From the IMG/VR virus record IMGVR_UViG_2799113139_000004: a stretch of DNA of 64,000 nt. One strand, written 5' to 3'. The stretch comes from a virus. Its lineage: Duplodnaviria > Heunggongvirae > Uroviricota > Caudoviricetes. The notes under the pieces were generated by a model that worked only from the letters and a program-made list of their open reading frames with translations, was not told where the DNA came from and did no database searches. Position 1 is the first letter of the stretch; the number at the start of each line of letters is the position of its first letter. Positions 1-64,000 of this stretch are shown piece by piece. Both the position numbers and the translations under genes were made by a program.

Positions 1-337
1 ATGTTCGTAGCGCTGCTTCCGGCTACCGGAGAGGTCATTCATCACTATGTCGGGGGGCATGCGATGGTCTACATAGGTCAGCTTATTCAACTGCTCGGCG
101 GCGGCGTGCTCGCCACGCCGTGTCGGCGCGTAAACGGTCTACAGCTCGCAGCGCACTACCGCGCACTCAAGGACCAGGACGTCTGGACCCAGACCGCGGA
201 GGGTCTGCTGACACACGTCTCCATACCCCAAAGTAGTTGGAGGCATTCATGTCTCACGCCAATCCACGTGAAGCGCGGACGGCACTATAAACCGAGCTGG
301 ATTCACTGCCAGGCGTCAACCCCGCCAGGTGTTCAGA

Positions 338-832
338 TCATTTAACCGCTTTCGCCCTGGTTGTCCGCGTCGTCGTCTTCGCGGTCACTCGTCGCGTCGT
401 CGTCTTCGTCACCGGTTCCGGTTTTGTCTTGGAGCCCACGACTTTTGGGGCAACGTCATCGTCCTCCGTGTGCGAGCTGAATCTGACCAGTTCGCGCAGG
501 ATGGATAGGGCGGCGCTCAGTTGGTTGTCGTCGAGCTGATTGATGCCCGGTGGCAGCATCGCTTCGAGACGTGACTCGTTTTCGTTGATCGACATACCGA
601 GTGACCGACCGATGGCGAGAAGGACGATAGACGTCTTCACGTTGAGCGTCTTGCTGATGGCCTCGATCGTTTCCGGCTCGGGGAACACCTTGATCTCCCG
701 GCCGCTGGCGAACTGCCACCAACGCTGAGCCGAGATGGCGCCACCGCACTCAACCTCCAGCTCGTTGTAGGAGCGCGTGCCCTTCAGTGACGAAACAAGA
801 TCCTGTAAAGCCATGCCCTCGGATGATGCCAT
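338..832 (-). CDS. HTH (XRE-like) DNA-binding protein; candidate immunity repressor
   Basis: 164-aa ORF with an N-terminal helix-turn-helix segment (LQDLVSSLKGTRSYNELEVECGGAIS) and a basic low-complexity C-terminal tail. It is divergent from a Cro-like HTH gene across a 214-bp region rich in CTAGTA half-sites. Confidence 0.6.
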   Translation of the reverse strand: MASSEGMALQDLVSSLKGTRSYNELEVECGGAISAQRWWQFASGREIKVFPEPETIEAISKTLNVKTSIVLLAIGRSLGMSINENESRLEAMLPPGINQLDDNQLSAALSILRELVRFSSHTEDDDVAPKVVGSKTKPEPVTKTTTRRVTAKTTTRTTRAKAVK

Positions 833-1046
833 GTGAAACCCCTTCTACTCTCTCGGTCGTCGGTAGCTAGTAGTTAGCACCGTCTCATGGAGGAGATTCT
901 ACTGGTTTATGCGCTAGTGACTAGTGGTTGCTGAAGCCTATAACACCACAGCTCAACATGTGGGCTTTGGTTAGTCCGCGCGTTTGAAGTGCTAGTAACT
1001 TCGCTGGCGCGCCTAATCCAGTGGTTGACAGTCATAGTGCTAGTAA
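833..1046. promoter_or_regulatory. Divergent repressor/cro switch region with multiple CTAGTA/TCTACT operator half-sites
   Basis: 214-bp intergenic region between oppositely oriented HTH genes. Repeated half-sites are present (ttctactctc, ctagtagtta, attctactgg, ctagtgactagtgg, gctagtaact, gctagtaatt). Confidence 0.5.
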
Positions 1047-1400
1047 TTGATGATCAACGCATCCCGTTCAATCATCAGTCACCTCGTCTTCGAGGGGCGA
1101 AGGAGCGCAACCGTGGGCCGCAACGTCACATCAGTACAGGTCAAAGACCTGGGGCTGTTGCGGCACCTCGTAGGACCGGAGCCGGGCAAAGTGATGTCTG
1201 CGACGACGCTTGCACGTCGAATCGGCAGGCACCGTTCGTTTGTCGGGCATCTACTCAGTGGCGACCCTGATCGCTGCCGCACGTTCTCGGTTGAAGTGGC
1301 ACAAGCTATTTCGGTGGCGCTCGGCGTCAAGATGTCGCTACTTTTTCAGCCCGCGATATCAACCAGTAGACCTATAAATGTCTACCATGAGGCCGGCTGA
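1047..1400 (+). CDS. Cro-like HTH DNA-binding protein
   Basis: 117-aa ORF with an HTH segment (MSATTLARRIGRHRSFVGHLLSG), divergent from the repressor. The true start is uncertain. Confidence 0.5.
   Translation: MMINASRSIISHLVFEGRRSATVGRNVTSVQVKDLGLLRHLVGPEPGKVMSATTLARRIGRHRSFVGHLLSGDPDRCRTFSVEVAQAISVALGVKMSLLFQPAISTSRPINVYHEAG
1354..1378 (+). promoter_or_regulatory. First copy of the 25-bp element CGATATCAACCAGTAGACCTATAAA
   Basis: Lies within the 3' end of the Cro-like ORF, immediately upstream of the excisionase-like/methyltransferase operon. Confidence 0.45.
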
Positions 1401-1635
1401 CATGACCGACGTAGACGACAACGCAGTCGTTCAGATGGAGCCGATCTTCGTCGGCAAGAAGACCGCGGCGAGGGCTCTCGGGGAGATCTCGATGAACAAG
1501 CTGAATGAACTCATCAGAGCTGGGCGCATAAACCCCCGGATTCTGGACGGTCGCGTGATGTTCGCACCCGAGGAGCTTCGTAGGTTTGCTGCTGACCTAC
1601 CCTCTTGGGAGCCACCCGATAGCCGGGGTGTCTGA
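1378..1635 (+). CDS. Excisionase-like / MerR-type HTH DNA-binding protein
   Basis: 85-aa ORF with an HTH segment (AARALGEISMNKLNELIRAGRI), typical of Xis-like DNA-binding domains. Confidence 0.5.
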   Translation: MSTMRPADMTDVDDNAVVQMEPIFVGKKTAARALGEISMNKLNELIRAGRINPRILDGRVMFAPEELRRFAADLPSWEPPDSRGV

Positions 1636-1636
1636 A

Positions 1637-2872
1637 ATGACACTGAAACTTGGCTCTCTGTTTTCCGGCGCGGGCGGCTTGGATCTTGCTATCTCGGCTG
1701 TTTTCGACACCGAGACGGCCTGGGTCGTCGAGTTCAACAAGGACGCCCAGAAGGTTCTCGCGACACGCTTCCCCGACGTTCCGAATCTCATCGACGTGAC
1801 GCTGGTCGACTGGAACCAGGTCGAACCCGTGGATGTGCTTGCGGGTGGCTTCCCATGTCAGGACGTGAGCTGCTGCGGTGCCCGCGCTGGTCTGACCGAG
1901 GGCACGCGCTCGGGTCTGTGGTCGTACTTCGCCGACGCCATCGCCATCTTGCGTCCGAAGTTCGTCGTCATCGAGAACGTAAGGGGTCTGCTCAGTGCAA
2001 CCGCCAGTCGCAACGTGGAATCAGCAGACGCAGACCTGGGAGAAGACCCAAGCCGGCCTGACCTCAACGCAGCCGGAGCCGTACTCGGAGACCTGGCCGG
2101 ACTCGGGTATAACGCGAGCTGGCGAACTGTACCCGCGTCATGGTGGGGAGCCCCGCATAAGCGCGAACGAGTCTTCATCCTTGCCCACCGCGCAGACGTC
2201 ACCGCGGCTGAAATCCAAGAAGCCATCCGACCCGGATCAGGGCTCACTTCTGAGCTGATCACCGAGCCCGTGCCGGTTCTACTGCCGACGCCGATCGCGC
2301 TCCAGAACAACACGCATACCAGCAGCGGCAAGCCACTGCTGACCGGCCTCGTCAAAGAGCTGTTCCCACTTCTGCCGACACTGCGAGCGAGCGACGCCAA
2401 CGGTGCTGGTGCACCACACGGTGACGGCGGTCCCGATCTGCGCACCGTAGTAGCCGAGACGTTCCCGCTGCTGCCAACGCTGATGGCGACCGATGGGCAG
2501 CGCATGGGCTACGCGCCAGACAGGCGGCGCAGCTTCGGAATCGGCGCATCGGTCGTCCAGATGATCGATCTGGCGACCGTCTACGGCGAACCCGAATGGA
2601 AGCAATACCAACCAGCGATCGACCGATGGTCCGCATTGTTCCGTCCCGCGCCCTACCCGGTCGTTCCCGGCAACGGCTCACCACAGCTCAGCGCGCGGTT
2701 CGCCGAATGGATGATGGGCTGGCCGCTCGATTGGGTGAACCTCGACGGCCTCTCGCGCCGCGCGCAACTTCGCATCTGCGGCAACGGCGTTGTCCCGCAA
2801 CAGGCCGCGGGCGCGCTCGGATGGATGCTCAACGACCTTCTGGCAGAGCTGACGCAGGCGGTGGCTGCATGA
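1637..2872 (+). CDS. DNA (cytosine-5)-methyltransferase
   Basis: C5-MTase motif I (LFSGAGGLDLA), motif IV (GGFPCQDVS) and the ENV motif (VIENV). ATG at 1637 lies right after the upstream stop. Confidence 0.85.
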   Translation: MTLKLGSLFSGAGGLDLAISAVFDTETAWVVEFNKDAQKVLATRFPDVPNLIDVTLVDWNQVEPVDVLAGGFPCQDVSCCGARAGLTEGTRSGLWSYFADAIAILRPKFVVIENVRGLLSATASRNVESADADLGEDPSRPDLNAAGAVLGDLAGLGYNASWRTVPASWWGAPHKRERVFILAHRADVTAAEIQEAIRPGSGLTSELITEPVPVLLPTPIALQNNTHTSSGKPLLTGLVKELFPLLPTLRASDANGAGAPHGDGGPDLRTVVAETFPLLPTLMATDGQRMGYAPDRRRSFGIGASVVQMIDLATVYGEPEWKQYQPAIDRWSALFRPAPYPVVPGNGSPQLSARFAEWMMGWPLDWVNLDGLSRRAQLRICGNGVVPQQAAGALGWMLNDLLAELTQAVAA

Positions 2873-2999
2873 GTGCCAACCCCGCACACCTCGACTTCAG
2901 GCCGTCCCGACAGCGTGCATGGGAGCTGCCGACGACGACCTGAAGATCCGCAACAACACAACAACACAACAACGCACCAGCGGAAGAAGAGAGATCGAA

Positions 3000-3116
3000 A
3001 TGCGAAGCAACAGAATGACTCCGGGCGATTACTTCGCCTGGGGTATGACGACTGTCCTTATGTTCATTATGGGCGGCGCGATCATGGGCGCCTACATCGC
3101 GACGGTAGGTGTCTGA
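3000..3116 (+). CDS. Small membrane protein (38 aa)
   Basis: ATG at 3000 preceded by an A/C-rich run plus GGAAGAAGAGAG SD. The product has one hydrophobic TM helix (WGMTTVLMFIMGGAIMGAYIATVGV). Confidence 0.5.
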   Translation: MRSNRMTPGDYFAWGMTTVLMFIMGGAIMGAYIATVGV

Positions 3117-3427
3117 TGGGACACCCCACCTACCCCAGCGGCTCTGTCGCCATCGGCGTGTGCAGCAACGGCGACAACCACGTCATGACCCTGCTTCGAG
3201 ACGCAAAAGGCTGGCACGCCATAGGTGTTGACGAGGCTGGCGTCTTCGAGATGTTCATTCAGCCCGCCGACCTCATCGCCCAGCTCGTCACCGGAGCAGA
3301 GATGCCCGCCATCACCGACGACGAGTTCTATCACCTGCAAGAGGGGTCGAAACACCTCGTCTTCAAGGTGGTCCACCAGCCGACAGCAGAGCTGGCTAGC
3401 GTCGAGGAGGGTGTCACCAATGGCTGA
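3116..3427 (+). CDS. Hypothetical protein (paralog of the N-terminus of 3420-3980)
   Basis: ATG at 3116 overlaps the upstream stop. The N-terminal motif YPSGSVAIGVCSNGDNHV recurs in the next gene. Confidence 0.55.
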   Translation: MGHPTYPSGSVAIGVCSNGDNHVMTLLRDAKGWHAIGVDEAGVFEMFIQPADLIAQLVTGAEMPAITDDEFYHLQEGSKHLVFKVVHQPTAELASVEEGVTNG

Positions 3428-3980
3428 GTATCCGCGCGGCACAATGGCCTTCGGGGTTTGCCCCGCGAACGACAATCACGTCCGAATCGCGATGAAGGCC
3501 GATGACGGTTGGCACGTGTCCAGTGTCAACGAGGGTGGTCAGGCGATGATCCATCAGGAACCCAGCCCTGAGCATGAATTCATCGCCTCGATGCAAGACG
3601 AGGTGTGGATCATCTGCCATCACCCAACCGAGCCGATGACACCGCCGACATTCCCCGAGATGACGGATTACCCCAGTGGGAGCGTCGTCTACAGGCCCGC
3701 TGAGGAATACGACGACATGCCGATCATGAGCGGACTGAAGACACCGACGGGCTGGCTGCTGTTCCGTGTCACACCGGATGGCGGCTTCGAGTCGATGGCG
3801 TTGATCGCGGCGATGATCAAGCAGATGTTCCCCGGCGCTAAGACGCCATTCCCGCAGGACTATCAGATGTTCGGCGACCCCGAAGAGCCAACCACCATGG
3901 GCGGCAAGGGTTTCTGGAGAGTGGCCCATATCCCGAAGAAGACGACCGCGGCGGCGTCGCTGAAGGCGATGTGGAACTGA
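3420..3980 (+). CDS. Hypothetical protein with internal duplication
   Basis: ATG at 3420 overlaps the upstream stop (ATGGCTGA). The N-terminus is homologous to the previous gene (FGVCPANDNHV) and a second YPSGSV motif sits mid-protein. Confidence 0.6.
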   Translation: MAEYPRGTMAFGVCPANDNHVRIAMKADDGWHVSSVNEGGQAMIHQEPSPEHEFIASMQDEVWIICHHPTEPMTPPTFPEMTDYPSGSVVYRPAEEYDDMPIMSGLKTPTGWLLFRVTPDGGFESMALIAAMIKQMFPGAKTPFPQDYQMFGDPEEPTTMGGKGFWRVAHIPKKTTAAASLKAMWN

Positions 3981-4510
3981 TGGCCGACATGGATCTGATC
4001 GTGGTGGACCTCGAAACCACCGGACTGGACAGCGTGATTCACCGCCCCTTGGAGGTGGCCGCCATCAACGTGACCACCGGAGAAGAGCTGTACTTCGTCC
4101 CCTTCATCGACTCGCGAGACATGGTGAACGCCGACCCGGAATCGTTGCGCATCAACCGCTACTACGAGCGCGGCGTCTTCCGCAACATGTTGAAGAGCAC
4201 AGCAGACAATATGCTGCACTATAACCACCTATTCACAATGTTGCGCGGCAAGCGATTTGGTGGAGCGAACCCTCGCTTCGACGCGCAAATGCTGACGACT
4301 GCGGCCAACATGCCGGAGAGCTGGCACTATCGCCTGGCCGATGTCTGCTCGTACACGAGCGGAGCACTCGGCTTGGACGGTAGCGACATTCGGGGCCTGC
4401 ACGACATATGCGCCTCGCTATCGGTCGAGCAGAGCGAAGCACACAGCGCCTTGGATGACGCTCGCGTGACGGCCGAGTGCTTCCGGCGAGCAATGGAGCG
4501 ACGCCGATGA
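3980..4510 (+). CDS. DnaQ-like 3'-5' exonuclease (DEDDh)
   Basis: Exo I motif (VVDLETTGL) and Exo III motif (HSALDDARVTAEC). Alternative start at 3971. Confidence 0.7.
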   Translation: MADMDLIVVDLETTGLDSVIHRPLEVAAINVTTGEELYFVPFIDSRDMVNADPESLRINRYYERGVFRNMLKSTADNMLHYNHLFTMLRGKRFGGANPRFDAQMLTTAANMPESWHYRLADVCSYTSGALGLDGSDIRGLHDICASLSVEQSEAHSALDDARVTAECFRRAMERRR

Positions 4511-4926
4511 TCACACGCATCAAGCAGATCATCGTCAACCTGATTCAGCCATCGCCCGGCATGGAGGCGCGCATCGAGGTCGATACCTGGCTGATCGGTG
4601 AGAGCTGCTTCGTCATCGAACCCAGCGCCGACGACGACCAGGTGACCATCCGTGACCGGACGAAAGACTGGCCGCTGATCAGTGGAAACTACTGGCTCGC
4701 AACGAGTCTCGGGCGGGTTATCGCAATCGGCATCCGGTTGCTCGATAGCGATCAGTGGTCTATCTCAGTCGGCGCGGAGTCGGGCGGACACGACGGTCCA
4801 CCGCCTGACGCATGGGACATCAAGTTTCGCGCCATGCCGTATCGGGGCATGCACGACCCGCTGATCGTCGTGCAGCTCGAAGAGGGCGAGTACATCGCCA
4901 GCATCGTGGAGGAGGTCGACCAATGA
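4507..4926 (+). CDS. Hypothetical protein
   Basis: ATGA overlap with the upstream stop; coding-like composition. Confidence 0.5.
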   Translation: MITRIKQIIVNLIQPSPGMEARIEVDTWLIGESCFVIEPSADDDQVTIRDRTKDWPLISGNYWLATSLGRVIAIGIRLLDSDQWSISVGAESGGHDGPPPDAWDIKFRAMPYRGMHDPLIVVQLEEGEYIASIVEEVDQ

Positions 4927-5654
4927 CACTCGCACTCGTTCAAGACGTCGAGGTCGATGTCAACGACGCGCTGATCAACGCCAAAACGCCGACAGAAACA
5001 CGGAAATCCCGGAAAGCGGTCTACTGGCGCAAGAGACGCGCGGAGCTGTCAGCGACGGCGTTGGACCGCCTAGACGATGCCGGAATCGTGCTCCCGTTGT
5101 TCGGTGGAATGATGACCATCCCCGAGATCTGCGACTACTTCGGCATCAGCCGGTCTGCCCTGACCAACATCGCGCGCGCCAACTACACGGAACTGATTGA
5201 CGTCGGGTACATGCCCGGCAGCGTCACGCGGCCCACGCGGTATAGCGAGATGGCGATCATTCACGTCGCGATGATCTTGCGGTCCAGTACATCTGATCAG
5301 GCCGCGGAGATTCAGAAGGCGCTCGGCATGTTCAAGCCGCCGCGCACCGCGAAGAAGCGACACATCAGCGCCGCGCACATCAAGGTCTGTGGTCGCATTC
5401 TCGATGAGGCTTACGCGCTCATCAGCGACATTCGCGAACAGGACCCCGAGGAGGTCTGGCGCGATCTGGACCGGCGAAGTCGTCACGATCTTCAGATGAC
5501 GGCCGTCGCTCTGGCGTCGCTGATCCCGGCTGATCAGGGTGGCTTGCGCGCCTGGCTGTCGCGTCTGGGCATGAACCTTCGATCGTCAGCGCTGAACAAG
5601 GCCGCGGTCGGTCTGGCGAGCCTGGTGCCGAGCCGGCAGGAGATCGCCGAATGA
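4923..5654 (+). CDS. Hypothetical protein
   Basis: ATGA start/stop overlap; 243-aa ORF with coding-like composition. Confidence 0.5.
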   Translation: MTLALVQDVEVDVNDALINAKTPTETRKSRKAVYWRKRRAELSATALDRLDDAGIVLPLFGGMMTIPEICDYFGISRSALTNIARANYTELIDVGYMPGSVTRPTRYSEMAIIHVAMILRSSTSDQAAEIQKALGMFKPPRTAKKRHISAAHIKVCGRILDEAYALISDIREQDPEEVWRDLDRRSRHDLQMTAVALASLIPADQGGLRAWLSRLGMNLRSSALNKAAVGLASLVPSRQEIAE

Positions 5655-5965
5655 CACTGGACGTCAAGAGGTATCGAAGAAGCGAGCCGCAGGACGTGGA
5701 GGTGGTGGAGTTTCGTGCCGACATGTCCCCGGCGGAGGTCAGCGAACTAGCAGACTGGTGCGGTGGCATGGCGATCGCATCGCCGAGAGACGATGGAACG
5801 CTGCGATATTCAATGCTGGTTCCCAATCCCACCAGTCGCGAAAATGATCTGCTGGCCACGCCTGGGGGCTTGATCGTCAAGGCGCAAGCGCGGGACGGGC
5901 ACGCCTTCTATCCGGCCAGTCGGGATGCGCTCATGGGTATGTATCACGAGGTCACGACGTCGTGA
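5651..5965 (+). CDS. Hypothetical protein
   Basis: ATGA overlap; 104 aa. Confidence 0.45.
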   Translation: MTLDVKRYRRSEPQDVEVVEFRADMSPAEVSELADWCGGMAIASPRDDGTLRYSMLVPNPTSRENDLLATPGGLIVKAQARDGHAFYPASRDALMGMYHEVTTS

Positions 5966-6237
5966 ATGTCAACGAAGTACCGAATCGTCGCCGCGCGGTC
6001 TACGACGGTGATGCGCGCGAGGTTGCCGGGTCCAAGCAGTTGCTTGGCCCGTGCAACCGCGGCATCTTCTGGCGGCCAGTCAACGCCATCTACGACAGTG
6101 AGAACGACAAGACCACAGTCGTATTCGCGCCCGTCCCGCGCGATGAGGTCATGGCCATCGCGTCGGAAGCGCTCACGACACAGCGCGAGACGCTGGCTGA
6201 TCTCATGGCCATCGGCCTGCTCGGCGGTCGGCAGTGA
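5962..6237 (+). CDS. Hypothetical protein
   Basis: GTG start overlapping the upstream stop; 91 aa. Confidence 0.4.
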   Translation: MNVNEVPNRRRAVYDGDAREVAGSKQLLGPCNRGIFWRPVNAIYDSENDKTTVVFAPVPRDEVMAIASEALTTQRETLADLMAIGLLGGRQ

Positions 6238-7286
6238 CCGAATCAGGTGATCTCTTCGACGGTCCGATGAGTTCAGCGCCCACCGACGCTGGACCCAAGC
6301 GCGATCACTTCGGTGTGTACCGCAACGGCAACAACCAACCGCTGATCATGACGCCCGAGGGCGACAAGCGACTGGCCTACCAGCGCACGACATTGTTCAT
6401 CGAGCATCTGGAGGACGGCAGCAGCGACGGCCTGCGCATCTGGCAAGAGCGCCTGACGCTGATGGGTCTCATTCAGTCCGCGGAGCTGCGCGCGGAACTG
6501 ATGGCGTGGAACGGCGAACTGCGCGACCTCACCGACATCGCCAAGCGCGCAGCGCGTCTGGCTGGCCGCGACGAGAAGCAGGAATGGGGGTCGATGATGC
6601 ACCAGATCACCGACGCCTTGGACCGCGGCGACATGATGCCGCGCGAGTGGTGGAACGAGAACACGAAGTCATTCGAGCCCGTACCGCCGGAAGCCCGTCG
6701 CGACGCGGACGCCTATCAGATGGCTACGCGCTGTCTTGAGCATGAGCTGGCTGAGCACATGCACGTGTACGACGAATACCGTGTGGCCGGCACCCCTGAC
6801 CGGCGATCTCGGTACAAGTCCCGCGGCAAGGTGGTCGGTCGGCCCAAGATCGTTGACCTGAAGACCGGCACGTTGCATCCGCGCATGGTCGAAGCACAGC
6901 TTGCGATGTACGCGCACAGCACCCCGTACGACGTCGAGAACGAGGTTCGCGAGGACTACGGGCCAGTAGACATCAAGCGCGGCATCGTGATCCACCTACC
7001 GATGCAGCAGGCCACGTGTGAACTGCACTGGGCCGATCTAACGAAGGGGTGGAACGACTGCAAGATTGCGCGTGAGAAGCATCAGAAGGGCTTGCGCCGC
7101 AAGCTCGAAGCGCTCGGGCGCATCGTCGAGCTAGGGCCGGATATCCCGCTGACTGACCGAATCAGCTTGGCATGCAACGTCGAGGCCCTACGAGACGTGT
7201 GGACCGAGGCATCTCAACGCGGTGAACTGACCGATGGATTCAAGGCCGCGATCAAGGAGCGTCTGACCCGCCTGGGTGCAGCGTAG
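6234..7286 (+). CDS. PD-(D/E)xK nuclease, Cas4/RecB-family exonuclease-like
   Basis: IVDLKTG motif matches the RecB/Cas4 (I/V)DYKTG motif, followed by a QLAMYAH (QhxxY) motif. GTG at 6234 overlaps the upstream stop (alternative ATG at 6267). Confidence 0.55.
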   Translation: MTESGDLFDGPMSSAPTDAGPKRDHFGVYRNGNNQPLIMTPEGDKRLAYQRTTLFIEHLEDGSSDGLRIWQERLTLMGLIQSAELRAELMAWNGELRDLTDIAKRAARLAGRDEKQEWGSMMHQITDALDRGDMMPREWWNENTKSFEPVPPEARRDADAYQMATRCLEHELAEHMHVYDEYRVAGTPDRRSRYKSRGKVVGRPKIVDLKTGTLHPRMVEAQLAMYAHSTPYDVENEVREDYGPVDIKRGIVIHLPMQQATCELHWADLTKGWNDCKIAREKHQKGLRRKLEALGRIVELGPDIPLTDRISLACNVEALRDVWTEASQRGELTDGFKAAIKERLTRLGAA

Positions 7287-7319
7287 TCACAACAACAATC
7301 AACGGAAGAAGGGTACGAA

Positions 7320-8315
7320 ATGAGCTGGCAGATGTGGACATTCATTGTCCTGGCGGTGATCGGGCTGCCGATTCTGGCGTTTGGTCTATCGGCATTCTTC
7401 GGGGCCAAGGAGCCTGGTGAGTATCCGGAGAAGCCCGAGTGTAATCAGTACGACAGCGCCTATATGAAGTGGGAGGACGACACCAGGCGATGGAATCGCG
7501 ACGATGAGAGCTACCTAGAGCGCCGACACGCAGGCAAGCTGATCGCCGGCGCTGGGGTTGGAGTGCTCACGCTGGCGACGCTCATCCTGATCTTCGGGTG
7601 CTTCACTATTGTTGCGACGCGCAGTGTCGGCATCGTGACCACGTTCGGAAAGCCTTCAGGCGCAACGCTTCAGAACGGGCTTCATACCAAGACTCCATGG
7701 TCGACCGTGACCGAGATGGACGGCGCGATTCAGAACGATGTCTTCAACGGCGATCATCGCGTGAAGATCCGGCTCGGTAACAACTCGACAGCAGACGCAG
7801 ACGTCAACGTGCGCTGGCAGATCAAGCCCGACGCTGCTGATGTGCTCTTCGTCCAGTACAAGACGTTCGACAACGTGAAGAGCAATCTCGTCACTCGCTC
7901 GCTTCAGTCGGCCATGAACGAGACCTTCGCGTCATTCGATCCCCTGACGCCGAAGAACGCGACCAACGGCGCTGACCTGGGCTCACTGTCGAAGCAGGTT
8001 CAGCAGCGTCTCATCGACAAGATCAACAGCCAGATCGACGTCCTGGAGGTCAACGTACCGATCATCGACTACGACCAGCAGACCGAGGACAAGATCAACC
8101 AGTTCAACGCCGAGAAGGCCAACACGGCTGTCGCGGAGCAGGCCAAGCAGACGGCACAGGCTCAGGCCGACGCCAACCGCATTCTGGCTGGCTCGGTGTC
8201 CAACGACCCCAACGTGATCATCATGTACTGCATTCAGAAGTCGTTGGAGAAGGGTCAGCCCACCGCGGGCTGCTGGCCGATCAACGGCGCTATCCCAACG
8301 GTGCCGGTCCGATGA
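7320..8315 (+). CDS. SPFH/band-7 family membrane protein
   Basis: Two N-terminal TM helices, then VGIVTTFGK (HflK/C-like) and an Ala/Gln-rich coiled-coil tail (AEQAKQTAQAQADANRILAG). Strong upstream SD. Confidence 0.7.
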   Translation: MSWQMWTFIVLAVIGLPILAFGLSAFFGAKEPGEYPEKPECNQYDSAYMKWEDDTRRWNRDDESYLERRHAGKLIAGAGVGVLTLATLILIFGCFTIVATRSVGIVTTFGKPSGATLQNGLHTKTPWSTVTEMDGAIQNDVFNGDHRVKIRLGNNSTADADVNVRWQIKPDAADVLFVQYKTFDNVKSNLVTRSLQSAMNETFASFDPLTPKNATNGADLGSLSKQVQQRLIDKINSQIDVLEVNVPIIDYDQQTEDKINQFNAEKANTAVAEQAKQTAQAQADANRILAGSVSNDPNVIIMYCIQKSLEKGQPTAGCWPINGAIPTVPVR

Positions 8316-8659
8316 ACACCCTCTCGGAGTACCAGCGCGAAGCGGCGAAGACGGCCATCTACCCCGGCGCTGGTGACACAACGAGCGTTGACGGATTGTC
8401 ATACGCCACCATGGGGCTGGTCGGTGAAGCCGGTGAGATCGCCAACAAGGTCAAGAAGATCCTGCGCGACAACGAAGGCGTGATCACCGACGAAGCCAGC
8501 TTGGCGATTTTGTACGAGCTGGGTGACGTGCTCTGGTACGTCGCGGCGCTGGCTACTCAGTTGAACGTCGATCTGACGGACATCGCCGGTTTGAACCTCG
8601 GCAAGCTGCAAGCTCGCGCGGCCGCTGGACGCTTGCAAGGCGCGGGCGATAGTAGATGA
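8312..8659 (+). CDS. MazG-like nucleotide pyrophosphohydrolase
   Basis: Matches the MazG fold (GLVGEAGEIANKVKK, YELGDVLWYVAALA). Confidence 0.8.
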   Translation: MNTLSEYQREAAKTAIYPGAGDTTSVDGLSYATMGLVGEAGEIANKVKKILRDNEGVITDEASLAILYELGDVLWYVAALATQLNVDLTDIAGLNLGKLQARAAAGRLQGAGDSR

Positions 8660-8844
8660 CAACCTCACTGAAGCATCACAATCCACACGCGCTGTACATG
8701 CCTCTCGACGGCGGTGATGCTCAAGCGAGACGTCTGAATGCGCAGATAGCCATGATCAGACGAGCACGGGAGACGGGTCACTACATCACCGAAACCGAAG
8801 CCAATCTGGCTGGACTGCAATATAAACCGCTGACTAGAGCCTAA
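8656..8844 (+). CDS. Hypothetical protein
   Basis: 62-aa ORF with an overlapping start. Confidence 0.35.
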   Translation: MTTSLKHHNPHALYMPLDGGDAQARRLNAQIAMIRRARETGHYITETEANLAGLQYKPLTRA

Positions 8845-8913
8845 CCGGCATCGTCCGGTGAAGGGCATACGTGCGTCGTGCGTATGAACTACTGGTAAGA
8901 AAAGGATGAACCA

Positions 8914-9390
8914 ATGAGTGATGACCAGTTCGATGGACCCGGCTCAGCCGACCAGATCAACTGGGAAGACCTGGAAGGTCGGCTGATGCTGCTCCAGCCG
9001 CTTGAGCTGAAGGAGCGCGTGAAAACGAAGTCGTATGGCGAGAAGGACGCGATCGTGGTGAACCTTCACGTCCTCGATGGCCCGGAGGCCGGCACGGTGT
9101 ACCGCAACGGGTACGTCTTCCCGCTGGTGCTTCAGGGTCAGATCCGCGGCAACCTCGGCACCGGGCGATTCAACCTGGGCCGACTCGGCAAGGGTGTACC
9201 CAACCCCGGCCAGAAGCCGCCGTGGAAGCTGTCCGACCCCACTGACGCCGAGAAGGACACGGCGCGTAGGTATCTCGCCAGCGACAAGTACAAGCAGAAC
9301 AGCGCGGCACCGGTTGCGGCAGCATCGGCACCAGCGCCAGCACCGGCCAGTGATCCGTGGTCGAACGCGAGCGATGAGCCGCCGTTCTGA
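8914..9390 (+). CDS. Hypothetical protein; possible SSB-like (OB-fold plus disordered acidic tail ending DEPPF)
   Basis: Strong SD (aaaaggatgaacca). The disordered Ala/Pro-rich C-terminus ending SDEPPF resembles the SSB tail tip DDDIPF. Sits among replication genes. Confidence 0.5.
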   Translation: MSDDQFDGPGSADQINWEDLEGRLMLLQPLELKERVKTKSYGEKDAIVVNLHVLDGPEAGTVYRNGYVFPLVLQGQIRGNLGTGRFNLGRLGKGVPNPGQKPPWKLSDPTDAEKDTARRYLASDKYKQNSAAPVAAASAPAPAPASDPWSNASDEPPF

Positions 9391-9425
9391 TGAGCCGCTG
9401 AAGGGTACCTCCTAGCCCTTCGGCA

Positions 9426-9488
9426 GGGGACGCCCCGCCTCTGCGACCAACTCCTACTCGGTCGCCAAGGGAAGAGGGGCGGGGCGTC
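9426..9488 (+). terminator. Large stem-loop downstream of 8914-9390 (possible terminator or regulatory hairpin)
   Basis: GGGGACGCCCCGCCTCT ... AGAGGGGCGGGGCGTC inverted repeat, about 16-bp arms and about 30-nt loop. No clear U-tract. Confidence 0.4.
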
Positions 9489-9569
9489 ATCCCAAACACG
9501 CTGACACACAACAACAAACGAACGAGCGGAGAGCATCTTGATTGCCGCTAACGGCAGGAGCATTCACCC

Positions 9570-9779
9570 GTGAGCGACCCGACAAAGGCTTGCGCTTGTG
9601 GCCACGACGAGGACACCCACGTGGCTGGATTCGGTCAGTGTCTCGGCTGCGTGCGGTGCCCCGACGTGCCACACAGCGCGAAGTCCGGTCACGTCTACGG
9701 CCGCTGCATATGCACCGGCTTCCAAGTCGATGACGAATCAGCCAGCTACGCAGAACTATTGAGAGGAATGCAAGGGTGA
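9570..9779 (+). CDS. Small Cys-rich (zinc-binding) protein
   Basis: GTG start; 8 Cys and several His in 69 aa (CACGHDEDTH ... CLGCVRCPD ... CICTGF). Confidence 0.45.
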   Translation: MSDPTKACACGHDEDTHVAGFGQCLGCVRCPDVPHSAKSGHVYGRCICTGFQVDDESASYAELLRGMQG

Positions 9780-11071
9780 GCGACTACGCCAGTTTCCTTG
9801 CGCGCAAGCAGCGAAAGCCCGCCAGGCGCGGCCCGAGTATCGAACAGATGGCGCTTCACCCGTCGCTGCACGAGTGGCAAGCACGCATCACCGAATGGGC
9901 GATAAGCACTCAGCGCGCGGCGATCTGGGCCGACACTGGTCTGGGCAAGACGCGCATGCAGATCGAGTGGGCGCGCATGTCCGGTAACTCGCCGCTGATC
10001 GTGGCACCGCTGGCAGTCTGCGCTCAGACGGTCGCTGAGGCCGAGAAGATCGGTGTCGAAGCGCGGTTCGTGCGCAACGGCGACGAGATCACCGGGCCGG
10101 GCATCATCTCTGTCACCAACTATGAGCGCGTCAGCTCAATGCCGGCATCCAAGATCGACGCGGTGGTGCTCGACGAATCCAGCATCTTGAAGCAATCGGA
10201 CGGCAAGACGAGAAACCTTCTCATCGAACACTTTCAGAACGTGCCAGCGCGTCTGGCCTGCTCGGCGACGCCGGCACCCAACGACCCCGAAGAGCTGACC
10301 AATCAGTCGGAGTATCTAGGGCGCATGGCGCGTAATCACATGCTGGCCGCGTACTTCGTCCACGACAAGGACGGATGGCGACTCAAAGGGCATGCGCGCG
10401 GTCCGATGATCGACTGGATGTCTTCGTGGGCGCTGGCCATCCGGCGGCCGTCAGACATCGGGGGCGACGATGCTGGATATGTGTTGCCAGGCTTGGAGAT
10501 CAAGCCAGAGCTGATACCCGCAGACATGTCCGGCGCGCTCGTTGGTCCCGGTCCACTCGGCGGTGTGACCGAGCGTGCGCGACTACGGCGAGAGACGCTG
10601 ACAGCTCGCGTCGCGCGTGCTGCTGAGCTGGTGGCCGCCGAACCCGATGAGCCCTGGCTTCTGTGGTGCGGCCTGAATGATGAGGCCAACGCACTGGCCG
10701 CGGCGATACCCGGCGCGGTCAACGTCCACGGCGCGATGAGCCCGGAAGAGAAGGCTGAGCTACTGCTTGGCTTCGCGGCGGGTGACTACCGCGTGCTGAT
10801 CACCAAGCCATCGATCGCGTCATTCGGAATGAACTTCCAGCACTGCGCACGCATGGCCTTCGTCGGCCTCGGCGACTCGTACGAGCAGTACTACCAGTCG
10901 ATTCGGCGCTGCTATCGGTACGGCCAGACGCGCGTGGTGCACGCCCATGTCGTGTTGTCCGAACTCGAAGCGGCCATTGCAGAGAACGTCATGCGCAAGG
11001 AACAGCAGGCGTCAGAGATCACCAGCGCACTCATCGAACGAGCAGCACTGAACGGAGCCGTGGCCGCATGA
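9776..11071 (+). CDS. SNF2/DEAD-like superfamily II DNA helicase
   Basis: Walker A (ADTGLGKT), DExx box (VVLDESS) and a C-terminal helicase domain (HGAMSPEEKAELL ... YRYGQT). Confidence 0.7.
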   Translation: MSDYASFLARKQRKPARRGPSIEQMALHPSLHEWQARITEWAISTQRAAIWADTGLGKTRMQIEWARMSGNSPLIVAPLAVCAQTVAEAEKIGVEARFVRNGDEITGPGIISVTNYERVSSMPASKIDAVVLDESSILKQSDGKTRNLLIEHFQNVPARLACSATPAPNDPEELTNQSEYLGRMARNHMLAAYFVHDKDGWRLKGHARGPMIDWMSSWALAIRRPSDIGGDDAGYVLPGLEIKPELIPADMSGALVGPGPLGGVTERARLRRETLTARVARAAELVAAEPDEPWLLWCGLNDEANALAAAIPGAVNVHGAMSPEEKAELLLGFAAGDYRVLITKPSIASFGMNFQHCARMAFVGLGDSYEQYYQSIRRCYRYGQTRVVHAHVVLSELEAAIAENVMRKEQQASEITSALIERAALNGAVAA

Positions 11072-12042
11072 TGGAGAATCTGGACGAGTATCGCGAGGAT
11101 GAGGCGCATGGGTCGAATTGGTCGCTGTACCTTGGCGACTCGTGCGAGCGGCTGGCCGAATTCGACACGGAAAGCATCGACTTGACGGTCTGCTCGCCAC
11201 CGTTCGACAGCCTGTACACCTACTCGCCGTCGATGCGTGACCTCGGCAACAGCAGCTCGCGCATCGAGTTCCTGGACCATTACCGCTTCATCGTCGAGCA
11301 TCAGCTACGCATCACCAAGCCGGGACGTAACGCGTGCGTTCACGTCCAGCAGATAGCGACGAAGAAGGCTGTAGACGGGTATGTCGGCCTGACCGACTTC
11401 CGCGGTGACGTGATCCGGCTGTTTCAGTCGGTCGGCTGGATCTACTTCGGCGAGGCGACCGTCTGGAAGAACCCGCAGGCGCAGAGCATTCGGACCAAGA
11501 GCCAGCAGCTCACCTTCACGTCCAAGAACCGCGACAGTGCGCGCATCAGGCCGGCGCTGGCCGACTACCTGCTGATCTTCAAGAAGCCCGGAGAGAACGC
11601 TGTACGCATCCCGCATGAGGTCAACGCGGGCGAGGTCACCAACGATGACTGGATCGAGTGGGCAGCGCCGATCTGGGAGGACCGGCACGACGGCGGCTGG
11701 CTGACCGAGGATGGCCACATCTGCCGGGTCTGGTACGGCATCCGCGAGACAGACACGCTCAACGTGCGCGTAGCGCGAGAGTCGGCCGACGAGCGCCACA
11801 TCTGCCCGCTACAGCTCGGATTCATCGACCGATGCGTCAGGCTCTACTCCAATCCCGGCGAAACGGTTCTGACGCCGTTCGCGGGCATCGGGTCGGAGCT
11901 GTACCAGTCGGTGAAGCTCGGCCGCCGCGCGATCGGCATCGAGCTGAAGCCGTCGTACTGGCAGACCGCAGTAGAGAACATGACGCGCCTCGATGGTGAA
12001 CTTGCAGCGTCGTCAACGCTTTTCGATGAGGCAACGTCATGA
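11068..12042 (+). CDS. DNA methyltransferase (beta-class N6-adenine or N4-cytosine)
   Basis: SPPF catalytic motif (DLTVCSPPFDSLY) precedes the C-terminal AdoMet motif FAGIGSE, the order typical of the beta class. Confidence 0.8.
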   Translation: MMENLDEYREDEAHGSNWSLYLGDSCERLAEFDTESIDLTVCSPPFDSLYTYSPSMRDLGNSSSRIEFLDHYRFIVEHQLRITKPGRNACVHVQQIATKKAVDGYVGLTDFRGDVIRLFQSVGWIYFGEATVWKNPQAQSIRTKSQQLTFTSKNRDSARIRPALADYLLIFKKPGENAVRIPHEVNAGEVTNDDWIEWAAPIWEDRHDGGWLTEDGHICRVWYGIRETDTLNVRVARESADERHICPLQLGFIDRCVRLYSNPGETVLTPFAGIGSELYQSVKLGRRAIGIELKPSYWQTAVENMTRLDGELAASSTLFDEATS

Positions 12043-12251
12043 GTGAGTTGACTAACCGTGTTCGTGAGGTCGCCCGAATGGTCATCGCGGACGCTGAAGA
12101 TGATGTGCAGAGATTCAACGGCAAGCGTCTGACCGGCGATCTAGTCGGTGAGATACAAGGCTGCACCAATGGTCTCATCTTCGGTCTGGCGAGCTGCATA
12201 GAGAATCTGGCAGACGAGATCGATCGCCTAGATCAACCGAAACAGCCATGA
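12039..12251 (+). CDS. Hypothetical protein
   Basis: 70-aa ORF with ATGA overlap. Confidence 0.4.
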   Translation: MSELTNRVREVARMVIADAEDDVQRFNGKRLTGDLVGEIQGCTNGLIFGLASCIENLADEIDRLDQPKQP

Positions 12252-12943
12252 CCATCGGATACTTCACCAGTTGCGCGGCATGCGGCGAGCTGTTGCGCAT
12301 CGAGCGTGACGACCAGCGCATTCACGACACCTGTGAGGAGCCGTTGCCGTCGCGCGCCGACGTGTTGCAAATGGAACTGCGCGCGTGCGTCTACATGGGT
12401 GATCAACAGAAGCTCGAAGCGGAGATCATCGCCGAACTCGACCAGATCGAGAGCCGACCACCGAACCTGGGGCTAGCGGCGGTCACGTACGCCACCGAAT
12501 ACGGCTGGCCAGTGTTCCCGCTGCTCCCAGGCGGCAAGAAGCCGGCCATCCCGAAGAGCGCTGGCGGCAATGGATTCAAAGACGCGACGACCGACGTCGA
12601 ACGCATCAAGAAGTTCTGGACCAAGAACCCGACGTGCAACATCGGCGTGCCGACCGGCATTCACTTCGACGTGATCGACGTAGACCCACCGAACGGCATG
12701 CTGTCGTATCTGGAGCTGGTAGGCGATGGTCTGCTGCCCGAGGTGCATGGACAGGCCAGGACGCCGCGTGGGCTGTTCCATCTGTTCATAGAGCCGACCG
12801 GCGACGGGAACTCGGCCGACATGAAGCCCGGCATCGACTACCGCGGAGCGGGCGGTTACGTCGTCGTCGCACCATCGATCGTCGGTGAGCAGCGGTATCG
12901 ATGGGCGGTCAAGCCCAGTCCGAAACTTAAACCAGTGGGGTGA
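12248..12943 (+). CDS. Bifunctional primase-polymerase (prim-pol) N-terminal domain protein
   Basis: GWPVFPLLPGGKKP ... NIGVPTG ... VIDVD motifs match the prim-pol domain; N-terminal Cys cluster. Confidence 0.6.
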   Translation: MTIGYFTSCAACGELLRIERDDQRIHDTCEEPLPSRADVLQMELRACVYMGDQQKLEAEIIAELDQIESRPPNLGLAAVTYATEYGWPVFPLLPGGKKPAIPKSAGGNGFKDATTDVERIKKFWTKNPTCNIGVPTGIHFDVIDVDPPNGMLSYLELVGDGLLPEVHGQARTPRGLFHLFIEPTGDGNSADMKPGIDYRGAGGYVVVAPSIVGEQRYRWAVKPSPKLKPVG

Positions 12944-13034
12944 TACACATCACCCAGTAGTTCATAGATGTAGTAGAGTGCTCTACTAGCCGAGCTTCGG
13001 CACATCACAACAATCCCAGCGGAAGAGGGACGAA
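12944..13034. promoter_or_regulatory. Regulatory region with palindromic operator TAGTAGAGTGCTCTACTA and GGTGAT..ATCACC inverted repeat
   Basis: The palindrome at 12971-12988 matches the consensus seen at 58577-58596 and 61535-61554. An A/C-rich leader plus SD lies upstream of 13035. Confidence 0.5.
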
Positions 13035-13352
13035 ATGAACAGACAGAACGAATGCACGGATCACGTCCACGTCTCTATCAAGGAGATCAGCGACGAGGTT
13101 CTTCTTGAGATCTGGCTCGACGGATTCGCGAGCGGCGCGATGTCGTTGATGGCGAATGCGATCGACGGTGATCCTGACGGTCCGACCGAAGAGCGTCAGC
13201 TTGAGCTAGCTCATGCGATGGTCGCGTCGCTCATGAACGACCCTGTGGCGGTAGCGACCACGCGCAAAAACATCTTCGCGCGCATGACTGTCGGCAATCT
13301 CGCTGCTGGCGTGACCAAGATCGACTCAGGCAAGAAGGTCAAGCAGTCATGA
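13035..13352 (+). CDS. Hypothetical protein
   Basis: Strong SD (ggaagagggacgaa ATG); 105 aa. Confidence 0.5.
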   Translation: MNRQNECTDHVHVSIKEISDEVLLEIWLDGFASGAMSLMANAIDGDPDGPTEERQLELAHAMVASLMNDPVAVATTRKNIFARMTVGNLAAGVTKIDSGKKVKQS

Positions 13353-13690
13353 GGGGCAAGATGATCGCTGCGGTCATCGCTGTCGCGTCAGCGCTCGCGC
13401 TACCGATGCCAGCACCGACCGCGAGCGCTGAACCCGGATGCGAAACAGTGCTCTGGGGATTCCTCGGTCCCCAGCGTCGCACGCTGTGTGATCAACCGAG
13501 GCGTGGTGCTCAGTGGACGCGTCTGCGCGTCATCTGGACGCCAGCGCATCAGGTCCCCATGACCTGCTCGGGTCGCTACTACGTGACCTGCTGGGGTGGG
13601 TACTTCGTCGGTCAGTCCGAGCAGTCGCGCGAGACGTATCCCGTGACTGACGACACCGTGTTACCTGACGAGCCGGGCTACTTGCGTTAA
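13349..13690 (+). CDS. Secreted protein (signal peptide) with 6 Cys
   Basis: N-terminal signal peptide (MRGKMIAAVIAVASALALPMPAPTASA), then a Cys-containing mature region. Confidence 0.5.
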   Translation: MRGKMIAAVIAVASALALPMPAPTASAEPGCETVLWGFLGPQRRTLCDQPRRGAQWTRLRVIWTPAHQVPMTCSGRYYVTCWGGYFVGQSEQSRETYPVTDDTVLPDEPGYLR

Positions 13691-13699
13691 GTCAGCTCT

Positions 13700-13724
13700 C
13701 GATATCAACCACTAGACCTATAAA
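13700..13724 (+). promoter_or_regulatory. Second copy of the 25-bp element CGATATCAACCA[G/C]TAGACCTATAAA (promoter/operator-like)
   Basis: 24/25 identical to 1354-1378. Contains a TATAAA -10-like hexamer and a CAGTAGAC/CACTAGAC operator-like half-site. Confidence 0.5.
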
Positions 13725-13892
13725 CAACAACTAGCGCAACAAGATTGGAAAGAAACCATGGTGCAGAAGAGGACTCTCAAGTGGTGGGCCAAGCGCATTC
13801 GCGTTCGGTGAGCAGCCCAACCCACCCGTCATCACGTCGATCTACGCGGAGACGATCGCGGCGCTCGGCTTCGACCCGAAGGCGTTGTGGTC

Positions 13893-14153
13893 ATGAGCAA
13901 TTCACCGTTTAGCCCAGACGCTAGCGCCGAGGCTGTGGTCTGGTACAGCGAGATCTCGAAGGGTATCGATCAGATGGTCGAGGACCACAAGCTGATCGCA
14001 GACGAAGAGCATCGCGAGCTGGGTTGCCGCTTCACGTCGACCCTTCTGAACGCCACCTACAAGTCGGCAGGCCTGAAGGAAAGCGATCTGATCGATCTCT
14101 TCGTGGTCGCGGTGGATCGTCTTGCGCAACAAGCGAAGGAGGCAGTCAAGTGA
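13893..14153 (+). CDS. Hypothetical protein (tandem paralog 1)
   Basis: ATG at 13893 (GTG at 13887 also possible). The C-terminus (LIDLFVVAVDRLAQQAKE) is homologous to the next gene. Confidence 0.5.
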   Translation: MSNSPFSPDASAEAVVWYSEISKGIDQMVEDHKLIADEEHRELGCRFTSTLLNATYKSAGLKESDLIDLFVVAVDRLAQQAKEAVK

Positions 14154-14407
14154 CCGTTCCGGCAGACGTTCGCGCCAGCGTCGATCAGTGGCACGCAACG
14201 ATCAACGATGAGCTGGACGAGATGATCGAGGCGCACATCGACGACATCGACAACGTGCATCCCGATCGTGCAACAGCGCTCGGCATGATGGCGACTCGAC
14301 TGACCATGCAGAGCCAAGAGATGGATGAGAAGGAGCTATTCGAGTTCATCAGTCTGCTGGTGATCGCCATCGATCGGTTGGCGACGAAGAAGATCGCAGA
14401 TGGCTGA
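14150..14407 (+). CDS. Hypothetical protein (tandem paralog 2)
   Basis: GTG start with a strong SD (gaaggaggcag). The C-terminus (FEFISLLVIAIDRLATKKIAD) is homologous to the previous gene. Confidence 0.5.
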   Translation: MTVPADVRASVDQWHATINDELDEMIEAHIDDIDNVHPDRATALGMMATRLTMQSQEMDEKELFEFISLLVIAIDRLATKKIADG

Positions 14408-14636
14408 CACCCGGATCATCTACAGCTTCCCCGGTCCGGTGGTGGTGCTGTTCGTCGCCATCTGCCACAACTGCGACTTCCGCTGGCCGTGCGAGACACG
14501 CGAGCAGCGTGACCAGTGGGTCGATGGACACGGAGCAGATACCGGCCACAACATCACAACGACAGTCGAGGTGCACACCAATCGGAAGATCCCCGAGTGC
14601 ACCGTGACCATCGCGCAAGCTAGCGAAAGGCATTGA
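14400..14636 (+). CDS. Small Cys-containing protein (tandem paralog A)
   Basis: Shares the CxxC ... EQRDQWVDGH ... H motif with the next gene. Confidence 0.45.
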   Translation: MADTRIIYSFPGPVVVLFVAICHNCDFRWPCETREQRDQWVDGHGADTGHNITTTVEVHTNRKIPECTVTIAQASERH

Positions 14637-14643
14637 TACACAA

Positions 14644-14865
14644 ATGATCAAGGGGATTGTTCTGAGCATCCTGGGACGACCGACGGTGACGTTCGCTGCG
14701 ATGTGTCAGGAGTGCAAGACGGAGAGAACCTATGGGTTCGCCACCGAGGAGGAGCGTGACGAGTGGGTTGACATTCACGTCGATACGACGGATCACGTCG
14801 TCTTCGTAGGTGTCGAGGTCGTGTCTCAGCCAGAGGGGGTGAGCGTTGTCCCCGCCGAACAATGA
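14644..14865 (+). CDS. Small Cys-containing protein (tandem paralog B)
   Basis: Shares the CQEC ... EERDEWVDIH motif with the previous gene. Confidence 0.45.
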   Translation: MIKGIVLSILGRPTVTFAAMCQECKTERTYGFATEEERDEWVDIHVDTTDHVVFVGVEVVSQPEGVSVVPAEQ

Positions 14866-15352
14866 GCGATGGCTACGAAAGCTGCTGACCGGCGAGCCGC
14901 ATCAGGTGATCACCAATAACGAAGGCTCACCGTATCTTCGACGCTGGTACGTCATCCCGCGCAATCGTTGGGTGAACATCTATGTTCACCAGTTCTTACG
15001 CAGCGACGACGACCGCGCGATGCACGATCACCCATGGCCATTCTTCTCCTGGGTGCTCAAGGGACGTTACTTCGAAGAGATTGATCTCGGCGTAATCGTC
15101 CGTGAGAGATGGTCATTCGCCTACCGGCCAGCGGTGCACCGGCATATTGTCCGGCTCGATGTGACGATGGTCCAAGATCGTTACGAGGATGATTCATGGG
15201 CGAGAAGCGCCAGCCCGCAGGATATTCCGGTCTGGACCCTGATAGTCACCGGGCGACGAATGCGCGAGTGGGGCTTCTGGTGTCCAGACCCCAAGACGCT
15301 GGTGGAGCGCTTCGTGCCGTGGCGGGAGTTCGGCGCGAGGGGGTGCGAATGA
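14846..15352 (+). CDS. Hypothetical protein, possible cupin-like metal-binding fold
   Basis: MHDHPWPFFSWVLKGRYFEE and HRH motifs loosely resemble the cupin/cysteine-dioxygenase HDH ... E motif. Weak. Confidence 0.45.
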   Translation: MSPPNNERWLRKLLTGEPHQVITNNEGSPYLRRWYVIPRNRWVNIYVHQFLRSDDDRAMHDHPWPFFSWVLKGRYFEEIDLGVIVRERWSFAYRPAVHRHIVRLDVTMVQDRYEDDSWARSASPQDIPVWTLIVTGRRMREWGFWCPDPKTLVERFVPWREFGARGCE

Positions 15353-15353
15353 C

Positions 15354-15545
15354 GTGGCTCGCCGCAATCGTGATCATCGTCATCGCCGCGCTTCGCGCGT
15401 TCGTCGCCAGATACACACGCTGACCAATCACCCGAAGCTACAGCACCGGATCTGCGACCGATGCGGAAAGGGGTTCGAGAGCAACAACATTCGCGCCATG
15501 CACTGTCCACCCTGTGACTTACACCAACCGAAAGGAGTGTCATGA
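15354..15545 (+). CDS. Arg-rich zinc-ribbon protein
   Basis: GTG start with GAGGGGG SD; ICDRCGKGF ... HCPPCD zinc-ribbon. An alternative 24-codon TM peptide (ATG at 15349) overlaps in another frame. Confidence 0.35.
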   Translation: MARRNRDHRHRRASRVRRQIHTLTNHPKLQHRICDRCGKGFESNNIRAMHCPPCDLHQPKGVS

Positions 15546-15970
15546 AGACACGTGAAGAAGTGCTCGACAAGCTGGACTCGCTGCGCCAGAAGGTCAGGCG
15601 CTACGAGAGTCTGCTCGCGAAGCTGCCGGAGATGCCGAAAGAGCCGTTCGGGACATTTACGGTAGTGCGATTCAAGAAGATTCGCGAACGCGACGGACAG
15701 AGTTTGACCTACGCCGCCATTCGAAACGGCGACCAGTGGACGCTCACCCAACACCCGAGTTCAAACTACCCACAGAACCCGAGACGTTGGGCCGACCTGA
15801 TGAATTGGATCGGGCAGGATCAGTGGCACACGGTAGAAGTGATGAGCGCGAGATCAACTACTGGCGTACCCGGTGCGGGTGGTGCAGGTGGTGGTGTCAG
15901 CGTCGGTGGGATATTGATCGGCCCGAATCCGCCTTCCCGCGATGAGATGAAGTTGCGAGGTCTCCTGTGA
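15542..15970 (+). CDS. Hypothetical protein
   Basis: SD (aaaggagtgtc ATG); Gly-rich C-terminal segment. Confidence 0.5.
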   Translation: MKTREEVLDKLDSLRQKVRRYESLLAKLPEMPKEPFGTFTVVRFKKIRERDGQSLTYAAIRNGDQWTLTQHPSSNYPQNPRRWADLMNWIGQDQWHTVEVMSARSTTGVPGAGGAGGGVSVGGILIGPNPPSRDEMKLRGLL

Positions 15971-16419
15971 AGATGAAGCGAGAGGCCATCATCGCGGCCG
16001 CCGATGAAGCGATCGCCAAGTACGAGGCCGACAAGATTCGGTACGCCAACGAGGTCAAGGAGTGGCAGCAGAAGCGCCGCGAACGCTGGTTTGCAGAGGA
16101 TCTGCCACATCTGAAGGCATTGCGCGACATGCTGACTCAGAAGATCCGGCATGGTGAGACCATCTCGTACGACGAGATGAAACGAGCCGTCAGAGCGCAT
16201 GACGGCTGGGGTCAAGTCAGTGATCACGCATGGGCCGAGGATCGCAACCCCAACTCACGCGAGGTCAGCCCGCCGATTCGCATTGACGTGGATGGGCTGA
16301 AGGCGCTGAAGCGGACTATCGAGGCCATCAGTGACCCCGAGGTCAGTGACGGTCAACTGGAGCGTCTGGGCTTCCGCAAGATGTACAACGTCTTCCGTGC
16401 CGCTGCTGGCGTGCCGTGA
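15967..16419 (+). CDS. Hypothetical protein
   Basis: GTG at 15967 or ATG at 15973; 150 aa, coiled-coil-like N-terminus. Confidence 0.45.
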   Translation: MKMKREAIIAAADEAIAKYEADKIRYANEVKEWQQKRRERWFAEDLPHLKALRDMLTQKIRHGETISYDEMKRAVRAHDGWGQVSDHAWAEDRNPNSREVSPPIRIDVDGLKALKRTIEAISDPEVSDGQLERLGFRKMYNVFRAAAGVP

Positions 16420-16613
16420 TGATGACCGAAACCACGATCGAAACGGGCAAGGCACAGACGCTAGGCGAGATCGAAGATCTGCTCGCGAAGGCGTATCAGC
16501 TCGGAGGCAACCGCGATACCCGCTGGAGTGTGGTGAGCAAGGTATGTGGCGGATACGAATTCACGGGTGATGCCAAGGAGTTTCAGGCCATCAGCGTGAA
16601 GTTGACGAGCTGA
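16416..16613 (+). CDS. Hypothetical protein
   Basis: 65 aa; start overlaps the upstream stop. Confidence 0.4.
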   Translation: MMMTETTIETGKAQTLGEIEDLLAKAYQLGGNRDTRWSVVSKVCGGYEFTGDAKEFQAISVKLTS

Positions 16614-16698
16614 CTGCACGTCGGCGCACGCGCGGGGGTCAGTGCGCCGACGTGGCCCACAATGAGAGCAGTCGCAACACTGCCGAAGGGAATGCTTC

Positions 16699-16905
16699 GT
16701 GACGACGACCGACATACCCCAACATCAGATCTGCGGGCCGAAGTCGCTGATAGATCGCGTTATCGCCGGTGAAGAACTACTTGAGCTGACGCGCGAAGAG
16801 TTCGCTAATGCCGAAGGCGAATGGGTGGCAATCTCGGTGCCCGAGAAGGTCGCTCAGCGCTGGGCCGCTGTCGGCTCGCAGTCCGGCGAGCTATGGCCAG
16901 CGTAA
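16699..16905 (+). CDS. Hypothetical protein
   Basis: GTG start; 68 aa. Confidence 0.35.
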   Translation: MTTTDIPQHQICGPKSLIDRVIAGEELLELTREEFANAEGEWVAISVPEKVAQRWAAVGSQSGELWPA

Positions 16906-16908
16906 ACC

Positions 16909-18567
16909 GTGACGACGATGAGCGACGAGAACAACGACGACACACCTGACGATGCAGCCGAACCGGAAGACGCTGGCGATAACGTCATCTCATTCAAGGA
17001 GCGCTTGCGTCGCGCGGGGCATCTGAACACCCCGAAGCCCAATCCCGCTCCACCACCTAGACGTTTACCACCCGGCGCTGAGCTGCCGGGCGAAAGCCGT
17101 TACGGCCGGGTCGCTCTCGATGACGAGCTGACCATTCTTGCCAACACTCCCGAGGGTTCGCGGAATCAGCAGCTCAACACCAGCACGTTCAACCTCGCCG
17201 GTCTGGTGCGCCGCGGTGAACTCGACGAGCAGACCGTCATCAACGAGCTGATCAGCACCGCCCGCGGTATCGGGCTGGATGAATCCGAGATCATGCCGAC
17301 GATCAGATCGGCGTTCCGCGGCAGCGACCACAAGGTGGGGGCGCGCGTGGTGCCCGAGCGCGACGAAATCCCGCCCGCGTTCACGATCGATCCCAACGAG
17401 CTGCCGACGCAGCACACCGAGCCCGACGATGACACGAACGAGTTCGACAGCGACGACCAGGCCGACGCGGATCACCTGGCGCTGCACCGTACGCGCGTTG
17501 TGCGCGCCGCTTATGAGCTTCGCGTGTCAGACGAAGGCCGGGCGCTCTACGCGGCCCAGCAGGCTCACGAGCTGGGCCAGATCGCACCCGAGCCGGTATC
17601 GCTGACCGACTTCTTGAGCATTCCCGATGAGGATGCGGTCTACCGGATAGGCGAGCTGCTGCCCATCGGCGGCCGAGCGCTGCTGGCGGCCCAGTACAAG
17701 GCCGGCAAGACAACGATGATGGCCAACCTGCTGCGCTCGCTGGCCGATGGTGTGTCATTCCTGGGCCGGTTCCCGACGTCGCAGGTCGAGCGCGTGACGG
17801 TGATCGATACCGAACTCGATGAGCGCATGTTCCGCAGATGGCTACGTGCGCAGGGGATTCAGGACACTGACCGGGTTCAGGTGCTCCCGATGAAGGGGCA
17901 CCTCGCGACGTTCAACATTCTGGACGCCACCACGCGCGCCCAGTGGGCCGAGAAGGTGCGCGGCAGCGACTTCATCATTCTGGACTGCTTACGGCCATGT
18001 CTGGACGCGCTGAACCTGTCCGAGGACAAGGACGCCGGTAAGTACCTGGTCGCCTGGGATGCGTTCGTGGCCGAGGCCGACGCGTCGGAGTCGATCGTGG
18101 TGCATCACATGGGACATAGCGCCGAGCGCAGCCGCGGGGACTCACGCCTACTGGACTGGCCCGACGTTCTCTGGAAGATCGTGCGCGAGCAGGTCGAGGA
18201 AGGGGAGGACCCCGCAGCCGATGGGGGCAAGCGCTTCTTCTCCGCGCACGGGCGAGATGTGGCGGTCGCTGAAGGTTTGCTGGAGTACCAGCCCGAGACG
18301 GGCGGGCTCGTCTTGCTGGAGGGTGGCCGGGCTGCCACGAAAGCGCGCGACGGGCTACCGGCGATCGTGCAGATCTTGTCCGATCCTGACTACATCGGCG
18401 GGCTTGGGACGCGCCAGTTGACGACCAAACTGACCGAGACGGGCATGAGTTTCCATGCCGCCCGGAGGGTCATTCAGACCGCCATCGATGAGTCGGTCAT
18501 CTACGTCGGAGAGGGTGCCCGAAATGCGCGAATCCTATCCCTGAACCCATCGGCGAAGCCGCTATGA
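16909..18567 (+). CDS. DNA primase C-terminal (PriCT-like) plus AAA/RecA-like P-loop NTPase; candidate replicative primase-helicase or initiator
   Basis: Walker A (AQYKAGKTTMMANLL), Walker B-like (FIILDCL), and an N-terminal region resembling PriCT_1 (RYGRVALDDELTILANTPEGSRNQQLNTSTFNLAGLV). Confidence 0.55.
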   Translation: MTTMSDENNDDTPDDAAEPEDAGDNVISFKERLRRAGHLNTPKPNPAPPPRRLPPGAELPGESRYGRVALDDELTILANTPEGSRNQQLNTSTFNLAGLVRRGELDEQTVINELISTARGIGLDESEIMPTIRSAFRGSDHKVGARVVPERDEIPPAFTIDPNELPTQHTEPDDDTNEFDSDDQADADHLALHRTRVVRAAYELRVSDEGRALYAAQQAHELGQIAPEPVSLTDFLSIPDEDAVYRIGELLPIGGRALLAAQYKAGKTTMMANLLRSLADGVSFLGRFPTSQVERVTVIDTELDERMFRRWLRAQGIQDTDRVQVLPMKGHLATFNILDATTRAQWAEKVRGSDFIILDCLRPCLDALNLSEDKDAGKYLVAWDAFVAEADASESIVVHHMGHSAERSRGDSRLLDWPDVLWKIVREQVEEGEDPAADGGKRFFSAHGRDVAVAEGLLEYQPETGGLVLLEGGRAATKARDGLPAIVQILSDPDYIGGLGTRQLTTKLTETGMSFHAARRVIQTAIDESVIYVGEGARNARILSLNPSAKPL

Positions 18568-18586
18568 CCGAGCAGCAGATTCGCAA

Positions 18587-18745
18587 CGACTGTTTCAGTG
18601 TTTCAGCGAGTGAAACAGTCAAAATGAAACAGTCAGAAACGGTTGCGAGTTGCGACTGTTTCAAGAACCCTAAAGGGTTCTTGAATACAGGTCGCGAAAC
18701 ACTCGCCCTGGAACCGGGTTTCAGACTTGGGCTGAAACAGTCGAA
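18587..18745. repeat. Iteron-like array of GACTGTTTCA / TGAAACAGTC repeats plus the palindrome CAAGAACCCTAAAGGGTTCTTG; candidate replication origin
   Basis: At least 5 copies of the 10-mer in both orientations within about 160 bp downstream of the primase-helicase gene. Perfect 10-bp-arm palindrome at 18663-18684. Confidence 0.5.
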
Positions 18746-18892
18746 GAGAAACACACCCGCCGTTTTGGAGCGCTCCGCGTTGGACGTGGGTCGCTTGTCT
18801 TTGGCCTCTGAATCAACCACTGAAGCTATGAACATGAACCAATGGGTGATTGAGCGCCAGACGTCAGATCGACCGTCAGAGGAGGTCCTGGG

Positions 18893-19351
18893 ATGCCAGA
18901 AGCGATGAAGCAACCGGTGAGCGATTCCTCACCACCACCGTTCGTCTCGTTCTTCGTGCCGGGGAAGCCCGCCCCGCAGGGTTCGAAGAAGCACGTCGGC
19001 CACGGCCGCATGATCGAAAGTTCGAAGGAACTTGGATCGTGGCGATCAGACGTCGCAGTGTTCGCGCAACAGGCCATGGCTGGTCGCTCGATCTACACCG
19101 CGACTGGATTAGCTGTCGAGCTGACTTTCATCGTGCCGCGTCCAGCGTCGTCACCGAAGACGTACACCAAGCCAGCCATCAAGCGGCCAGACCTGGACAA
19201 ACTGGAGCGCGCAGTTCTGGACGCACTGACTCACGTCGTTTTCGATGACGACTCGACAGTCATCGATCTGCGCGGCCGGAAGCGCATCGCTGAGATCGGT
19301 GAGACGCCGGGTGTTTCGGTCTTCGTGACGCCTACGCAGGTGGTGGCGTGA
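18893..19351 (+). CDS. RusA-like Holliday junction resolvase
   Basis: FVPGKPAPQGSKKH and VFDDDSTVIDL match RusA family motifs. Confidence 0.7.
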   Translation: MPEAMKQPVSDSSPPPFVSFFVPGKPAPQGSKKHVGHGRMIESSKELGSWRSDVAVFAQQAMAGRSIYTATGLAVELTFIVPRPASSPKTYTKPAIKRPDLDKLERAVLDALTHVVFDDDSTVIDLRGRKRIAEIGETPGVSVFVTPTQVVA

Positions 19352-19458
19352 TGGAACCTGATCCGATACTGCAAGCACTCATCCTCGGGCTGATCTTCGG
19401 TGTACTCATCGGCTTCGTCCTTGGTGCGGCGCTCTGCTCACAGGTGGTCGCCTCATGA
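19351..19458 (+). CDS. Small membrane peptide (35 aa)
   Basis: ATG overlaps the RusA stop; single TM (ILQALILGLIFGVLIGFVLGAAL). Confidence 0.35.
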   Translation: MEPDPILQALILGLIFGVLIGFVLGAALCSQVVAS

Positions 19459-19601
19459 TCGGCGTGACGTTCGGGGCGCAAGAGCCTGGCTGGTGCCATC
19501 TCTGTGGCAAGACGTACCCGCGGGATGCTCGGGTGACGTACCGCAGCCACGACGAAGAACCGGTGCATCTGGAATGCGCGGAGCTGATCGATGGCCGGTA
19601 G
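19455..19601 (+). CDS. Small zinc-ribbon-like protein (48 aa)
   Basis: ATGA overlap; CHLCGK ... HLEC. Confidence 0.35.
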   Translation: MIGVTFGAQEPGWCHLCGKTYPRDARVTYRSHDEEPVHLECAELIDGR

Positions 19602-19836
19602 ACCGTTTCAGGCGAAGTACGAAGGTCACTGCTTCGAGTGCGGCGAGATGATCAGCGTTGGCGAAGGTGTGATGTTCGACGATGACGGCGATCTCTGCCA
19701 CGAAGGCTGCTATACGGATTCGACGTCATTCGATCCCACTGGCGACGATGAGGTGAAGCGCGTCAAGTTCGTGCCGGTGGCCGAAGAGAAGCCTTGCGAG
19801 AAGTGCTATCTCGTTCACGCTGGGGACTGCTTCTGA
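19591..19836 (+). CDS. Small Cys-rich zinc-binding protein
   Basis: CFECGE ... CHEGC ... CEKC. Confidence 0.45.
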   Translation: MAGRPFQAKYEGHCFECGEMISVGEGVMFDDDGDLCHEGCYTDSTSFDPTGDDEVKRVKFVPVAEEKPCEKCYLVHAGDCF

Positions 19837-19838
19837 CG

Positions 19839-20198
19839 ATGACCACGGATCAAGAGGTGTTGCAGCAGCTCGACTTCACACCCGAACCGATGCGGTGCGA
19901 GTGCAGAACGTGCGGTACCTCGGAGGTTGGACACAAAGGTGAATGCGATCGAAATGCTCTGTACAGCACTGAGATACACGCGATCGACCATTGCAACGAG
20001 GCTGGTCTGACGCAGAGCGGAGGCGTCTCGCGACTGCTCTGCCATCGGTGCGCGATGGCCTGGCGCGCACACGTCACTTTGGTCGCCAAAGGCAATCAGA
20101 AGCTCTATGACAGAGAAGGTTTCATCATCAAGTGCGTCACCTGTCAGCGTCCATTGGTCAAGGTGAAAGACCTGCTGAGCCTGGAGGTGCTGAAGTGA
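19839..20198 (+). CDS. Cys-rich zinc-binding protein
   Basis: ATG at 19839 overlaps the upstream stop; multiple CxxC pairs. Confidence 0.45.
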   Translation: MTTDQEVLQQLDFTPEPMRCECRTCGTSEVGHKGECDRNALYSTEIHAIDHCNEAGLTQSGGVSRLLCHRCAMAWRAHVTLVAKGNQKLYDREGFIIKCVTCQRPLVKVKDLLSLEVLK

Positions 20199-21103
20199 CC
20201 GAGATCAGACGATGCAAGGCTGGCCGCTTGTGCGACGGGTACGAGGTGGTCGGTGGCCAGAGGCGACCGGCGCAGCTCATGCACGACCATCACCTTTGCG
20301 AACCCTGCATGGTCCGCGTGCGAAAGATCATGCGCCGACTGCCAAACGAGTGGTGCAAGCTCAAGCTGACCATCGGCGAGAAGCGTTCGCGCGGTGCGCA
20401 AGAAGAGGTCAGTCGTCGGCCCAAGCCTGGTTCCAAGGTGCTGATCAACGTCGATACCGCCGAGCTGATGGGCGAGATCGTACTCATCTGCGACGAGGCC
20501 ACCCGCGGCGTTCTGAAGTCTATTGAGCGCGAGCATCGTCGCGGCTACCCGGCGCTTGGCCGGTCGACCGCCGACCGCTACGACTTCGCGATCGTGCTCA
20601 AGGCTGTCGATGTCGTCACGCATGACATCGGTGTGCTGGCAAGCAGTTCCGAGGGCGTGATGATCTGCCTGAAGCTGCTCGATCTGGCTTATCGCATCCG
20701 CCGGCACCTTGGCGAGACGCTGTACCGCGAGCGTCAGCACTTGCCCTGCCCGTCGTGCGGCGAGCTGGCTTTGGTGAAAGAAGTTCAGGACAAGCGCGGC
20801 CGGGTGAGTTCGGACGATCAGGAGGACATCACCCCCGAGGTCATCAGATGCCTGGCGTGCAACGGCGGCCCGAATCAGAACGGCACATGGACCGAGACCG
20901 AGTACCGCTGGCTGGCGAAGATGGTTCTGTCCGAGCGAGAGGAGCACGAGATGCTGAAATGGCTACTTGCAGAGGCGCAGTGGAAGGGTGACGTGAACGC
21001 CTGGCTGGCCGCCGAACGTCTGTGGCTTCTGGATCTTGCGCGCGCTACCACCGGCATGCCGATGGAAGACTTCATCGCGGCGCTCGAAAGATCAGTCACA
21101 TGA
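20195..21103 (+). CDS. Hypothetical protein with CxxC motifs (possible DNA-binding regulator)
   Basis: GTG at 20195 overlaps the upstream stop; CDGY ... CEPC and CPSCG ... CLAC motifs. Confidence 0.45.
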   Translation: MTEIRRCKAGRLCDGYEVVGGQRRPAQLMHDHHLCEPCMVRVRKIMRRLPNEWCKLKLTIGEKRSRGAQEEVSRRPKPGSKVLINVDTAELMGEIVLICDEATRGVLKSIEREHRRGYPALGRSTADRYDFAIVLKAVDVVTHDIGVLASSSEGVMICLKLLDLAYRIRRHLGETLYRERQHLPCPSCGELALVKEVQDKRGRVSSDDQEDITPEVIRCLACNGGPNQNGTWTETEYRWLAKMVLSEREEHEMLKWLLAEAQWKGDVNAWLAAERLWLLDLARATTGMPMEDFIAALERSVT

Positions 21104-21477
21104 CGACCACTCATGTTCACGTCTACCGGGAGTCGCGCGAGGCTCGCAACAAGCGCATAGCCATCACAGCGATAGACCTGCTGACGCGCATCGTCGCCGG
21201 CGACATTAGCGATCCGGCAGCAGCGCTGGCCAGGTTCCATCAGGAGCGCATCAACGAGCACGTGTACTGGACTCAGCCGAGCACCATGCCCTACGACCCT
21301 GATCAGTGGTTGACCGCCAATGAGATGGCCGAGATCGCCGATGTCGAACCAGGGACCGTGCAGAAGTGGAACCACCGCGGCTATATCACCAGCTCAGAAG
21401 CGCACGACGGTACGAAGCTCTACAACGTCGGAGAGGTCAACCGGCTGCTGGCAAAGCGTCAGCGGCGACAGGACTGA
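21100..21477 (+). CDS. HTH DNA-binding domain protein (excisionase/MerR-like)
   Basis: LTANEMAEIADVEPGTVQKWNHRGYI is an HTH similar to Xis-type domains. Confidence 0.5.
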   Translation: MTTTHVHVYRESREARNKRIAITAIDLLTRIVAGDISDPAAALARFHQERINEHVYWTQPSTMPYDPDQWLTANEMAEIADVEPGTVQKWNHRGYITSSEAHDGTKLYNVGEVNRLLAKRQRRQD

Positions 21478-21525
21478 ACTACACTTGACACTGCACCTCT
21501 TCCGCTGGTGCAGTTGTTGTGATGG

Positions 21526-21560
21526 CGAAGGCCCTCCGTGCAAACGGGGGGCCTTCGTTC
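21526..21560 (+). terminator. Stem-loop terminator candidate
   Basis: GAAGGCCC-loop-GGGCCTTC hairpin downstream of 21477. Confidence 0.4.
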
Positions 21561-21685
21561 GTCTGTGGCTCAACCGAGGCGCGCCGTTAACGTCTTCAAT
21601 AAACCAGTGGTACTAGACACGTCGTACACTGGGCTACTGACAGATCCATCTCAAAATCAGGTCCAGGCCCCTGCGGGAGGCGATT

Positions 21686-23110
21686 TTGGCTGCATCAGTG
21701 CTGATAGATGGGGTCGAGTTCATTCCGTCGTACAGATCGGAACGGCCGCGGGTTGGTGTAGCCATCACGACACGCAATCGCCCCGACGTTCTCAAGACGA
21801 CGCTCGAACATATTCGACAGTTCACGCCTGACGCACTGGTGGTTGTCGTAGACGACGCCTCAACACCACCAGCACCCGAGGCGACCTACCGATTCAGCGA
21901 ACGCGCGGGCGTCGCCGCAGCCAAGAACAAGTGCATCGAGCTGCTGATGGACGCCGGTTGTACCGAGCTGTTCCTACTCGATGACGACTGCTACCCGATC
22001 ACCCAAGGCTGGGTCGATCAGTACATCGACCATCCCGAGCCGCATCTCTGCTATCTCTTCAAGACGCTGGACGCGAACGGCAAGCCAGTCGGCACGCCGG
22101 CCACCATCTACGAGGACAGTCGAACCAAGGCGTTCGATCACCCGATGGGCTGTCTGCTCTACATGAACCGCAGCGTGATCGAGCGGTGCGGTGGGATGCG
22201 AACAGTCTTCGGCGTGTGGGGCCATGAGCACGTCGAGTACAGCATTCGGATCAACAACAGCGGCCTGACCACCAATGCTTTCCAGGACGTCGCCTGGTCG
22301 TATCAGTACATCTACTCGATCGATGAGCACTGGTACAAGCATCCTGAGTTCAAACGAAGCGTCAGCGATCGCGAACGAAGTGCGCAGATCGCACGCAACG
22401 ACGAGATCCTTGACGGGATGCGCGAGAGCACAGTCGGTTTCGTGCCCTACCGACAGCTCGGCAACGAGGTCATCACCACCATGTTGACGAGAGTGGTTGA
22501 CCCGCAGCGCAAGAATGCGGCGAAGCTGACGACGAATGACTTCGCAGCCTGGCGCAAGTCGATCAAGGGTGCCAAGTCCGTCATTCTGACTGATGCGCCG
22601 TGTGAAAGCGATGGCGGTGAGTTTGCGAGCGTTGAGCACGGCCTGAATCCGTATCTCCAACGCTGGATCGTCACCTATCACCACCTGCGCGAGCATGAGA
22701 GCGCATGGGTATGGGTCACTGACGGAACTGACGTCGAGATGCTGAGCCAACCATGGCTGATCATGAAGCCGGGCACGCTGTATGTCGGTTACGAGCCAAC
22801 GGTTCTGGACATTCCATGGATGCGGCAGAACCATCCGCCGTATCAGCAGTGGATAACAGAGAACGGCGATCTTCAACTACTCAACGCTGGCGTGGTCGGC
22901 GGCGATCACGCGACGGTTCTCGAGTTCAGCTCCGACATGGTGCGCGAGATCTTTCGCGTCGGACCTGGCGCAGTGAAGGGTGACATGGCCGCGTTCAACT
23001 ACGTTGCGCGGTCGCCCAAGTGGCGCGACAGGATCGTATGGGGTAGTCGCTGGCTGACGACGTTCAAGGCCAACGAACGCAACGACTGGAGCGTCTGGAA
23101 GCACAAATGA
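21686..23110 (+). CDS. Glycosyltransferase (GT-A fold, family 2-like)
   Basis: VGVAITTRNRPD, VVVDDAS and the DxD motif LLDDDCYP. Confidence 0.7.
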   Translation: MAASVLIDGVEFIPSYRSERPRVGVAITTRNRPDVLKTTLEHIRQFTPDALVVVVDDASTPPAPEATYRFSERAGVAAAKNKCIELLMDAGCTELFLLDDDCYPITQGWVDQYIDHPEPHLCYLFKTLDANGKPVGTPATIYEDSRTKAFDHPMGCLLYMNRSVIERCGGMRTVFGVWGHEHVEYSIRINNSGLTTNAFQDVAWSYQYIYSIDEHWYKHPEFKRSVSDRERSAQIARNDEILDGMRESTVGFVPYRQLGNEVITTMLTRVVDPQRKNAAKLTTNDFAAWRKSIKGAKSVILTDAPCESDGGEFASVEHGLNPYLQRWIVTYHHLREHESAWVWVTDGTDVEMLSQPWLIMKPGTLYVGYEPTVLDIPWMRQNHPPYQQWITENGDLQLLNAGVVGGDHATVLEFSSDMVREIFRVGPGAVKGDMAAFNYVARSPKWRDRIVWGSRWLTTFKANERNDWSVWKHK

Positions 23111-23790
23111 CACTGAACCTTGACGCCATCGCGCAGAAGCACGACACGGACAAGTCATCGCTGCATCACAACTACACAGCGATCTACGAACCTCTGCTGA
23201 AGCCGTTGCGCAACAAGCCGATCACCCTCCTAGGGCTGGGGTGGGGTGGCCATGAAGACCCAAACGCTGGTGGCAACAGTGCCCGCACCCGGGCCGAATA
23301 CTTCGGCCACCCCGAATCTCAGATCATCGTTGTAGAGCTGGAAGACAAGAACTTTCAGCCAGAAGGCGACGAAGACCGCATCAAGCTATGGCAAGGCTCG
23401 CAAGATGATCAGGAGATGATCGATCGCCTGGCCGCCATCTATGGCCCCTTCGATGTCATCATCGACGATGCGAGCCATCTGTCATCGAAGACCATTCGGT
23501 CATTCGAGCTGCTGTTCAGACACCTCAAGTCGGGTGGCCTGTACTTCATCGAGGACACTCACGCGTCCTACCACGAGCACTACTACGGTTCGATGGAAGC
23601 CAACGAGAATCCAGAAGCACGCCGACGCGGCGGTGACTTCACGATGATGCAGTTCTTTCAGCGGCTCACCGATGAGGTCAACTTCAAGGGACGCACAGAC
23701 CTCGATCTGTTCCCCGCCAAGTACGCGTGGGGCGTGCCGGTTGAGTCAATGTCGTTCTACTTCAACATGGTTGTGGCGACCCGGCGATGA
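23107..23790 (+). CDS. SAM-dependent O-methyltransferase (TylF/MycF-like)
   Basis: VIIDDASH motif and overall TylF-like layout. Confidence 0.6.
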   Translation: MTLNLDAIAQKHDTDKSSLHHNYTAIYEPLLKPLRNKPITLLGLGWGGHEDPNAGGNSARTRAEYFGHPESQIIVVELEDKNFQPEGDEDRIKLWQGSQDDQEMIDRLAAIYGPFDVIIDDASHLSSKTIRSFELLFRHLKSGGLYFIEDTHASYHEHYYGSMEANENPEARRRGGDFTMMQFFQRLTDEVNFKGRTDLDLFPAKYAWGVPVESMSFYFNMVVATRR

Positions 23791-24500
23791 ATATCAACAT
23801 CGGAATCGTCGGTCACGTTGATCGTGTGGAGGAAACGCAAGCACTCGCTGAGCAGGTCAACGCATCAACGGTTGCCATTGACGATGGCTCACTTGGCTGC
23901 GAGGCCAACCATCAGCGCGTGTGGCAGATGCTCACCATTGGCGACTCTGACTGGTCGGTCGTACTCGAAGACGACGCGCAACCTGTCGAAGGATTTCGGC
24001 AGCAGCTGGAATCGGCATTGACGGTCGCGCCAACGTCGGTCGTTTCGCTGTATCTGGGCAAGGGTAGACCAGAGTTCGCGCAGACCGAGCTACGCAAGTT
24101 CGCCAAGGCGTACCCACCCGAAAAAGACTATGCACCATGTTGGTTCGTCTCCGAAGTGCTGCTTCACGCGGTCGGTATCGCGATGCGTACCGAGCTGATA
24201 CCCGAGATGCTGGAACACCTGCGCCAACCGCCGGCGGTGTTTCTGGCGCAGGATGAAGCGATAGGGCACTGGGCCAGGCATAGGGGCCACTCCATCGGCT
24301 ACACCTGGCCAAGTCTGGTGAATCATGCTGATACGCCAACGGTTATCGATGAGCACCCAGACGGGGTGCCCCGAGGGCCGAGGGTCATAGACGGACAGAT
24401 AGTGGTCACCCCTCGCCGAGGGTGGCAGGTGGGTACGCGCGACACATGGACTCATCACCACGTCGAGCTGGCGCTCAGGAGACCGCATGTACATCGCTGA
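23787..24500 (+). CDS. Glycosyltransferase (second, GT-A-like)
   Basis: VVLEDDAQP DxD-like motif in a Rossmann-like N-terminus. Confidence 0.5.
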   Translation: MNINIGIVGHVDRVEETQALAEQVNASTVAIDDGSLGCEANHQRVWQMLTIGDSDWSVVLEDDAQPVEGFRQQLESALTVAPTSVVSLYLGKGRPEFAQTELRKFAKAYPPEKDYAPCWFVSEVLLHAVGIAMRTELIPEMLEHLRQPPAVFLAQDEAIGHWARHRGHSIGYTWPSLVNHADTPTVIDEHPDGVPRGPRVIDGQIVVTPRRGWQVGTRDTWTHHHVELALRRPHVHR

Positions 24501-24792
24501 TCCTTACCCATCAGATCGTGGTGGCTCTACGGATTGGGACGTCGCAGGTGAGCAGCGCGTGTACATCACCGCAGATCATGAGGTGCTGATCGATGGGGTA
24601 CGCGTGCCGGGTGTCATCGCAGAGGACGGGGTGACCGTGCATCGCGGGAGTACGGACACCTGCACACTCAACACACTCACGCTCACGCTTCTCGTGTCGG
24701 ACTTGGAGATTGACGACGCAGTGATCAACGACGTCACTGTCATAGAGCCATTGACCCTCGACATCAACGACACATCAACCGAAGAGAGCTGA
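24487..24792 (+). CDS. Hypothetical protein
   Basis: 101 aa, Thr/Leu-rich C-terminus. Confidence 0.4.
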   Translation: MYIADPYPSDRGGSTDWDVAGEQRVYITADHEVLIDGVRVPGVIAEDGVTVHRGSTDTCTLNTLTLTLLVSDLEIDDAVINDVTVIEPLTLDINDTSTEES

Positions 24793-24795
24793 CCG

Positions 24796-25104
24796 GTGGT
24801 GTGGTCGGGTGACGGCCGCGGCACAGGAACCGACGTACCTGCGTCTGTGAGACGCGCTGTACGCATCAGAGACGGCGATCAGTGTCAGTTGCGCTACGAC
24901 GGCTGCACGGGCGACTACGAAGAGCTGGACCACATAGAAGGCGTGGCTGAGCGTGGTGTCGATCGACGCCGCACGTTGACCGTCGATGAGCTGCAATGCG
25001 CTTGCCGTTGGTGCCACAAGCAGAAGACGGCAAAGCAGGCAGCCCGAGGTAGGTCGCGCAATCGATGGCGGGAGTCCGAGCCACACCCTGGTCGCGGTCG
25101 CTGA
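24796..25104 (+). CDS. HNH endonuclease
   Basis: DHIEGVAERGVD ... CACRWCHKQK matches the HNH motif. Its position just upstream of the terminase is typical. Confidence 0.7.
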   Translation: MVWSGDGRGTGTDVPASVRRAVRIRDGDQCQLRYDGCTGDYEELDHIEGVAERGVDRRRTLTVDELQCACRWCHKQKTAKQAARGRSRNRWRESEPHPGRGR

Positions 25105-25371
25105 CCAGCAAACAGGGATGGGGAGGCAACCCCCTGGGGGTACCCAAGGTCCCCGGTTGGCATAGGCGCTAGGACTCCGCCTACCTCTGGGGTTTTCCGA
25201 TCGGGCCGAAATGGCCTTTGAGCTGCGGAAATGACTGTTTCACTGAGTGTTTCACCACGTCGAAACGGTCGCGCTGGTCGAGCCCCTGAGCTGCGACAAG
25301 CCCGAATCGTCACCCAGGACGCAACGTCCGCTACTGCCCGCAACGGTGCAGCTAACTAGATCGGAGCAATC
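25105..25371. promoter_or_regulatory. Putative cos/packaging region containing GACTGTTTCAC / GTGTTTCAC / GAAACGGTC repeats
   Basis: Non-coding region between the HNH and small terminase genes. The repeats are related to the 18587-18745 array. Confidence 0.4.
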
Positions 25372-25854
25372 ATGGCTGGAATAGGACCGCCTCCCAAGGA
25401 CTCAAGCCGCCTGGCTGGGCATGGTGCAGCAAAGAAGCGTGATTCAGTGCTCCGAATCATCACAGCGACACCCGTTGAGCAACCGCCGTTGCCTGAATTC
25501 GACCTCGAAGTCACCGTTGACGGCAATGTCGTAACGCAGAAGTTCAAGTGGCCGCCGCGGACTCGTGAGTGGTGGCAGATGTGGAAAGACTCGCCGCTCT
25601 CGGCAGAGTTCACGTCCACCGATTGGTCCGAGCTGCTGGACACCGCCGTTCTGCACGCCCGCTATTGGTCTGGCGATCACAAGGTCGCCGCGGAGCTGCG
25701 GCTCCGTGTCGCGAAGTTCGGTGCGACGCCGGAAGATCGCGCTCGGTTGCGCATTCAGTTCGCAGCCGCCAACGAGGCCGACAAGAAGCAGAGCCAGCCG
25801 AGCGAGAAGCCGGGTGGTGGCTCCAAGGGTCGGTACGGTCCGCTAGGCGCTTAG
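25372..25854 (+). CDS. Terminase small subunit
   Basis: Position immediately upstream of the large terminase; 160 aa with the typical charged C-terminus. Confidence 0.6.
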   Translation: MAGIGPPPKDSSRLAGHGAAKKRDSVLRIITATPVEQPPLPEFDLEVTVDGNVVTQKFKWPPRTREWWQMWKDSPLSAEFTSTDWSELLDTAVLHARYWSGDHKVAAELRLRVAKFGATPEDRARLRIQFAAANEADKKQSQPSEKPGGGSKGRYGPLGA

Positions 25855-35824: not shown

Positions 35825-36086
35825 CCGAATTCGCATCAAGCACAAGATCAGCGGCTACTACAAGACTCGTTCCGCGCCCGGTGTCGTCAAAGATCTGGAG
35901 AACCGCGCCAGTCGTGTCGCTGATGCGGCCAATTCTGATTCGGGCACAGGCGGTTTCAAGACAAGCAGCAGGCAAGGTGCGAAGCGCCCAGAAGGCCGTT
36001 GGCGTACGACCGTCATCCCGACGACGTTCAAGGCTATCCGGCACAACGCCAAGCACAACACGTTGGTGAAGCGGCTCCATGGCTGA
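35814..36086 (+). CDS. Head-tail joining / tail completion protein candidate
   Basis: Synteny; 90 aa, basic. Confidence 0.4.
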   Translation: MASSRIRIKHKISGYYKTRSAPGVVKDLENRASRVADAANSDSGTGGFKTSSRQGAKRPEGRWRTTVIPTTFKAIRHNAKHNTLVKRLHG

Positions 36087-36501
36087 GCTGATTATCGCCA
36101 AACCATCCGTAGCCATCGCGGTCAGCGCTCTGACCGCTGGGCTACCACAGACCGGCCTCAGTGGTGTTTACGTCAGCTCGAAAAAGCCTGGCGTCGCCAC
36201 GGGTCATCGCGTCCTGCCGAGCAAGTTCATCCGCGTAACGCGGATAAGCCCCGGTGGGATGCTGAATCGCGTTACCGACCTTGCGCACTTGCTGATCGAG
36301 TGCTGGGCCGATGACGGAGAAGGCGAGAGCCTGGCGAACGCTGCGCGTGGGGTGTTGCGCGCCAGCGCAGGCCACACGATCGCCAGTGGATTCATTCGCA
36401 GTTTCGGAAACGACAGCGGCCCGGTGGACTTCCCCGACCCTGACGTCCCGAGTCATGACCGATATCAGTTCACCGGCGATCTGCTGATCTCCACCAACTA
36501 A
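36079..36501 (+). CDS. Tail terminator protein candidate
   Basis: Position immediately upstream of the major tail gene. Confidence 0.45.
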   Translation: MAELIIAKPSVAIAVSALTAGLPQTGLSGVYVSSKKPGVATGHRVLPSKFIRVTRISPGGMLNRVTDLAHLLIECWADDGEGESLANAARGVLRASAGHTIASGFIRSFGNDSGPVDFPDPDVPSHDRYQFTGDLLISTN

Positions 36502-36568
36502 CCCGTAACGGGTGTCCCCAAGGTCCGGTCCACGTTCCGACTCACTTCTTCAGTGAAGGGGATTAACA

Positions 36569-37150
36569 ATGGCCAATTCCAAGAACATTTGGGCCGCAAC
36601 ACTTCACGAGGACGGCGGTAGCTTCTACCGTGCACCTCTGGGGACTCCGCTGCCCGATGACGCTCTCGATGTCCTTGACGCTGCATTCAAGGACCACGGG
36701 TGGATGGGCGACGACGGCTTCAAGGTAAGCCCGAAGCGTGACACCACCAAGCACAAGGCATTTGGTGGCAGCACCGTGAAGACCACTCAGGACAACTACG
36801 AGTGCACCGTCACGGCCACCATCTACGAGCAGAACATCGTGACGCTGAAGACCGTCTTCGGTGACAGCAATGTCACGGTGGACTACTCCAGTGGTCACGC
36901 CAAGTACCGCGTCGAGTGGTCCGATGCTCAGCTGCCTCGGTCCTCGTTCATTCAGCGGTACATCGACGGTCGCAAGACCGCGCTGAACGTGATCGAAGAG
37001 GGCCAGATCGTTGAGATCGAGGACATCGAGTATGTCCACGACCAACTGGTCAAGTTCACGGTTCACATCGACGTCTACAAGCCGGAATCCGGCAATCCGG
37101 GCGTCTACTCGCTGATCGACGATCCCGACGCCACTGGTACCGGCTCGTAG
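36569..37150 (+). CDS. Major tail protein
   Basis: 193 aa with strong SD; followed by the tail chaperone and tape measure. Confidence 0.7.
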   Translation: MANSKNIWAATLHEDGGSFYRAPLGTPLPDDALDVLDAAFKDHGWMGDDGFKVSPKRDTTKHKAFGGSTVKTTQDNYECTVTATIYEQNIVTLKTVFGDSNVTVDYSSGHAKYRVEWSDAQLPRSSFIQRYIDGRKTALNVIEEGQIVEIEDIEYVHDQLVKFTVHIDVYKPESGNPGVYSLIDDPDATGTGS

Positions 37151-37257
37151 ATCGAAACCTCACCCCGGCATGGGTTGTACCCCTGGACCGGACCGCCCCT
37201 GCCGGGGTGGGGCCGTCCGGTTCGCAAGCAAAGTAACACCGAAAGGTTCGGTCCACC

Positions 37258-37716
37258 ATGACTTTCCGTATCACACCGGCATTTGAAGCGGTGATCGCGT
37301 TCGAGCTTCCCTTGGCCGACGGTGCGACGTTGAGCTTCAAGCTGCCGCACATGAACTTCCTTGGCGAAGACCTCGCCCGCCGGATGAAGAAGAACCTCAC
37401 CGACCTCGATGCGCCGGTGCCGGTCTTCGATGAAGACGGCAACCCCATCCTTGACGACGACGGCGAGCAGGTGACAGAAGTCCCGCGCCGCACCGTTCAC
37501 GAAACTACGCGCGACTCCGCACGCGCCATGCTCAGCGCTGTACTCGATGAGGAGCTGTGCGACCGACTGATGAAGCTGACGGTCGGTGAGCTTGACCAGA
37601 TTCTCGCGCACTGGGCGATGGAATCACGCAAACCTGTTGGCCAGCAAGGCGAAACAACAGACAGCGGCGACACCGGGGTCAACCTGGGGGAATCTTCCGC
37701 CTCCTCGAACTCCTAG
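37258..37716 (+). CDS. Tail assembly chaperone (G-like)
   Basis: Position between the major tail and tape measure genes; acidic. Confidence 0.7.
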   Translation: MTFRITPAFEAVIAFELPLADGATLSFKLPHMNFLGEDLARRMKKNLTDLDAPVPVFDEDGNPILDDDGEQVTEVPRRTVHETTRDSARAMLSAVLDEELCDRLMKLTVGELDQILAHWAMESRKPVGQQGETTDSGDTGVNLGESSASSNS

Positions 37717-38135
37717 ACGAGTGGGGGGAGGCGATCCAAGCAGATCTACTGGATCGCCAGCTTCATCGCCGCGACGTCGGCACACCCGCTCTGTCCTGGC
37801 AAGAGTTCCGAGTGTTCTTGGAGCACTTGGGAACCGACTCCGCGCTATTCAGAGCGCGTCACCCGCGAACGTGGGCGTGGGACCTGAACATCGACATCCT
37901 AGTCGCCATTCTCTTCACCCTGCAGGGTGCGAACTGGCAGCGCGCAGGTGGTCGCGGAGCCAAGCCCAAGCAGATCAAGCGACCCAGTGATGAGGGTCCG
38001 ACGATCGATACGTCAGTCCCGATGGCCGTACGTAAACAGCGGCATGACGACGAGATCGCTCGTCGTCGCGCGATGCGAGATAAGCGGCGCAACAAGAAGT
38101 CTCAGATGATACCGAGAGGAGTTTCCGTTGGCTAA
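37258..38135 (+). CDS. Tail assembly chaperone, -1 frameshift product (G-T-like); slip near GGGGGAA at 37686-37692
   Basis: The -1 frame downstream (LLELLDEWGEAIQADLLDRQLHRR ... SWQEFRVFLEHLGTDSALF) is open to 38135 and coding-like. A G-run slippery site precedes the frame-1 stop at 37714. Confidence 0.5.
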
Positions 38136-41100
38136 AGGCGTTGAACTAGCGGTCGGTTACGTCTCTCTCGTCGCCGAAACGAAGGACCTCCAGAAGGGTG
38201 TCACGCGGGCGCTGAACGCTGCCGGTGACGACGCCGACTCTGTAGGCCGCAAGATCGGCGCGAAGATGGGCCAGGGTGCCTCTTCGTCATTCGGCGACTT
38301 CATGAAGAAGGGCCTCGCGACCGCGGGTATCGCCGGAGGCCTCGCGTCGATCACCGCTGGCTTCACCGCTGCCGTTCAGTCGGGACTCGAATTCGAACGC
38401 AACCTCAACACGATGAAGGGCGTCTCAAGCGCCACCGCCGAAGAGATGGCCCAGATCAGCGCCAAGGCGCGCGACCTGGGTCGTGATGTCACCTTGTCAG
38501 GCACCTCGGCGCAGAGCGCCGCAGCGGCGATGACAGAGTTGGTCAAGGGTGGTCTGAGCGTTCAGCAGGCGATGGAAGCCGCCCGCGGCACCGTTCAGCT
38601 CGCCGCGGCCGCCCAGGTGGACGCCGCGACGGCCGCGACCATTCAGGCGCGCACGCTTCAGACCTTCCATCTGGACGCCACGCGTGCAGCCGACGCTGCC
38701 GATGTGCTGGCCAACACCGCGAACGCATCTACCGGCGAGATCGGTGACTTCGCCTACGGCATGCAGGCCGGTGGCGCGGTCGCGGCCCAGTTCGGCCTCA
38801 CGATGGAAGACACCGCGGCCGCGCTCGGTCTGTTCGCCAACAACGGCATCGTCGGGTCTGACGCGGGCACCATGCTCAAGTCCGCACTGCTGGCACTGAC
38901 CGACTCCGGTAAGCCCGCTGTGAAGGCGATGGAGATGCTGAACCTGCATCTCTACGACGCCAAGGGCAACTTCGTCGGCGTTCGTGAGCTGATCCAGCAG
39001 GTCGCCCAAGCCGCCAAGGATATGACCCCCGAAGAGTTTCAGGGGAACGCCGCGACGCTATTCGGCTCTGACGCTATGCGATTCGCCGGTGTGGCCGCGA
39101 AAGAAGGCGCCGAGGGCTTCGACAAGATGCGGACAGCCGTCACCCGGCAGGGTGGCGCTGCGCAGTTGGCCGCGGCCCAGAACGAGGGGCTACCGGGTGT
39201 CTTCGAGCGACTGACGAACACGCTCGACGACGCGAAGCTAGCGCTCGCTGATGTTCTGAACGGACCGCTCCAGAGTCTCGGCAACTGGGCTAACCAGAAC
39301 CTCGGAGACCTGCTGGACGCGCTCAAGGGTGAATCCAGCAGCGGCGTCTTCTCTGATATCGCCAAGAGCATCAAGGATGCCTGGCCGGATATCCAGAAGT
39401 TCGGCAAGGCGCTGGCGAGCGTGCTCGGCACCATGGGTAGCGCCGCGTGGTCCGCATTCGCGTTGTCTCTCAAGGCGGTTGGTGCGGTAGCTAGCGTTCT
39501 AGCTCCAGTCCTCGGCGCTGTCGCTGACGCTCTCGACGGCCAAGAGGGTGCCGTCATGGGTGTCGCCGTCGCCTGGGCAACGTGGAAGTTCTTGCCTGGC
39601 ATGCTTGATCGGCTGCCGGGGCCACTCGGAAACATCCGGCAGACGCTTCCCGGTGTCATCTCCGGTATGCGCGGATTCCGCGAAGAGATGCAGCTTCAGC
39701 GCAGTCTCGCGCAGATGCAGGGAATCCACCTGAACACCGTCAACAGTGCCATGGCAACGATGGCCGCACGCTACCCGGCGCTTGCGCAGATGGGTGCGGC
39801 ATACCGTTCCGGCTTCGACGGCGCTGACCGATTCCAGCGCACTGCTGGTATCGCGGCCGGCGCGACCAAGGGACTGTCGATCGCCGCTGGCGGTCTGGTC
39901 AGCGCGCTCGGTGGCCCGTGGGGACTCGCGCTCGGTGGCGCATCGATCGCACTCGGCCTACTCGCACAGAAGCATCAAGAGGCCGCCGACAAGGCGGCCC
40001 AGCAGCGCCAGGAGGAAGAAGCGCTTCGGGCCACGCTGGACAAGTCCACGGGCAAGATCACCGAGCAGACGCGCGAAGAGATCGCCAAGAAGTTCCAGGA
40101 CATCGGCACCGATCAGCGTGCGAAGAGCTACGGCCTCGATCCGGCCCAGCTCATGGACGCCGCGACGGGCCTCGGCGATCCCAACGCGTACAACAACATT
40201 CGTAAGAGGGCTGCTGACATCATCGGCGAGCAGACCGCCGACAAGGGCTTCCGTACGCGAAGCGCCATGATCGACCTCAAGAACGCTGGTATCTCAAATG
40301 AAGAGTTGGTCGCCGCACTGCTGCGCGAAGGCAACGCATGGGATGAGGTCAACAAGAAGCTCACTGACTACCAGAACAATCAGAAGAGCCTCGACAAGAA
40401 CTATCAGAAGGGTGTCGATGGTCTTCAGGGATTCATCGACATCATGCCCGATGCGCGCGAATCCTTCATCACGCTAACGCAAAACGTCAACGACCAGCGC
40501 AACTCCATCGGTGATCTGTCGCAGAAGAATCGCGACCTTCAGCAGATGCTCAGAGGTACGTGGGAAGCGACCGACGAAGGCATCGCGCGATTCAAGGATC
40601 TAGGCGCGTCCATCGTCGCGGTACCCAGCGACAAGGAGATCGTCGTAAACGCGCTGACCGACAAGGCTCAGCAGACGTTGAAAGACCTTGGCTACCAAGT
40701 GCAGAAGATGCCCGATGGGTCGTTCAAGGTCACCGCTGACACCGAAGAGGCGCAGCGTCGCATCGCTGAACTCGTCAAGAAGGTCGAGCAGCCACACTCG
40801 ATGCCGATTGACGCAGCGCCAAAGACGTTGCTGAACAACGTCGCTCAGGCGACACCAGAACCCAATAGCGTTGCCACACCGGCACCTGCCGGGCCACAGA
40901 ACCCGCTTGATCTTCTGATTCCCAAGCGTGCTGATGGCGGCGCGGTCTATGGAGAAGGTTCCGCGAAGTCCGACTCCGTTCTCATGTGGGGTTCCAACGG
41001 CGAGCACATGCTGACCGCCAAGGACGTTCAGAACATGGGCGGCCATCGCGGTGTCATGGCGCTACGTCAGGCCGCTGCTCAAGGAATGCTGCCGGGATTC

Positions 41101-42687
41101 AAGGACGGTGGCCCCGTTGATCTGGAAGATCTCTTCGGCGGCCAATTGCCAGCCGGTCTGGCCGACGAAACGGGCATGCAGAACAAAACGATTCTGATGA
41201 ACCGCGCGCTGTCGCTGCTCTTCGGTGACCGCATTCAGAGGATGGGTGGCGTACGGCCCGACTCGATGCCGTTCCATCCGTCCGGGCGTGCGCTCGACAT
41301 CATGATTCCGAACTGGAACACCCCAGAGGGTAAGCAGCTCGGCGATGAGATTCGCCAACATCTGCTGGAGAACGCCAGCGCCTACGGCCTAGAAGACGTT
41401 ATCTGGCAACAGAACTGGACCGGTGCTGGTGGTCAGTCGAGCATGATGGGCGACCGCGGTTCGCCGACCCAGAACCACATGGACCACGTTCATGCAACCA
41501 GTATCGGTGGCGGTAAGCCTCGCAAGAACTCGAAGTATGTTCTCCCCGAAAAGGTTCAGCGCCAGCTCTTGGCGCAACTGATGGCCAATGGCGGTGACCC
41601 GACTGGCGTAAGCGCATCAGGTCTGATGGCGCAGATCATGGGCAACGGGGGAGTGCCGACCAACAGCGGCGTCGGGCGACCGAAGAGCGGTGGCATGGAC
41701 GGCCGCGGAACCGATCGCACCGAGGGCTACATTCCCGCGGCGGCAGGATCGACCGGCCAGGCCGGTACCAGCTTCGCGGCCGGTCTGCTCAACATGGGCG
41801 CAGAAGCCGTCAACGGACTCATCGATCAAGCAGCGTCGGCCGCCGCGACCGCCGCGTCTGCTGCGGCCACCGCTGGCAGCTTCGGCGCTGGTGGTCAGGC
41901 TGCCGGCCCGGCTGCGGCCTTCGCGATCGGCCTGGGTGCGAACGCGGCGAAGCGCGGGGTGAGCTACGGCTTCCAGATGGCCGGTATCGGTGTCGATGCC
42001 CTGGTTGAGCAGTTGTTCCCGTTCGGCGCTCCCCGCTGGCTCGGGTACGACTACACGGGTTTCGTGCCGCACCTTCAGAACCAGGAGGCCGCAACCACGA
42101 CGCTGGAGAAAGCGCAGGCCCAGCAGTCGGCGGTCAATCCCAACACCAAGGAACACGGCAAGGGTGGTGGCGCAGCGCCCGGACCCAAACTGCCGGGTGA
42201 TCCGGTACAACCCGACCAGATACCGGGTGGTGGCGGCGAGATGGCTCAGCCGGTGGCGCAGCCCGGAGGACTCCCCGGTGTAGGTGGTGGTCAAGGACCG
42301 CTGCCCGCACCACCGGCCAGTGCCAACCCGTTCAGTGCGACGACGACACCAACGCCCACGTCGGCTGGACCGGCACCGCAACAGCCGAATTCACCGATGG
42401 GGCCGGAATGGATGCGGATGATGGGCATCTTCGACTCGGGCGGCATGCTTCCTCCCGGTGGCATGGCTATCAATCTGTCCAAGTCACCCGAGCCGGTGCT
42501 CACCGGGCGCCAGTGGTCCGACATCAGTACTGCGGCCGCACGCCAGCCACTCGACCCAGCCGCGCTCCAGGGCAATGACTTCAGCGTGCGGATGGAGAAC
42601 GTCAACGTCAAGGACGTCAACGAGCTGATGGGCCAAATCGAGTCGAAGCAGAAGCTCCAGATGATGCGTTACGCGGGGCGTCCATGA
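38128..42687 (+). CDS. Tape measure protein
   Basis: 1519 aa, Ala/Gly-rich coiled-coil N-terminal half; canonical position. TTG start. Confidence 0.8.
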   Translation: MAKGVELAVGYVSLVAETKDLQKGVTRALNAAGDDADSVGRKIGAKMGQGASSSFGDFMKKGLATAGIAGGLASITAGFTAAVQSGLEFERNLNTMKGVSSATAEEMAQISAKARDLGRDVTLSGTSAQSAAAAMTELVKGGLSVQQAMEAARGTVQLAAAAQVDAATAATIQARTLQTFHLDATRAADAADVLANTANASTGEIGDFAYGMQAGGAVAAQFGLTMEDTAAALGLFANNGIVGSDAGTMLKSALLALTDSGKPAVKAMEMLNLHLYDAKGNFVGVRELIQQVAQAAKDMTPEEFQGNAATLFGSDAMRFAGVAAKEGAEGFDKMRTAVTRQGGAAQLAAAQNEGLPGVFERLTNTLDDAKLALADVLNGPLQSLGNWANQNLGDLLDALKGESSSGVFSDIAKSIKDAWPDIQKFGKALASVLGTMGSAAWSAFALSLKAVGAVASVLAPVLGAVADALDGQEGAVMGVAVAWATWKFLPGMLDRLPGPLGNIRQTLPGVISGMRGFREEMQLQRSLAQMQGIHLNTVNSAMATMAARYPALAQMGAAYRSGFDGADRFQRTAGIAAGATKGLSIAAGGLVSALGGPWGLALGGASIALGLLAQKHQEAADKAAQQRQEEEALRATLDKSTGKITEQTREEIAKKFQDIGTDQRAKSYGLDPAQLMDAATGLGDPNAYNNIRKRAADIIGEQTADKGFRTRSAMIDLKNAGISNEELVAALLREGNAWDEVNKKLTDYQNNQKSLDKNYQKGVDGLQGFIDIMPDARESFITLTQNVNDQRNSIGDLSQKNRDLQQMLRGTWEATDEGIARFKDLGASIVAVPSDKEIVVNALTDKAQQTLKDLGYQVQKMPDGSFKVTADTEEAQRRIAELVKKVEQPHSMPIDAAPKTLLNNVAQATPEPNSVATPAPAGPQNPLDLLIPKRADGGAVYGEGSAKSDSVLMWGSNGEHMLTAKDVQNMGGHRGVMALRQAAAQGMLPGFKDGGPVDLEDLFGGQLPAGLADETGMQNKTILMNRALSLLFGDRIQRMGGVRPDSMPFHPSGRALDIMIPNWNTPEGKQLGDEIRQHLLENASAYGLEDVIWQQNWTGAGGQSSMMGDRGSPTQNHMDHVHATSIGGGKPRKNSKYVLPEKVQRQLLAQLMANGGDPTGVSASGLMAQIMGNGGVPTNSGVGRPKSGGMDGRGTDRTEGYIPAAAGSTGQAGTSFAAGLLNMGAEAVNGLIDQAASAAATAASAAATAGSFGAGGQAAGPAAAFAIGLGANAAKRGVSYGFQMAGIGVDALVEQLFPFGAPRWLGYDYTGFVPHLQNQEAATTTLEKAQAQQSAVNPNTKEHGKGGGAAPGPKLPGDPVQPDQIPGGGGEMAQPVAQPGGLPGVGGGQGPLPAPPASANPFSATTTPTPTSAGPAPQQPNSPMGPEWMRMMGIFDSGGMLPPGGMAINLSKSPEPVLTGRQWSDISTAAARQPLDPAALQGNDFSVRMENVNVKDVNELMGQIESKQKLQMMRYAGRP

Positions 42688-43637
42688 GCACCAACCCGTT
42701 CATCATCGAACCGGATTACTACGAGAACAAGATTCTCGCGATGTGGGTCAGCGGTGACGGTCGCAAGTTCCACACACACGGCGACATTCAAGGGCACGAA
42801 GGAATCTGGAATGCCAAGGGTCAGGTCAAGGGAATCTACGACGCGCCCGTGAAGACCACATGGAAGTCCGGCGCGTTCCAGGATGGTGCAACACAGAAGG
42901 GCCGCAAGGTACTTCAGCGTGACATGCAGCTCGGCTTTCACTGCATCGATACGCAAGGTCGCACCGCTGAAGAGAATGAGTCGGAGTTCCGCAAGATCTT
43001 CGGCTACGAGATCGATGAGTACGACGACGAACCAGAGCCAACGACGCTCGGCATCGAGACCGAGAAGTCCGGCCTTCGCATGCTCGATGTCCTGATGTAC
43101 GAGCAGCCTGATACAGACTTCGACGTCGATCCGATCAAGCAGCAGCACATCAACCTGATTCTGAAACTCCGTGCCGGTCAACCGATGTGGTACGAGGAGC
43201 CGGTCATCTCGAAGTTTATGGACGGTGGCACGTCAGCTTCCGGGTTCATCGAAGTCGAGAACCCTACGGACCAACCGATGCGTCAGAAGTGGATTCTCAC
43301 GCGTGGCGAGTGGGAAGTTCCTGACTTCAGTTGGCGTGGCAAGAAGTATCGCCGGAAGCCTGGTGGCGCTTGGCGTAGCCGAATGATCTCGGTCCCCCCG
43401 ATTACCGATGTCCAAGGTGGCGCAGTCATCAGCCTCAACAAGCAAGACCTGATGATCCGAGATGTCCACTACACCAACATGCTTCCGCTGATGAACGGCA
43501 AGTTCTTCATGCACGTCATACCGCCGTACACGCCAAAGCAGCTTCTCCCGATCAGCTACAAGAACGCTCCCGCAGGAGGTGCCATGGCACAGCTCATTCA
43601 GCCGCGGCTCTGGTCGCGGCCGTGGGGTCTTGAGTGA
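42684..43637 (+). CDS. Minor tail protein (distal tail)
   Basis: Synteny after the tape measure gene. Confidence 0.6.
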   Translation: MSTNPFIIEPDYYENKILAMWVSGDGRKFHTHGDIQGHEGIWNAKGQVKGIYDAPVKTTWKSGAFQDGATQKGRKVLQRDMQLGFHCIDTQGRTAEENESEFRKIFGYEIDEYDDEPEPTTLGIETEKSGLRMLDVLMYEQPDTDFDVDPIKQQHINLILKLRAGQPMWYEEPVISKFMDGGTSASGFIEVENPTDQPMRQKWILTRGEWEVPDFSWRGKKYRRKPGGAWRSRMISVPPITDVQGGAVISLNKQDLMIRDVHYTNMLPLMNGKFFMHVIPPYTPKQLLPISYKNAPAGGAMAQLIQPRLWSRPWGLE

Positions 43638-45361
43638 GCGTCACTGACGCCACCGCCGTACTCGACTACGAACCCATTCATCTTGACTTCGCCAACTTTG
43701 ACCTAGAGGCCCAATGCGAGGTCATCTGGCACGAGACGCTGAAGCAAGAGCGCGCCGAGATCCGGCTACGGCGCCAGCCCCCCGTTGTCCGAATCTTCGA
43801 TGGCGAGTGGGAACTTCACCACGTTCTGGCCGACGAGTACCGCGCTGAATTCTCGTTCATCTCCAACGACTCTGGGCCTGGCCAGACCGACATACCGTTC
43901 ACTTCGGAAGTCGCACAGTGGATTCACGACATGCAAGGTCGCATGGATCGCGGTGAGAAGCGCAACGTCCACATCACTGTGGACTACTGCGGGTCGCGCT
44001 GGTCTGGCCGCCTCGACAAGGCGACTCTTAAGTCCGACGAAGACGGCGACCAAACACTAAGCGTCACTTGGCTTCACGACTACGAAAACCTCAAGTGGTA
44101 TAGCGTTTGGAGTAATCCATTCTTGCCCGCGGCGTTCCAGGCGCCCCGAGCATTTATTCTCGCGGGTCCAGTCCCTTGGATCTTGAAGCTAAGTCTTTTT
44201 CTCCAATTCCTCCGGGAACACAACCCGCTCATCACAATTCCCGATGACCCGCTGAATCTGGCTCAATGGTTCGGCAGTCTCGACCAGTCGAACTGGAGCA
44301 TCGTCGTCAAGCCGACGACCTTCTTCGAAGAGATGGCCAGCGGTGCCATCTGGGGCATGGTGTCGTCGCGCTGGGCGAACTGGCACGACATGGCCAAGGT
44401 CATGCTCGAAGACGCCGAGTACAGCGTGGTATGTCGCCGGTTCCTCGATGGCGACCCTGAACCGTGGCCCGGCGCGAACCTGCGAAGCGGAACGCTGGTC
44501 ATCGACATCGTTGACAAGTCCGGCGTCTACATCGGAACGTCCAACGGCGGAACGATGTTCGACGGCCTTCTCCGCACGGCCGCTGAATTCTCCGATGACT
44601 TCATCGACTCAACAGACGATCTGATCGCTGACAACGACATACCCGAGGACTACTTCATCCCCGGCTTGCGGCTGACGCACAAGTCACGGCCCTACGTCAT
44701 CTTCCGCGACGGCGACCAATCACCAATCCAGACATCAGAATTCACCGTCTCGCCAGCCAAGGGTATTCAGGTCAACGTCGGTGGTCACTCGATGCCTGGC
44801 GTGAACGAGGCCATCAGTGCATCTATCCAGGCATCCTTCGACATCATCGGCGGCATAGCTCAGATCGGCTCGCTCGGCGGCACCGTTGACACGCTCGTAA
44901 AGCCCCTCTACGAAGACACCGTACTCGCCTGGTGGAGCGTCAAATCGACAGAGCGGGCGCAACATTCGGGATGGTCGCGGTACTTCGAATACTTCCAAGA
45001 CGGCGCAAACAAGGCGTACACAATCGCGGCGCTGATGGTGATGAGGGCGGGCTTTTGGGCAACCAAGACGACCATCAGTTGCAAGGTATCTGTCATCGAC
45101 GGTGCACCATTCATGGTGGGGGACAACGGATTAGGGCATTTTTTCCTTGACGACCGTGTGGGTATATCCATACGAAACGACACGCGTCACCGAATCCAGA
45201 TGGATCGGTGCCGACGACTCGATCTCAAGTGGGACGAAGAGAACCCGCCTGAGTGGCAACTGACCATTGGTGACGAGCGAGCGCTTCAGGACCCGGCCCA
45301 AAGGGCTTGGGGCAAGATTGAATCCATCGTCGCTGCCCTTCGAGACCTGGGGGTCTACTAG
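43634..45361 (+). CDS. Minor tail protein (baseplate hub/Tal-like)
   Basis: Synteny; 575 aa. Confidence 0.55.
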   Translation: MSVTDATAVLDYEPIHLDFANFDLEAQCEVIWHETLKQERAEIRLRRQPPVVRIFDGEWELHHVLADEYRAEFSFISNDSGPGQTDIPFTSEVAQWIHDMQGRMDRGEKRNVHITVDYCGSRWSGRLDKATLKSDEDGDQTLSVTWLHDYENLKWYSVWSNPFLPAAFQAPRAFILAGPVPWILKLSLFLQFLREHNPLITIPDDPLNLAQWFGSLDQSNWSIVVKPTTFFEEMASGAIWGMVSSRWANWHDMAKVMLEDAEYSVVCRRFLDGDPEPWPGANLRSGTLVIDIVDKSGVYIGTSNGGTMFDGLLRTAAEFSDDFIDSTDDLIADNDIPEDYFIPGLRLTHKSRPYVIFRDGDQSPIQTSEFTVSPAKGIQVNVGGHSMPGVNEAISASIQASFDIIGGIAQIGSLGGTVDTLVKPLYEDTVLAWWSVKSTERAQHSGWSRYFEYFQDGANKAYTIAALMVMRAGFWATKTTISCKVSVIDGAPFMVGDNGLGHFFLDDRVGISIRNDTRHRIQMDRCRRLDLKWDEENPPEWQLTIGDERALQDPAQRAWGKIESIVAALRDLGVY

Positions 45362-45792
45362 TGACGATGCCCGCGATGAATCCTAACTTCGGGATGCAGA
45401 ACGCCAAGGCGGCCGACTACGAGTTCACCAAAGGATTTCCTACGCGCGACAACTGCGACCTAGAGAACCCGCGGGAGATGTTTCTGTGGACACTGGTTGC
45501 ACTGCCTGGTGTCGTCGGCGCTCAGTTGGTCATGCCGATCAGCTACAACATGGCCGTCTCGGAACATCTCTACGAGTGTGGCGCGCGACCGACTGCTGAG
45601 CCGGTCAAGAAGTGGATCGCACCGAAGGCCAACGGACCGCACTGGATGACCTCACCGGGTCAATGGGTGCCGCTCGATACCCCGGTGGAAGAGCAGCATC
45701 CGGCTGATGTCGCGATCGACAAGCTGTCACGTCTTCAGCAGGCCGAACTGCTTGAGCGGCTTCTGAAGAAGCGCGAGCAGGGCGAGCTGTAG
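45361..45792 (+). CDS. Minor tail protein / hypothetical
   Basis: Synteny; GTG at 45361 or ATG at 45367. Confidence 0.4.
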   Translation: MTMPAMNPNFGMQNAKAADYEFTKGFPTRDNCDLENPREMFLWTLVALPGVVGAQLVMPISYNMAVSEHLYECGARPTAEPVKKWIAPKANGPHWMTSPGQWVPLDTPVEEQHPADVAIDKLSRLQQAELLERLLKKREQGEL

Positions 45793-45796
45793 CTAG

Positions 45797-48403
45797 ATGA
45801 CGCAGCCTGACGGATTCAATCCAGACCAGGCAGCCAACTACGACAGCTTGGCCGATTGGGCGGCCATGACTGAAGCCGACTGGCGCACGAAGTACAACGC
45901 GCCCTATCAGTCGGCGATAGACAAGTTCACGGGTGGATTCTTCGGTGGTCTGCCGACGAACATGCCGCACAGCCTGGCGATGCTGACAGCGCTGGTACGG
46001 AGGCTCATCGGCAACCCGTCGATCACGTTCCCAACCCCAGAACAAGCGCTCGATGCGCTGTTCCAGATTCCGATCATCGGTGACATCGCCGAAGTCATCA
46101 TGACTGTTCTCAAGGATGCACCGCTCAACGCGGCCAACCTGTTTGGACAGATCCTCCCGAACCGTCTCGGCGCGATACCGCTCGCGCAGGTGGTTGATAT
46201 CAACCCGGAGCTGCTGACCAATCCGCACTTCGAAGGTGTGGAATCAATGTCAGGCCAGAGTATCTGGTTCTGGGATGACACCGAAGGGCACGGCGAACCA
46301 GGTTGCGCGCGAACTGAAGCTGACGGCACCGAGAAGGAACTTCTCTCCAACTACATCACGGTTGCGCCGGGCCAGAAGCTACGCGCGTTCACCTGGGCCA
46401 AGTGGTCTGGGCTCGTCGCCTCGGGCAACGCCATCACATTGCAGTTCGCGATGTACGACGCCAACGGCGCGCCACTCGGGGCGCTCGATGTCGACCATTT
46501 CACGGCACCCACCGGCACACATGGTTGGTCCCAAATCGTCGGCACGGTAACGATTCCGGCGAATGTGTTCGCGGTTCGCCTGCGGTTGTGTGTCAAGGCG
46601 GATGCGCTCGCGGGCACGATCTGGTTTGACGACGGCTCGGTCAAGGCCACCGACGTCCCGACGTGGCTTGCCGACGCGTGGGACCGCGTACAGCAGGTCG
46701 TCAACTCCGCGTGGACCGCGATCACCGGGCTACCCGCCGCTGTGGACAAGACGCTGGCCGAGCTGATTCACGCCTTGCAAAACATCCCGCAGATCAACGT
46801 CATCGGTCTACCCCTCTTGCAGACGGTGCAGAACCAGATCAACGACGTACTTGCGGGAAACATAGTGACGCCGATCAACCAGGTCGTGCAGGACGTCAAA
46901 GACTGGTTCGCTGGTTTGGGCCAGCAGGTTCAGCACCTGACCAGCTCGGGCACGCTGTCGCCGATACACGTCGGCAGTCCCGTTGGCGGTACGAGCCTCG
47001 GCTCGGACTTCGGCAAGGTGATGGACGGCTTCTGGAACGTCATCTTCGGTGACACCGCCACAGGTAAGAATACCGACGATTTCGCGACGGCTACAGCGGC
47101 TCTCAAGCAGACTGCCGACGACGCCAAAGCCGCAGCGATCTACGCCTCCGACCTGATCAACCTCCCTCGTAGATCTCCGCGCTGGTTGAGCACGGGTACC
47201 CACGATGACGTCTCGTTCCCGATCATAAACGCGACTTCGACATTCACCCCGGCGCTCGGCAAGTTGGTGCTGATCCCGATTACGCCCGATGTCGCCCGCG
47301 TCTATAAGTCCGCGAAGATCGGCATCACCGGCACGACCATGACGCAGTTGTTCGTTGGGATATACCGCATCGACTCGGGCGGCATCATCGTGCTCGACAC
47401 CAATCTTGGAAACGTAAAGTCAAGTGTCACAGCGTCAAAGGTGCAGACGTTCGCGATTCCTGACCCGTACTTAGCTGTTGATCGCGGCGAGACGGTGTTC
47501 ATCGGAGCGCTACAGGTTGGCGGCACCGCGGCCCCAATACTGACCAACAACGCGATGCTGTCGGTGCTCGAATCTGTTCAGCCGGTGCCGTTGTTCTTCA
47601 CGCAGGACGGCGGCGGGTCACTGAGTTCTCTGCCGTCATCGGTGGGAACTTCGGTCGAACTTAATCCCGCATGGGGCGCTCTCGGTGAGGTCCTGATCGA
47701 AAGCCAGTGGACTGACTTCAATTACACCGGAGGCCCAGGATATTCCGGCCAGTGGTTCACCTACACGATCCCGTCAACGAGCAGGTACCTCTACCTGGTC
47801 GGACTCGGCGCGGGTGGTGCCGGCGGTGGCGGCGACGGTGGTGCTGGGTACTCGGGCGAAGGTGGTCGTGCCGGCCAGTGGGTCGCGAAACGCATTGAGC
47901 GCGGCGTCGATATCGACTGGGGTGTCACGACTCTCAGTGTTCTTGTCACCAACGGCGGTATCTACACCGAGAAGGAAACGGCCGGTGGCCCAGGTGGTGG
48001 TTCTAACCGGACCTACAACTGGTATCACACCACCACGACTAACGGGTTCCCCCGATACGCCTCCGGTATTGCTCTGAGCCGAAACGATTCGCAGCTCTAC
48101 TACGCGAATGCGGACACTCCTCCGAGCGGCACCCAGCCGCTCCTACTAGCTCCGTCTGGTAACGGCGGTCGCGGTTCTTGGTTCAACGGAGCATTTACCC
48201 CCGATGGTCAATCTCCGGGCAACTTCGCCTTCGGTGGACGTCTATTCATCGGCGCGGCAGCGATACCCGGTACGCCACCCGGTGTGGGGGCGGACTCTGC
48301 CGGGATTGGTGGCGGTGGGCAAGGTGGCCACGGCGGTTCGGGTGGTAACGGAACAAGGGGTGGCGCTGGTTCACCCGGACTGGTCGCGATCAAGGCCGTC
48401 TGA
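45797..48403 (+). CDS. Minor tail protein with Gly-rich C-terminal domain
   Basis: 868 aa; the C-terminal Gly-rich module (GLGAGGAGGGGDGGAGYSGEGGRAGQWV ... GVDIDWGVTTLSV) is paralogous to the C-terminus of the next gene. Confidence 0.6.
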   Translation: MTQPDGFNPDQAANYDSLADWAAMTEADWRTKYNAPYQSAIDKFTGGFFGGLPTNMPHSLAMLTALVRRLIGNPSITFPTPEQALDALFQIPIIGDIAEVIMTVLKDAPLNAANLFGQILPNRLGAIPLAQVVDINPELLTNPHFEGVESMSGQSIWFWDDTEGHGEPGCARTEADGTEKELLSNYITVAPGQKLRAFTWAKWSGLVASGNAITLQFAMYDANGAPLGALDVDHFTAPTGTHGWSQIVGTVTIPANVFAVRLRLCVKADALAGTIWFDDGSVKATDVPTWLADAWDRVQQVVNSAWTAITGLPAAVDKTLAELIHALQNIPQINVIGLPLLQTVQNQINDVLAGNIVTPINQVVQDVKDWFAGLGQQVQHLTSSGTLSPIHVGSPVGGTSLGSDFGKVMDGFWNVIFGDTATGKNTDDFATATAALKQTADDAKAAAIYASDLINLPRRSPRWLSTGTHDDVSFPIINATSTFTPALGKLVLIPITPDVARVYKSAKIGITGTTMTQLFVGIYRIDSGGIIVLDTNLGNVKSSVTASKVQTFAIPDPYLAVDRGETVFIGALQVGGTAAPILTNNAMLSVLESVQPVPLFFTQDGGGSLSSLPSSVGTSVELNPAWGALGEVLIESQWTDFNYTGGPGYSGQWFTYTIPSTSRYLYLVGLGAGGAGGGGDGGAGYSGEGGRAGQWVAKRIERGVDIDWGVTTLSVLVTNGGIYTEKETAGGPGGGSNRTYNWYHTTTTNGFPRYASGIALSRNDSQLYYANADTPPSGTQPLLLAPSGNGGRGSWFNGAFTPDGQSPGNFAFGGRLFIGAAAIPGTPPGVGADSAGIGGGGQGGHGGSGGNGTRGGAGSPGLVAIKAV

Positions 48404-49830
48404 TGACTGCGCCGTGGAACCCCAACCCTGGCTGGTTCGAGATTCCGCCATCGGTCACGCCGCAACCCGTTCTGGGTTGGTGGGCTGTTCAGCACGACGG
48501 TGGATACCTGAACGCCGAAGGCACCCTGACATCAGAGGCGTACGCGAAGACGCCCGCGACCGTCGCTCTCAGCGGTGACGGACAACTCACGAGTGCCGCC
48601 TACGCGAAAACCCCTGCCGCTGCGCCACTATCGGGCGCAGGAGAGCTGTCTAGCCAGGCGTACGCAATCGTTCCGGCGGCCGTGGCACTCTCGGGTCAAG
48701 GCGTGTTGTCGGCCGCAGCGTTCGAGAAGTATCTACGCATGGTCGGGTTGTCCGGCTCCGGTGCGCTGACCGCAGCAGCGATCCAGCAGTTCTTGGCCGT
48801 CGCAGGATTCACTGGGTTCGGTGCACTGACAGCGCAGACTTTCGAGAAGTACACCCGCGCAGCGAATCTCGGTGGTGCCGGTGTGTTGTCGAGCGCTGCC
48901 TATGCCATTGTTCCTGGCGCAGCGCTGCTTTCAGGGCTTGGCGTCCTGTCGTCGGCGGCCTATGCGATCGTGCCCGCCGCGTCGAACCTGGCCGGCTCTG
49001 GAGCGCTGAGCGCCGCGGCGAAAGAGCAGTATCGGTCGCCGGTCAACATGCAGGGCTCGGGTGCTCTCTCGGTGGCGGCGATCCAGCAGTTCAGCTCGGC
49101 GGCAGCTTTTTCCGGTAGCGGCACCCTGGCAGCCATCGTCGGCTCGAAGTATCTGCGCGACGTCAATCTATCCAGTCTCGGTGTGCTTTCAACTTCGAAC
49201 GTGTACGCGATCGTGCCGGCCGCGGTGCCGCTAGGCGCGCTCGGAACACTGGCCGTAACAGCGGCATTTCCACCCAATTCGCCTGCACCCGCGATGTTTT
49301 CAAATTCGGGTACATACACGATCCCCTGGTGGAGCCGCGCCATCGATGTCATCCTCATCGGCGGCGGTGGCGGGGGTGGTAACGGCTCACTGTTTCTACC
49401 AGGAAACGGTGGTGCTGCCGGTTCGTGGCAGGTCGTCACCCTCGTACGCGGTGTCGATATCCCATGGAGCGCAGAGACAATCACTGTCACCGTGGGTGCA
49501 GCGGGAGCACGCGGTGAGGCTAACTCTCCCAGTAGTGGTGCCAATGACGGCGGACCCGGAGGGAACACGGTCATCGTTTGTGGTGCCTACACGTTGACCG
49601 CCAATGGCGGTGCGGGTGGTACCGGCTGGGGCAACGGCACCCGAAATGGTGCAACGCCTTCGCCGACAAGCCAATCCCGCAACAGCCAGACCTACAACGC
49701 CGGTTCTGGTGGTTCGGGTGTCGGCGGTGAGCCTGGCGCTGGCGGTGCCAGTCAGCAGGGAACTTTCACCGGCAATAACCCCGGCTTCGCAGGCGGCAAA
49801 GGCCGCGCGTGGTTCTACGCCTACCAGTAA
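48403..49830 (+). CDS. Minor tail (fibre-like) protein with 12 tandem 20-aa repeats and Gly-rich C-terminal domain
   Basis: Repeats of consensus AYAIVPAAxxLSGxGxLSxA, then GGGGGGGNGSLFLPGNGGAAGSWQV ... GVDIPWSAETITV. Confidence 0.6.
   Translation: MTAPWNPNPGWFEIPPSVTPQPVLGWWAVQHDGGYLNAEGTLTSEAYAKTPATVALSGDGQLTSAAYAKTPAAAPLSGAGELSSQAYAIVPAAVALSGQGVLSAAAFEKYLRMVGLSGSGALTAAAIQQFLAVAGFTGFGALTAQTFEKYTRAANLGGAGVLSSAAYAIVPGAALLSGLGVLSSAAYAIVPAASNLAGSGALSAAAKEQYRSPVNMQGSGALSVAAIQQFSSAAAFSGSGTLAAIVGSKYLRDVNLSSLGVLSTSNVYAIVPAAVPLGALGTLAVTAAFPPNSPAPAMFSNSGTYTIPWWSRAIDVILIGGGGGGGNGSLFLPGNGGAAGSWQVVTLVRGVDIPWSAETITVTVGAAGARGEANSPSSGANDGGPGGNTVIVCGAYTLTANGGAGGTGWGNGTRNGATPSPTSQSRNSQTYNAGSGGSGVGGEPGAGGASQQGTFTGNNPGFAGGKGRAWFYAYQ
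48535..49260 (+). repeat. About 12 tandem 60-bp in-frame repeats inside the minor tail gene
   Basis: The peptide repeat AYAKTPA..LSGDGQLTSA recurs with variation 12 times. Confidence 0.6.
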
Positions 49831-49866
49831 AGGCGTTTCACCCCTACAGAGAAGGGAATCGCCGTC

Positions 49867-50211
49867 ATGGCAATCGCGATAGCAACATCTCGACAGGCGC
49901 TCGCCGACACTTACAAGACGCTCGGAGCCTATTTCGGTCTATGCACCGGAAACCCTGGCACCACGTCAACCCCGGCGAATGAGACCAGCGGCAGCGGCTA
50001 CGGCCGCATTCAGTCCACCTGGACTAGTGCAACCGGCGGTGTCGTCAATGGCTCCGCGGTGACGATCAACGCTGGCGCGGGTACATACACGCACACACCG
50101 CTCTGCTCGGCGTCCACCGGCAACAACATGATCGACTGGGCTGCAATAGTGTCCACGATTCTGTCAGCAGCCGGGCAGATCGTATTGACCCCCACGTTCA
50201 CCCAGAGCTGA
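49867..50211 (+). CDS. Minor tail protein candidate
   Basis: Synteny; Gly/Thr/Ser-rich. Confidence 0.4.
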   Translation: MAIAIATSRQALADTYKTLGAYFGLCTGNPGTTSTPANETSGSGYGRIQSTWTSATGGVVNGSAVTINAGAGTYTHTPLCSASTGNNMIDWAAIVSTILSAAGQIVLTPTFTQS

Positions 50212-50558
50212 TGACTGACGTCGCCGCTGACGGCGTTCTAGGGGTACGCGTCTGGCCGACCTACGTCGGGCTGGGCACAGTAAATCCGGTCACTGGCCTC
50301 GCGGAAGAGCCGGATGGTGAGTATGCGCGAGGTCAAATCGACTGGGAGACAGGCCTAAACGGCGAGCCACGTGGACGCTCGCGGATTCTCACACCGGCTG
50401 GCCAGTACACGCACCTGATCTACGCGCAGGCGCCACAAGGCGCGCTGTCGGTGGTGAAGCTCAAGAAGCTGGAGCAACCGCTATGTCTACCAGCGGCTCT
50501 CGGTGTCGATGTCACCGACATCACGAACGAAACCATCGAGGGGAAGTTACTGACGTGA
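50211..50558 (+). CDS. Hypothetical protein
   Basis: ATGA overlap; 115 aa. Confidence 0.4.
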   Translation: MTDVAADGVLGVRVWPTYVGLGTVNPVTGLAEEPDGEYARGQIDWETGLNGEPRGRSRILTPAGQYTHLIYAQAPQGALSVVKLKKLEQPLCLPAALGVDVTDITNETIEGKLLT

Positions 50559-50677
50559 AGTACACCCCGCTCTACGCCGTCGCCGCGGTGTTCGGGTTCC
50601 TACTCGGTTGGCGCGCATCGGACTGGCTGTCTACGTTCGCGGACGAGTATGACCCACGCGTCGAAGGGCGCTGGTGA
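50555..50677 (+). CDS. Small membrane protein (40 aa)
   Basis: GTG overlaps the upstream stop; TM helix (LYAVAAVFGFLLGW). Confidence 0.3.
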   Translation: MKYTPLYAVAAVFGFLLGWRASDWLSTFADEYDPRVEGRW

Positions 50678-50949
50678 TGGGCATCTTGGATAAATGGCGT
50701 CGCGAGCTGTTCGAAGAGATCGGCGAACGGGTCGCTGCCGTGGTTCGCGAATTGCTGACCAAATTCTTCGATGGCACCCGCGACGATCTGAAACAGATTG
50801 TGCGGGAGACCCTGCCGACAAAAGATGAGATCACCGGCGCGATAGATCGCATCACTGACGCGATACCTGGTGCACTCGATGATCGCGTGATCGACGGACT
50901 GGTCGGCAAGATCATTGCGCGCATCCCGTTCCTTGGCGGTAGCCGATGA
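50674..50949 (+). CDS. Hypothetical protein
   Basis: 91 aa; precedes the Lysin A gene. Confidence 0.4.
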   Translation: MMGILDKWRRELFEEIGERVAAVVRELLTKFFDGTRDDLKQIVRETLPTKDEITGAIDRITDAIPGALDDRVIDGLVGKIIARIPFLGGSR

Positions 50950-52388
50950 GCTTCGTATGGCTGGCCGACAAACCGCTTCGGTCGCGTGAAGAGATCGCTC
51001 AGATTGTTCACGCGGTGTCCCTTGCACGCGGTCTCGATGAACTCGCGAGCGCGATGGTTCTGATGTGCATCGACGTCGAGGTCGGCGCAAACGACCGCAA
51101 CGGCAAGCGCCAGTGGTGGTGCCCGTGGAACGCGAAAGATCCTTCTTCGCAGAAGTTTCCGCACGACTCGGAATCTAACGACGGCCGCTCGGTCGGCTAC
51201 TTCCAGCAGCAGAACGGCCGTGCCGGTGAAGTGCTGCCGGTTGACGACCGTGATAACTGGTGGGGATCGATGACGTCGCGCATGACACTGGCGCTTGCCG
51301 CGGACACGTTCTTAGATCGGCTGAGCGACGACTATCGTGGCGCGGCTGACAACCCCGCGCTGGCTGGCCAGTTCGTGCAGCGCGTGCAGGGCTCAGCGTT
51401 TCCAGATCGCTACGCACAGAGCTGGAATGAAGCCTGGTCGGTGCTACGTCGCGCGCTTGATGGCACTACTGAGCCGAGCGAACCGGGCGTGCTGACGCCG
51501 ACACCTGGATTCAGCGGCGACCCGTTCTGGCTGGCCGACGTGCTGCGCGCCGAGGGTCTGAACGTCGTTGAGATGGACGGCTGGCGTGAGCGCGGCGAGG
51601 GCGATCAGGGCGTGCTCTGGGGCGCGGTCTTCCACCACACCGGGAACGTCAACGAGACACCCGAGGGTATCGCGTTCCACCCCGACCTGGGGCTTGCCGC
51701 GCATCTGCTGATTCGGCCAGACGGGACGGTCTGGGTCTGTGGCATCGGTATGGCGAACCACGCCGGTGTGGGGTCGTGGCCGGGTATTCGAACCGACAAC
51801 GCCAACCCGGTGACCATCGGCGTTGAGGTGGCCATCCTGCCGGAAAAGGACGCACCGCACCGAACCGGCTGGCCCGCCGTGCAATACGACGCCACCGTCA
51901 AGACGTTCGCGGCCATCTTGCGAAAGCTCGCGCTCGGCTCAGACCGCGCGATCTCCCACAAGGAATGGGCACAGCTCGGCCCAGCCGGTTACCGGCAGGG
52001 CAAGTGGGACCCCGGCGCGATCGACATGAACATCTTCCGCGCCGACGTTCAGGCGCAAATCGGTTCCAACACTGGAGGTTTCCTGATGGCACTGTCTGAC
52101 ACCGAACAGCGCGAGATCCTGTCCTTCGTACGCGAAATGAAGACGCAGGTCGCTTCGCTCTCACCGTTCCGTCATCTCGGCGAAGAGGCGGCCAACAACA
52201 TCCCTGGCTTCGTGCGTGTGATCGATGCGAACTCACACGTCGAGATCGTCGAGAAGCTGGCCGGATACGGCGACCAAGGCGCGTTGGCGCTTCTGCATGA
52301 GATCGCCGACGCCGACCTAGAGCGCTACCCGGATCGACGCAACGACGCCGAGCTGGCACGCCGGGTGCTCGCGAAGGTGGCGAAATGA
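50946..52388 (+). CDS. Lysin A (endolysin with amidase_2/PGRP domain)
   Basis: N-acetylmuramoyl-L-alanine amidase-like segment (VFHHTGNVNETPEGIAFHPDLG ... GMANHAGVG) and an N-terminal peptidase-like region. Confidence 0.75.
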   Translation: MSFVWLADKPLRSREEIAQIVHAVSLARGLDELASAMVLMCIDVEVGANDRNGKRQWWCPWNAKDPSSQKFPHDSESNDGRSVGYFQQQNGRAGEVLPVDDRDNWWGSMTSRMTLALAADTFLDRLSDDYRGAADNPALAGQFVQRVQGSAFPDRYAQSWNEAWSVLRRALDGTTEPSEPGVLTPTPGFSGDPFWLADVLRAEGLNVVEMDGWRERGEGDQGVLWGAVFHHTGNVNETPEGIAFHPDLGLAAHLLIRPDGTVWVCGIGMANHAGVGSWPGIRTDNANPVTIGVEVAILPEKDAPHRTGWPAVQYDATVKTFAAILRKLALGSDRAISHKEWAQLGPAGYRQGKWDPGAIDMNIFRADVQAQIGSNTGGFLMALSDTEQREILSFVREMKTQVASLSPFRHLGEEAANNIPGFVRVIDANSHVEIVEKLAGYGDQGALALLHEIADADLERYPDRRNDAELARRVLAKVAK

Positions 52389-53458
52389 TCGTCAGCGGGC
52401 AGTTCGTCGGATACGGGCGCGGCGACACCGGCCCGGAGGTTGAGCGTGTCCGGTACTACCTCACAGAGAAGTTCGCATGGGCCCGCGCAATGGGCATCAC
52501 CCATGGTGATGTCTTCGATGAGCTGACCGAGAAGGTTCTGATCCGGTTCCAGATCATCGTCGGACTACCAGCAACCGGCATCGCCAACTACGCGACCAGG
52601 CTTCGCCTCTACGGGCTGAAACCGACACCCTGGCAACGCATCACGGTCTACACATTCGCCGGCACCTGGTCCGCTTCAGACTGGGGCATTCAGGCCGACG
52701 TAGCGCGAGGCCTCGACGCATCCTTCTTCACGTGGGTACCCGTCGAGTATCCGGCCAGCTTCGGCCCGATACCTGGCGGCCCATCCGCCGGCGGTGGTGC
52801 ACCGTCCTATCAGGAGTCTGTCGCTGCGGCTGTCTCGACCGGGATTCGTCAGGTCAACAACACGCCGGGCAAGCTCATGATCGGTGGCTACTCGCAGGGT
52901 GGGGAAGCAGCCTCGCTGCTGCTCAAGGAAATCCTCGGTGGATCGCTGACGCATCGGCGCGGCGATCTGGTCGGCGGGTACACCTTCGGCAACCCCAGTC
53001 GCGAGGCCAACCACACGTGGCCCGGTGACAGTCTTCCCGGTCGTGGCATCTCGCCGAATCGCATCGTCGGCACGCCCTCGACCTGGCATGACTACGCGCA
53101 CGCGGGTGACATGTACACCGCGACGCCGAATGACGATGCAGGCGATGACATCACGGCCGTCTATTCGGTCCTGACGCGCTTGCAGATCCACGACCCGTGG
53201 GAGCTGGCTCAGAGCATCGTCGCCGCGCTCAAAGGTAAGGGCGGGCTCGTCGAGCAGATCACCGAGCTTCTTGGTAACCCGCTGCATCTCATCGATGCGG
53301 CTCGCGCCGCCGGTATCGCGCTCCAGTTCCTTGCATCCGGTCTGCGCGATCACGGCAACTACTGGGAAGACGACGTGATGGACGGTTCAGGACGCACGTC
53401 GGTACAGCACGCCATCGATTCGATGAACGCGTATGGCCGCAAAGCGCTTGCGGCGTAG
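52385..53458 (+). CDS. Lysin B (mycolylarabinogalactan esterase)
   Basis: N-terminal peptidoglycan-binding domain (VLIRFQIIVGLPATGIANYATRLRLYG) and the GxSxG serine esterase motif (GYSQGG). Confidence 0.75.
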   Translation: MIVSGQFVGYGRGDTGPEVERVRYYLTEKFAWARAMGITHGDVFDELTEKVLIRFQIIVGLPATGIANYATRLRLYGLKPTPWQRITVYTFAGTWSASDWGIQADVARGLDASFFTWVPVEYPASFGPIPGGPSAGGGAPSYQESVAAAVSTGIRQVNNTPGKLMIGGYSQGGEAASLLLKEILGGSLTHRRGDLVGGYTFGNPSREANHTWPGDSLPGRGISPNRIVGTPSTWHDYAHAGDMYTATPNDDAGDDITAVYSVLTRLQIHDPWELAQSIVAALKGKGGLVEQITELLGNPLHLIDAARAAGIALQFLASGLRDHGNYWEDDVMDGSGRTSVQHAIDSMNAYGRKALAA

Positions 53459-53479
53459 CAAGTTACGGAGGGAACGAGC

Positions 53480-53692
53480 ATGCCCAATCTGAATGAGAAG
53501 CTGTCTAACGAAGTGCGTCTCGGGCTGTATGTGGTGACGTTCGTCGCGTTGTTCGCGCTGGCTGCGGCCAATGTCATCGACCGGGATGCGGTTCCCGAGC
53601 TGCTTGAGCTTGCCGGTGGTCTGCTCGGCGTCAGCGTGGTCGGCGTGGCCGGCAGAGTGCTGCACGAGCAGAAGCGGGACGGGCTGCTGTAA
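53480..53692 (+). CDS. Holin
   Basis: 70 aa, two TM helices, charged C-terminus; follows the lysin genes. Confidence 0.6.
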   Translation: MPNLNEKLSNEVRLGLYVVTFVALFALAAANVIDRDAVPELLELAGGLLGVSVVGVAGRVLHEQKRDGLL

Positions 53693-54016
53693 ATGAACTT
53701 CAGCGGCATCGGTGCCGACAACTACCTGGATCTGGTCGCCTACGGCATCATCGCGTTCGCGTACGTCTGGTCACAACGACGAACGCGACACGACCTCGAA
53801 GCCATCCGCGGCCAGGTCCAGAACGGTCACAAGACTCCAATGAGGCTCGATCTCGATGAGGTGGCCAAAGACATCCGCGGTACGCGAAAAGATCTGGGCG
53901 ACTTGCGCGCTGAGATGCGAACCGGATTCCGCAACGTGCGCGAAGACCTTCACGCCGAGCGTGAAGAACGCATCGCGTCCGACAAGGCTCTGGCCGAAAG
54001 GCAGCGTGGAAAGTGA
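53693..54016 (+). CDS. Membrane protein (single TM; lysis-associated candidate)
   Basis: N-terminal TM (YLDLVAYGIIAFAYVW) and a charged coiled-coil tail. Confidence 0.4.
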   Translation: MNFSGIGADNYLDLVAYGIIAFAYVWSQRRTRHDLEAIRGQVQNGHKTPMRLDLDEVAKDIRGTRKDLGDLRAEMRTGFRNVREDLHAEREERIASDKALAERQRGK

Positions 54017-54333
54017 TCGGCAACGTCGCGATCGTTGATCGCATCAACCTGATTCAAGGCCAGGACCTCGCGCACCGCTGGGACGTGCCGGAAGGTGACG
54101 AGCTACCGGCAGGCACGACCGTCACGCTGTACATCTACAGTCACAACTTCAGTGAGACGCTTGGAGTCTGGCCCGCGATAGACGTTGACCCGCAAGGTGC
54201 GTCATTCTTTGTTCAGTCCAGCGATCTGGACCCGATTCCCATGGGTGCCCGGTTCCGCGTGTACATCACCTACCCGGCCGCACCACACCCGCGGCTGGTC
54301 TGGGTGCTCGGCTCGATCTCTCGACAGGGGTAG
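54013..54333 (+). CDS. Hypothetical protein
   Basis: GTG start overlapping the upstream stop. Confidence 0.35.
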   Translation: MIGNVAIVDRINLIQGQDLAHRWDVPEGDELPAGTTVTLYIYSHNFSETLGVWPAIDVDPQGASFFVQSSDLDPIPMGARFRVYITYPAAPHPRLVWVLGSISRQG

Positions 54334-54337
54334 TCAC

Positions 54338-54670
54338 ATGATGATCGAAGATCTTCTGAATCAGTTGTGCACCACACTGACTGGCGCATTCGACCTGGTT
54401 TCTGTCCACTCGGGTAATCCCGGCACGACCGGTGCAAACGAGATCCCCGATGTCACGCGCCAGGCCACAACCTGGCCGACCGCTGACGACGGTGAATCTA
54501 CCGCCGTCGTCACATTCCCTGGATTCGTTGGAACGGCAGCGTATCTCGGCTTCTGGAATGCCGGTCAGTTCGTCTGCTCGCGAGAGTTCGTCGCGACCTT
54601 CGACGTTGCGGCCGACTTGGTGATCGCGCTGAACGCATACGTCATGGAGCGCCAGGAGCGCGCAGCGTGA
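54338..54670 (+). CDS. Hypothetical protein
   Basis: ATG at 54338, five nt after the upstream TAG. Confidence 0.4.
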   Translation: MMIEDLLNQLCTTLTGAFDLVSVHSGNPGTTGANEIPDVTRQATTWPTADDGESTAVVTFPGFVGTAAYLGFWNAGQFVCSREFVATFDVAADLVIALNAYVMERQERAA

Positions 54671-55362
54671 CGCTGGTACGCGCGCCGAAGATGTTCACGC
54701 GTATGGTCGAGCCTCGGCCAGGTGTCCTGTCGCAGCCGATCAACGGCGTCGGCAAGGGGAGTTCGGCGGCCATCGAGGCGGGTGTCAGGATCACCGGCAA
54801 GGTATCGGTGACCGACGACTTCTCGACGCTGAACAAGTTCACGATGGTCTACGGTGGCCTGCCGTTCATCGGTGGCGATCCATTCATTGACACCGGCAAG
54901 CTCGCTGGTCACGGCGTGGTCCGTCACAGGGTACAGGCGTTGTCGGACAACGGTAAGGCGACTGCGGTTATCGGCTCGCTGGCATCGGGAAAGACGCGTC
55001 TGATGATCGACGCCGATCCGCTGTTCAACACGTTCTACGGTATCGAGGTCGAAACCGGCATCATCAACAACAAGCTGCACATCATCAAGGGGCGCGGCAA
55101 CGCGGCCACCGTGACCAAGCACGCGACTGTCAACGTGACCTGGGCGGCCAGTGATCAGGTGGCCGTCTGGTTCGATGAGGCAGCTGAGACGATTCGCGCT
55201 TACCGCAACGGCACGCAGATCAGCAGTCTTCCGGTGCGACGCAACGAGATCAGCCACGGGCCGGGGTTCCGTCATCACGGCGTGGCGGTCGGTGTTGACT
55301 TGTTCCTCGGGGTGATCAACGTCGGCGCGCTGTTCACGTCGTACGCCTTCGCGGACATGTAG
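54667..55362 (+). CDS. Hypothetical protein
   Basis: 231 aa; GTG overlap. Confidence 0.4.
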   Translation: MTLVRAPKMFTRMVEPRPGVLSQPINGVGKGSSAAIEAGVRITGKVSVTDDFSTLNKFTMVYGGLPFIGGDPFIDTGKLAGHGVVRHRVQALSDNGKATAVIGSLASGKTRLMIDADPLFNTFYGIEVETGIINNKLHIIKGRGNAATVTKHATVNVTWAASDQVAVWFDEAAETIRAYRNGTQISSLPVRRNEISHGPGFRHHGVAVGVDLFLGVINVGALFTSYAFADM

Positions 55363-55445
55363 AACCCGTAAACCTACGGGACTATGAGTGTCAACTACCG
55401 GCCTAGATTTGAACCCAGAGACCCCGACAACGCTCTGGAGTATCA

Positions 55446-56645
55446 ATGCCTGACCTATCGTTTACCATCGACCGAGATGCGTTCTCAGAGGCCGTAACCT
55501 GGGCTGCACGCGTCATTCCGAGCAAGCCGCAGCAGCCGATCCTTGCGGGCATGCTCGTCAACGGCGCAGACGATGCGCTGACCATCAGTAGCTTCGATCT
55601 CGACGTCAGCGCGGAGGTCGGCCTGTCCGACGCTACCGAGATGACGTCGGGTAGCTCTCTGGTCAGTGGCCGGCTACTGGCGACGATCGCCAAGGTATTG
55701 CCGCGCAAGCCCGTCCACTGGCACGACAAGGGCACATCGGTCGCGATCCAGTGCGGAAAGGCCGACTTCAGCTTGCCGACGATGCTCGCCGACCAGTACC
55801 CGGTCCTACCCATTCTGCCTGCCGACATGGGCCGTGTGAACGCCGAAGACTTCAGCCGGGCGGTCGCTCAGGTGATTGGAGCGGCCAGCACTGACGAGGC
55901 CAGGCCGGGAACCATGTGCGTCAACCTGGAGGTCACCAGTACCTCGACGCTGACCCTGACCACCACCAACGGACACCGAATCGCCATGCGCGAGATCAAC
56001 TGGTTGCCGCTCATCGACGATGACGCGGTGCCGGTCGGCCAGCGCCTTCTCATCCCGACGCGTGCACTCAACGAGATCGGCCGGCTTGGCGACGACGACG
56101 TATATCTGGCTTTCAGTGGGTCCGGCGAAGACGCGAATCTTCTTGGTATCCATGGCGGTCAGCGCCGCATGACTTCGCGACTCGTTGACGACAAGTTCCC
56201 CGACTGCCGGAGCGTAATGCCGAAGGAGTACAACGCGACGGCCGCGATCGTCATCCCCGACGTCATCGAGGCCGTCAGCCGCGCGCTGACCGTGACCGGT
56301 ACGTCATCCGAGAACCATCCACGCATGCGCCTGACGTTCGATGACGACGCGCTGACGGTGTACGCCAGCACGTCGATCGGTACCGTCAACGAGAGTCTTG
56401 ACGCCGAGCTGACCGGCGACGCCATCACCCTATGGCTGAACCCGGTGTACTTCATGGACAGCCTGAACTCACTCAACACCGACAAGGCGACCATCGGTCT
56501 ACGCGAGGGCATCAGGGGATTGATGCTCGCGCCCGGTGTCGTCAGCGCGGATGATCTGATCGCGAACCCGCTCGTCGGTCAGCGTCTTCAGATGATCCAA
56601 CCCATCCGGCACCAGGAGCCGGTCACAAGCCCCGCTGGCGGTTGA
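55446..56645 (+). CDS. dnaN: DNA polymerase III beta sliding clamp (DnaN-like)
   Basis: 399 aa, three-domain length. The N-terminus (LSFTIDRDAFSEAVTWAARVIPSKPQQPILAGMLV) is typical of DnaN. Confidence 0.7.
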   Translation: MPDLSFTIDRDAFSEAVTWAARVIPSKPQQPILAGMLVNGADDALTISSFDLDVSAEVGLSDATEMTSGSSLVSGRLLATIAKVLPRKPVHWHDKGTSVAIQCGKADFSLPTMLADQYPVLPILPADMGRVNAEDFSRAVAQVIGAASTDEARPGTMCVNLEVTSTSTLTLTTTNGHRIAMREINWLPLIDDDAVPVGQRLLIPTRALNEIGRLGDDDVYLAFSGSGEDANLLGIHGGQRRMTSRLVDDKFPDCRSVMPKEYNATAAIVIPDVIEAVSRALTVTGTSSENHPRMRLTFDDDALTVYASTSIGTVNESLDAELTGDAITLWLNPVYFMDSLNSLNTDKATIGLREGIRGLMLAPGVVSADDLIANPLVGQRLQMIQPIRHQEPVTSPAGG

Positions 56646-56719
56646 AGCCCAACCGTCGTCCGCGCGAAGAATCTTCGGGGGTTCCGAGCGCGTGAGGCTC
56701 CCGCCAGTGGGTCAAACAG

Positions 56720-56766
56720 AAGCGCCCCCAACCGCATTCAGTTGCGGTTGGGGGCGCTCTTTTGCG
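56720..56766. terminator. Bidirectional rho-independent terminator
   Basis: AGCGCCCCCAACCGC-loop-GCGGTTGGGGGCGCT hairpin followed by CTTTTG, between convergent gene blocks. Confidence 0.7.
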
Positions 56767-56940
56767 TTGCTCAGTTGAATGTGTGAACTTCGACGTCTAC
56801 GAAGTCGAGATAGGCGACCCATTCGCCATCGACTATCGCGACTAGATTGCCAACCGCATTCGTCCCTAGCTGAGCGTTCGGCCATCGGCTCAGCGTCTCT
56901 GTAATCAGTTGTTGCAACTCAATCCCGGAAATGAGCCGCA

Positions 56941-57159
56941 TCAGTCGGCGCTCGGTGTGTAGTTGTCCATCCAGCCATCCTGGACACCCTCGGCGTACGC
57001 GTGGGCCGCCTCTGGCCAGCCGTCATGCCTCTTGGGTCCAGGATCAGCGGCCCAGCGATGGGGGATAGACACCGCACCAGGGAACTTGTCTCGATACAGC
57101 GCCCTCTTCTTGCCGACCTCGTACCCCTCGACGTACGGCTCACTTTGCTTGTTAGTCAT
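56941..57159 (-). CDS. Hypothetical protein
   Basis: 72 aa; start overlaps the stop of the upstream ADP-ribosylglycohydrolase gene on the minus strand. Confidence 0.4.
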   Translation of the reverse strand: MTNKQSEPYVEGYEVGKKRALYRDKFPGAVSIPHRWAADPGPKRHDGWPEAAHAYAEGVQDGWMDNYTPSAD

Positions 57160-58181
57160 CAGAACTCATACCCTTCTGCTTCCAGGATCTCTTGCTGGTA
57201 GCGCGGTTCGAGCCGCGCGAACCACTCGGCAGGCCACGGGTCATCGTGAATAGCACCGAGAATGGAGCCAGCGACAGCAGCGATCGAATCGCTGTCACCG
57301 TTGGTCACGGTCGCGCGACGCAGCGCCGCAATGGGGTCATCAGGAAACAGGTCAGCGCACAGCAGCGCGGTCGAGAGTGCGTGTTGCGCACGCCAACCTT
57401 CGCCCGCCAGTTCGCATGGGTCAAAGCTCCATGGGTCCAGTTCGGACCGTCGAATGGTGTTGAGCGCGATGTCAGCATCGACCAGAGCGTCAGCGATCGC
57501 GAGTAGCCCGCGCGTGATGAACCGACGTACACCGTCCTCGTAAGCGGGACCGTAGTAGTCGGCGTTCTCACCGATCCATTCGTCCAGTCCGGTCAGAAGC
57601 GAATCGTCGGCATCGTTGATCGCGTCGAGTGTCATCCCAAGCGCGAACGCGACTGCCTCACCCGGTGCTGGCCTCATGCGAATGAGGGCAGCAGCGACAA
57701 GAGATGCAGCGACACCCGATGCCTTGCCGTGAGTCGAAATCGCCTGCCACGCAGCGATTCCCTGCCAGCTCTTCGGATCACTGGTGAACGCAGCAGGACT
57801 GACGCGCATAACGGTTCCGCAACCGTCCGAACCTTCAACTGAAGCGTCGAGCCAGTCGATGCCAGCCTTCATCGCACCGATGGCGCGCATGCACGTGTTG
57901 CCAGGTGCGCGATTGTTGTCCGGGTCACTGAACCATTCGATCCACTCAGCGATGACGTCTTCGCGAATCTCGCTGTCGGTCTTGTTGCCTGCATCGTTGA
58001 GCGCACGCGCGAGCGCGAGTGTCATCTGAGTGTCGTCGCTGATGACCAGCTTCTCGGGAAGATTCGGCCCGAGGGGGCTACCCTTCGTCAGCTCGGCATA
58101 GCTTCTGAACTCGTTCTTGTACCCCCACGCGTCGCCATAGGCGACACCGCGGAGCACGTTCGACCATTTGCGCTTGTCCAT
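57159..58181 (-). CDS. ADP-ribosylglycohydrolase (ARH/DraG family)
   Basis: GVAYGDAWGY and ISDDTQMTLA match ADP-ribosylglycohydrolase family signatures; 340 aa. Confidence 0.75.
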   Translation of the reverse strand: MDKRKWSNVLRGVAYGDAWGYKNEFRSYAELTKGSPLGPNLPEKLVISDDTQMTLALARALNDAGNKTDSEIREDVIAEWIEWFSDPDNNRAPGNTCMRAIGAMKAGIDWLDASVEGSDGCGTVMRVSPAAFTSDPKSWQGIAAWQAISTHGKASGVAASLVAAALIRMRPAPGEAVAFALGMTLDAINDADDSLLTGLDEWIGENADYYGPAYEDGVRRFITRGLLAIADALVDADIALNTIRRSELDPWSFDPCELAGEGWRAQHALSTALLCADLFPDDPIAALRRATVTNGDSDSIAAVAGSILGAIHDDPWPAEWFARLEPRYQQEILEAEGYEF

Positions 58182-58196
58182 GAGTGTCCTTTCGAT

Positions 58197-58331
58197 TCAG
58201 TCGGAGCAACGCTCTTCGTCGCTGTGCCAGTAGTCGCCACCGGTCACGTAGTACTCACCGTTGATGTAGATCTTTCGATGCACGTACTCACAGACGTGAC
58301 CGTGTGAGCAGCGACGCTCGTTGCCGCTCAT
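58197..58331 (-). CDS. Small Cys/His-rich protein (44 aa; not in ORF track)
   Basis: Reverse-strand ATG at 58331, TGA at 58197. Product MSGNERRCSHGHVCEYVHRKIYINGEYYVTGGDYWHSDEERCSD. Coupled by ATGA overlap to the gene upstream on the minus strand. Confidence 0.4.
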   Translation of the reverse strand: MSGNERRCSHGHVCEYVHRKIYINGEYYVTGGDYWHSDEERCSD

Positions 58332-58531
58332 GCTTCGATCCTCGAAAGACCGACCGCGCGGCAGGTTGCGAGGTCGAGCACACTCCCGCGGAAGAGCTGC
58401 ATGATCATGCAGTCGATCATTTTCTGGTTGTAGTTCTTCAGGAACTTGGTCGGCATCTGCGCCTGACGTCCGTCGGTCGCAGTGACGACGGTCATCTCCA
58501 GTCCGATGGTGTCAAGATCGCTGTTACGCAT
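58328..58531 (-). CDS. Hypothetical protein
   Basis: 67 aa; first gene of the minus-strand cassette downstream of the operator region. Confidence 0.45.
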   Translation of the reverse strand: MRNSDLDTIGLEMTVVTATDGRQAQMPTKFLKNYNQKMIDCMIMQLFRGSVLDLATCRAVGLSRIEA

Positions 58532-58545
58532 GGCATTCCCGCTTT

Positions 58546-58648
58546 CACTAGTAGAACTGTCTACTACTCTAGCAGACTAGTAGACATGTCTACTAGGTGG
58601 TTGCGAGAATGACCTGCAGGTTCGTTGCTCCTTAGTAGACACGCCTAC
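58546..58648. promoter_or_regulatory. Operator cluster: TAGTAGAACTGTCTACTA, perfect palindrome CTAGTAGACATGTCTACTAG, and TAGTAGACACGCCTAC
   Basis: Three copies of the TAGTAGAC..GTCTACTA motif in a divergent intergenic region (58532-58690). Confidence 0.6.
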
Positions 58649-58690
58649 CGATCGCGGAACTAGACTGAGAGGCGAGATCTGGAGGACACT

Positions 58691-59065
58691 ATGACGATGG
58701 CGGCATCCCCACCGACGAACGCAACAGCCTGGTTGCGTGACAATGGCATCGAACTATCGCGCCCAATGCAGGCGCGCTTCACTGACGCATTCAACGACCT
58801 TGTAGAGCGCTACACCGAGCAGTCTGAGCGGCCAATGCGCGACGCGTCGATCATGGCCGCAGCGCGCTATCTGGCCGGTGAACTGACGCTCGAAGAGGCC
58901 GGCAGTGCGCTGGAGAAGGTCAGAGCGAAGGCCGAGGTCGCGATGGCAGTCACCCGCATCGTGACGCTGCTGTCGCTCGACGATGATTCCGTGAGTGAGT
59001 ACGGCGCGCAGCGTGCGGCCCGCGTGGATCGTATGACGATACGCAAATGGCAGGGCAAGCGATGA
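58691..59065 (+). CDS. Hypothetical protein with C-terminal Xis-like HTH
   Basis: ARVDRMTIRKWQGK resembles the HTH of the 21100 and 1378 genes; divergent from the minus-strand cassette. Confidence 0.45.
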   Translation: MTMAASPPTNATAWLRDNGIELSRPMQARFTDAFNDLVERYTEQSERPMRDASIMAAARYLAGELTLEEAGSALEKVRAKAEVAMAVTRIVTLLSLDDDSVSEYGAQRAARVDRMTIRKWQGKR

Positions 59066-59337
59066 CCGAGATCGGTATCACCGACATCTGCAAGTGTGGT
59101 CACGATCTGGTCAGTCACGATCTGGGCGACCCACACCATCGAGCCGGCGCATGCGCTGGCCATGAACTCGATGGCCCGTGCGAGTGCAGCCATTACCGCG
59201 AGGTCTGCCGGTGCGCCGAGTGTGACGCCGACGAACTGGACACGGATACGGTCGTGGTTGTTCCGTTCTCGCTCATCACGCTCGCGCTCGGTACCTTCGT
59301 CGGCATCTTCATCGGTGCGTTGCTCAGAAGGCGATAA
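59062..59337 (+). CDS. Cys/His-rich membrane-anchored protein
   Basis: ATGA overlap; CKCGHDLVSHD ... CECSHYREVCRCAEC, then a C-terminal TM (VVVVPFSLITLALGTFVGIFIGALL). Confidence 0.45.
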   Translation: MTEIGITDICKCGHDLVSHDLGDPHHRAGACAGHELDGPCECSHYREVCRCAECDADELDTDTVVVVPFSLITLALGTFVGIFIGALLRRR

Positions 59338-59343
59338 GAAAAC

Positions 59344-59496
59344 ATGAGCGTGGGCGGGCAACCGGCTTGGCCCTGCGCGACCTGCGGAGGTCTAATGACC
59401 GTCAAGGGCAACTACGCGTACAACAGCAAGGATGAACCTGTTCACAACACCGTTTGGTGTTCTGACCTAGTTTCCGAGCTTTATGCGCCACAGTGA
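59344..59496 (+). CDS. Small zinc-ribbon protein (50 aa; not in ORF track)
   Basis: Product MSVGGQPAWPCATCGGLMTVKGNYAYNSKDEPVHNTVWCSDLVSELYAPQ; followed by a terminator. Confidence 0.4.
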   Translation: MSVGGQPAWPCATCGGLMTVKGNYAYNSKDEPVHNTVWCSDLVSELYAPQ

Positions 59497-59512
59497 CGAA
59501 ATACGTTGATAC

Positions 59513-59555
59513 AGAAGCACCCCCGAGAATTTATCTCGGGGGTGCTTCTTCGTTT
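59513..59555. terminator. Bidirectional rho-independent terminator
   Basis: GAAGCACCCCCGAGA-loop-TCTCGGGGGTGCTTC followed by TTCGTTT; sits between convergent genes. Confidence 0.7.
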
Positions 59556-59563
59556 GGTGACTG

Positions 59564-60997
59564 TTACACGTCCGCGTGTAGACGGTAGTACGAGTCATCA
59601 TCATTGAGATCCTTGACCTTGGTGCTGTTCAGGGTCTCTCGGATGACGTCCTGGATCTGATCGTCGATCGAGAAGCCGGTCTCACCTTCGTCAGCTTCGT
59701 ACTGAGCACGAAGCTGGTTGTGTAGTGAGATCGCAGCGCCGACCAGATCGGAGGTGTCGAGCTTGTAGTCAACACCGCCACCCAGACGCCCGATGGCGTA
59801 CGTCTTAGCCCGCTCCAGAGCCTCGCGCACGAACGCCGGGTAGAAGCCGACCGCTTCACCGTTCACGTTGATCGTCATGGCCTCGTAAACCTTGTCGTAG
59901 TCAACGTCATCGGCCAGGCGGTTCGGAGCGACCACGGCGCGCACCAGGCGCTCAGTGCCGTTGCGATCCAGCGCGGCGACCTCCACGACAGCATCGATGC
60001 GACCAGGGCGAAGCATGCCCTTGTGGATTCGCTCGAAGTGGTTGGTCGTCATCAGAAGCGCCAGCTCGGAACCCTTCGACGTCACGCCGTCGAACGACTC
60101 CAGCAGCTTGGACACCTCATCCGAGTCGCCGGTAGACGCCTGGTTGTCCACGTCCTCGATGAACACCACCGCGGGCTGGTACAGCTTGGCCGTCTTCAGG
60201 ACCTCGTTGATGTTGTCACCAGGACGCGACGCGATGAACGTCCAGCCGCTCGCAACCGCTTCGAGCGCGGTCAACTGACCAGCGGAGGTCTTTCCGGTGC
60301 CGTACGGGCCTTCCAGCAGCAGCGCGCGCTTGATACGCACACCTTCGCTCTTGAGCACTTCACGGTGACGGATGACCGACCACAGGGTGCCCTCCAAGGT
60401 GCTCATCACCTCGTCGGAGAAGACGATCTCCTCGGGTTTGACGCTCGACAGGTTCAGGAACTCTGGTTCCTCGGTGCCGACGATCGCCTGACCGCGATAG
60501 ATCGAGTTCGTCTTCAGCTCTTGACCGATGGCGTCCAGGAACTCAACCGCCTTGGGAGAGTTCTTCTTTGCTGTGATCACGCTGATGTACGCGATCATCC
60601 CGTGCTCGCGATCCCGTGTGCCAGACACCATGATGACGCCACCATCGCCGAGCGACGGGACATACACCCGACCCCAGGGGACCTCCAGTGTTTCGGTGGC
60701 AGAGATCTGCACCGTGCGCGTCTCCGGTGGCTCCGGCGGTGAGAAGAAGCCGCCCGGAGTTGGCATGCCGATGGTGATACCGAACATGCGCTTCATAACG
60801 CGCTGCGCTGCCACCGCCCCATCGAACGGACGGAACTGGTAGGTCCGCTTCTTCTCCATCATCGTCTCGGCCTCATCCTGCATTCGCTGCAAGATGTCCT
60901 TGGCGCGACCGTAAGTGATGTTGCGCGGCAACACAATATCGGTCTTATCGTGGAAAGTGACCTCATCACCGGTGATGATCTCGTCGTCCTTCATGGT
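59564..60997 (-). CDS. AAA+ ATPase (classic AAA clade) with N-terminal domain of unknown function
   Basis: Walker A (GPYGTGKT), Walker B (VVFIEDVD), SRH/arginine finger (TTNHFERIHKGMLRPGRID). Start at the internal Met with SD (gagaaagagagaacc ATG). The ORF track extends to 61153. Confidence 0.7.
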   Translation of the reverse strand, partial: TMKDDEIITGDEVTFHDKTDIVLPRNITYGRAKDILQRMQDEAETMMEKKRTYQFRPFDGAVAAQRVMKRMFGITIGMPTPGGFFSPPEPPETRTVQISATETLEVPWGRVYVPSLGDGGVIMVSGTRDREHGMIAYISVITAKKNSPKAVEFLDAIGQELKTNSIYRGQAIVGTEEPEFLNLSSVKPEEIVFSDEVMSTLEGTLWSVIRHREVLKSEGVRIKRALLLEGPYGTGKTSAGQLTALEAVASGWTFIASRPGDNINEVLKTAKLYQPAVVFIEDVDNQASTGDSDEVSKLLESFDGVTSKGSELALLMTTNHFERIHKGMLRPGRIDAVVEVAALDRNGTERLVRAVVAPNRLADDVDYDKVYEAMTINVNGEAVGFYPAFVREALERAKTYAIGRLGGGVDYKLDTSDLVGAAISLHNQLRAQYEADEGETGFSIDDQIQDVIRETLNSTKVKDLNDDDSYYRLHADV

Positions 60998-61237
60998 TCT
61001 CTCTTTCTCTATTCCGCTGGATATCTGTTGTTGGTCGGCACCCCCACCCGCCATGGTTTCCAGGTGGGGGTGCCGTGCCGAACTGACCTGGGAGATCGTC
61101 AGATCAGTCGGCGAATGTTGATGTCGTGAGCCAGACAGGAGTCCCGCGCCCAATGATCACTTTGCGCGCTAGCTCGCGTCCTTACCGTGATCGCGACCAA
61201 CGTAATCACATTCGCGACAAGCGAATTCGAGGGGACC

Positions 61238-61269
61238 AGGTGGTCGAGATTGCTCCCGACCACCTGGCG
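61238..61269. promoter_or_regulatory. Perfect inverted repeat CCAGGTGGTCG-N10-CGACCACCTGG
   Basis: 11-bp arms; lies just past the stop of the minus-strand 61274-61465 gene. Confidence 0.35.
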
Positions 61270-61273
61270 TCTG

Positions 61274-61465
61274 CTAGTTGGTCAGCAGATCTTCGCCTTG
61301 CTCGATTTGCTCAAGCTCTGTCTCCAGTCGTTGCACCTCGGCAACGAGAGCACGAAGCTCGCGTTTGCGATTTGCAATCTTCTGGGTGACGACTCTGCGC
61401 CGCTGGCGCAGAGTAGCAAGAGCCTCGTCGCGGCTCATCCCCTCGGGAAGTTGAATCATGTTCAC
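61274..61465 (-). CDS. Small coiled-coil protein
   Basis: 63 aa; start GGAGG SD-like (aggaggtgaac ATG on the minus strand). Confidence 0.45.
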   Translation of the reverse strand: MNMIQLPEGMSRDEALATLRQRRRVVTQKIANRKRELRALVAEVQRLETELEQIEQGEDLLTN

Positions 61466-61534
61466 CTCCTTCTGTTTCCGCTAGTCGTTGTTGTGATTGA
61501 CACCTTGTCGGTGTCGTCTTCGACAGTAGCACAG

Positions 61535-61652
61535 CTAGTAGACAAGTCTACTGGTTTGACGAGTATTTCTATGAACTAGTGATAAATGGTACGTCTACTG
61601 CTGGACCTATGCGGCAGGTTTCAGCAGATAGTAGACTGATCTACCATCTACC
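61535..61652. promoter_or_regulatory. Operator cluster: CTAGTAGACAAGTCTACTGG, GTCTACTG half-site, and TAGTAGACTGATCTAC
   Basis: Same motif family as at 58546-58648 and 12971-12988; divergent intergenic region 61466-61671. Confidence 0.55.
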
Positions 61653-61671
61653 CCGAGAGAAGGAGGACGAC

Positions 61672-61863
61672 ATGTCCGAGATCATTCGTTTGCGTGACGA
61701 TGACGGTGACCAGCTCGTCGTTGAGCACGAAGGCAAGGCCCAGCACTTCACGTTTCGAGTGGTGGACCCGGACGGTAATCACATGGCCGCCTACGTGCCC
61801 TATGCCGACGCGGCCGCGCTGGTGACGACGATCAGCGAGACCTTGACGGAGGCGGTGGGGTGA
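61672..61863 (+). CDS. Hypothetical protein
   Basis: ATG with a strong SD (gagaaggaggacgac ATG); 63 aa. Confidence 0.5.
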   Translation: MSEIIRLRDDDGDQLVVEHEGKAQHFTFRVVDPDGNHMAAYVPYADAAALVTTISETLTEAVG

Positions 61864-62132
61864 GTGCCGCCAGACTTGCTGCCAAACTCGCCGAAGAGCT
61901 GGGCTACAACTACCAAGTCATCATCACCCCGCAGGGCTGGATCGACATTCGGATGGATTGCAAGATCACGTTGTCAGATGAACTCGACTTCGCTCGTATC
62001 ATCCCCGAAGACAATCAGTATCGTCTTGTGCATCTGATCCACAACGAGATCAGCAGAGGTGAAGCAACATTCAGCGGATCTATGATCGCCTATCTACCAG
62101 GCGTGGTGCGCGCGATGATTAGCGCGAGTTGA
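61860..62132 (+). CDS. Hypothetical protein
   Basis: GTG overlap; 90 aa. Confidence 0.4.
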   Translation: MSAARLAAKLAEELGYNYQVIITPQGWIDIRMDCKITLSDELDFARIIPEDNQYRLVHLIHNEISRGEATFSGSMIAYLPGVVRAMISAS

Positions 62133-62466
62133 CACTTTTCACCGCGGCATCGATCCGATCGACGCGCGTCGGACAGACATAGCGCATTCCCATGCGCAGC
62201 CCGTCGAGATTGTCCATCGTGCCGTTGTCGTGCGCGATCGCGACTTGCATATTCAGTTCGTCGTCACTGTCGTCACACGTGTCAGCGATCAGCTTGTAGA
62301 TGCGCTCGAATGAGAACGTGCCGTCTGGATACGTCCGCTCGAAGTCGGTCTGCCAAGCCTTCTGATCGACCTTCTCGCGCGGCAAGATGGGCTCGTCGGC
62401 TGGTGCTGGCGAGCACGCGACCGCGCCGGCCACGGCCAACACTGCGACGAGACATTTCGGGGTCAT
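62119..62466 (-). CDS. Lipoprotein
   Basis: Signal peptide with lipobox (LAVAGAVACS). Confidence 0.5.
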   Translation of the reverse strand: MTPKCLVAVLAVAGAVACSPAPADEPILPREKVDQKAWQTDFERTYPDGTFSFERIYKLIADTCDDSDDELNMQVAIAHDNGTMDNLDGLRMGMRYVCPTRVDRIDAAVKSVNSR

Positions 62467-62506
62467 CAGGCGATGTTAGGCCGTCCGAGACGAAACGGGG
62501 AACGAA

Positions 62507-63271
62507 TCAGGCTGCGCTGCCCTCGGGCCAGCCAGGGTCGTTCGGCAGTGTGGGTGGCGGGTCGGTTCGGATGTATGGCTTGGGCCAGTTGTCGGGGGTG
62601 CCGGGTGCGAGCTTGTTGCACTGTGGCAGATCGATCGCCGCAATGTCTACATGGGTGAGCACCCAGGTTCCGAACACATTGTCCACGGGCTGCTTGGCCG
62701 GGCCCCGTTGGTTTGACATCGGCGAATGCTGCTGCTCCGCAGGTAATTTCGGGTCTGGACCGAAGGTGAACCATTGGGCGTGCCCTAAGGATTGTGAACC
62801 ACTGCTCTCGTACGTTCCATCCGGTAACTTCCCGGCTGTCAATGAGCCGTACTCACAAACCCCGGCCGTGAACTGATCGCCGTCGCGGCGAAGCTCTACG
62901 ATCTGGGCATACCTGGTCCCGACCGTTTCATACGGGTAGCGAACAGTGCCACCGACCCCTTCGGGTCGCCATGCGTTGTTGAAAGCGTGGTCGAAGCCGG
63001 GGTACCCGCCAGCCCTTATCGCGTCCATTCCCTCGCCTGGCGCGGACTGAGCCGCGCTCCACGATTCAGTAACGGCGCGCACGAATGTGCCTTCAGGTGA
63101 CATGAGATCAGCGACCGGATTGGGAATCCACCGCGTGGTGCTGCGGTCCTTATCTTCCCAAGTGGGTGTGGGCTGCTGGGGTTTTTCGTGTGTGCACGAG
63201 GTGAGCAACGAGACGCCCAGCATTGCAGCGGCCAGTGCGACGGTTCGGGGGCTCACTTGTGGGGGTCCCAC
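62507..63271 (-). CDS. Lipoprotein
   Basis: Signal peptide with lipobox (AMLGVSLLTSC); Pro/Gly-rich mature protein. Confidence 0.5.
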   Translation of the reverse strand: MGPPQVSPRTVALAAAMLGVSLLTSCTHEKPQQPTPTWEDKDRSTTRWIPNPVADLMSPEGTFVRAVTESWSAAQSAPGEGMDAIRAGGYPGFDHAFNNAWRPEGVGGTVRYPYETVGTRYAQIVELRRDGDQFTAGVCEYGSLTAGKLPDGTYESSGSQSLGHAQWFTFGPDPKLPAEQQHSPMSNQRGPAKQPVDNVFGTWVLTHVDIAAIDLPQCNKLAPGTPDNWPKPYIRTDPPPTLPNDPGWPEGSAA

Positions 63272-63990
63272 TCCCAGTCTGGATTGCTGGCGCCCATCTG
63301 TTCCTGGGCTTTCCAGTGATCCAGGTTGACGTTGTAGTCACGCGGACCAGTGGTTTGGAACCACCTCTCCAGATCGCCCTGTGCCTTCTCGATGTCCGTC
63401 CTGTCACCGATGGTGGTGGGGTCGAAGTGTCCGCCGTTGATGTACTTGCCGACGAGCGGGTCGTCGGCAAGGCCGGGGTGGGCTTGTGCGAGTGCGTCGA
63501 GGACGCTGGCCTGGTAGGCGGTGATGTTACCGAAACTGCCTGACTGGGCGAGGTTTTGGGCGAATCCATCGGGCAGTTTCATGGCGTTGTCCATGTGCTT
63601 TTGAACGGCTTCGAGAACATCGATCCCGTCGCCTGCGCCGGGGAACTTGCTCGCCAGTTTCTTGAAAGCGTCCACGTTGTCATCGGTGATCTTGTTGTTG
63701 ACCGAATCAAGCGCCCCATCGAGCATGCCGTGGGACAGTCGTCCAGCCGCCTTGAGGTCGTAATCGCTGCCGGTGCGGGCGGCGTCGTCGAGAAGCTGCT
63801 GATGCTGTTGCTGTCCAGCTTCGTTGATGATGTCACCGGAGTAGCGGCCTTGGTCGAGGGTGGACACCATGTTTTTGAACTCATCGGCACTCTTGAATGG
63901 TTCGATGGCGGGGTCGTGCCGGTGGGTGGGGTCGGAGTCGGCGAACTGGCTCAGGTATTCGCCTTCGACTTTGGCTGTGGTTCCGGCCAT
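63253..63990 (-). CDS. Hypothetical protein
   Basis: 245-aa ORF with start at 63990; 19-nt overlap with the downstream lipoprotein gene. Confidence 0.4.
   Translation of the reverse strand: MAGTTAKVEGEYLSQFADSDPTHRHDPAIEPFKSADEFKNMVSTLDQGRYSGDIINEAGQQQHQQLLDDAARTGSDYDLKAAGRLSHGMLDGALDSVNNKITDDNVDAFKKLASKFPGAGDGIDVLEAVQKHMDNAMKLPDGFAQNLAQSGSFGNITAYQASVLDALAQAHPGLADDPLVGKYINGGHFDPTTIGDRTDIEKAQGDLERWFQTTGPRDYNVNLDHWKAQEQMGASNPDWEWDPHK

Positions 63991-64000: not shown

Follow-up and report, generated by a model that had tools for sequence, protein, structure and literature searches.

A 25-base repeat in a MabR prophage of Mycobacteroides abscessus belongs to a family of asymmetric, putative operator sites

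The stretch of viral DNA analysed here (64,000 nucleotides, referred to as the window) matches Mycobacterium phage prophiFSQJ01-1 (BK061312.1; FSQJ below) at 100% identity over its first 16 kb. FSQJ is a cluster MabR prophage whose host is Mycobacteroides abscessus, and window positions are obtained by subtracting 1847 from positions in its record. The leftward gene for the immunity repressor, gp3, is separated by a 280-bp intergenic region from the rightward cro gene, beyond which lie xis and a long early operon (Table 1). Further along this operon, gene 26 (13349–13690) encodes a protein with a signal-peptide-like N-terminus and a CDGP domain (E = 1e-14); the other four MabR prophages lack this gene. 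The site of gene 26, between the Prim-Pol region and the second copy of the repeat described below, is an insertion hot spot, where the MabR prophage prophiFSAT01-1 (FSAT) carries three extra genes. A palindrome-bearing gap is found upstream of gene 25. The helicase/methyltransferase segment at 9912–11993 is 76% identical to Gordonia phage GMA1 and is absent from other MabR prophages, which points to a recent exchange between host genera.

A 25-base element occurs twice on the + strand of this region, as CGATATCAACCAGTAGACCTATAAA in copy 1 and CGATATCAACCACTAGACCTATAAA in copy 2. The two sequences are identical at 24 of 25 positions, and the pair is thus as the first-pass annotation had given it, with one difference between the copies. 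When up to three mismatches are allowed, these are the sole matches in the window, and no match is found in 100 dinucleotide-preserving shuffles. With an 11-nt seed, no other direct repeat of 20 nt or more turns up in the first 22 kb. Local alignment lengthens the repeat 8 nt leftward to 33 bp, with 30 of 33 positions identical and a score that none of 1000 shuffles reached; outside these 33 bp, the flanks resemble each other no better than shuffled sequence does. Scanning viral contigs for an exact 21-mer returned zero matches. A 15-mer scan of genome contigs, using a pattern too short for 596 Gb, returned single matches in unrelated taxa among the matches listed.

Copy 1 lies within the last 47 nt of cro, directly before xis, and is coding: it specifies Cro residues ...QPAISTSRPIN (codons 81–89), and the extra 8 nt of the 33-bp repeat encode the conserved FQPA of this protein. 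The 25-mer of copy 2 begins 10 nt past the gene 26 stop codon, in a 196-bp stretch without an annotated gene. Both copies are on the transcribed sense strand, 24–33 nt upstream of start codons. The gene contexts described earlier, with copy 1 at the end of cro and copy 2 between a secreted-protein gene and a block of small genes, are therefore borne out. The small ORF that follows copy 2 (13758–13896), unannotated in the record, is a frameshifted homologue of McProf gp25: one frame reads MVQKRTLKWWAKRIRVR up to a stop codon, the +1 frame holds the C-terminal ...TIAALGFDPKALWS, also ending in a stop, and an additional T is present near 13809. The frameshift may be programmed, may stem from a sequencing error or may mark a pseudogene.

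Table 1. Positions of the genes, predicted promoters, repeat copies, family sites and palindromes (window coordinates unless stated otherwise)
Feature	Position	Strand	Remarks
Immunity repressor gene, gp3	338..832	-	Left end of window; candidate binder of the sites
Six family sites	863..1052; 17-nt windows at 863, 895, 917, 988, 1014, 1036	-	Repressor–cro intergenic region
Predicted repressor promoter, TAGTCA-16-TAGAAT	896..923	-	Consensus scan
Predicted early lytic (cro) promoter, TTGACA-18-GATGAT	1025..1054	+	Hexamers invariant in 5/5 MabR prophages
cro (gp4)	1113..1400	+	Other candidate binder
Copy 1	25-mer 1354-1378; extended 1346..1378	+	In cro 3' end, 24 nt 5' of xis ATG
xis (gp5)	1402..1635	+	Gene after cro
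Weaker family site	8883..8899	+	Gene 18/19 gap; position conserved in 5/5 genomes
Two weaker family sites, AACCAGTGG (12930) and CATCACCCAGTAGTTCA (12948)	12930..12964	+	Gene 24 end and gene 24/25 gap
Copy 2	25-mer 13700-13724; extended 13692..13724	+	Leader of small ORF, after gene 26
Weaker second site, AACAACAACTAG	13723..13734	+	19 nt 3' of copy 2 core; 2 mismatches to ATCAAYYASTAG
Weaker family site	21598..21614	+	Putative late operon start; ~10 nt upstream of TANNNT (TACACT)
Weaker family site	55389..55405	+	Gap before sliding-clamp gene; positional equivalent of McProf 56873
Family site, AACCAGTAGAC	61544..61560	-	Right arm of palindrome, divergent regulatory region
18-bp palindromes, window	12971-12988, 58549-58566, 58578-58595, 58633-58650, 61536-61553, 61629-61646		
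18-bp palindromes, McProf record	34939, 34963, 60218, 60244, 63860, 63952		

We compared the same two positions in four MabR relatives, McProf, prophiFVLQ01-1, prophiFSIL01-1 and prophiFSAT01-1. These four are near-identical to one another, so the comparison comprises two independent lineages. The cro–xis junction is kept in all five genomes, and Cro has 95 residues in each. At both positions, the four relatives share a sequence unlike that of FSQJ, TCAAYTACCAGRCAAYGA. The cro tail reads GATATCAACCAGTAGACCTATAAA in FSQJ versus ATCATCAATTACCAGACAACGACG in the relatives, and the position of copy 2 corresponds in the relatives to a 55–65-nt gap before a 42-codon gene, with the sequence ATCAACTACCAGGCAAYGAAT. 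Because the best local match between cro tail and gap in each relative is this same element (14/17 to 22/29 identical; reached by 0–15 of 1000 shuffles), the pairing of the two positions is, as judged by alignment, a cluster-wide feature of MabR, with a sequence that differs at both positions between the lineages. By our own count over the aligned 25-mers, the two positions of one genome are more alike (24/25 in FSQJ and 17/25 in McProf) than the orthologous positions of different genomes are (12/25 and 16/25). Only 3 of the 14 Cro residues encoded at the copy 1 position are kept between lineages, whereas the motif bases are kept. Since there are only two independent lineages, the apparent concerted change rests on one contrast, and gene conversion alone could be its cause. 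A search for more lineages with the Band-7 protein and Cro recovered only the four known MabR relatives and unrelated clusters. No homology is seen among the MabR genomes to the left of the gap copy; homology begins at about the element, and the element of copy 2 is, in these alignments, the left edge of a conserved module.

Sequence comparison indicates that copies 1 and 2 are members of a MabR-specific family of asymmetric sites of about 12–20 bp. The core of the family is TCAAYYASYRG, which takes the form (T)CAACCA[G/C]TAG in FSQJ. It has no dyad symmetry, and sites occur singly or as tandem direct copies. The window contains 11 AACCASTRG cores against 0.93 +/- 0.98 expected, a number that none of 100 shuffles reached, and by our own assignment 8 of the 11 lie in or beside regulatory gaps. 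The immunity region accounts for three of them, on the - strand, and the two copies for another two; others, at 12930, 21602 and 61548, adjoin regulatory gaps. Among the six sites of the repressor–cro intergenic region, four fall on its predicted promoters: site 1014 covers the -35 hexamer of the cro promoter, site 1036 lies between the -35 and -10 hexamers of this promoter, and sites 917 and 895 cover the repressor promoter.

A position weight matrix was built from these six intergenic sites only, in a register chosen after the element had been seen. Applied to the rest of the 64-kb window, it ranked copy 2 first (20.2 bits) and copy 1 second (18.0 bits), with the next hit at 13.3 bits; 0 of 20 Markov-simulated windows reached 18 bits. 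Twelve hits outside the immunity region score 10 bits or more, and 11 of them are co-directional with the local genes (own assignment). About six sites outside the immunity region are convincing, and the distance from motif to start codon ranges from 30 to 110 nt across family members. The att and integrase regions contain no family site, the att core excepted. The description of the pair as a 'duplicated module' understates this arrangement, in which the family keeps its positions across MabR and the copies are its two best matches. A further suggestion of the first-pass annotation, that the copies carry a sequence resembling an operator half-site, holds in a wider sense: the copies belong to a statistically supported asymmetric family concentrated in the repressor–cro intergenic region, but the 8-mer CASTAGAC alone is not enriched (6 sites versus about 3 estimated from base composition).

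In McProf, an exact 12-mer, ATCAAYTACYAG, occurs four times versus about 0.01 estimated from base composition: in the spacer of the cro promoter, on the - strand and flanked by its -35 and -10, in the cro tail, in the gene 19/20 gap and in the gap before gene 25. Near matches are present in three further gaps, and every intergenic site points with the downstream gene. On the + strand of McProf, 5 of 11 AACTACC are in the non-coding DNA, which makes up 5.3% of the sequence. A degenerate form of the motif occurs 5–7 times per MabR locus. The figure is about 0.6 per locus in 44 loci from M. abscessus prophages outside MabR, which share the early genes with MabR but lack its immunity cassette. Across these prophage clusters, the motif is thus seen to track the immunity cassette.

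The two lineages differ in how their sites are related to one another. In the relatives, the intergenic sub-family has its own longer consensus, ATCAACTACCRGGCAA, unlike the sites of their immunity region, with the core ACCRGG in intergenic members versus ACTAG in immunity-region sites. A matrix made from the McProf immunity-region ACTAG sites did not rank the FSQJ copies highly, and the strong score in FSQJ therefore depends on FSQJ-specific sites. The sites at the cro promoter are almost alike in both lineages; those near the repressor promoter and the two copies carry changes specific to FSQJ, with AACCASTAG versus AACCACGAG or TTACCGGTA in the relatives. Distant Cro homologues, about 43% identical, were found in short Logan assemblies (L182, L183, L186 and L188). 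The palindrome TGCCTAGTNNTAGGCA lies there between the -35 hexamer TTGACA and the -10, where MabR has the non-palindromic GCTAGTARTTGATGAT. This clade was set aside as support for the family, as its operator is palindromic and its cro tail has no convincing site. In the 4.7-kb contig of L182, all six CTAG are in the repressor–cro intergenic region or the cro tail.

These counts bear on the possibility that the repeat has no function and is the relic of a recombination or gene conversion event, in which a short patch was copied from one place to another where two modules meet. An identity of 30/33 is more than a single binding site needs, and includes the 8 nt that encode FQPA; copy 2 also sits at the right edge of the insertion hot spot, where gene 26 is specific to FSQJ and FSAT has its extra genes. 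A relic would nevertheless leave unexplained the related sequence at both positions in all five genomes, the 11 cores where one is expected, mainly in regulatory DNA, and the overlap with the cro promoter. We consider this origin very unlikely as a full account of the repeat.

The copies were proposed earlier to be a duplicated early promoter with TATAAA as its -10 hexamer. In the mycobacterial -10 consensus, TANNNT, the T at -7 is defining. Both hexamers that could serve as a -10 at the copies, TATAAA and TAGACC, are without this final T, and there is no -35 hexamer 16–18 bp upstream of TATAAA at either copy. A consensus promoter scan of the first 18 kb called only 1025–1054, 923–896 and 312–284, with nothing at either copy. 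The hexamer is not conserved: four related prophages have CAAYGA in place of TATAAA, and the gap at copy 2 contains no TANNNT in any of the five MabR genomes. The 25-base repeat is thus probably not a promoter, and the earlier claim is not upheld. An antisense promoter that would use TTGATA on the - strand of the element was also rejected by inspection, as no -10 lies at the right spacing.

This promoter–operator module, in which TATAAA is the -10 and each copy starts a transcript (from xis onward and across the small-gene block), would account for several observations. TATAAA is rare, with four occurrences on the + strand and none on the -, and two of the four are inside the copies; both copies are upstream of gene starts; a TANNNT (TACCAT, 1383–1388) lies just 3' of copy 1; and the family site at 21598, following terminator-like hairpins, is at the -35 place for a TANNNT, as read in both FSQJ and McProf. 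TACCAT, however, reads TACCAA in the relatives, and the variable distance from motif to gene start fits a promoter poorly. Together with the missing hexamers and the silent scan, these points make such a module quite unlikely.

The two terminator-like hairpins in question (about 21490–21514 and 21527–21556, read by eye) are in the interval 21478–21697. They are followed by the family site and by TACACT at 21625–21630, with TATCAT at the same place in McProf. This interval looks like an early/late boundary with a late promoter that has no -35 hexamer.

Signals linked to promoters or acting in RNA could also be expected to lie upstream of genes and to point with transcription. Signals considered in the early transcript are nut- or put-like antitermination, RNase processing, or a translational operator in the leaders of xis and of the small ORF. 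Both copies are suitably placed on the sense strand a short distance 5' of start codons, and copy 1 is just past the body of cro, as is lambda nutR. The A/C-rich leader that contains copy 2 is unusually unstructured, being less structured than its shuffles (z = +1.9). Copy 1 with its flanks folds into a hairpin of -18 kcal/mol (z = -3.0), but this hairpin is specific to FSQJ and missing from copy 2 and from McProf, whose sites are unremarkable in folding (z = -1.1 and +0.1). We found no fold common to both copies and no conserved stem–loop of the boxB/put type. Rfam gave nothing relevant, with a sub-threshold match to the sRNA BjrC68 (E = 0.24) over the terminator-like hairpins at 21478–21697. 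The motif also occurs in the immunity region on the other strand, ahead of the predicted repressor promoter, and would not be transcribed there in that sense. An RNA-level function for the repeat appears remote, the least probable of the readings considered here. The outer stem of the copy 1 hairpin (1346–1400) pairs CAGCCCGC with GGCCGGCUG and takes in the GAGG ribosome site of xis. This hairpin might limit xis translation.

The candidate binders of the sites are the repressor gp3 and Cro. The FSQJ gp3, a member of phrog_12831 ('transcriptional repressor'), is only 47–50% identical to its counterparts in the four relatives, with AISAQRWWQFASG versus VVKAQRWNQITNG in the putative recognition region. 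Cro (gp4) is 65–68% identical to its relatives, with three differences in the putative recognition-helix stretch. Because gp3 has diverged and the Cro helix is nearly conserved, while FSQJ-specific changes are found near the repressor promoter and in the copies, the lineage-specific site changes lean towards gp3 as the binder, in what is one contrast only. A profile of the five MabR repressors matched no PDB chain at E up to 10, where we assume the TipsytheTRex repressor to be included. The AlphaFold2 model of gp3, made with two sequences, has a pLDDT of 43, and a word-indexed protein search for the repressor returned two clusters only.

The sites might instead be bound by another DNA-binding protein and serve a purpose unrelated to immunity; candidates are an activator of middle or late transcription (e.g. 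the MerR/Xis-like gp45), the excisionase gp5 or a host factor. Both gp5 and gp45 have HTH_17 domains, the family precedes several transcription units, including the putative late operon start after the terminator-like hairpins, and in the relatives the consensus ATCAACTACCRGGCAA is unlike that of the immunity-region sites. The exact motif nevertheless lies in the spacer of the cro promoter, from -35 to -10, where operators for a repressor or Cro are classically found, and it tracks the immunity cassette across prophage clusters; the lack of family sites in the att and integrase regions outside the att core argues against an excisionase. We regard a different binder as unlikely. Integrase arm sites, Xis sites, iterons, DnaA boxes and boxA were each rejected on position or on a poor match.

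The explanation that we favour, at about even confidence, is that the copies are extra putative operators for the repressor gp3, for Cro gp4 or for both, which would serve as stoperator-like roadblocks or as looping partners. In the lysogen, repressor bound to the site at the end of cro and to the site after gene 26 would stop RNA polymerase escaping from upstream. Copy 1 would keep xis and the genes downstream of it off if transcription leaks past cro, and copy 2 would keep polymerase that has passed the variable, moron-like region from reading on into the small-gene block. The copies might also cooperate with the main operators through DNA looping, and Cro could use the same sites, damping early transcription. 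The 30/33 identity would then reflect recent gene conversion or duplication on top of binding-site constraint; cro would be the likely donor, since the conserved FQPA is encoded by the additional 8 nt. In the McProf lysogen, gp3 is strongly expressed and the early genes gp4–47 are absent from the 16 genes reported as expressed (PMC8191103). Against this explanation count the small number of sites, the low rank of the FSQJ copies with the McProf matrix, the differing cores in the relatives and the palindromic operator of the distant Cro clade.

Among known systems, the arrangement comes closest to the stoperators of Cluster A phages such as L5, Bxb1 and TipsytheTRex, which are asymmetric and phage-specific, are found both in short spaces between genes and at the promoter for early lytic transcription, and are oriented with transcription (PMC9283540). 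MabR sites are likewise asymmetric (about 13 bp in the Cluster A criterion), phage-specific and oriented with transcription, and the same motif is present at the cro promoter (1014 and 1036) and in gaps or gene ends (1357, 8883, 12930, 12948, 13703, 21598 and 55389). Cluster A genomes, however, have more than 20 sites each, whereas we count about 5–11 for MabR, with 11 AACCASTRG cores in 64 kb. The Cluster A repressors (L5 gp71 and that of TipsytheTRex) are monomers with an HTH and a Stoperator domain, whereas gp3 has no detected homology to solved structures. The MabR site at the cro promoter is also, unlike in Cluster A, opposite in orientation to the intergenic sites. By this analogy, the MabR sites are best described as working like Cluster A stoperators; we do not call them a member of that group because neither the number of sites nor repressor homology agrees with it.

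Other phages provide partial parallels. Downstream auxiliary operators inside a cro-like gene are known as O_D in the mor gene of TP901-1 and as the asymmetric O_R3 of phi105. Copy 1 is similarly operator-like and inside the first lytic gene, a few hundred bp from the main operators; its score with the immunity-region matrix (18.0 bits) and the presence in the McProf cro tail of the exact 12-mer of the cro promoter agree with this comparison. Copy 2 differs in being 12.7 kb from the promoter, and the repressors are unrelated. In phage P1, dispersed and asymmetric C1 operators are bound by one repressor and each overlaps a promoter. The MabR sites are also non-palindromic and scattered over the genome, but neither copy shows an evident promoter. 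Lambda nutR/nutL and HK022 put are short elements repeated in early transcription units, one of them next to cro. The MabR element is likewise short and repeated with one copy adjoining cro; it differs in having no conserved hairpin, in that both copies are in the same operon, and in that the motif is also found on the non-transcribed strand at promoters.

The regulatory sites of mycobacterial prophages outside Cluster A are almost unmapped, and the paper describing the MabR cluster says nothing of promoters, operators or intergenic repeats. If the sites are targets of the repressor or Cro, they set the specificity of immunity in a prophage family that is common among clinical M. abscessus. 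They would in that case account for the silence of xis and the lytic genes, provide a second, independent case of dispersed, oriented repressor sites, and be of use in engineering lytic derivatives and in predicting superinfection immunity. A broader and more doubtful proposal, which we put forward tentatively, is that MabR prophages of the M. abscessus complex have independently evolved a stoperator-like network that silences their lytic genes, with a repressor unrelated to those of Cluster A acting at the cro promoter, within the cro end and between genes, an orientation-dependent block to elongation, and sites that co-evolve with repressor specificity and double as module boundaries. If the sites are not repressor or Cro targets, the pair is an ordinary short repeat at a module boundary.

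A second group of elements in the window consists of 18-bp palindromes, TAGTAGAC-N2-GTCTACTA, with 7 sites versus 0.07 expected, mostly in divergent promoter-like regions at the right end. McProf has the form TGGTAGAC-N2-GTCTACCA, in which position 2 of the half-site switches from A to G between lineages in every half-site. The HTH protein adjoining the palindromes (gp91; gp89 in McProf) is nearly identical over a C-terminal stretch that we take to be the HTH. Because this stretch is nearly identical between lineages and the repressor is only 47–50% identical, the pattern suggests that the palindromes are bound by the repressor or by another diverged regulator.

At the right end, the annotated + strand genes 96 and 97 (61250–61863) probably overlie a divergent regulatory region. 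A - strand ORF at 61274–61465 encodes a coiled-coil-like protein of 63 aa and has a strong ribosome site, GGAGGTG; on the + strand, the gene start is more plausibly the ATG at 61673, after GAAGGAGG. The 207 bp between the - strand ORF and this ATG contain two palindromes and two family sites.

The gene 18/19 gap contains a hairpin or inverted repeat, CATACG-N9-CGTATG (8866–8886), with a 3' arm that overlaps the family site. The corresponding McProf repeat at about 11446–11472 is GATACG-N9-CGTATC, so that relative to the window the outer pair is changed on both sides. A second element 24 nt downstream in the same gap, ATGAAC/ATCAAC, shows the same change between lineages.

Follow-up and report, generated by a model that had tools for sequence, protein, structure and literature searches.

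The DNA that we analysed is a stretch of 64,000 nucleotides (the window) that represents prophiFSQJ01-1, a prophage of Mycobacteroides abscessus that belongs to cluster MabR (record BK061312.1). Downstream of its helicase gene (gene 37) and before rusA lies an array of short repeats, and a smaller cluster of the same repeats is found near terS (Table 1). Five MabR phages, including FSAT, FVLQ, FSIL and McProf, served as the comparison set. The paper that describes cluster MabR has no discussion of a replication origin.

Table 1. Features of the prophage considered in this work (positions in the window).
Feature	Position	Strand	Remarks
Gene 24, prim-pol type DNA primase/polymerase	12248..12943	+	From annotation; likely priming partner of gp37
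Gene 37, candidate initiator-helicase	16918..18567	+	549 aa; annotated 'DnaB-like dsDNA helicase' in BK061312.1
N-terminal four-helix domain of gp37, PriCT-like	17098..17334	+	Residues 61-139; pLDDT about 90-96
C-terminal winged-helix domain of gp37, predicted iteron reader	18325..18552	+	Residues 470-545; H-H-H-H-beta-beta topology; pLDDT about 85-93
Gene 38	18564..18908	+	Annotated 'hypothetical protein'; spans the putative origin and the spacer before rusA; probably non-coding
Left iteron set	18589..18662	both	18589(+) ACTGTTTC, 18597(+) AGTGTTTC, 18612(-), 18626(-), 18636(-, ACCGTTTC), 18655(+)
Central palindrome/hairpin	18656..18690		Stem of about 15 bp; perfect part 18660-18685, core CCCTAAAGGG; lowest-GC part of the region
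Right iteron set	18696..18755		18696(-) AGTGTTTC, 18734(-) ACTGTTTC, 18748(-) TGTGTTTC; degenerate GGGTTTCA(+) at 18717
Conserved block, tentative candidate cos cleavage region	25150..25200		TCCCCGGTTGGCATAGGCGCT...GGGTCTGG-like; near-invariant in five MabR phages
Second iteron cluster	25234..25269		25234(+) ACTGTTTC, 25246(+) AGTGTTTC, 25262(-) ACCGTTTC; about 100 bp upstream of terS

An AlphaFold model of the gene 37 product, gp37, has three parts: a helical bundle at the N terminus, an AAA_25 core of the RecA type, and a winged helix at the C terminus. Pfam AAA_25 matches residues 232-402 (E = 1.4e-21; 77.4 bits, gathering cut-off 27). In Foldseek, the best PDB match was RSF1010 RepA (1g8y, E = 3e-7), followed by DnaB, which also has a RecA fold; when the sequence of gp37 was searched against PDB chains, there was no match at E <= 1. 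The isolated C-terminal domain matched the ORC2 winged helix and the DNA-binding domains of MarR/MepR and Fur/Zur with Foldseek probabilities of 0.99-1.0, at weak E-values of 0.01-0.07. Within this domain, helix 498-507 carries R499, and the recognition helix, 512-524, carries F512 and R516. The earlier note described gp37 as a PriCT/AAA primase-helicase. The AAA part of this description stands, but the PriCT_1 match is below threshold (E = 0.062; 13.4 bits, cut-off 21.1; spanning positions 7-63 of the 67 in the profile), and the primase, a prim-pol, is encoded by a separate gene. By tblastn, gp37 residues 62-162 match DS6A gp85 and prophiGD proteins annotated as 'DNA primase/polymerase'. In five homologues (P0060, P0070, P0083, P0085 and P0101) the AAA_25 helicase and a Prim-Pol domain (PF09250) form a single protein, and in locus L088 a prim-pol is encoded immediately upstream of the helicase.

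The main array (18589-18755), whose first iteron begins 22 bp beyond the helicase stop codon, consists of nine 8-mers of the form A[C/G][T/C]GTTTC. These occur in both orientations around a hairpin-forming palindrome, in the order + + - - - +, palindrome, - - -. The claim that a 10-mer is repeated here at least five times in both orientations is borne out by our counts. Exact copies of GACTGTTTCA are found in the 64-kb window at 18588(+), 18611(-), 18625(-), 18654(+), 18733(-) and 25233(+). When one mismatch was allowed, the window contained 11 matches, compared with 3.3 +/- 1.9 in shuffled sequences, and none of 100 shuffles reached 11. The 7-mer TGTTTCA occurs 10 times in the 64 kb, six times in the array and twice, at 25236 and 25248, in the second cluster. 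When units were counted with a looser core, NN[T/C]GTTTC, only two clusters of at least three units were found in the 64 kb, at 18589-18755 and 25234-25269. Stoperator-like or start-associated repeats are known from phages of clusters A and K; this reading was rejected because just two clusters exist in the window. All five MabR phages have identical iteron DNA, although their spacers differ and their flanking genes share about 75% identity. The iterons are non-random and are under purifying selection at the DNA level.

The GC content of positions 18500-18699 is 0.505, compared with 0.60-0.68 in the flanks, and is the lowest in a profile of 14-28 kb. The centre of the array is AT-rich only in relative terms (about 50% GC), and it is therefore not a classical unwinding element. 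The central palindrome is perfect, as the earlier note had stated: its arms (18660-18671 and 18674-18685) are 100% complementary, and the whole stem has a DNA fold energy of -13.3 kcal/mol (z = -6.6). In FSAT and FSIL, the stem is preserved through compensatory changes (AGAAACCC/GGGTTTCT), and in FVLQ it is preserved with a wholly different inner stem. A Mycobacterium fortuitum relative, L096, also has a palindrome, centred on CCCTTAAAGGG. A further hairpin, formed by GTTTCAG (18718-18724) and CTGAAAC (18732-18738), is present as described, yet only this phage has it. Between 18 and 26 kb, Rfam and tRNA scans gave no match at either iteron site; one sub-threshold sRNA match was seen at 21473-21563. 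Scans with consensus rules, which are weak for mycobacteria, found no sigma-70 promoter or intrinsic terminator at either site.

Homologues of the helicase number roughly 1,600. To place the array in a wider context, we used 80 homologous GTDB loci, mostly from Actinomycetota genomes, whose helicases are 38-57% identical to gp37. The densest repeat window of each locus of about 9 kb started between -150 and +400 bp from the helicase end in 63 of the 80, where chance predicts about 6%. The homologous loci each contain 6-17 iterons in both orientations, and these belong to a single family, A-S-T-K-Y-N-Y-C. In several Streptosporangiales loci, the helicase ORF reads through the array. Elements whose packaging modules are unrelated, and satellite-like islands of about 7 kb such as the integrase-capsid-TerS island L087, likewise have the array after the helicase gene. 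Secondary iteron clusters were found within +/-4 kb in 4 of 53 homologous loci. In the phage collection, 13 records match the helicase, with near-full-length close matches only in the five MabR records, and the family is almost missing from PLSDB plasmids (one match). A scan of IMG/VR with the array matched the same MabR prophages only, and thus did not increase diversity.

Iteron sequence and helicase sequence vary together across these loci. In partial Mantel analyses, the iterons were correlated with the C-terminal domain when the ATPase domain was controlled for (r = 0.43, p = 0.0005), whereas the correlation with the ATPase domain given the C-terminal domain was not significant (r = -0.06). 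Across 46 loci, three residue-base pairs covary: residue 512 with iteron position 7, residue 499 with position 4 and residue 516 with position 6. For the first pair (z = 16), an arginine or lysine accompanies C in 21 loci and a glutamine accompanies T in 18; for the second (z = 13), arginine accompanies G in 30 of 30. On the ATPase tree each character changed at least 17-19 times, with only 20 joint changes, and we infer about 20 coupled residue-base switches. The independent locus L096 fits the same rule. Arginine usually contacts G, and glutamine or asparagine usually contacts A or T; the covariation agrees with these contacts. Because iteron bases covary with winged-helix residues, the C-terminal winged helix of gp37 most likely reads the iterons. 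The covariation speaks to repeat reading by the helicase tail, not to the purpose of the binding.

The second cluster lies 6.5 kb from the main array. The earlier report of related copies near terS is confirmed: there are three units, and they are the same three variants that occur in the main array, so it is plausible that one protein recognises both sites. The cluster is kept in four of the five MabR phages (FSAT, FVLQ and FSIL as well) despite diverged flanks, but it is absent from McProf, which retains the cos-like block and terS. If McProf is viable, this argues against a strict requirement, and we propose that the McProf lineage, at least, can do without the second cluster. The cos-like block sits between an HNH endonuclease gene (24796-25104) and terS (25372-25854). 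By TerL, the nearest isolated phages belong to cluster S (Marvin, 54.6% identical), with the terminase about 11 kb from the genome end. Because only a weak alignment of the block to the right-end/left-end junction of Marvin was possible, the cos assignment is tentative; a distant blastn search with 25100-25400 matched the five MabR records and no others. We propose that the second cluster is a weaker binding site for the same protein, gp37. Such a site might assist replication in cis, like crr of P4, or it might provide a link to late transcription or packaging.

We believe it very likely that 18589-18755 is the replication origin of the phage, of the initiator-helicase type and located 3' of the gene for its own binding protein. 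The earlier note had suggested an iteron origin at this position, and comparative evidence, from the placement in homologous loci and from the iteron/winged-helix covariation, strongly favours this suggestion; origin activity itself is deduced from these patterns. In our model, the winged helix would anchor gp37 protomers to the iterons. Hexamers would then form on both flanks of the palindrome and melt its duplex, with gp37 loading itself in place of a separate loader. The prim-pol primase (gene 24) would be brought in by gp37, perhaps via the PriCT-like N-terminal domain of the helicase, and replication would start in this way after induction. A further helicase (gene 21) and several other DNA-binding proteins are also encoded by the phage, so replication may start at another site instead of this one or in addition to it.

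The array overlaps gene 38, and if this ORF were a real gene (gp38), the repeats would be a by-product of its coding sequence or would coexist with it. The ORF is open and annotated in all five MabR records, and in all five its ATG overlaps the helicase stop codon (ATGA), which suggests translational coupling; translation across the iteron site may thus be possible. However, substitutions are spread evenly over codon positions in gene 38 (31/39/39, and 47/45/48 in another comparison), compared with 90/66/230 in the helicase, and the neighbouring genes have the strong third-position excess that gene 38 lacks. Its dN/dS in divergent pairs is 0.57-0.74, compared with 0.03-0.21 for four neighbouring genes. 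In FVLQ, frameshifting indels (+4/-1/+1/-1) cause the middle third to be read in a different frame. The product had no match in Pfam or PHROG, and its conserved C-terminal 'REVLGC' corresponds to the rusA Shine-Dalgarno GGGAGGT plus ATG. In the closest non-MabR relatives (helicase identity 54-57%), the gap of 227-296 bp contains no comparable ORF, but holds the same array and palindrome layout. The repeats lie on both strands, and DNA as rich in GC as this often contains spurious ORFs of more than 114 aa; one example is a minus-strand ORF (18497-18913) that covers the same region. We therefore consider a genuine gp38 very improbable and agree with the earlier view that this ORF is spurious: it is probably not protein-coding.

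Two other explanations accept the repeats as binding sites. A different protein, such as the small terminase, the HTH protein gp45 or the phrog_1568 DNA-binding protein gp44, might bind them for packaging or partition; in particular, 25234-25269 might be a cosB-like TerS binding site. Lambda-type cosB sites are located between cos and terS, and the second cluster, with two direct units and one inverted unit, lies between the cos-like block and terS. Its position fits a cosB site if 25150-25170 is cos, as the weak Marvin alignment would place it, but its sequence is that of the helicase iterons. Throughout the family the iteron bases covary with the helicase winged helix and not with the ATPase core, the array stays with the helicase gene even where packaging modules are unrelated, McProf has lost the second cluster while keeping the cos-like block and terS, and there is no iteron cluster near the terminase genes of L087 and L088. 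These observations make binding by another protein highly unlikely. It is also conceivable that the helicase tail binds the array for a regulatory purpose, namely autoregulation, handcuffing or a roadblock or attenuator before rusA, and that the origin is elsewhere. The array lies within an operon, between two genes, and the second cluster is upstream of the late operon; in addition, RepAM of pMEA300 binds 8-bp repeats 3' in its own gene, and a regulatory role has been discussed there (PMC2440964). Against this, neither site has promoter-like or terminator-like sequence, and inverted iteron sets with a low-GC palindrome 3' of a helicase gene are the documented layout of functional SaPI origins. 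The layout is also conserved in very distant relatives, including the satellite-like islands of about 7 kb, which need an origin of their own. We thus regard a purely regulatory array as improbable and favour the replication origin.

The proposed origin can be compared with several known systems. In SaPIs, the origin follows rep directly. Its 6-12 iterons flank an AT-rich centre, with at least two per side in opposite orientations, and are read by the C-terminal winged helix of Rep, a helicase that doubles as initiator (PMC9371898). The phage locus is similar to this pri-rep-ori arrangement: the array is directly 3' of the helicase gene, as in the 63 homologous loci, its nine iterons form opposed sets around a centre of GC 0.505, gp37 has a predicted C-terminal winged helix that covaries with the iterons, and primase is encoded upstream, in a gene of its own or as a fusion. 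However, SaPI Reps are AAA+ proteins of the pre-sensor II insert clade, whereas gp37 has a RecA fold (AAA_25) and no sequence homology with them; the phage iterons are 8-10 bp long, compared with 5-6 bp, and the phage host belongs to Actinomycetota. Given the fold of gp37, the phage origin would work like a SaPI origin, yet it is not a homologue. The P4 alpha protein also recognises its origin through a C-terminal winged helix (PMC2777425; PDB 1ka8). Alpha is a single polypeptide in which a DnaG-type primase is joined to an SF3 helicase, whereas the phage has an SF4/RecA helicase and a separate prim-pol. The iterons of P4 recur at two loci, ori and crr, which are separated by several kb; the phage iterons likewise occupy two separate loci, but the second is missing in McProf.

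gp37 shares its ATPase fold and Pfam family with RSF1010 RepA (AAA_25, SF4, hexameric helicase). RSF1010 RepA is not known to have a DNA-recognition domain, and iterons are bound there by a separate initiator, RepC; gp37, by contrast, combines a winged helix with a PriCT-like domain at its N terminus. The 3' end of the RepAM gene of pMEA300 contains multiple identical 8-bp repeats to which RepAM binds and which can form a hairpin (PMC2440964). For RepAM-type elements, prophage homologues have been noted and prim-pol genes are often adjacent (PMC2440964; PMC3218068). Rolling-circle replication with a pC194-like nick site has been proposed for them. The phage resembles these elements in layout only, with 8-bp repeats and a hairpin 3' of the initiator gene. 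RepAM is defined by DUF3631/PF12307; an hmmscan of full-length gp37 at E <= 10 returned AAA_25 only and not DUF3631/PF12307, and membership of gp37 in the RepAM family was rejected because this domain is absent. Last, the archaeal plasmid initiator ORF904 of pRN1 is described as a primase, an SF3 helicase and a winged helix in that order (PMC2777425; PMC4234260), with an essential cis region of about 166 bp immediately 3' of its gene (PMC4234260). As in the phage, the cis site directly follows the initiator-helicase gene; pRN1 differs in its SF3 helicase, its archaeal host and its cognate site, a stem-loop region with no demonstrated iteron code.

On a more speculative level, which we regard as possible but rather unlikely, the phage could represent a very large, undescribed class of actinobacterial prophages and satellite-like islands in which an SF4 helicase with a RepA/DnaB fold is its own origin-recogniser, and the MabR helicase could also dock beside cos. 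Such a class may use a winged-helix code in which, for iteron position 7, R at residue 512 specifies C and Q specifies T, and, for position 4, R at residue 499 specifies G and N or S specifies T. If this is true, origin specificity, incompatibility and helper-satellite cross-talk could be read from sequence and re-engineered. Docking beside cos may couple replication initiation to late transcription or packaging, or it may reflect a P4 crr-like second cis site.

Our results have several implications. We suggest that the 'hypothetical protein' annotation of gene 38 be removed from the five GenBank records. The helicase, the array and possibly the prim-pol form a candidate minimal replicon for Mycobacteroides, where vector origins are few. 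The covariation predicts which helicase fires which origin, which bears on superinfection, on satellite-helper relations and on plasmid and phage engineering. SF4 helicases normally rely on another protein as initiator or loader; with gp37, the self-loading initiator-helicases described for SaPI, P4 and pRN1 would gain a RecA-fold (SF4) member. The helicase-array module is widespread in Actinomycetota prophages and satellite-like islands, and the array is the probable lytic origin of MabR prophages in M. abscessus and M. chelonae.

We consider it likely that the main iteron array of this phage is an origin recognised by the helicase encoded next to it. The region from 16000 to 22000 is 100% identical to prophiFSQJ01-1 (FSQJ; BK061312.1, record position minus 1847 giving the window position), a cluster MabR prophage of Mycobacteroides abscessus. 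Four other MabR phages, prophiFSAT01-1 (FSAT), McProf, prophiFVLQ01-1 (FVLQ) and prophiFSIL01-1 (FSIL), show ~75-77% identity with the window over the aligning parts of the region. The array lies between gene 37, whose product gp37 is a putative initiator-helicase (549 aa), and gene 39. Clustered copies of GACTGTTTCA in both orientations, as claimed in the earlier note, were found again: five are exact in the main array (18588+, 18611-, 18625-, 18654+ and 18733-), with another at 25233+, and at one mismatch or fewer there are 11 matches against 3.3 expected, a count reached by 0 shuffles. The 7-mer TGTTTCA occurs 10 times in 64 kb, 8/10 at the main array and a second site upstream of terS. Of units with the core NN[T/C]GTTTC, 18589-18755 contains nine and the second site three; nowhere else in the 64-kb window do three or more cluster. 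When the DNA of the five MabR phages is aligned, the iterons stand out as invariant blocks with variable spacers, and the GC content of 18500-18699 (0.505) is the lowest value across 14-28 kb. Two one-mismatch iteron-like units, both on the plus strand, also lie inside annotated genes 41/42 (19602-19635; GACCGTTTCA at 19601, the other at ~19628); this pair is probably due to chance.

Positions of the annotated genes and sequence elements discussed in the text
Feature	Position	Content	Source or scope
Gene 37	16918-18567	'DnaB-like dsDNA helicase'	annotation
Gene 38	18564-18908	'hypothetical protein'; overlies main array	annotation
Gene 39	18905-19351	RusA	annotation
Conserved block	25150-25200	TCCCCGGTTGGCATAGGCGCT, then CTCCG...GGGTCTGG-like motif	all five MabR phages
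Second site	25234-25269	ACTGTTTC(+), AGTGTTTC(+), ACCGTTTC(-)	core scan

If gene 38 were a real gene, the array would lie within coding sequence. The only evidence for coding is that the frame is open in 5/5 MabR phages and that its ATG overlaps the helicase stop; spurious long ORFs are frequent in the window DNA. In gene 38, FSQJ differs from the other phages about equally at the three codon positions (31/39/39 and 47/45/48), and dN/dS in divergent pairs is 0.57-0.74; for the helicase, rusA, gene 44 and gene 45, differences are strongly concentrated at the third position (e.g. 90/66/230) and dN/dS is 0.03-0.21. In the five-phage alignment FVLQ carries indels of +4, -1, +1 and -1, so the middle of its gene 38 'protein' would be read in a different frame. 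The conserved C-terminal 'REVLGC' overlaps the rusA ribosome-binding site and start codon, and gene 38 had no matches in Pfam or PHROG. A metagenomic relative (helicase 57% identical) has a 296-bp helicase-RusA gap in which no gene was called. The 227-bp gap of an M. fortuitum relative (L096, 54% identical) has no ORF beyond one of 43 codons, but contains seven CAGTTTCC iterons arranged + - - + (GGGGCCCTTAAAGGGGCCCC) - - -. Thus, conservation extends to the architecture but not to the ORF, and gene 38 is probably spurious, as had been suggested.

The array also contains many inverted pairs and the perfect palindrome described earlier, whose arms (18660-18671 and 18674-18685) are 100% complementary. 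The folding energy of 18656-18690 as single-stranded DNA is -13.3 kcal/mol (z = -6.6), and z lies between -5.7 and -7.2 in all compared phage versions. The FSQJ stem (AAGAACCC/GGGTTCTT) differs from that of FSAT and FSIL (AGAAACCC/GGGTTTCT) by compensatory changes, which keep the hairpin stem; the inner stem of FVLQ differs (AAGTTTTCTC/GAGAAAACCTT). The palindrome centre CCCT(T)AAAGGG is common to MabR phages (18660-18685) and the M. fortuitum locus (L096:1698-1829) despite their different iterons. The helicase of the latter is only 54% identical to gp37, yet the centre is kept, and it may have a function of its own, for instance as a melting point or host-factor site.

The arrangement extends well beyond MabR phages. 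From GTDB genomes, chiefly of Actinomycetota, we surveyed 80 loci whose helicases are 38-57% identical to gp37 (query alignment, 24 homologues). In 63/80, the densest 220-bp repeat window starts between -150 and +400 bp from the end of helicase homology, a placement expected by chance in ~6% (locus ~9 kb). The arrays hold 6-17 iteron copies in both orientations, with cores of a single family, A-[G/C]-T-[G/T]-[C/T]-N-[C/T]-C (e.g. AGTGCGTC, AGTGCGCC, AGTTCGTC, AGTGTCCC, AGTGTGCC and ACTGTGCC), into which the MabR units ACTGTTTC and AGTGTTTC also fall. Helicases whose C-terminus cannot be aligned to gp37 have different repeat families or no repeats. At six loci (L016, L026, L027, L035, with 17 copies, L042 and L047; hosts Streptosporangium, Nocardiopsis, Allonocardiopsis, Herbidospora and Nonomuraea) the helicase frame stays open for 400-500 nt across the array, which may be chance read-through or a real C-terminal extension. 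The module occurs in full prophages (L088). In Mycolicibacterium elephantis (ATDN01000005; L087:8322-14960), a ~7-kb island followed by host argS carries an integrase, HTH_17, DUF6011, an AAA_25 helicase, an 8-copy AGTGTGCC array, a capsid/protease fusion and Terminase_4 (TerS); the island resembles a phage satellite (PICI or phiRv1-like) with the same helicase-plus-origin module.

The label 'PriCT/AAA primase-helicase' used earlier for gp37 is approximately right. Residues 232-402 are Pfam AAA_25 (E = 1.4e-21), but PriCT_1 is sub-threshold in the N-terminal bundle (E = 0.062) and primase activity is assigned to a separate prim-pol gene, gene 24. By tblastn the bundle matches primase proteins of other mycobacteriophages, and in homologues prim-pol is sometimes fused to the helicase or encoded directly upstream. 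In an AlphaFold model built from 24 homologues, an N-terminal helical bundle (61-139) and a C-terminal H-H-H-H-beta-beta domain (470-545), both modelled with confidence, flank a RecA-type core; the best PDB fold matches are RSF1010 RepA (1g8y, E = 3e-7) and next DnaB. Modelled in isolation (pLDDT 81), the C-terminal domain resembles winged-helix DNA-binding domains, namely the ORC2 winged helix, MarR/MepR and Fur/Zur, with match probabilities of 0.99-1.0 and weak E-values.

There is strong computational evidence that the winged helix of gp37-family helicases itself reads the iterons. In a comparison of 46 dereplicated loci, the distance between iterons correlates with that between winged-helix segments (residues 495-530) when the ATPase domain is controlled for (partial r = 0.43, permutation p = 0.0005), and shows no correlation with ATPase-domain distance when the winged helix is controlled for (r = -0.06). 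Mutual information picks three residue-base pairs: gp37 residue 512, in the first turn of the recognition helix, with position 7 of the 8-bp iteron (z = 16), residue 499 with position 4 (z = 13) and residue 516 with position 6 (z = 8). At 512, R/K pairs with C in 21 loci and Q with T in 18; at 499, R pairs with G in 30/30 and N/S/A/G with T in 13. These pairs agree with the familiar Arg-guanine and Gln/Asn-adenine contacts. Mapped on the ATPase-domain tree, the minimum number of changes is 17 for position 7 and 19 for the residue-512 class. The joint character needs only 20, which shows that the switches are coupled and that many of them arose independently. For example, L026 and L035 share 85% ATPase identity, yet one has Q/T and the other R/C. 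The M. fortuitum locus, which was outside the fit, obeys both the 512 and 499 rules.

The related copies noted next to terS are three units of the same variants as in the main array, which supports the suggestion that one protein serves both sites. Such triplets within 40 bp are expected ~0.03 times per window, as estimated from 56 loose matches in 64 kb, and the units are conserved in FSAT, FVLQ and FSIL while adjacent bases diverge. We conclude that the second site is real and probably bound by gp37. In these three phages a GCGCGAAACGCGC palindrome directly follows the iterons, and FSQJ has ~70 extra bases (25280-25350) between the site and the terS start. To the left of the site, at a distance of 60-100 bp, is a nearly invariant block (25150-25170 and onward), located between the HNH endonuclease and terS. 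Its weak alignment with the right-end/left-end junction of the cluster S phage Marvin makes the block a tentative candidate for the site of cos cleavage. McProf has an insertion of three reverse-strand genes (two for membrane proteins, one hypothetical) just after the block, before terS (L006:348-2362, McProf record 25047-27061, compared with window 25105-25371); the insertion removes the second cluster, leaving only a degenerate GTAAACGGCC, and McProf record 12181-68223 has no cluster besides the main array. Two other elements with a gp37-type helicase have no iteron cluster near their terminase genes. The second site is thus lineage-specific and appears to be dispensable. Secondary clusters occur within 4 kb either side of the main array in 4/53 homologous loci (L017, L025, L035 and L049; 11 copies ~4 kb upstream at L017:840-1251), so two-site arrangements recur sporadically. 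Candidate roles are an auxiliary site like crr of P4, a second origin, or a link to late genes or to packaging. A sub-threshold match to the Rfam sRNA BjrC68 at 21473-21563 (20.7 bits, gathering 39, E = 0.086), between HTH gene 45 and the glycosyltransferase gene, is most likely chance.

An iteron origin directly after the helicase gene had been predicted; a conserved non-coding array lies 3' of that gene, the helicase tail is matched to it, and from these we infer origin activity. By analogy with SaPI Rep/ori (PMC9371898), P4 alpha and pRN1 ORF904 (PMC2777425), we propose that gp37 would bind both inverted iteron sets, melt or extrude the central palindrome, load itself as hexamer(s) and start replication together with the prim-pol primase. 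Unlike these proteins, the gp37 family uses a RecA-fold SF4 helicase; thus, it would work like the precedents without being one of them. A striking actinobacterial parallel is RepAM of pMEA300, whose gene likewise carries a hairpin and 8-bp repeats at its 3' end and which has homologues in prophages (PMC2440964). RepAM is defined by DUF3631 (PMC3218068), which is missing from gp37, and we therefore rejected gp37 as a member.

Neither an origin nor these repeats are mentioned in the paper on the MabR cluster (PMC9434293). Literature on mycobacteriophages, AAA_25, iterons and origins yielded only work on unrelated RepA or RNA-based prophage origins (PMC7157519) and the SaPI, pRN1 and RepAM precedents; within this incomplete coverage we found neither a module of AAA_25, winged helix and 3' iterons described nor its recognition code. 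As a type of element, an iteron origin next to its initiator is to be expected; what appears to be new is this variant and how widely it occurs. The call on gene 38 is a useful annotation correction, and the recognition code is unusually clean and generalisable.

What the first reader, a model, noticed from the sequence alone, without database searches (positions are those of the whole stretch)
21686..24500. Three-gene glycosylation cluster (glycosyltransferase, O-methyltransferase, glycosyltransferase) upstream of the packaging genes
Two GT-A-like glycosyltransferases (DxD motifs LLDDDCYP and VLEDDAQP) flank a TylF-like SAM O-methyltransferase (VIIDDASH). The cluster is preceded by a possible TTGACA promoter and hairpins at 21486-21560. 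Similar clusters glycosylate capsid and tail proteins in some mycobacteriophages and alter antibody recognition. The targets and sugar in this phage are unknown.
Basis: partly seen in the sequence, partly recalled or inferred. Interest (0 to 1): 0.55.

Follow-up and report, generated by a model that had tools for sequence, protein, structure and literature searches.

The report
Prophage virion glycosylation gene cluster
A Mycobacterium abscessus prophage carries a three-gene operon (three sugar-transferase domains plus a sugar O-methyltransferase) that most likely decorates the last serine of its capsid and tail-tube proteins with a small methylated glycan; this is a known mycobacteriophage trait, so it is a new example, not a new kind of system.

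Summary
The window is Mycobacterium phage prophiFSQJ01-1, a cluster MabR prophage of M. abscessus. The three overlapping ORFs and the quoted motifs are real.

- **ORF3** (GenBank: "hypothetical") is a GT25-type glycosyltransferase, 49% identical to Che8 gp110. A secondary source names gp110 as essential for Che8 capsid glycosylation.
- **ORF1** is a fusion of two GT-A domains: an N-terminal GT2/GT7-like domain and a C-terminal GT6/GT8-like domain. The cluster therefore has three transferase domains, not two.
- **ORF2** is a MycE/TylE-type metal-dependent sugar O-methyltransferase, not TylF-type. Its metal ligands and catalytic His are conserved.

Three GT domains plus one O-MT matches the domain count of the Che8 and Corndog glycosylation cassettes, and the position before HNH and terminase matches Che8.

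Only 2 of 95 annotated proteins in the window end in Gly-Ser. They are the major capsid protein (…TGAGS) and the major tail protein (…TGTGS), like the Che8 and Corndog substrates. Homologous capsid and tail proteins of the GT-less phages TM4 and Cuco lack this ending, but HK97 (no GT) has it.

The TTGACA promoter is not supported; the hairpins are real and look like a terminator.

Verdict: interpretation supported, a new member of a known kind, moderate-to-low interest. No virions were tested.

The parts
21487..21563 (+). Two GC-rich hairpins (21487-21518 and 21521-21563) in the 220-nt gap between the HTH gene (gp45) and the cluster. They are probably a terminator or operon boundary. The TTGACA at 21485-21490 has no -10 partner.
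   Evidence: Fold energy is -58.5 kcal/mol with z -5.4. The second stem is conserved in McProf with a different loop, and TTGACA is not conserved there. The promoter scan is negative here.
21686..23110 (+). gp46, a bifunctional glycosyltransferase of 474 aa from TTG 21686 (470 aa from the annotated GTG 21698). Residues ~1-250 form a GT2/GT7-like GT-A domain with the DDD motif. Residues ~250-470 form a second GT-A domain most like retaining GT6/GT8 enzymes, with conserved TDGTDVE and LNAGVVGG motifs.
23107..23790 (+). gp47, a SAM- and metal-dependent sugar O-methyltransferase of 227 aa. It corresponds to the MycE/TylE catalytic domain only.
   Evidence: PDB MycE 3ssm E 2.5e-27 and TylE 8ia9 E 1e-20. 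D121, H124, E149 and D150 align with the MycE metal ligands and catalytic His. Pfam Methyltransf_24 scores 23.5 bits, below its cutoff, and there is no TylF hit. Homologues occur only in the five MabR prophages, in cluster V phages and in Omega.
23787..24500 (+). gp48, a GT25-type glycosyltransferase of 237 aa and the orthologue of Che8 gp110 and Corndog gp38. It is the probable initiating protein O-glycosyltransferase. GenBank annotates it only as 'hypothetical protein'.
   Evidence: Pfam PF01755 scores 24.9 bits against a cutoff of 24, and PHROG 854 gives E 1e-71. It is 49% identical to Che8 gp110, E 1e-66. 735 phage records carry a homologue.
34733..34747 (+). The last five codons (T-G-A-G-S) of the major capsid protein gene (33857-34750). 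This is the predicted glycan acceptor, a C-terminal Ser preceded by Gly.
   Evidence: Translation. It is one of only two Gly-Ser endings among 95 proteins. The alignment to the GT-less cluster A capsid (Cuco) stops at residue 291, and Cuco ends ...APAEEED.
37133..37147 (+). The last five codons (T-G-T-G-S) of the major tail protein gene (36569-37150). This is the predicted second acceptor.
   Evidence: Translation and the 95-protein tally. The homologous tail protein of GT-less TM4 ends ...DDGVISV, whereas GT-bearing CCUG48898T-2 ends ...DDGRIAGS.

Best explanation
gp46-gp47-gp48 form a translationally coupled operon that is probably expressed during lytic growth and builds a short O-linked glycan on the phage's own virion.

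**Inferred pathway.** The order of steps is inferred, not shown.
1. The GT25-type enzyme gp48 (orthologue of Che8 gp110) transfers the first hexose from a host nucleotide-sugar. The acceptor is the C-terminal serine of the major capsid protein (…TGAGS-COOH) and of the major tail-tube protein (…TGTGS-COOH).
2. The two GT-A domains of gp46 add further sugars. One domain is GT2/GT7-like and the other is GT6/GT8-like, so the two linkages probably differ in anomeric configuration.
3. The MycE/TylE-type methyltransferase gp47 O-methylates a sugar hydroxyl.

The phage encodes no nucleotide-sugar synthesis genes, so the donors are host metabolites.

**Expected consequence.** The result would be hundreds of copies of a methylated oligosaccharide over head and tail. 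In Che8 this reduces antibody binding and neutralisation.

**What is shown and what is inferred.** Shown here are gene structure, folds, catalytic residues, orthology, synteny and the acceptor-like C-termini. Inferred are the order of steps, the sugar identity, the expression timing and the modification itself.
For: - **Identity.** The window is 100% identical to prophiFSQJ01-1.
- **Orthology.** gp48 is 49% identical to Che8 gp110, E 1e-66. Both gp110 and Corndog gp38 are GT25 hits, and PMC12363180 calls them essential for capsid glycosylation.
- **Domain content.**
  - Che8: gp108 is a GT2 plus TylF O-MT fusion, gp109 is GT2-like, gp110 is GT25.
  - Corndog: gp35 is an O-MT and gp36-38 are GTs (PMC11600133).
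  - This window: gp46 has two GT-A domains, gp47 is the O-MT, gp48 is GT25.
- **Synteny.** The GT cluster, small ORF, HNH and terminase are in the same order as in Che8 and in M. abscessus prophage CCUG48898T-2.
- **Acceptor motif within the window.** Only the major capsid and major tail proteins end in Gly-Ser, 2 of 95 annotated proteins.
- **Acceptor motif in other GT25-bearing actinophages (capsid / tail).** 13 of 14 proteins end in Ser and 12 of 14 in Gly-Ser.
  - Che8: TGS / DGS.
  - Corndog: VGS / GDS.
  - McProf: PGS / SGS.
  - Job42: DGS / DGS.
  - CCUG48898T-2: AGS / AGS.
  - Syleon: TSA / AGS.
- **GT-less controls.** Cuco, TM4 and Giles give 0 of 6 proteins ending in Ser.
- **Matched pair.** The Job42 and TM4 capsids are 73% identical up to …VVP/…VAP. 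Job42 then ends DGS and TM4 ends AA.
- **Methyltransferase.** It matches sugar 2'-O-methyltransferases, with metal ligands and catalytic His conserved.
- **Purifying selection.** The MabR relatives are about 76% identical at the DNA level, yet the MT is 79-81% identical and GT1 is 76% identical to its nearest non-self database homologue at the protein level.
- **Expression.** McProf lysogen RNA-seq lists gp1-3, gp48-50, gp56 and the attR-side genes as expressed, not the GT genes gp43-45 (PMC8191103).
Against: - No virion of any MabR prophage has been examined. McProf gave no plaques or particles (PMC8191103), so the modification may never be realised.
- A terminal Gly-Ser is not sufficient evidence. 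HK97, with no GT, has a capsid ending …FSSGS and a tail protein ending …TLTIS.
- The rule is not universal. The Syleon capsid ends …TSA, and the capsid of Omega, which has GTs plus a homologous MT, ends …TFA.
- gp46 and gp47 are not homologues of Che8 gp108/gp109 by BLASTP, so the glycan is probably different.
- The primary paper (Freeman et al. 2023) could not be read here. What it shows is taken from citing papers and from memory.
- Absence of GT genes was checked by reading the full annotation only for TM4 and HK97, not for Cuco or Giles.
Confidence: 0.8

Rival explanations
1. Lysogenic conversion. The enzymes modify a host cell-envelope glycoconjugate, for example by glycosylating or O-methylating glycopeptidolipid sugars of M. 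abscessus. This would change the surface or block superinfection, and virion proteins would not be the target.
For: The host makes O-methylated deoxyhexose-containing GPLs (general knowledge). MycE and TylE act on deoxyhexoses attached to small molecules. JGI names for some GT1 homologues read 'glycosyltransferase involved in cell wall biosynthesis'. ENT47670 shows that phages do carry Gtr-type conversion genes, although at a different locus.
Against: The cluster lies at the end of the lytic early region, immediately before HNH and terminase. It is not in the attR-proximal region that is expressed in lysogeny. The McProf orthologues are not among the genes reported as expressed in lysogens. 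In ENT47670, Omega and Corndog the homologous genes sit inside the capsid/tail gene block. The gp48 orthologue is tied to capsid glycosylation. The capsid and tail C-terminal motif is unexplained under this model.
Confidence: 0.07
2. DNA hypermodification. The transferases glucosylate modified bases in phage DNA, as in T4 hydroxymethylcytosine glucosylation or TET-associated GTs, to evade restriction.
For: There are weak ORF1 hits to Pfam TAGT (21.5 bits) and to PHROG 842 beta-glucosyl-HMC alpha-glucosyltransferase (E 1.7e-5). The phage carries two DNA methylases and a MazG.
Against: The TAGT hit is below its cutoff of 27.5 bits and covers only the generic nucleotide-binding stretch. Ten larger early proteins were scanned and none is a hydroxymethylase or a TET/JBP enzyme; gp6 and gp22 are ordinary C5 and N6/N4 DNA methylases. 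A sugar O-methyltransferase has no role in the known DNA glucosylation systems. The close orthology is to a capsid-glycosylation enzyme.
Confidence: 0.03
3. Relic cassette. The genes are intact, but the prophage is defective or the cassette is not used. In that case nothing is glycosylated in practice.
For: McProf released no detectable particles or attP DNA. MabR phages are known only as prophages.
Against: All three ORFs are full length with catalytic residues intact. They are conserved in all five MabR genomes, with protein identity at or above DNA identity. The acceptor-like capsid and tail C-termini are co-conserved in McProf.
Confidence: 0.1

Closest known systems
Che8 gp108-gp110 virion glycosylation cassette (cluster F1 mycobacteriophage; Freeman et al. 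2023, Cell Host Microbe)
   Same: The GT25-type enzyme is orthologous (gp48 against gp110, 49% identity). The position before a small ORF, HNH and terminase is the same. The total content is the same, three GT domains plus one metal-dependent sugar O-MT domain. [quoted passage not shown]
   Different: The other two GT domains are fused in one 470-aa protein that is not homologous to gp108 or gp109 by BLASTP. The O-MT is a free-standing MycE/TylE-type protein, not a TylF-type domain fused to a GT. The host is M. abscessus and the phage is known only as a prophage.
Job42-type cluster F1 pair (474-aa GT plus GT25-type GT)
   Same: gp46 is 44-46% identical over its full length to this large GT, and gp48 is 46-50% identical to the small one. 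Both lie at the genome end before the terminase genes. The capsid and tail proteins end DGS.
   Different: The Job42 type has no methyltransferase, and two small ORFs lie between its GTs.
Corndog gp35-gp38 (cluster O: O-methyltransferase plus three glycosyltransferases)
   Same: It has a separate O-MT gene plus three GT activities, one of them GT25-type (gp38). It is reported to modify capsid and tail tube proteins. The substrates end VGS and GDS.
   Different: The cassette sits inside the head gene block, between the portal and capsid genes. The MT is TylF-type. The three GTs are separate proteins.
MycE / TylE macrolide sugar 2'-O-methyltransferases (PDB 3ssm, 8ia9)
   Same: The catalytic domain aligns at E 2.5e-27 and 1e-20, with the metal-binding Asp/Glu/Asp and the catalytic His conserved (residue roles recalled from Akey et al. 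2011).
   Different: The N-terminal auxiliary domain is missing: the phage protein is 227 aa and aligns to chain positions 184-339 of 419. The presumed substrate is a protein-linked glycan, not a macrolide deoxysugar.
PBCV-1 A64R and mimivirus R699/R655 (giant-virus capsid and fibril glycosyltransferases)
   Different: The similarity is at fold level only, at 11-16% identity. These are eukaryotic-virus systems with different glycans and acceptor sites.

Membership tests
Mycobacteriophage virion O-glycosylation cassette (Che8/Corndog type) | Presence of a gp110/gp38-like GT25-type glycosyltransferase | tested here: met
   gp48 against Che8 gp110: 49% identity, E 1e-66. Pfam GT25 hits are found in gp48, gp110 and gp38.
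Mycobacteriophage virion O-glycosylation cassette (Che8/Corndog type) | Additional GT-A glycosyltransferase domains in the same operon | tested here: met
Mycobacteriophage virion O-glycosylation cassette (Che8/Corndog type) | Sugar O-methyltransferase domain in the cassette | tested here: met
   gp47 matches MycE/TylE. It belongs to a different subfamily from the TylF-type MT of Che8 gp108 and Corndog gp35, so this is a non-orthologous equivalent.
Mycobacteriophage virion O-glycosylation cassette (Che8/Corndog type) | Capsid and tail-tube subunits carry the C-terminal acceptor (terminal Ser, usually Gly-Ser) | tested here: met
   …TGAGS and …TGTGS are the only 2 of 95 proteins ending in GS. 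The motif itself is my inference from Che8 and Corndog sequences. HK97 shows that it is not sufficient.
Mycobacteriophage virion O-glycosylation cassette (Che8/Corndog type) | Expressed in lytic growth and not in lysogeny | tested here: inconclusive
   Evidence is indirect only. The McProf orthologues are absent from the published list of lysogenically expressed genes. No lytic-phase data exist.
Mycobacteriophage virion O-glycosylation cassette (Che8/Corndog type) | Glycan physically present on virion proteins and lost on deletion of the GTs | not testable with these tools
   This needs virions, glycostain and mass spectrometry.
CAZy GT25 / Pfam PF01755 | Score at or above the Pfam gathering threshold, with the DxD region | tested here: met
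   24.9 bits against a cutoff of 24.0. Only a 54-residue stretch around LEDDA is matched. The match is marginal but shared with gp110 (32.3 bits) and gp38 (24.5 bits).
MycE/TylE-type metal-dependent sugar O-methyltransferases | Catalytic domain homology with conserved metal ligands and catalytic base | tested here: met
   E 2.5e-27. D121, H124, E149 and D150 align to the MycE DDxxH and ED motifs.
MycE/TylE-type metal-dependent sugar O-methyltransferases | N-terminal auxiliary (oligomerisation) domain | tested here: not met
   The phage protein aligns only to chain positions 184-339 of 419, and residue 5 of the query already aligns to position 184.
   gp47 gives no PF05711 hit at E <= 0.1. Che8 gp108 and Corndog gp35 do hit it, at 39.3 and 48.7 bits.
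Phage DNA glucosylation (T4 a/b-GT, TET-associated GT) | Match above threshold, plus a base-hydroxymethylating or oxidising enzyme in the genome | tested here: not met
   TAGT scores 21.5 bits, below its cutoff of 27.5. No hydroxymethylase or TET enzyme was found among the ten early proteins scanned.
Anti-phage defence systems (PADLOC) | Significant match to a defence-system component | tested here: not met
   The only hit is an 18-bit partial match of the MT to mad2.

The most novel reading that the evidence does not exclude
The conserved pair of a two-domain GT and a GT25-type GT, together with a C-terminal …G-S-COOH tag on the capsid and tail-tube subunits, may be a portable 'tag-and-glycosylate' module.

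On this reading the module is not confined to actinophages. The same pair, at 34-40% identity, sits next to the structural or packaging genes of two enterobacterial phages.
- Cronobacter phage ENT47670: capsid-like protein ends …EATS and tail protein ends …EPSS.
- HK97-like E. coli phage ECP1: capsid ends …SSGS and tail protein ends …ASGS.

It is also present in jumbo Klebsiella and Serratia phages. If so, virion O-glycosylation would occur in phages of Gram-negative bacteria, and a short terminal tag would be enough to direct it.

For the window itself, the MycE/TylE-type MT would give a methylated glycan distinct from that of Che8.
Probability: 0.3. Interest if true: 0.6.

Novelty: new member of a known kind. 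Interest (0 to 1): 0.35.

Why it matters
Virion glycosylation shields mycobacteriophages from antibodies. Neutralising antibodies are a practical limit on phage therapy of M. abscessus.

This finding shows that a cluster of M. abscessus prophages carries a complete cassette, though a rearranged one. Two GT domains are fused, and the O-methyltransferase belongs to a different family. The finding also supplies the predicted acceptor sites.

Three practical results follow:
- It upgrades the GenBank annotation: gp48 is 'hypothetical' in all MabR records read.
- It gives a simple sequence test for likely substrates, a terminal Gly-Ser on both the capsid and the tail tube protein.
- It points to a testable extension to enterobacterial phages.

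It does not reveal a new kind of system.

Tried and rejected
- **Primary paper.** Freeman et al. 2023 could not be opened by PMC id or DOI. A search for its details in other papers gave only secondary statements.
- **TTGACA promoter.** Rejected. There is no -10 partner, the scan gives no hit, and it is not conserved in McProf. A conserved TAnnnT at 21625-21630 and a conserved 35-nt block at 21637-21670 were noticed but not established as a promoter.
- **Direct homology of gp46/gp47 to Che8 gp108/gp109 and Corndog gp35.** None by BLASTP.
- **DNA-glucosylation and defence-system readings.** Rejected.
- **NCBIfam.** It adds nothing specific.
- **Terminal Ser or Gly-Ser as a sufficient predictor.** Rejected because of HK97. 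The capsids of Omega and Syleon also break the rule.
- **Python analysis of fetched loci.** Most locus files never appeared in /data, so C-termini were read with the translate tool. The sample is therefore small.
- **gp49 (24487-24792).** It has no informative match and no similarity to Che8 gp111. It is left unassigned.
Full report
**Identity of the window**

Region 21400-24900 is 100% identical to Mycobacterium phage prophiFSQJ01-1 (BK061312.1). This is a cluster MabR prophage of Mycobacteroides abscessus, and window coordinate = record coordinate minus 1847. The region is about 76% identical to three other MabR prophages, including McProf of M. chelonae; a fourth, prophiFVLQ01-1, carries the same gene cluster.

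GenBank annotates the three genes as gp46 glycosyltransferase, gp47 methyltransferase and gp48 hypothetical protein. The paper describing cluster MabR does not mention glycosylation at all.

**Observation**

The three ORFs exist as described: 21686/21698-23110, 23107-23790 and 23787-24500. The 4-nt overlaps at both junctions are typical of a translationally coupled operon. All three quoted motifs are present.

The genes sit after a 220-nt gap that follows the last early-region gene, an HTH protein. Downstream come a 101-aa ORF, the HNH endonuclease, TerS, TerL and the portal gene.

The gap holds two strong hairpins (MFE -58.5 kcal/mol, z -5.4).
- The stem of the larger hairpin is conserved in McProf while its loop differs. 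That is the behaviour of a terminator-like element.
- The TTGACA hexamer at 21485-21490 has no -10 partner, is missed by the promoter scan, and is not conserved in McProf. I do not accept it as a promoter.
The homologue alignment also has about three residues before the conserved V-x-I-D-G.

**What the three proteins are**

*gp48* reaches the Pfam GT25 threshold (24.9 against 24.0 bits) and matches PHROG 854 at E 1e-71. It is 49% identical over its whole length to Che8 gp110 (E 1e-66). Che8 gp110 and Corndog gp38 are also GT25 hits. PMC12363180 describes them as the two glycosyltransferases essential for capsid glycosylation.

*gp47* matches the catalytic domains of MycE (3ssm, E 2.5e-27) and TylE (8ia9, E 1e-20). 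Both are Mg-dependent 2'-O-methyltransferases of macrolide deoxysugars.
- The DDxxH and ED positions are conserved as D121, H124, E149 and D150. I recall these as the MycE metal ligands and catalytic base.
- It does not hit the TylF profile, whereas the methyltransferase domains of Che8 gp108 and Corndog gp35 do.
- Close homologues occur only in the five MabR prophages. More distant ones occur in cluster V phages and in Omega, where the gene follows a GT gene directly after the capsid gene.

*gp46* belongs to a well-conserved family of about 470 aa. At least 291 proteins match at E <= 1e-5, among them 44-46% identical proteins of most cluster F1 phages and 38-40% identical ones in enterobacterial phages.
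- An AF2 model built from 61 homologues is confident (pLDDT 93.6).
- The N-terminal half gives weak GT2/GT7 sequence hits.
- The C-terminal half (residues ~250-470) has no sequence hit in Pfam or PDB, even as a profile.
- Invariant D342 and D345 (TDGTDVE) and N396/G398/G401 (LNAGVVGG) fit a DxD site and the GT8-like NxGV motif (the motif reading is my own).
- gp46 is therefore a bifunctional enzyme, and the cluster has three transferase domains plus one O-methyltransferase.

**Comparison with the characterised systems**

| Phage | Cassette content | Source |
|---|---|---|
| Che8 | gp108 (GT2 domain fused to a TylF-type O-MT), gp109 (GT2-like), gp110 (GT25) | |
| Corndog | gp35 (TylF-type O-MT), gp36, gp37, gp38 (GT25) | |
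| This window | gp46 (two GT-A domains), gp47 (MycE/TylE-type O-MT), gp48 (GT25) | |

- All three systems thus have three GT domains and one sugar O-MT, assembled from partly non-homologous parts. gp46 and gp47 show no BLASTP similarity to gp108, gp109 or gp35.
- The position is also shared. In Che8, the order 108-110, gp111, HNH gp112 at the right end is followed across cos by the terminase genes.
- M. abscessus prophage CCUG48898T-2 has a GT cluster in the same place.

**The predicted substrates**

The major capsid protein ends …ITGANTGAGS and the major tail protein ends …DDPDATGTGS. Of the 95 annotated proteins in the window, exactly two end in Gly-Ser, and they are these two. Twelve proteins end in Ser.

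C-termini in phages that carry a GT25-type gene:

| Phage | Capsid ends | Tail tube ends |
|---|---|---|
| Che8 | …NKTGS | …YSDGS |
| Corndog | …PLVGS | …IKGDS |
| McProf | …AAPGS | …TGSGS |
| Job42 | …VPDGS | …YSDGS |
| CCUG48898T-2 | …NRAGS | …RIAGS |
| Gordonia phage Syleon | …GDTSA | …FAAGS |

C-termini in phages without such a gene:

| Phage | Capsid ends | Tail tube ends |
|---|---|---|
| Cuco | …PAEEED | …EKLFR |
| TM4 | …VAPAA | …DGVISV |
| Giles | …GIVTP | …QQTAA |

- Counting the window as well, 13 of 14 proteins in GT25-bearing actinophages end in Ser, against 0 of 6 in the GT-less ones. By my own arithmetic the one-sided Fisher p is about 2e-4, and the genomes are not independent.
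- The matched pairs are the most telling evidence.
  - The Job42 and TM4 capsids are 73% identical to …VVP/…VAP. Job42 then ends DGS and TM4 ends AA.
  - The tail proteins of TM4, CCUG48898T-2 and this window are homologous (30-31% identity). They end …DDGVISV, …DDGRIAGS and …DDPDATGTGS.
  - The MabR capsid aligns to cluster A capsids only up to residue about 291 of 297.
- TM4's full annotation contains no glycosyltransferase. I did not verify this for Cuco or Giles.

**Caveats on the motif**

- HK97, which has no GT gene, has a capsid ending …KGTFSSGS and a tail protein ending …TLTIS. The ending is therefore at most necessary, not sufficient.
- The capsids of Omega (…APTFA) and Syleon (…DTSA) do not end in Ser although those phages have GTs.
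- That the terminal Ser is the attachment site is my inference. It rests on these sequences and on the published statement, recalled from the abstract of Freeman et al. 2023, that the glycans are on the C-termini of capsid and tail tube subunits. I could not read that paper.

**Alternatives**

*Host-envelope modification (lysogenic conversion)* is disfavoured for three reasons.
- The cluster lies in the lytic gene block, not in the attR-proximal region expressed in lysogeny.
- The McProf orthologues gp43-45 are absent from the published list of lysogenically expressed genes.
- Homologous genes are embedded among head and tail genes in Corndog, Omega and ENT47670.

*DNA glucosylation* rests only on sub-threshold generic GT-A hits. 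The genome has no hydroxymethylase or TET-like enzyme among the proteins scanned.

*A defence role* has no support.

*A relic cassette* is possible, because McProf yields no particles. However, the genes are intact and conserved, with protein identity at or above DNA identity. The acceptor-like termini are also co-conserved in McProf.

**Mechanism proposed**

1. gp48 initiates on the terminal Ser of gp58 and gp64, using a host nucleotide-sugar.
2. The two domains of gp46 extend the glycan with two further sugars of probably different anomeric configuration.
3. gp47 methylates a sugar hydroxyl.

The order of steps and the sugars involved are inferred. The role of gp48 as initiator rests on the reported essentiality of its Che8 orthologue.

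**Verdict**

This is a new, rearranged member of the known mycobacteriophage virion-glycosylation systems. What this analysis adds:
- a functional assignment for gp48;
- the two-domain nature of gp46;
- the MycE/TylE-type methyltransferase;
- explicit predicted acceptor sites.

The most novel lead is outside the window. The same GT pair and Ser-terminal capsid and tail proteins occur in the enterobacterial phages ENT47670 and ECP1.

Noticed in passing
L010 (Cronobacter phage ENT47670, NC_019927) 39577-42817; L014 (E. coli phage ECP1, KY979108) 9282-11874, 16578-17735, 19277-19747: Homologues of the two-domain GT (38-40% identity), and in ENT47670 also of the GT25-type GT (34%), occur in enterobacterial phages next to the tail or packaging genes. 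In ECP1 a GT25-type homologue was not confirmed. [quoted passage not shown] This suggests virion glycosylation outside actinophages. However, GT-less HK97 has the same capsid ending.
   Followed up: partly
L014 (ECP1) whole annotation table: The product names in the ECP1 GenBank record appear shifted by one gene. For example, 'portal protein' is on a 1515-nt ORF the same length as HK97 terminase large subunit, and 'head-tail adaptor' is on the 1158-nt HK97 gp5-like capsid gene.
   Followed up: no
window 21625-21670: A TAnnnT hexamer (TACACT, against TATCAT in McProf) and a 35-nt block, CTGACAGATCCATCTCAAAATCAGGTCCAGGC, are conserved between prophiFSQJ01-1 and McProf just upstream of the cluster. 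The surrounding spacer has diverged. This may be the real promoter or 5'-UTR element of the late operon.
   Followed up: partly
window 29146-32658 (+) and 57159-58181 (-): The phage encodes a 1170-aa minor-capsid/ADP-ribosyltransferase fusion protein in the head gene block. It also encodes a leftward ADP-ribosyl glycohydrolase in the lysogeny-expressed region. These may form a toxin/antidote-like or virion-delivered effector pair.
   Followed up: no
window 24487-24792 (+): The 101-aa ORF (gp49) overlaps the end of gp48 and precedes the HNH gene. It has only unknown-function PHROG hits and no similarity to the Che8 ORF in the same position (gp111). Whether it belongs to the glycosylation operon is unknown.
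   Followed up: partly
L005 (McProf) 19834-21437 compared with window 25105-25371: McProf has three leftward genes (gp48-50, two of them membrane proteins, expressed in lysogeny) inserted between HNH and TerS. prophiFSQJ01-1 has only a 267-nt gap at that position.
   Followed up: no
L011 (Omega, NC_004688) 9877-13248 and 16696-17424: In cluster J phage Omega, a 461-aa GT and a homologue of the window's methyltransferase (31% identity) directly follow the capsid gene, and a further GT lies about 3.4 kb downstream. Its capsid ends …TFA and its putative tail tube protein ends …IGLS. If Omega is glycosylated, the acceptor rule differs.
   Followed up: partly

Follow-up and report, generated by a model that had tools for sequence, protein, structure and literature searches.

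What an ADP-ribosylglycohydrolase (ARH) does for a temperate phage of mycobacteria, and whose modifications it removes, is the question raised by a short leftward cassette in prophage prophiFSQJ01-1 (cluster MabR) of Mycobacteroides abscessus. The window analysed here, a 64,000-nucleotide stretch, is this prophage, which encodes an integrase and a repressor, and is 100% identical to BK061312.1. In that record 'ADP-ribosyl glycohydrolase' is already the label of gene 88, and gene 54 (1170 aa) is called 'minor capsid and ADP-ribosyltransferase domain fusion protein', so that both the ARH gene and the toxin gene had been annotated before, and the type of mechanism that might join them is known. 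A sequence-only reading of the window had proposed that the ARH is either an antidote to the ADP-ribosyltransferase (ART) carried in the virion or an anti-defence factor. Features discussed below are collected in Table 1.

Table 1. Position, strand and basis of assignment of the features considered in the window.
Feature	Position	Strand	Basis
Additional operator-like palindrome TAGTAGAGTGCTCTACTA (2 mismatches), intergenic between genes 24 and 25	12971-12988		motif search
Gene 54, 1170-aa polyvalent virion protein, predicted source of the modification removed by the ARH	29146-32658	+	Pfam, position
Conserved ORF directly after the toxin gene	32645-33046	+	75% identical to McProf gp55 (122 aa)
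Stem-loop of 16 pairs, rich in G+C, where the clamp operon and the ARH cassette converge	56721-56758		fold
Gene 86, 56 aa, fifth and last cassette gene, absent from the first reading	56771-56941	-	ORF and annotation
Gene 87, 72 aa, overlaps the ARH stop (ATGA)	56941-57159	-	ORF
Gene 88, ARH, 340-aa ADP-ribosylglycohydrolase, predicted enzymatic eraser	57159-58181	-	Pfam, PHROG, AF2, Foldseek
Gene 89, 44-aa Cys/His ORF	58197-58331	-	ORF
Gene 90, 67 aa, first cassette gene, particular to this phage	58328-58531	-	ORF and annotation
Divergent control region, three operator palindromes	58532-58690		motif search
Gene 91, HTH DNA-binding protein, divergent from the cassette	58691-59065	+	phrog_2311, E=4e-19
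Operon under the same operators: 63-aa ORF and AAA-ATPase gene 95	59564-61465	-	identity, Pfam
Second divergent control region, same operator (61536-61553, 61629-61646)	61466-61671		motif search

Gene 88, which contains the segments GVAYGDAWGY and ISDDTQMTLA, had been assigned to the ARH/DraG family, and the assignment is borne out by profile, fold and catalytic residues alike. The protein matches the Pfam family ADP_ribosyl_GH (PF03747) over residues 10-312 and profile positions 3-279 of 287, with E=4.2e-45 and 155.1 bits against a cut-off of 26.2, and matches phrog_22100 with E=3e-68. Its AF2 model (pLDDT 95.1, pTM 0.94) has the all-alpha ARH fold, for which Foldseek gives probability 1.00 to ARH3, ARH1, DraG and MJ1187 at TM 0.58-0.71 and also returns 8za7, a solved ART-ARH effector-immunity pair from Listeria. 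The metal and catalytic residues (E24, D49-D50-T51, T150-H151 and D296-x-D298-S299) are all invariant or nearly so in 31-50 homologs, and those of the metal site align with the TDDT and DxDT motifs of DraG. Gene 88 is thus a predicted catalytically competent ADP-ribosyl hydrolase, the hydrolysis being read from sequence and fold. Among PDB sequences it is most similar to the arginine-specific DraG and Tri1, DraG ranking first (profile search, E=2.5e-27). We dropped a call between ARH1-like and ARH3-like subfamilies, as ARH1, DraG, Tri1 and ARH3 match about equally, and ARH3, matched alongside the other three by both profile and fold, has Ser/PAR/OAADPr specificity. Specificity of gene 88 for arginine would follow solely from the ExE type of its partner ART.

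The cassette had been described as a four-gene minus-strand operon, a count that needs correction: it comprises five translationally coupled genes (90, 89, 88, 87 and 86) running from 58531 to 56771, the start of gene 86 overlapping the stop of gene 87, and is closed by a strong stem-loop that is likely a bidirectional terminator. The ARH is the only one of the five that is kept in all five MabR prophages, and the ORFs flanking it are mosaic. Gene 90 has no family match in Pfam, PHROG or PADLOC and no homolog in the other MabR cassettes; gene 87, likewise without a match in Pfam, PHROG or PADLOC, is common to FVLQ and FSIL (73% identity), its place in McProf and FSAT being taken by other ORFs. 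The Cys/His protein encoded by gene 89 had been suggested as a partner of the ARH, but BLAST against the upstream ORFs of McProf, FSIL, FSAT and FVLQ gave no match; the counterpart is a different 66-aa Cys/His protein in the first three and a 45-aa protein with no Cys in FVLQ. Gene 89 is confined to this phage and is therefore ruled out as a conserved partner.

Separate regulation of the cassette, which the first reading had also claimed, is supported. The 159-bp divergent intergenic region upstream of it holds three copies of the palindrome TAGTAGACnnGTCTACTA (O1, 58549-58566; O2, 58578-58595, perfect; O3, 58633-58650), and O2 shares bases with the -35 element of a promoter-like site that points rightward (58581-58610). 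These copies, already noticed in the first reading, are real by count: with up to 3 mismatches allowed, the window contains 7 matches where 0.03 would be expected, and three palindromes are found at the equivalent position in 5/5 MabR prophages. The divergent gene 91, whose orthologs near the ARH in other MabR prophages are 66-70% identical, is a candidate for the operator-binding regulator. The immunity repressor was rejected as the binder because the intergenic region between genes 3 and 4 is without a copy of the motif. A second control region likewise carries the operator twice, with a spacing of about 92 nt, and does so at the corresponding place in each of the five prophages. The operon that it controls consists of an unannotated 63-aa ORF (61274-61465), 82-89% identical to McProf gp92 and its orthologs, and gene 95 (59564-60994), which matches Pfam AAA (E=1e-14) and weakly matches IetA in PADLOC (E=5e-7). 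In McProf, the one prophage for which a statement on lysogenic expression of the ARH is available (a single one, in PMC9434293), gp85 and gp86, the latter being the ARH ortholog, are reported to be expressed in lysogeny, and this, with the positional conservation of the operators, upholds the claim of separate control. The same paper reports lysogenic expression of gp92 and gp91, the orthologs of the AAA-ATPase operon.

The joint expression of these two operons under the same operators raises the possibility that they form a lysogeny-expressed defence island, in which the ARH would erase the takeover marks of ARTs injected by heterotypic phages (for example the Cluster A 'VIP2-like' proteins) and so block or attenuate their infection, a role compatible with that of an antidote. 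ARTs are common among mycobacteriophages, the AAA-ATPase has weak similarity to IetA, a defence protein, the hydrolase Aph1 shows that enzymatic immunity can cross-protect against non-cognate toxins (PMC10083569), and host systems built around ARGs that would act against viral ARTs were predicted by Iyer et al. (PMC9503650). The ARH itself is without a PADLOC match, however, and defence alone does not predict the strong linkage of the ARH to the phage's own ART described below, nor does it explain the adjacency of ART and ARH in head modules, including those of large genomes with no lysogeny module in the parts examined. We consider it unlikely as the role of the gene, and attach a similarly small chance to the broader version in which the ARH of a lysogen, operator-linked to the AAA-ATPase operon, would protect both against its own toxin and against any incoming phage that depends on an arginine ART.

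McProf also suggests an explanation independent of any ART, namely that the ARH edits endogenous mycobacterial ADP-ribosylation (or O-acetyl-ADP-ribose or free ADP-ribose conjugates) and thereby alters host physiology, stress or antibiotic responses being examples of what it might affect. Both whiB7 expression and drug resistance are altered by this prophage, which expresses 16 genes in lysogeny, the ARH ortholog being one of them. The phage ARH branches off a large clade of actinobacterial ARHs, in which the proteins with about 40% identity are encoded on chromosomes, next to the housekeeping genes LigA, GatCAB and MnmA; the fold of the phage enzyme matches ARH3 as well as ARH1. Against this, the McProf authors favour a polymorphic toxin cassette as the cause of the whiB7 effects, and conversion of host physiology would leave the co-occurrence with ARTs unexplained; we regard it as very unlikely.

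The ART in question is encoded by gene 54, which follows the portal gene directly; here the first reading had placed a MuF protein with a C-terminal ART domain, and rightly so. Its product combines an N-terminal MuF/VG15 domain (VG15, MuF-like, E=1.5e-39) and repeats rich in Lys and Ala with a kinase-like module (about 30448-31281) and the ART (about 32080-32652; PF03496 ADPrib_exo_Tox, E=8.7e-16). The signature LSRGT, YLSTSI and GEREV is of the R-S-ExE, arginine type; the closest solved structures are C3-like ARTs, in which the position of GEREV (ExE) is occupied by QxE. The ART is the most divergent part of gp54, at 58-60% identity as against about 80% for the kinase-like module, and such divergence fits a polymorphic toxin countered by an antidote directed at its product. 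The ORF that follows gene 54, annotated in BK061312.1 as two unrelated short ORFs, is without a family match and, in this phage, lacks a canonical start codon. By analogy with Bsi and with the small ORFs downstream of MuF toxins reported by Jamet et al., it sits where a small non-enzymatic immunity protein would typically lie. A role for the kinase-like module as the specific partner of the ARH was entertained, since the module adjoins ARH homologs in Phrappuccino and two other mycobacterial elements, and was rejected as a rule because phages of the Onyinye group carry the module and an ART without an ARH; standalone homologs of the module also occur in phage structural modules without an ARH.

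Co-occurrence of ART-MuF and ARH in related phages had been proposed as a check on the antidote reading, and it bears that reading out in part. All five MabR prophages carry both genes and no member lacks either, so that within the cluster there is no case of the ARH being kept in a relative without the ART. Beyond it the association is well above chance, in counts and a p value that treat records without phylogenetic independence: the PF03496 ART is found in 18 of 27 ARH-bearing records of the phage collection vs about 92 of 50,697 overall, and an E-x-E ART lies within 10 kb of the ARH in 32 of 78 viral loci in IMG/VR vs 1 of 80 chromosomal loci (Fisher p=5.9e-11). The wider set of ARH loci was obtained with an alignment query; a search with the single sequence gave no relatives on genome contigs and only MabR-like ones on viral contigs. 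Essentially all ARTs near the IMG/VR loci are of the ExE type, Pfam confirmed the presence of an ART in 8/8 representatives, and the ART is usually the end of a giant head-module protein encoded just upstream of the ARH, these modules lying in head regions beside portal, MuF-like and major head genes. Both genes are also found together in the Morgana/Aleemily group, Sixama, GMA2 and the Forza group. The Forza-group ART was missed by tblastn and seen through annotation and Pfam, so that tblastn alone undercounts co-occurrence.

Lineages with only one of the two genes nevertheless exist outside MabR. With a profile that is weak for very divergent domains, no ART was detected alongside the ARH in the Trina group, the Phrappuccino group or two further elements (L012 and L014, within 10 kb on either side), and an iterated profile found none within 10 kb on either side in the Trina and Weasels2 loci of IMG/VR (L105 and L135); the two-sequence profile used earlier in Trina was too weak to link even the FSQJ and Forza ARTs. 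The C-terminus of Phrappuccino gp195 was considered as a cryptic ART, but neither Pfam (E up to 10) nor phmmer against the PDB nor the iterated ART profile supported this. Conversely, ARTs without an ARH are present in the actinophages of Cluster A ('VIP2-like'), the Onyinye and Chidiebere groups and, as MuF-ARTs, Microbacterium phages, and since such ART-bearing actinophages are many, the ARH is not required. The pairing is therefore frequent and not obligatory.

In the Rhodococcus phage Trina the homolog lies in an early block near the NAD+ salvage genes Nampt and Prs, and the genome also encodes a macro-type 'ADP-ribose-1-P processing' protein; with no ART found, use of an ARH without a phage ART therefore exists. 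In the MabR phage the enzyme could serve counter-defence, reversing the marks of host immune ARTs (DarT-like on DNA, CmdT-like on mRNA, or on protein) or clearing ADPr-derived products to protect replication, which was the second proposal of the first reading. Several observations make this quite improbable here. The known reversers of DNA and RNA ADP-ribosylation are macrodomains and NADARs and not ARH-fold enzymes (PMC9503650); PADLOC-DB 2.0 returned no defence-system match for the ARH or any small cassette protein; the MabR gene lies in the lysogeny-expressed right arm and not among the early lytic genes; and its strong association is with ExE ARTs of phages.

Taken together, these results lead us to favour, with caution, gene 88 as the predicted eraser, and hence immunity factor, for arginine ADP-ribosylation by the phage's own capsid-packaged gp54. 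The intact ARH, the ExE type of the ART, their co-occurrence and the precedent of Bxa and BAH discussed below speak for this part of the sequence-only reading, while the lack of an obligatory pairing and the 24.5 kb between the genes speak against it, as does lysogenic expression, which puts synthesis of the ARH at a time when no ART is made. In the scheme that we envisage, gp54 would be made late, packaged beside the portal and ejected with the DNA, whereupon it would ADP-ribosylate arginines of host proteins; the ARH, transcribed from its own operator-controlled leftward promoter and on in the lysogen, would hydrolyse the Arg-ADP-ribose bond at its binuclear metal centre. A new or existing lysogen could in this way be reset, and shielded from the ART that sibling virions deliver as well as from ART made by leakage or on induction. 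Acting on the product, the ARH would not need to co-vary with the fast-diverging toxin domain. Ejection of gp54, use of its products as ARH substrate and binding of the operators by gp91 are steps that we infer.

Phage-delivered ARTs are widespread, and a single experimental case, that of Bxa and BAH, addresses how temperate phages spare their own lysogen. Our survey suggests that ARH erasers are recurrent companions of E-x-E ART effectors in the head modules of very different lineages, and the MabR locus that an eraser can be relocated to a lysogeny-expressed prophage arm. Since MabR prophages reside in a drug-resistant pathogen and McProf alters resistance, the ARH is a concrete candidate, open to test, for influencing host physiology and the susceptibility to therapeutic phages. 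If the broader erasing role were true, it would amount to defence by the reversal of viral takeover marks and bear on the choice of therapeutic phages for M. abscessus; to our knowledge such defence, which Iyer et al. predicted for host ARG systems, has never been demonstrated.

Several known systems share elements of this arrangement. DraG has the same hydrolase fold and metal site as gene 88 and reverses Arg-ADP-ribosylation, but DraT/DraG is a cellular nitrogenase switch and the MabR locus is without a DraT-type partner or a nitrogen-fixation context. Phage T4 Alt, which PMC9503650 and PMC5576092 also cite, is a head-packaged ART that is ejected with the DNA and modifies host proteins on arginine; T4, however, is strictly lytic and is not known to encode an ARH eraser, and Alt is not a MuF fusion. 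In the Serratia Tre1/Tri1 pair (Ting et al. 2018; PDB 6dre/6drh) an arginine-specific ExE ART is undone by a DraG-like ARH, although this is an interbacterial effector pair of the T6SS with adjacent genes. Tri1 also blocks its toxin by an N-terminal extension, of which (residues 1-72) gene 88 has no counterpart, its residue 5 aligning to Tri1 residue 73 and the conserved ARH core starting at about residues 5-12. The Apk2/Aph1/Tis1 system (PNAS 2023, PMC10083569) likewise combines a temperate-phage MuF toxin with enzymatic immunity that degrades the toxin product and can cross-protect, but its chemistry is (p)ppApp synthesis and hydrolysis and its genes are adjacent. Viral ARG and ART-ARG pairs were noted by Iyer, Burroughs, Anantharaman and Aravind (Viruses 2022, PMC9503650), whose account covers neither the split seen in MabR and its regulation nor the pairing of giant ARTs with ARHs that we often find in IMG/VR head modules.

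The closest likeness is to Bxa/BAH/Bsi of a Bacteroides stercoris prophage, in which BAH reverses the arginine ADP-ribosylation by Bxa and rescues toxicity (Alexei et al., JBC 2024, PMC11699363). Bxa, like gp54, is a prophage MuF protein with a fused C-terminal ART in the head-morphogenesis region, its ART modifying arginines, and BAH is a phage-encoded ARH-fold hydrolase that acts as enzymatic immunity, as we propose for gene 88. The ORF after gene 54 may, like Bsi, be a second, non-enzymatic inhibitor adjoining the toxin. BAH adjoins bxa, whereas the MabR ARH is separated from its toxin gene by 24.5 kb, is encoded on the other strand and has operators and a terminator of its own; adjacency of hydrolase and toxin, absent in the MabR phage, is seen in 32 of its IMG/VR relatives. 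The MabR toxin differs further in its actinobacterial host and in its make-up, a polyvalent protein of 1170 aa that has a kinase-like module in addition. We know of no characterised toxin-immunity pair whose members are 24.5 kb apart and under different control. By analogy, the arrangement is most likely of a known toxin/antidote type in an unusual split form, and what it adds to Bxa/BAH is the 24.5-kb split, the operator-controlled cassette and the kinase-like module in the toxin.

The window is 100% identical, across 2.7 kb surrounding the ADP-ribosylglycohydrolase (ARH) gene, to BK061312.1 (Mycobacterium phage prophiFSQJ01-1; record position minus 1847 gives window position), a prophage of Mycobacteroides abscessus placed in cluster MabR. 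The record already annotates gene 88 as 'ADP-ribosyl glycohydrolase' and gene 54 as 'minor capsid and ADP-ribosyltransferase domain fusion protein'. The 340-aa ORF of the sequence-only reading was found with its quoted motifs, and it matches Pfam PF03747 (E=4.2e-45) and phrog_22100 of PHROGs (E=3e-68). Alignments of 31 and 50 homologs show no variation at E24, D49, D50, T150, H151, D296 and D298 and little or none at T51 and S299; these residues are counterparts of the DraG/ARH metal ligands and 'TH' motif. The very confident AlphaFold2 model (pLDDT 95.1, pTM 0.94) resembles ARH3, ARH1, MJ1187, DraG and 8za7, a Listeria 'ART-ARH effector-immunity' structure (TM 0.58-0.71). By residues and fold this is an intact enzyme, with predicted activity; ARH3 matches it as well as ARH1, DraG and Tri1 do, and the substrate classes of these differ. 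The origin of the phage ARH in an actinobacterial clade of housekeeping enzymes is in keeping with lysogenic conversion through endogenous ADP-ribosylation, a role to which we give a slim chance.

Gene 54 lies directly after the portal gene, and its product combines a VG15 (MuF-like) N-terminus (E=1.5e-39) with a C-terminal PF03496 ADP-ribosyltransferase (ART) domain (E=8.7e-16). The closest solved relatives of the ART are C3-type exoenzymes; the C3 Q-x-E is replaced in it by E-x-E (GEREV), which with its R (LSRGT) and STS (YLSTSI) motifs makes up the arginine-specific signature of R-S-E ARTs. The unannotated middle module of ~270 aa bears a PI3/4-kinase/HipA-like signature (GNHDTHAGQF ... IGIDKGQAF); no Pfam model covers it, PI3_PI4_kinase and HipA_C matching only faintly, and it occurs in only 16 clusters of a 5.8-billion-protein index, none of these clusters having a Pfam domain that covers it. 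Identity is 43% with the N-terminus of gp195 (2030 aa) of Phrappuccino, 39% with Onyinye-group ART proteins and 30-32% with 781-795-aa proteins of other mycobacterial elements. Other phages show an analogous design, with a Zeta-toxin kinase and an ART in one protein. The ART domain is the most divergent part of gp54 (58-60% identity, the kinase-like module ~80%), which fits a product-directed antidote, since such an antidote need not co-evolve with the toxin. The ORF directly 3' of gene 54 is one continuous frame, annotated in the record as genes 55 and 56, a pair of short ORFs whose frames differ; along its whole length it shares 75% identity with gp55 (122 aa) of the MabR prophage McProf, and it has no family match. 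Its frame holds no ATG, GTG or TTG upstream of 32876, only ATC (32645) and CTG (32651), which overlap the gp54 stop; a non-canonical start, translational coupling or decay may lie behind this.

ARH homologs occur in 27 of 50,697 phage records (tblastn), all of them actinobacteriophages, and the gp54 ART domain has matches in 66 records of the collection. Both are found in the five MabR prophages, the Gordonia Aleemily/Cafasso/ObLaDi/Morgana group, Sixama and GMA2, and the Forza group, seemingly ARH-only, has a head-module protein of 1017 aa that ends in a PF03496 domain (E=7e-18). An ART is present in 18/27 ARH records versus ~92/50,697 overall (Fisher p=4e-44, phylogeny ignored), or, counted by lineage, in 5/7 (p ~6e-6 against a 5% background) and conservatively 3/5 (p ~1e-3), the records and loci behind all these association statistics not being phylogenetically independent. 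No ART was detectable in Phrappuccino and Settecandela, and none was annotated or detectable in the Trina-group Rhodococcus phages; many phages (Cluster A 'VIP2-like', Onyinye, Chidiebere and Microbacterium groups) carry an ART without an ARH. The Trina-group ARH lies near NAD+ salvage genes. In Trina itself its neighbours, in a leftward early block, are the genes for nicotinamide phosphoribosyltransferase, ribose-phosphate pyrophosphokinase and ThyX, and the genome also encodes an 'ADP-ribose-1-P processing' phosphatase; this is a different, NAD+/ADPr-metabolic setting for the family. For Trina-like phages a role of the ARH in countering host ART immunity is plausible; for prophiFSQJ01-1 it is less so, and there we consider it very unlikely.

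A search with the ARH alignment retrieved 80 chromosomal loci (mostly Streptomyces and Kitasatospora) and 78 IMG/VR loci with ±10 kb flanks, and an iteratively built profile placed an ART in 32/78 viral versus 1/80 chromosomal loci (p=5.9e-11). In the usual IMG/VR arrangement a protein of 1,100-1,700 aa ends in an ART and is encoded upstream of the ARH on the same strand, its giant gene stopping 30 nt to 1.3 kb away. Contig G+C contents of 0.41 to 0.69 show that more than one lineage is represented, several of them unrelated. Essentially all ARTs of ARH-linked IMG/VR loci have E-x-E, and PF03496 was confirmed in 8/8 representatives, two of which also have an N-terminal Zeta-toxin kinase domain. 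By PHROGs the modules lie within head-morphogenesis regions: one locus (L175) has the order portal, MuF-like minor head protein, Zeta+ART protein, ARH, and in L122 and L128 the ART and ARH directly precede portal/protease-like and major head genes. In the latter two and their relatives (~57-kb high-G+C uncultivated phages) two conserved small genes separate the giant ART gene from the ARH, encoding a ~105-aa protein starting MKLGH..DEIK and a ~150-aa HTH-like protein with VLGCSRQYV, and these may be further immunity or regulatory components. A 345-kb jumbo-phage contig (G+C 0.41) bears a tandem array of three paralogous ExE ART genes (374-415 aa) that directly precedes its ARH, across a 350-nt gap.

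Outside MabR the closest ARH relatives come from two mycobacterial mobile elements (52-54% identity) and Phrappuccino (46.6%). In all three loci a protein with the gp54 kinase-like module is encoded within 4-6 kb of the ARH, and no ART was detectable in the visible DNA. Because the module is also found without an ARH, we rejected it as a specific ARH partner and suppose that related elements carry the two as common cargo; the proximity could reflect shared ancestry, a functional link or a cryptic ART.

Features in the window and in retrieved ARH loci (locus coordinates follow the locus handle)
Feature	Coordinates	Strand	Remark
Operator-like palindrome TAGTAGAGTGCTCTACTA	12971-12988		91-bp gap, primase/polymerase gene 24 to gene 25; also a TAGTAGACnnGTCTACTA copy
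Gene 54	29146-32658	+	MuF/ART fusion, 1170 aa
Kinase-like module	30448-31281		within gene 54
ORF 3' of gene 54	32645-33046	+
Sliding clamp gene	55446-56645	+	DNA polymerase III beta
Stem-loop	56721-56758		16-bp, G+C-rich; marks cassette end
ARH cassette	58531 to 56771	-	genes 90, 89, 88, 87, 86
ARH gene 88	57159-58181	-
TAGTAGACnnGTCTACTA copies, cassette	58549, 58578, 58633		58578 perfect; 159-bp divergent region
Gene 95	59564-60994	-	AAA-ATPase
Gene 96	61250-61579	+	'membrane protein'
63-aa ORF	61274-61465	-	unannotated in record
Second divergent control region	61466-61671		drives leftward 63-aa ORF, then AAA-ATPase
Additional TAGTAGACnnGTCTACTA copies	61536, 61629
Gene 97 as annotated	61579-61863	+
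Kinase-like module and ARH	L011:13965-24900		Phrappuccino
Kinase-like module and ARH	L012:5007-12451		mobile element
Kinase-like module and ARH	L014:1785-10958		mobile element
ARH block	L008:8184-15743		Trina
Tandem ARTs	L136:6023-11035		jumbo-phage contig
Small genes	L122:9054-9932
Small genes	L128:9048-9928

The ARH cassette counts five genes, not the four first proposed, with stops and starts overlapping or closely spaced. The prophage-encoded sliding clamp gene, with all three Pfam clamp domains, is convergent with the cassette and shares its stem-loop; every MabR prophage keeps it, and a 68-kb temperate siphovirus would not usually encode one. The ARH is present in 5/5 MabR prophages (65-74% identity), and the genes flanking it vary: genes 90 and 89 (the 44-aa Cys/His ORF) belong to prophiFSQJ01-1 only, the position of the 44-aa ORF is taken by another Cys/His protein, of 66 aa, in McProf, FSIL and FSAT and by a 45-aa protein without Cys in FVLQ, and gene 87 recurs only in FVLQ and FSIL. 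The ARH is therefore the conserved core, and the 44-aa protein, once suggested as its partner and absent from the other four prophages, is unsupported in that role.

The three operator palindromes described upstream are indeed there, and the whole window has 7 matches to TAGTAGACnnGTCTACTA (<=3 mismatches) versus 0.03 expected. Each MabR prophage has three such palindromes (consensus T[A/G]GTAGA..TCTAC[C/T]A) directly upstream of its first cassette gene and two more, ~92 nt apart, in the second divergent control region. Given the copy after gene 24, the regulon may extend into the early region. A palindrome search of the window found the motif absent from the repressor/cro intergenic region, and the divergent HTH protein gp91 (phrog_2311) would be the simplest candidate binder. 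The 63-aa ORF, a coiled-coil protein with a strong RBS and the first gene of the AAA-ATPase operon, shares 82-89% identity with gp92 of McProf and the gp92 orthologs. It overlaps gene 96, and the deposited annotation of this stretch, gene 97 included, is probably wrong; an ATG at 61672, preceded by GAAGGAGG, is the more likely start of gene 97. Gene 95, which shares its controlling operator palindrome with the ARH cassette and has a lysogeny-expressed McProf ortholog, weakly matches PADLOC IetA (E=5e-7) as well as nSTAND NTPase models and is a candidate prophage defence gene.

McProf gp85, gp86 (the ARH ortholog), gp91 and gp92 (AAA-ATPase operon) are reported to be among 16 lysogeny-expressed genes (PMC9434293; primary RNA-seq PMC8191103). 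In McProf at least, the lysogen thus expresses both of the leftward operons that carry the operators. Such expression, and the operators common to the ARH cassette and the IetA-like AAA-ATPase operon, would also suit prophage defence against foreign ART-carrying phages, but this leaves the linkage of the ARH to the phage's own ART unexplained, and we regard it as unlikely. The most likely mechanism, if a narrowly probable one, is that the ARH removes the arginine marks of the gp54 ART and so protects lysogens; other roles take up what probability remains. The MuF domain would direct the packaging of gp54, which would be ejected along with the DNA and modify host arginines through its ExE ART; the ARH, made from its own operator-controlled promoter and present in lysogens, would strip these marks, resetting cells entering lysogeny and shielding lysogens from sibling virions as well as from the ART that induction produces. 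Of the original proposal of an antidote to the virion ART, it is this eraser reading that the ART type, the co-occurrence and the Bxa/BAH precedent favour, while the ARH-only and ART-only phages weigh against it.

Tre1/Tri1 is a T6SS analogue of MuF-ART/ARH pairs. Among phages, actinobacterial caudoviruses carry ARGs sporadically according to Iyer et al. (PMC9503650), who also described head-packaged effectors in which an Alt/VIP2 ART is fused to MuF and, in Aeromonas phages, an ART-ARG pair. MuF toxins were defined by Jamet et al. (PMC5576092), who proposed their delivery along with DNA and found small ORFs, putative immunity genes, downstream of 89% of them. Ahmad et al. (PMC10083569) identified Aph1 as an enzymatic immunity protein against the MuF toxin Apk2 and noted that Bxa, from a Bacteroides stercoris prophage, is flanked by ADP-ribosylhydrolase genes. 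Alexei et al. (PMC11699363) showed that this MuF-ART promiscuously ADP-ribosylates arginines and is bactericidal, that the adjacent ARH1-like BAH reverses the modification and restores growth, and that the small protein Bsi inhibits Bxa directly. The antidote model is therefore an already known kind of system, and the ORF 3' of gene 54 sits where a Bsi-like inhibitor would, next to the toxin gene. None of the proven toxin-immunity pairs, however, has the 24.5-kb separation and separate regulation seen for gp54 and the ARH; MuF-ART toxins with ARH immunity are known, and what differs here is the displaced, lysogeny-expressed arrangement.
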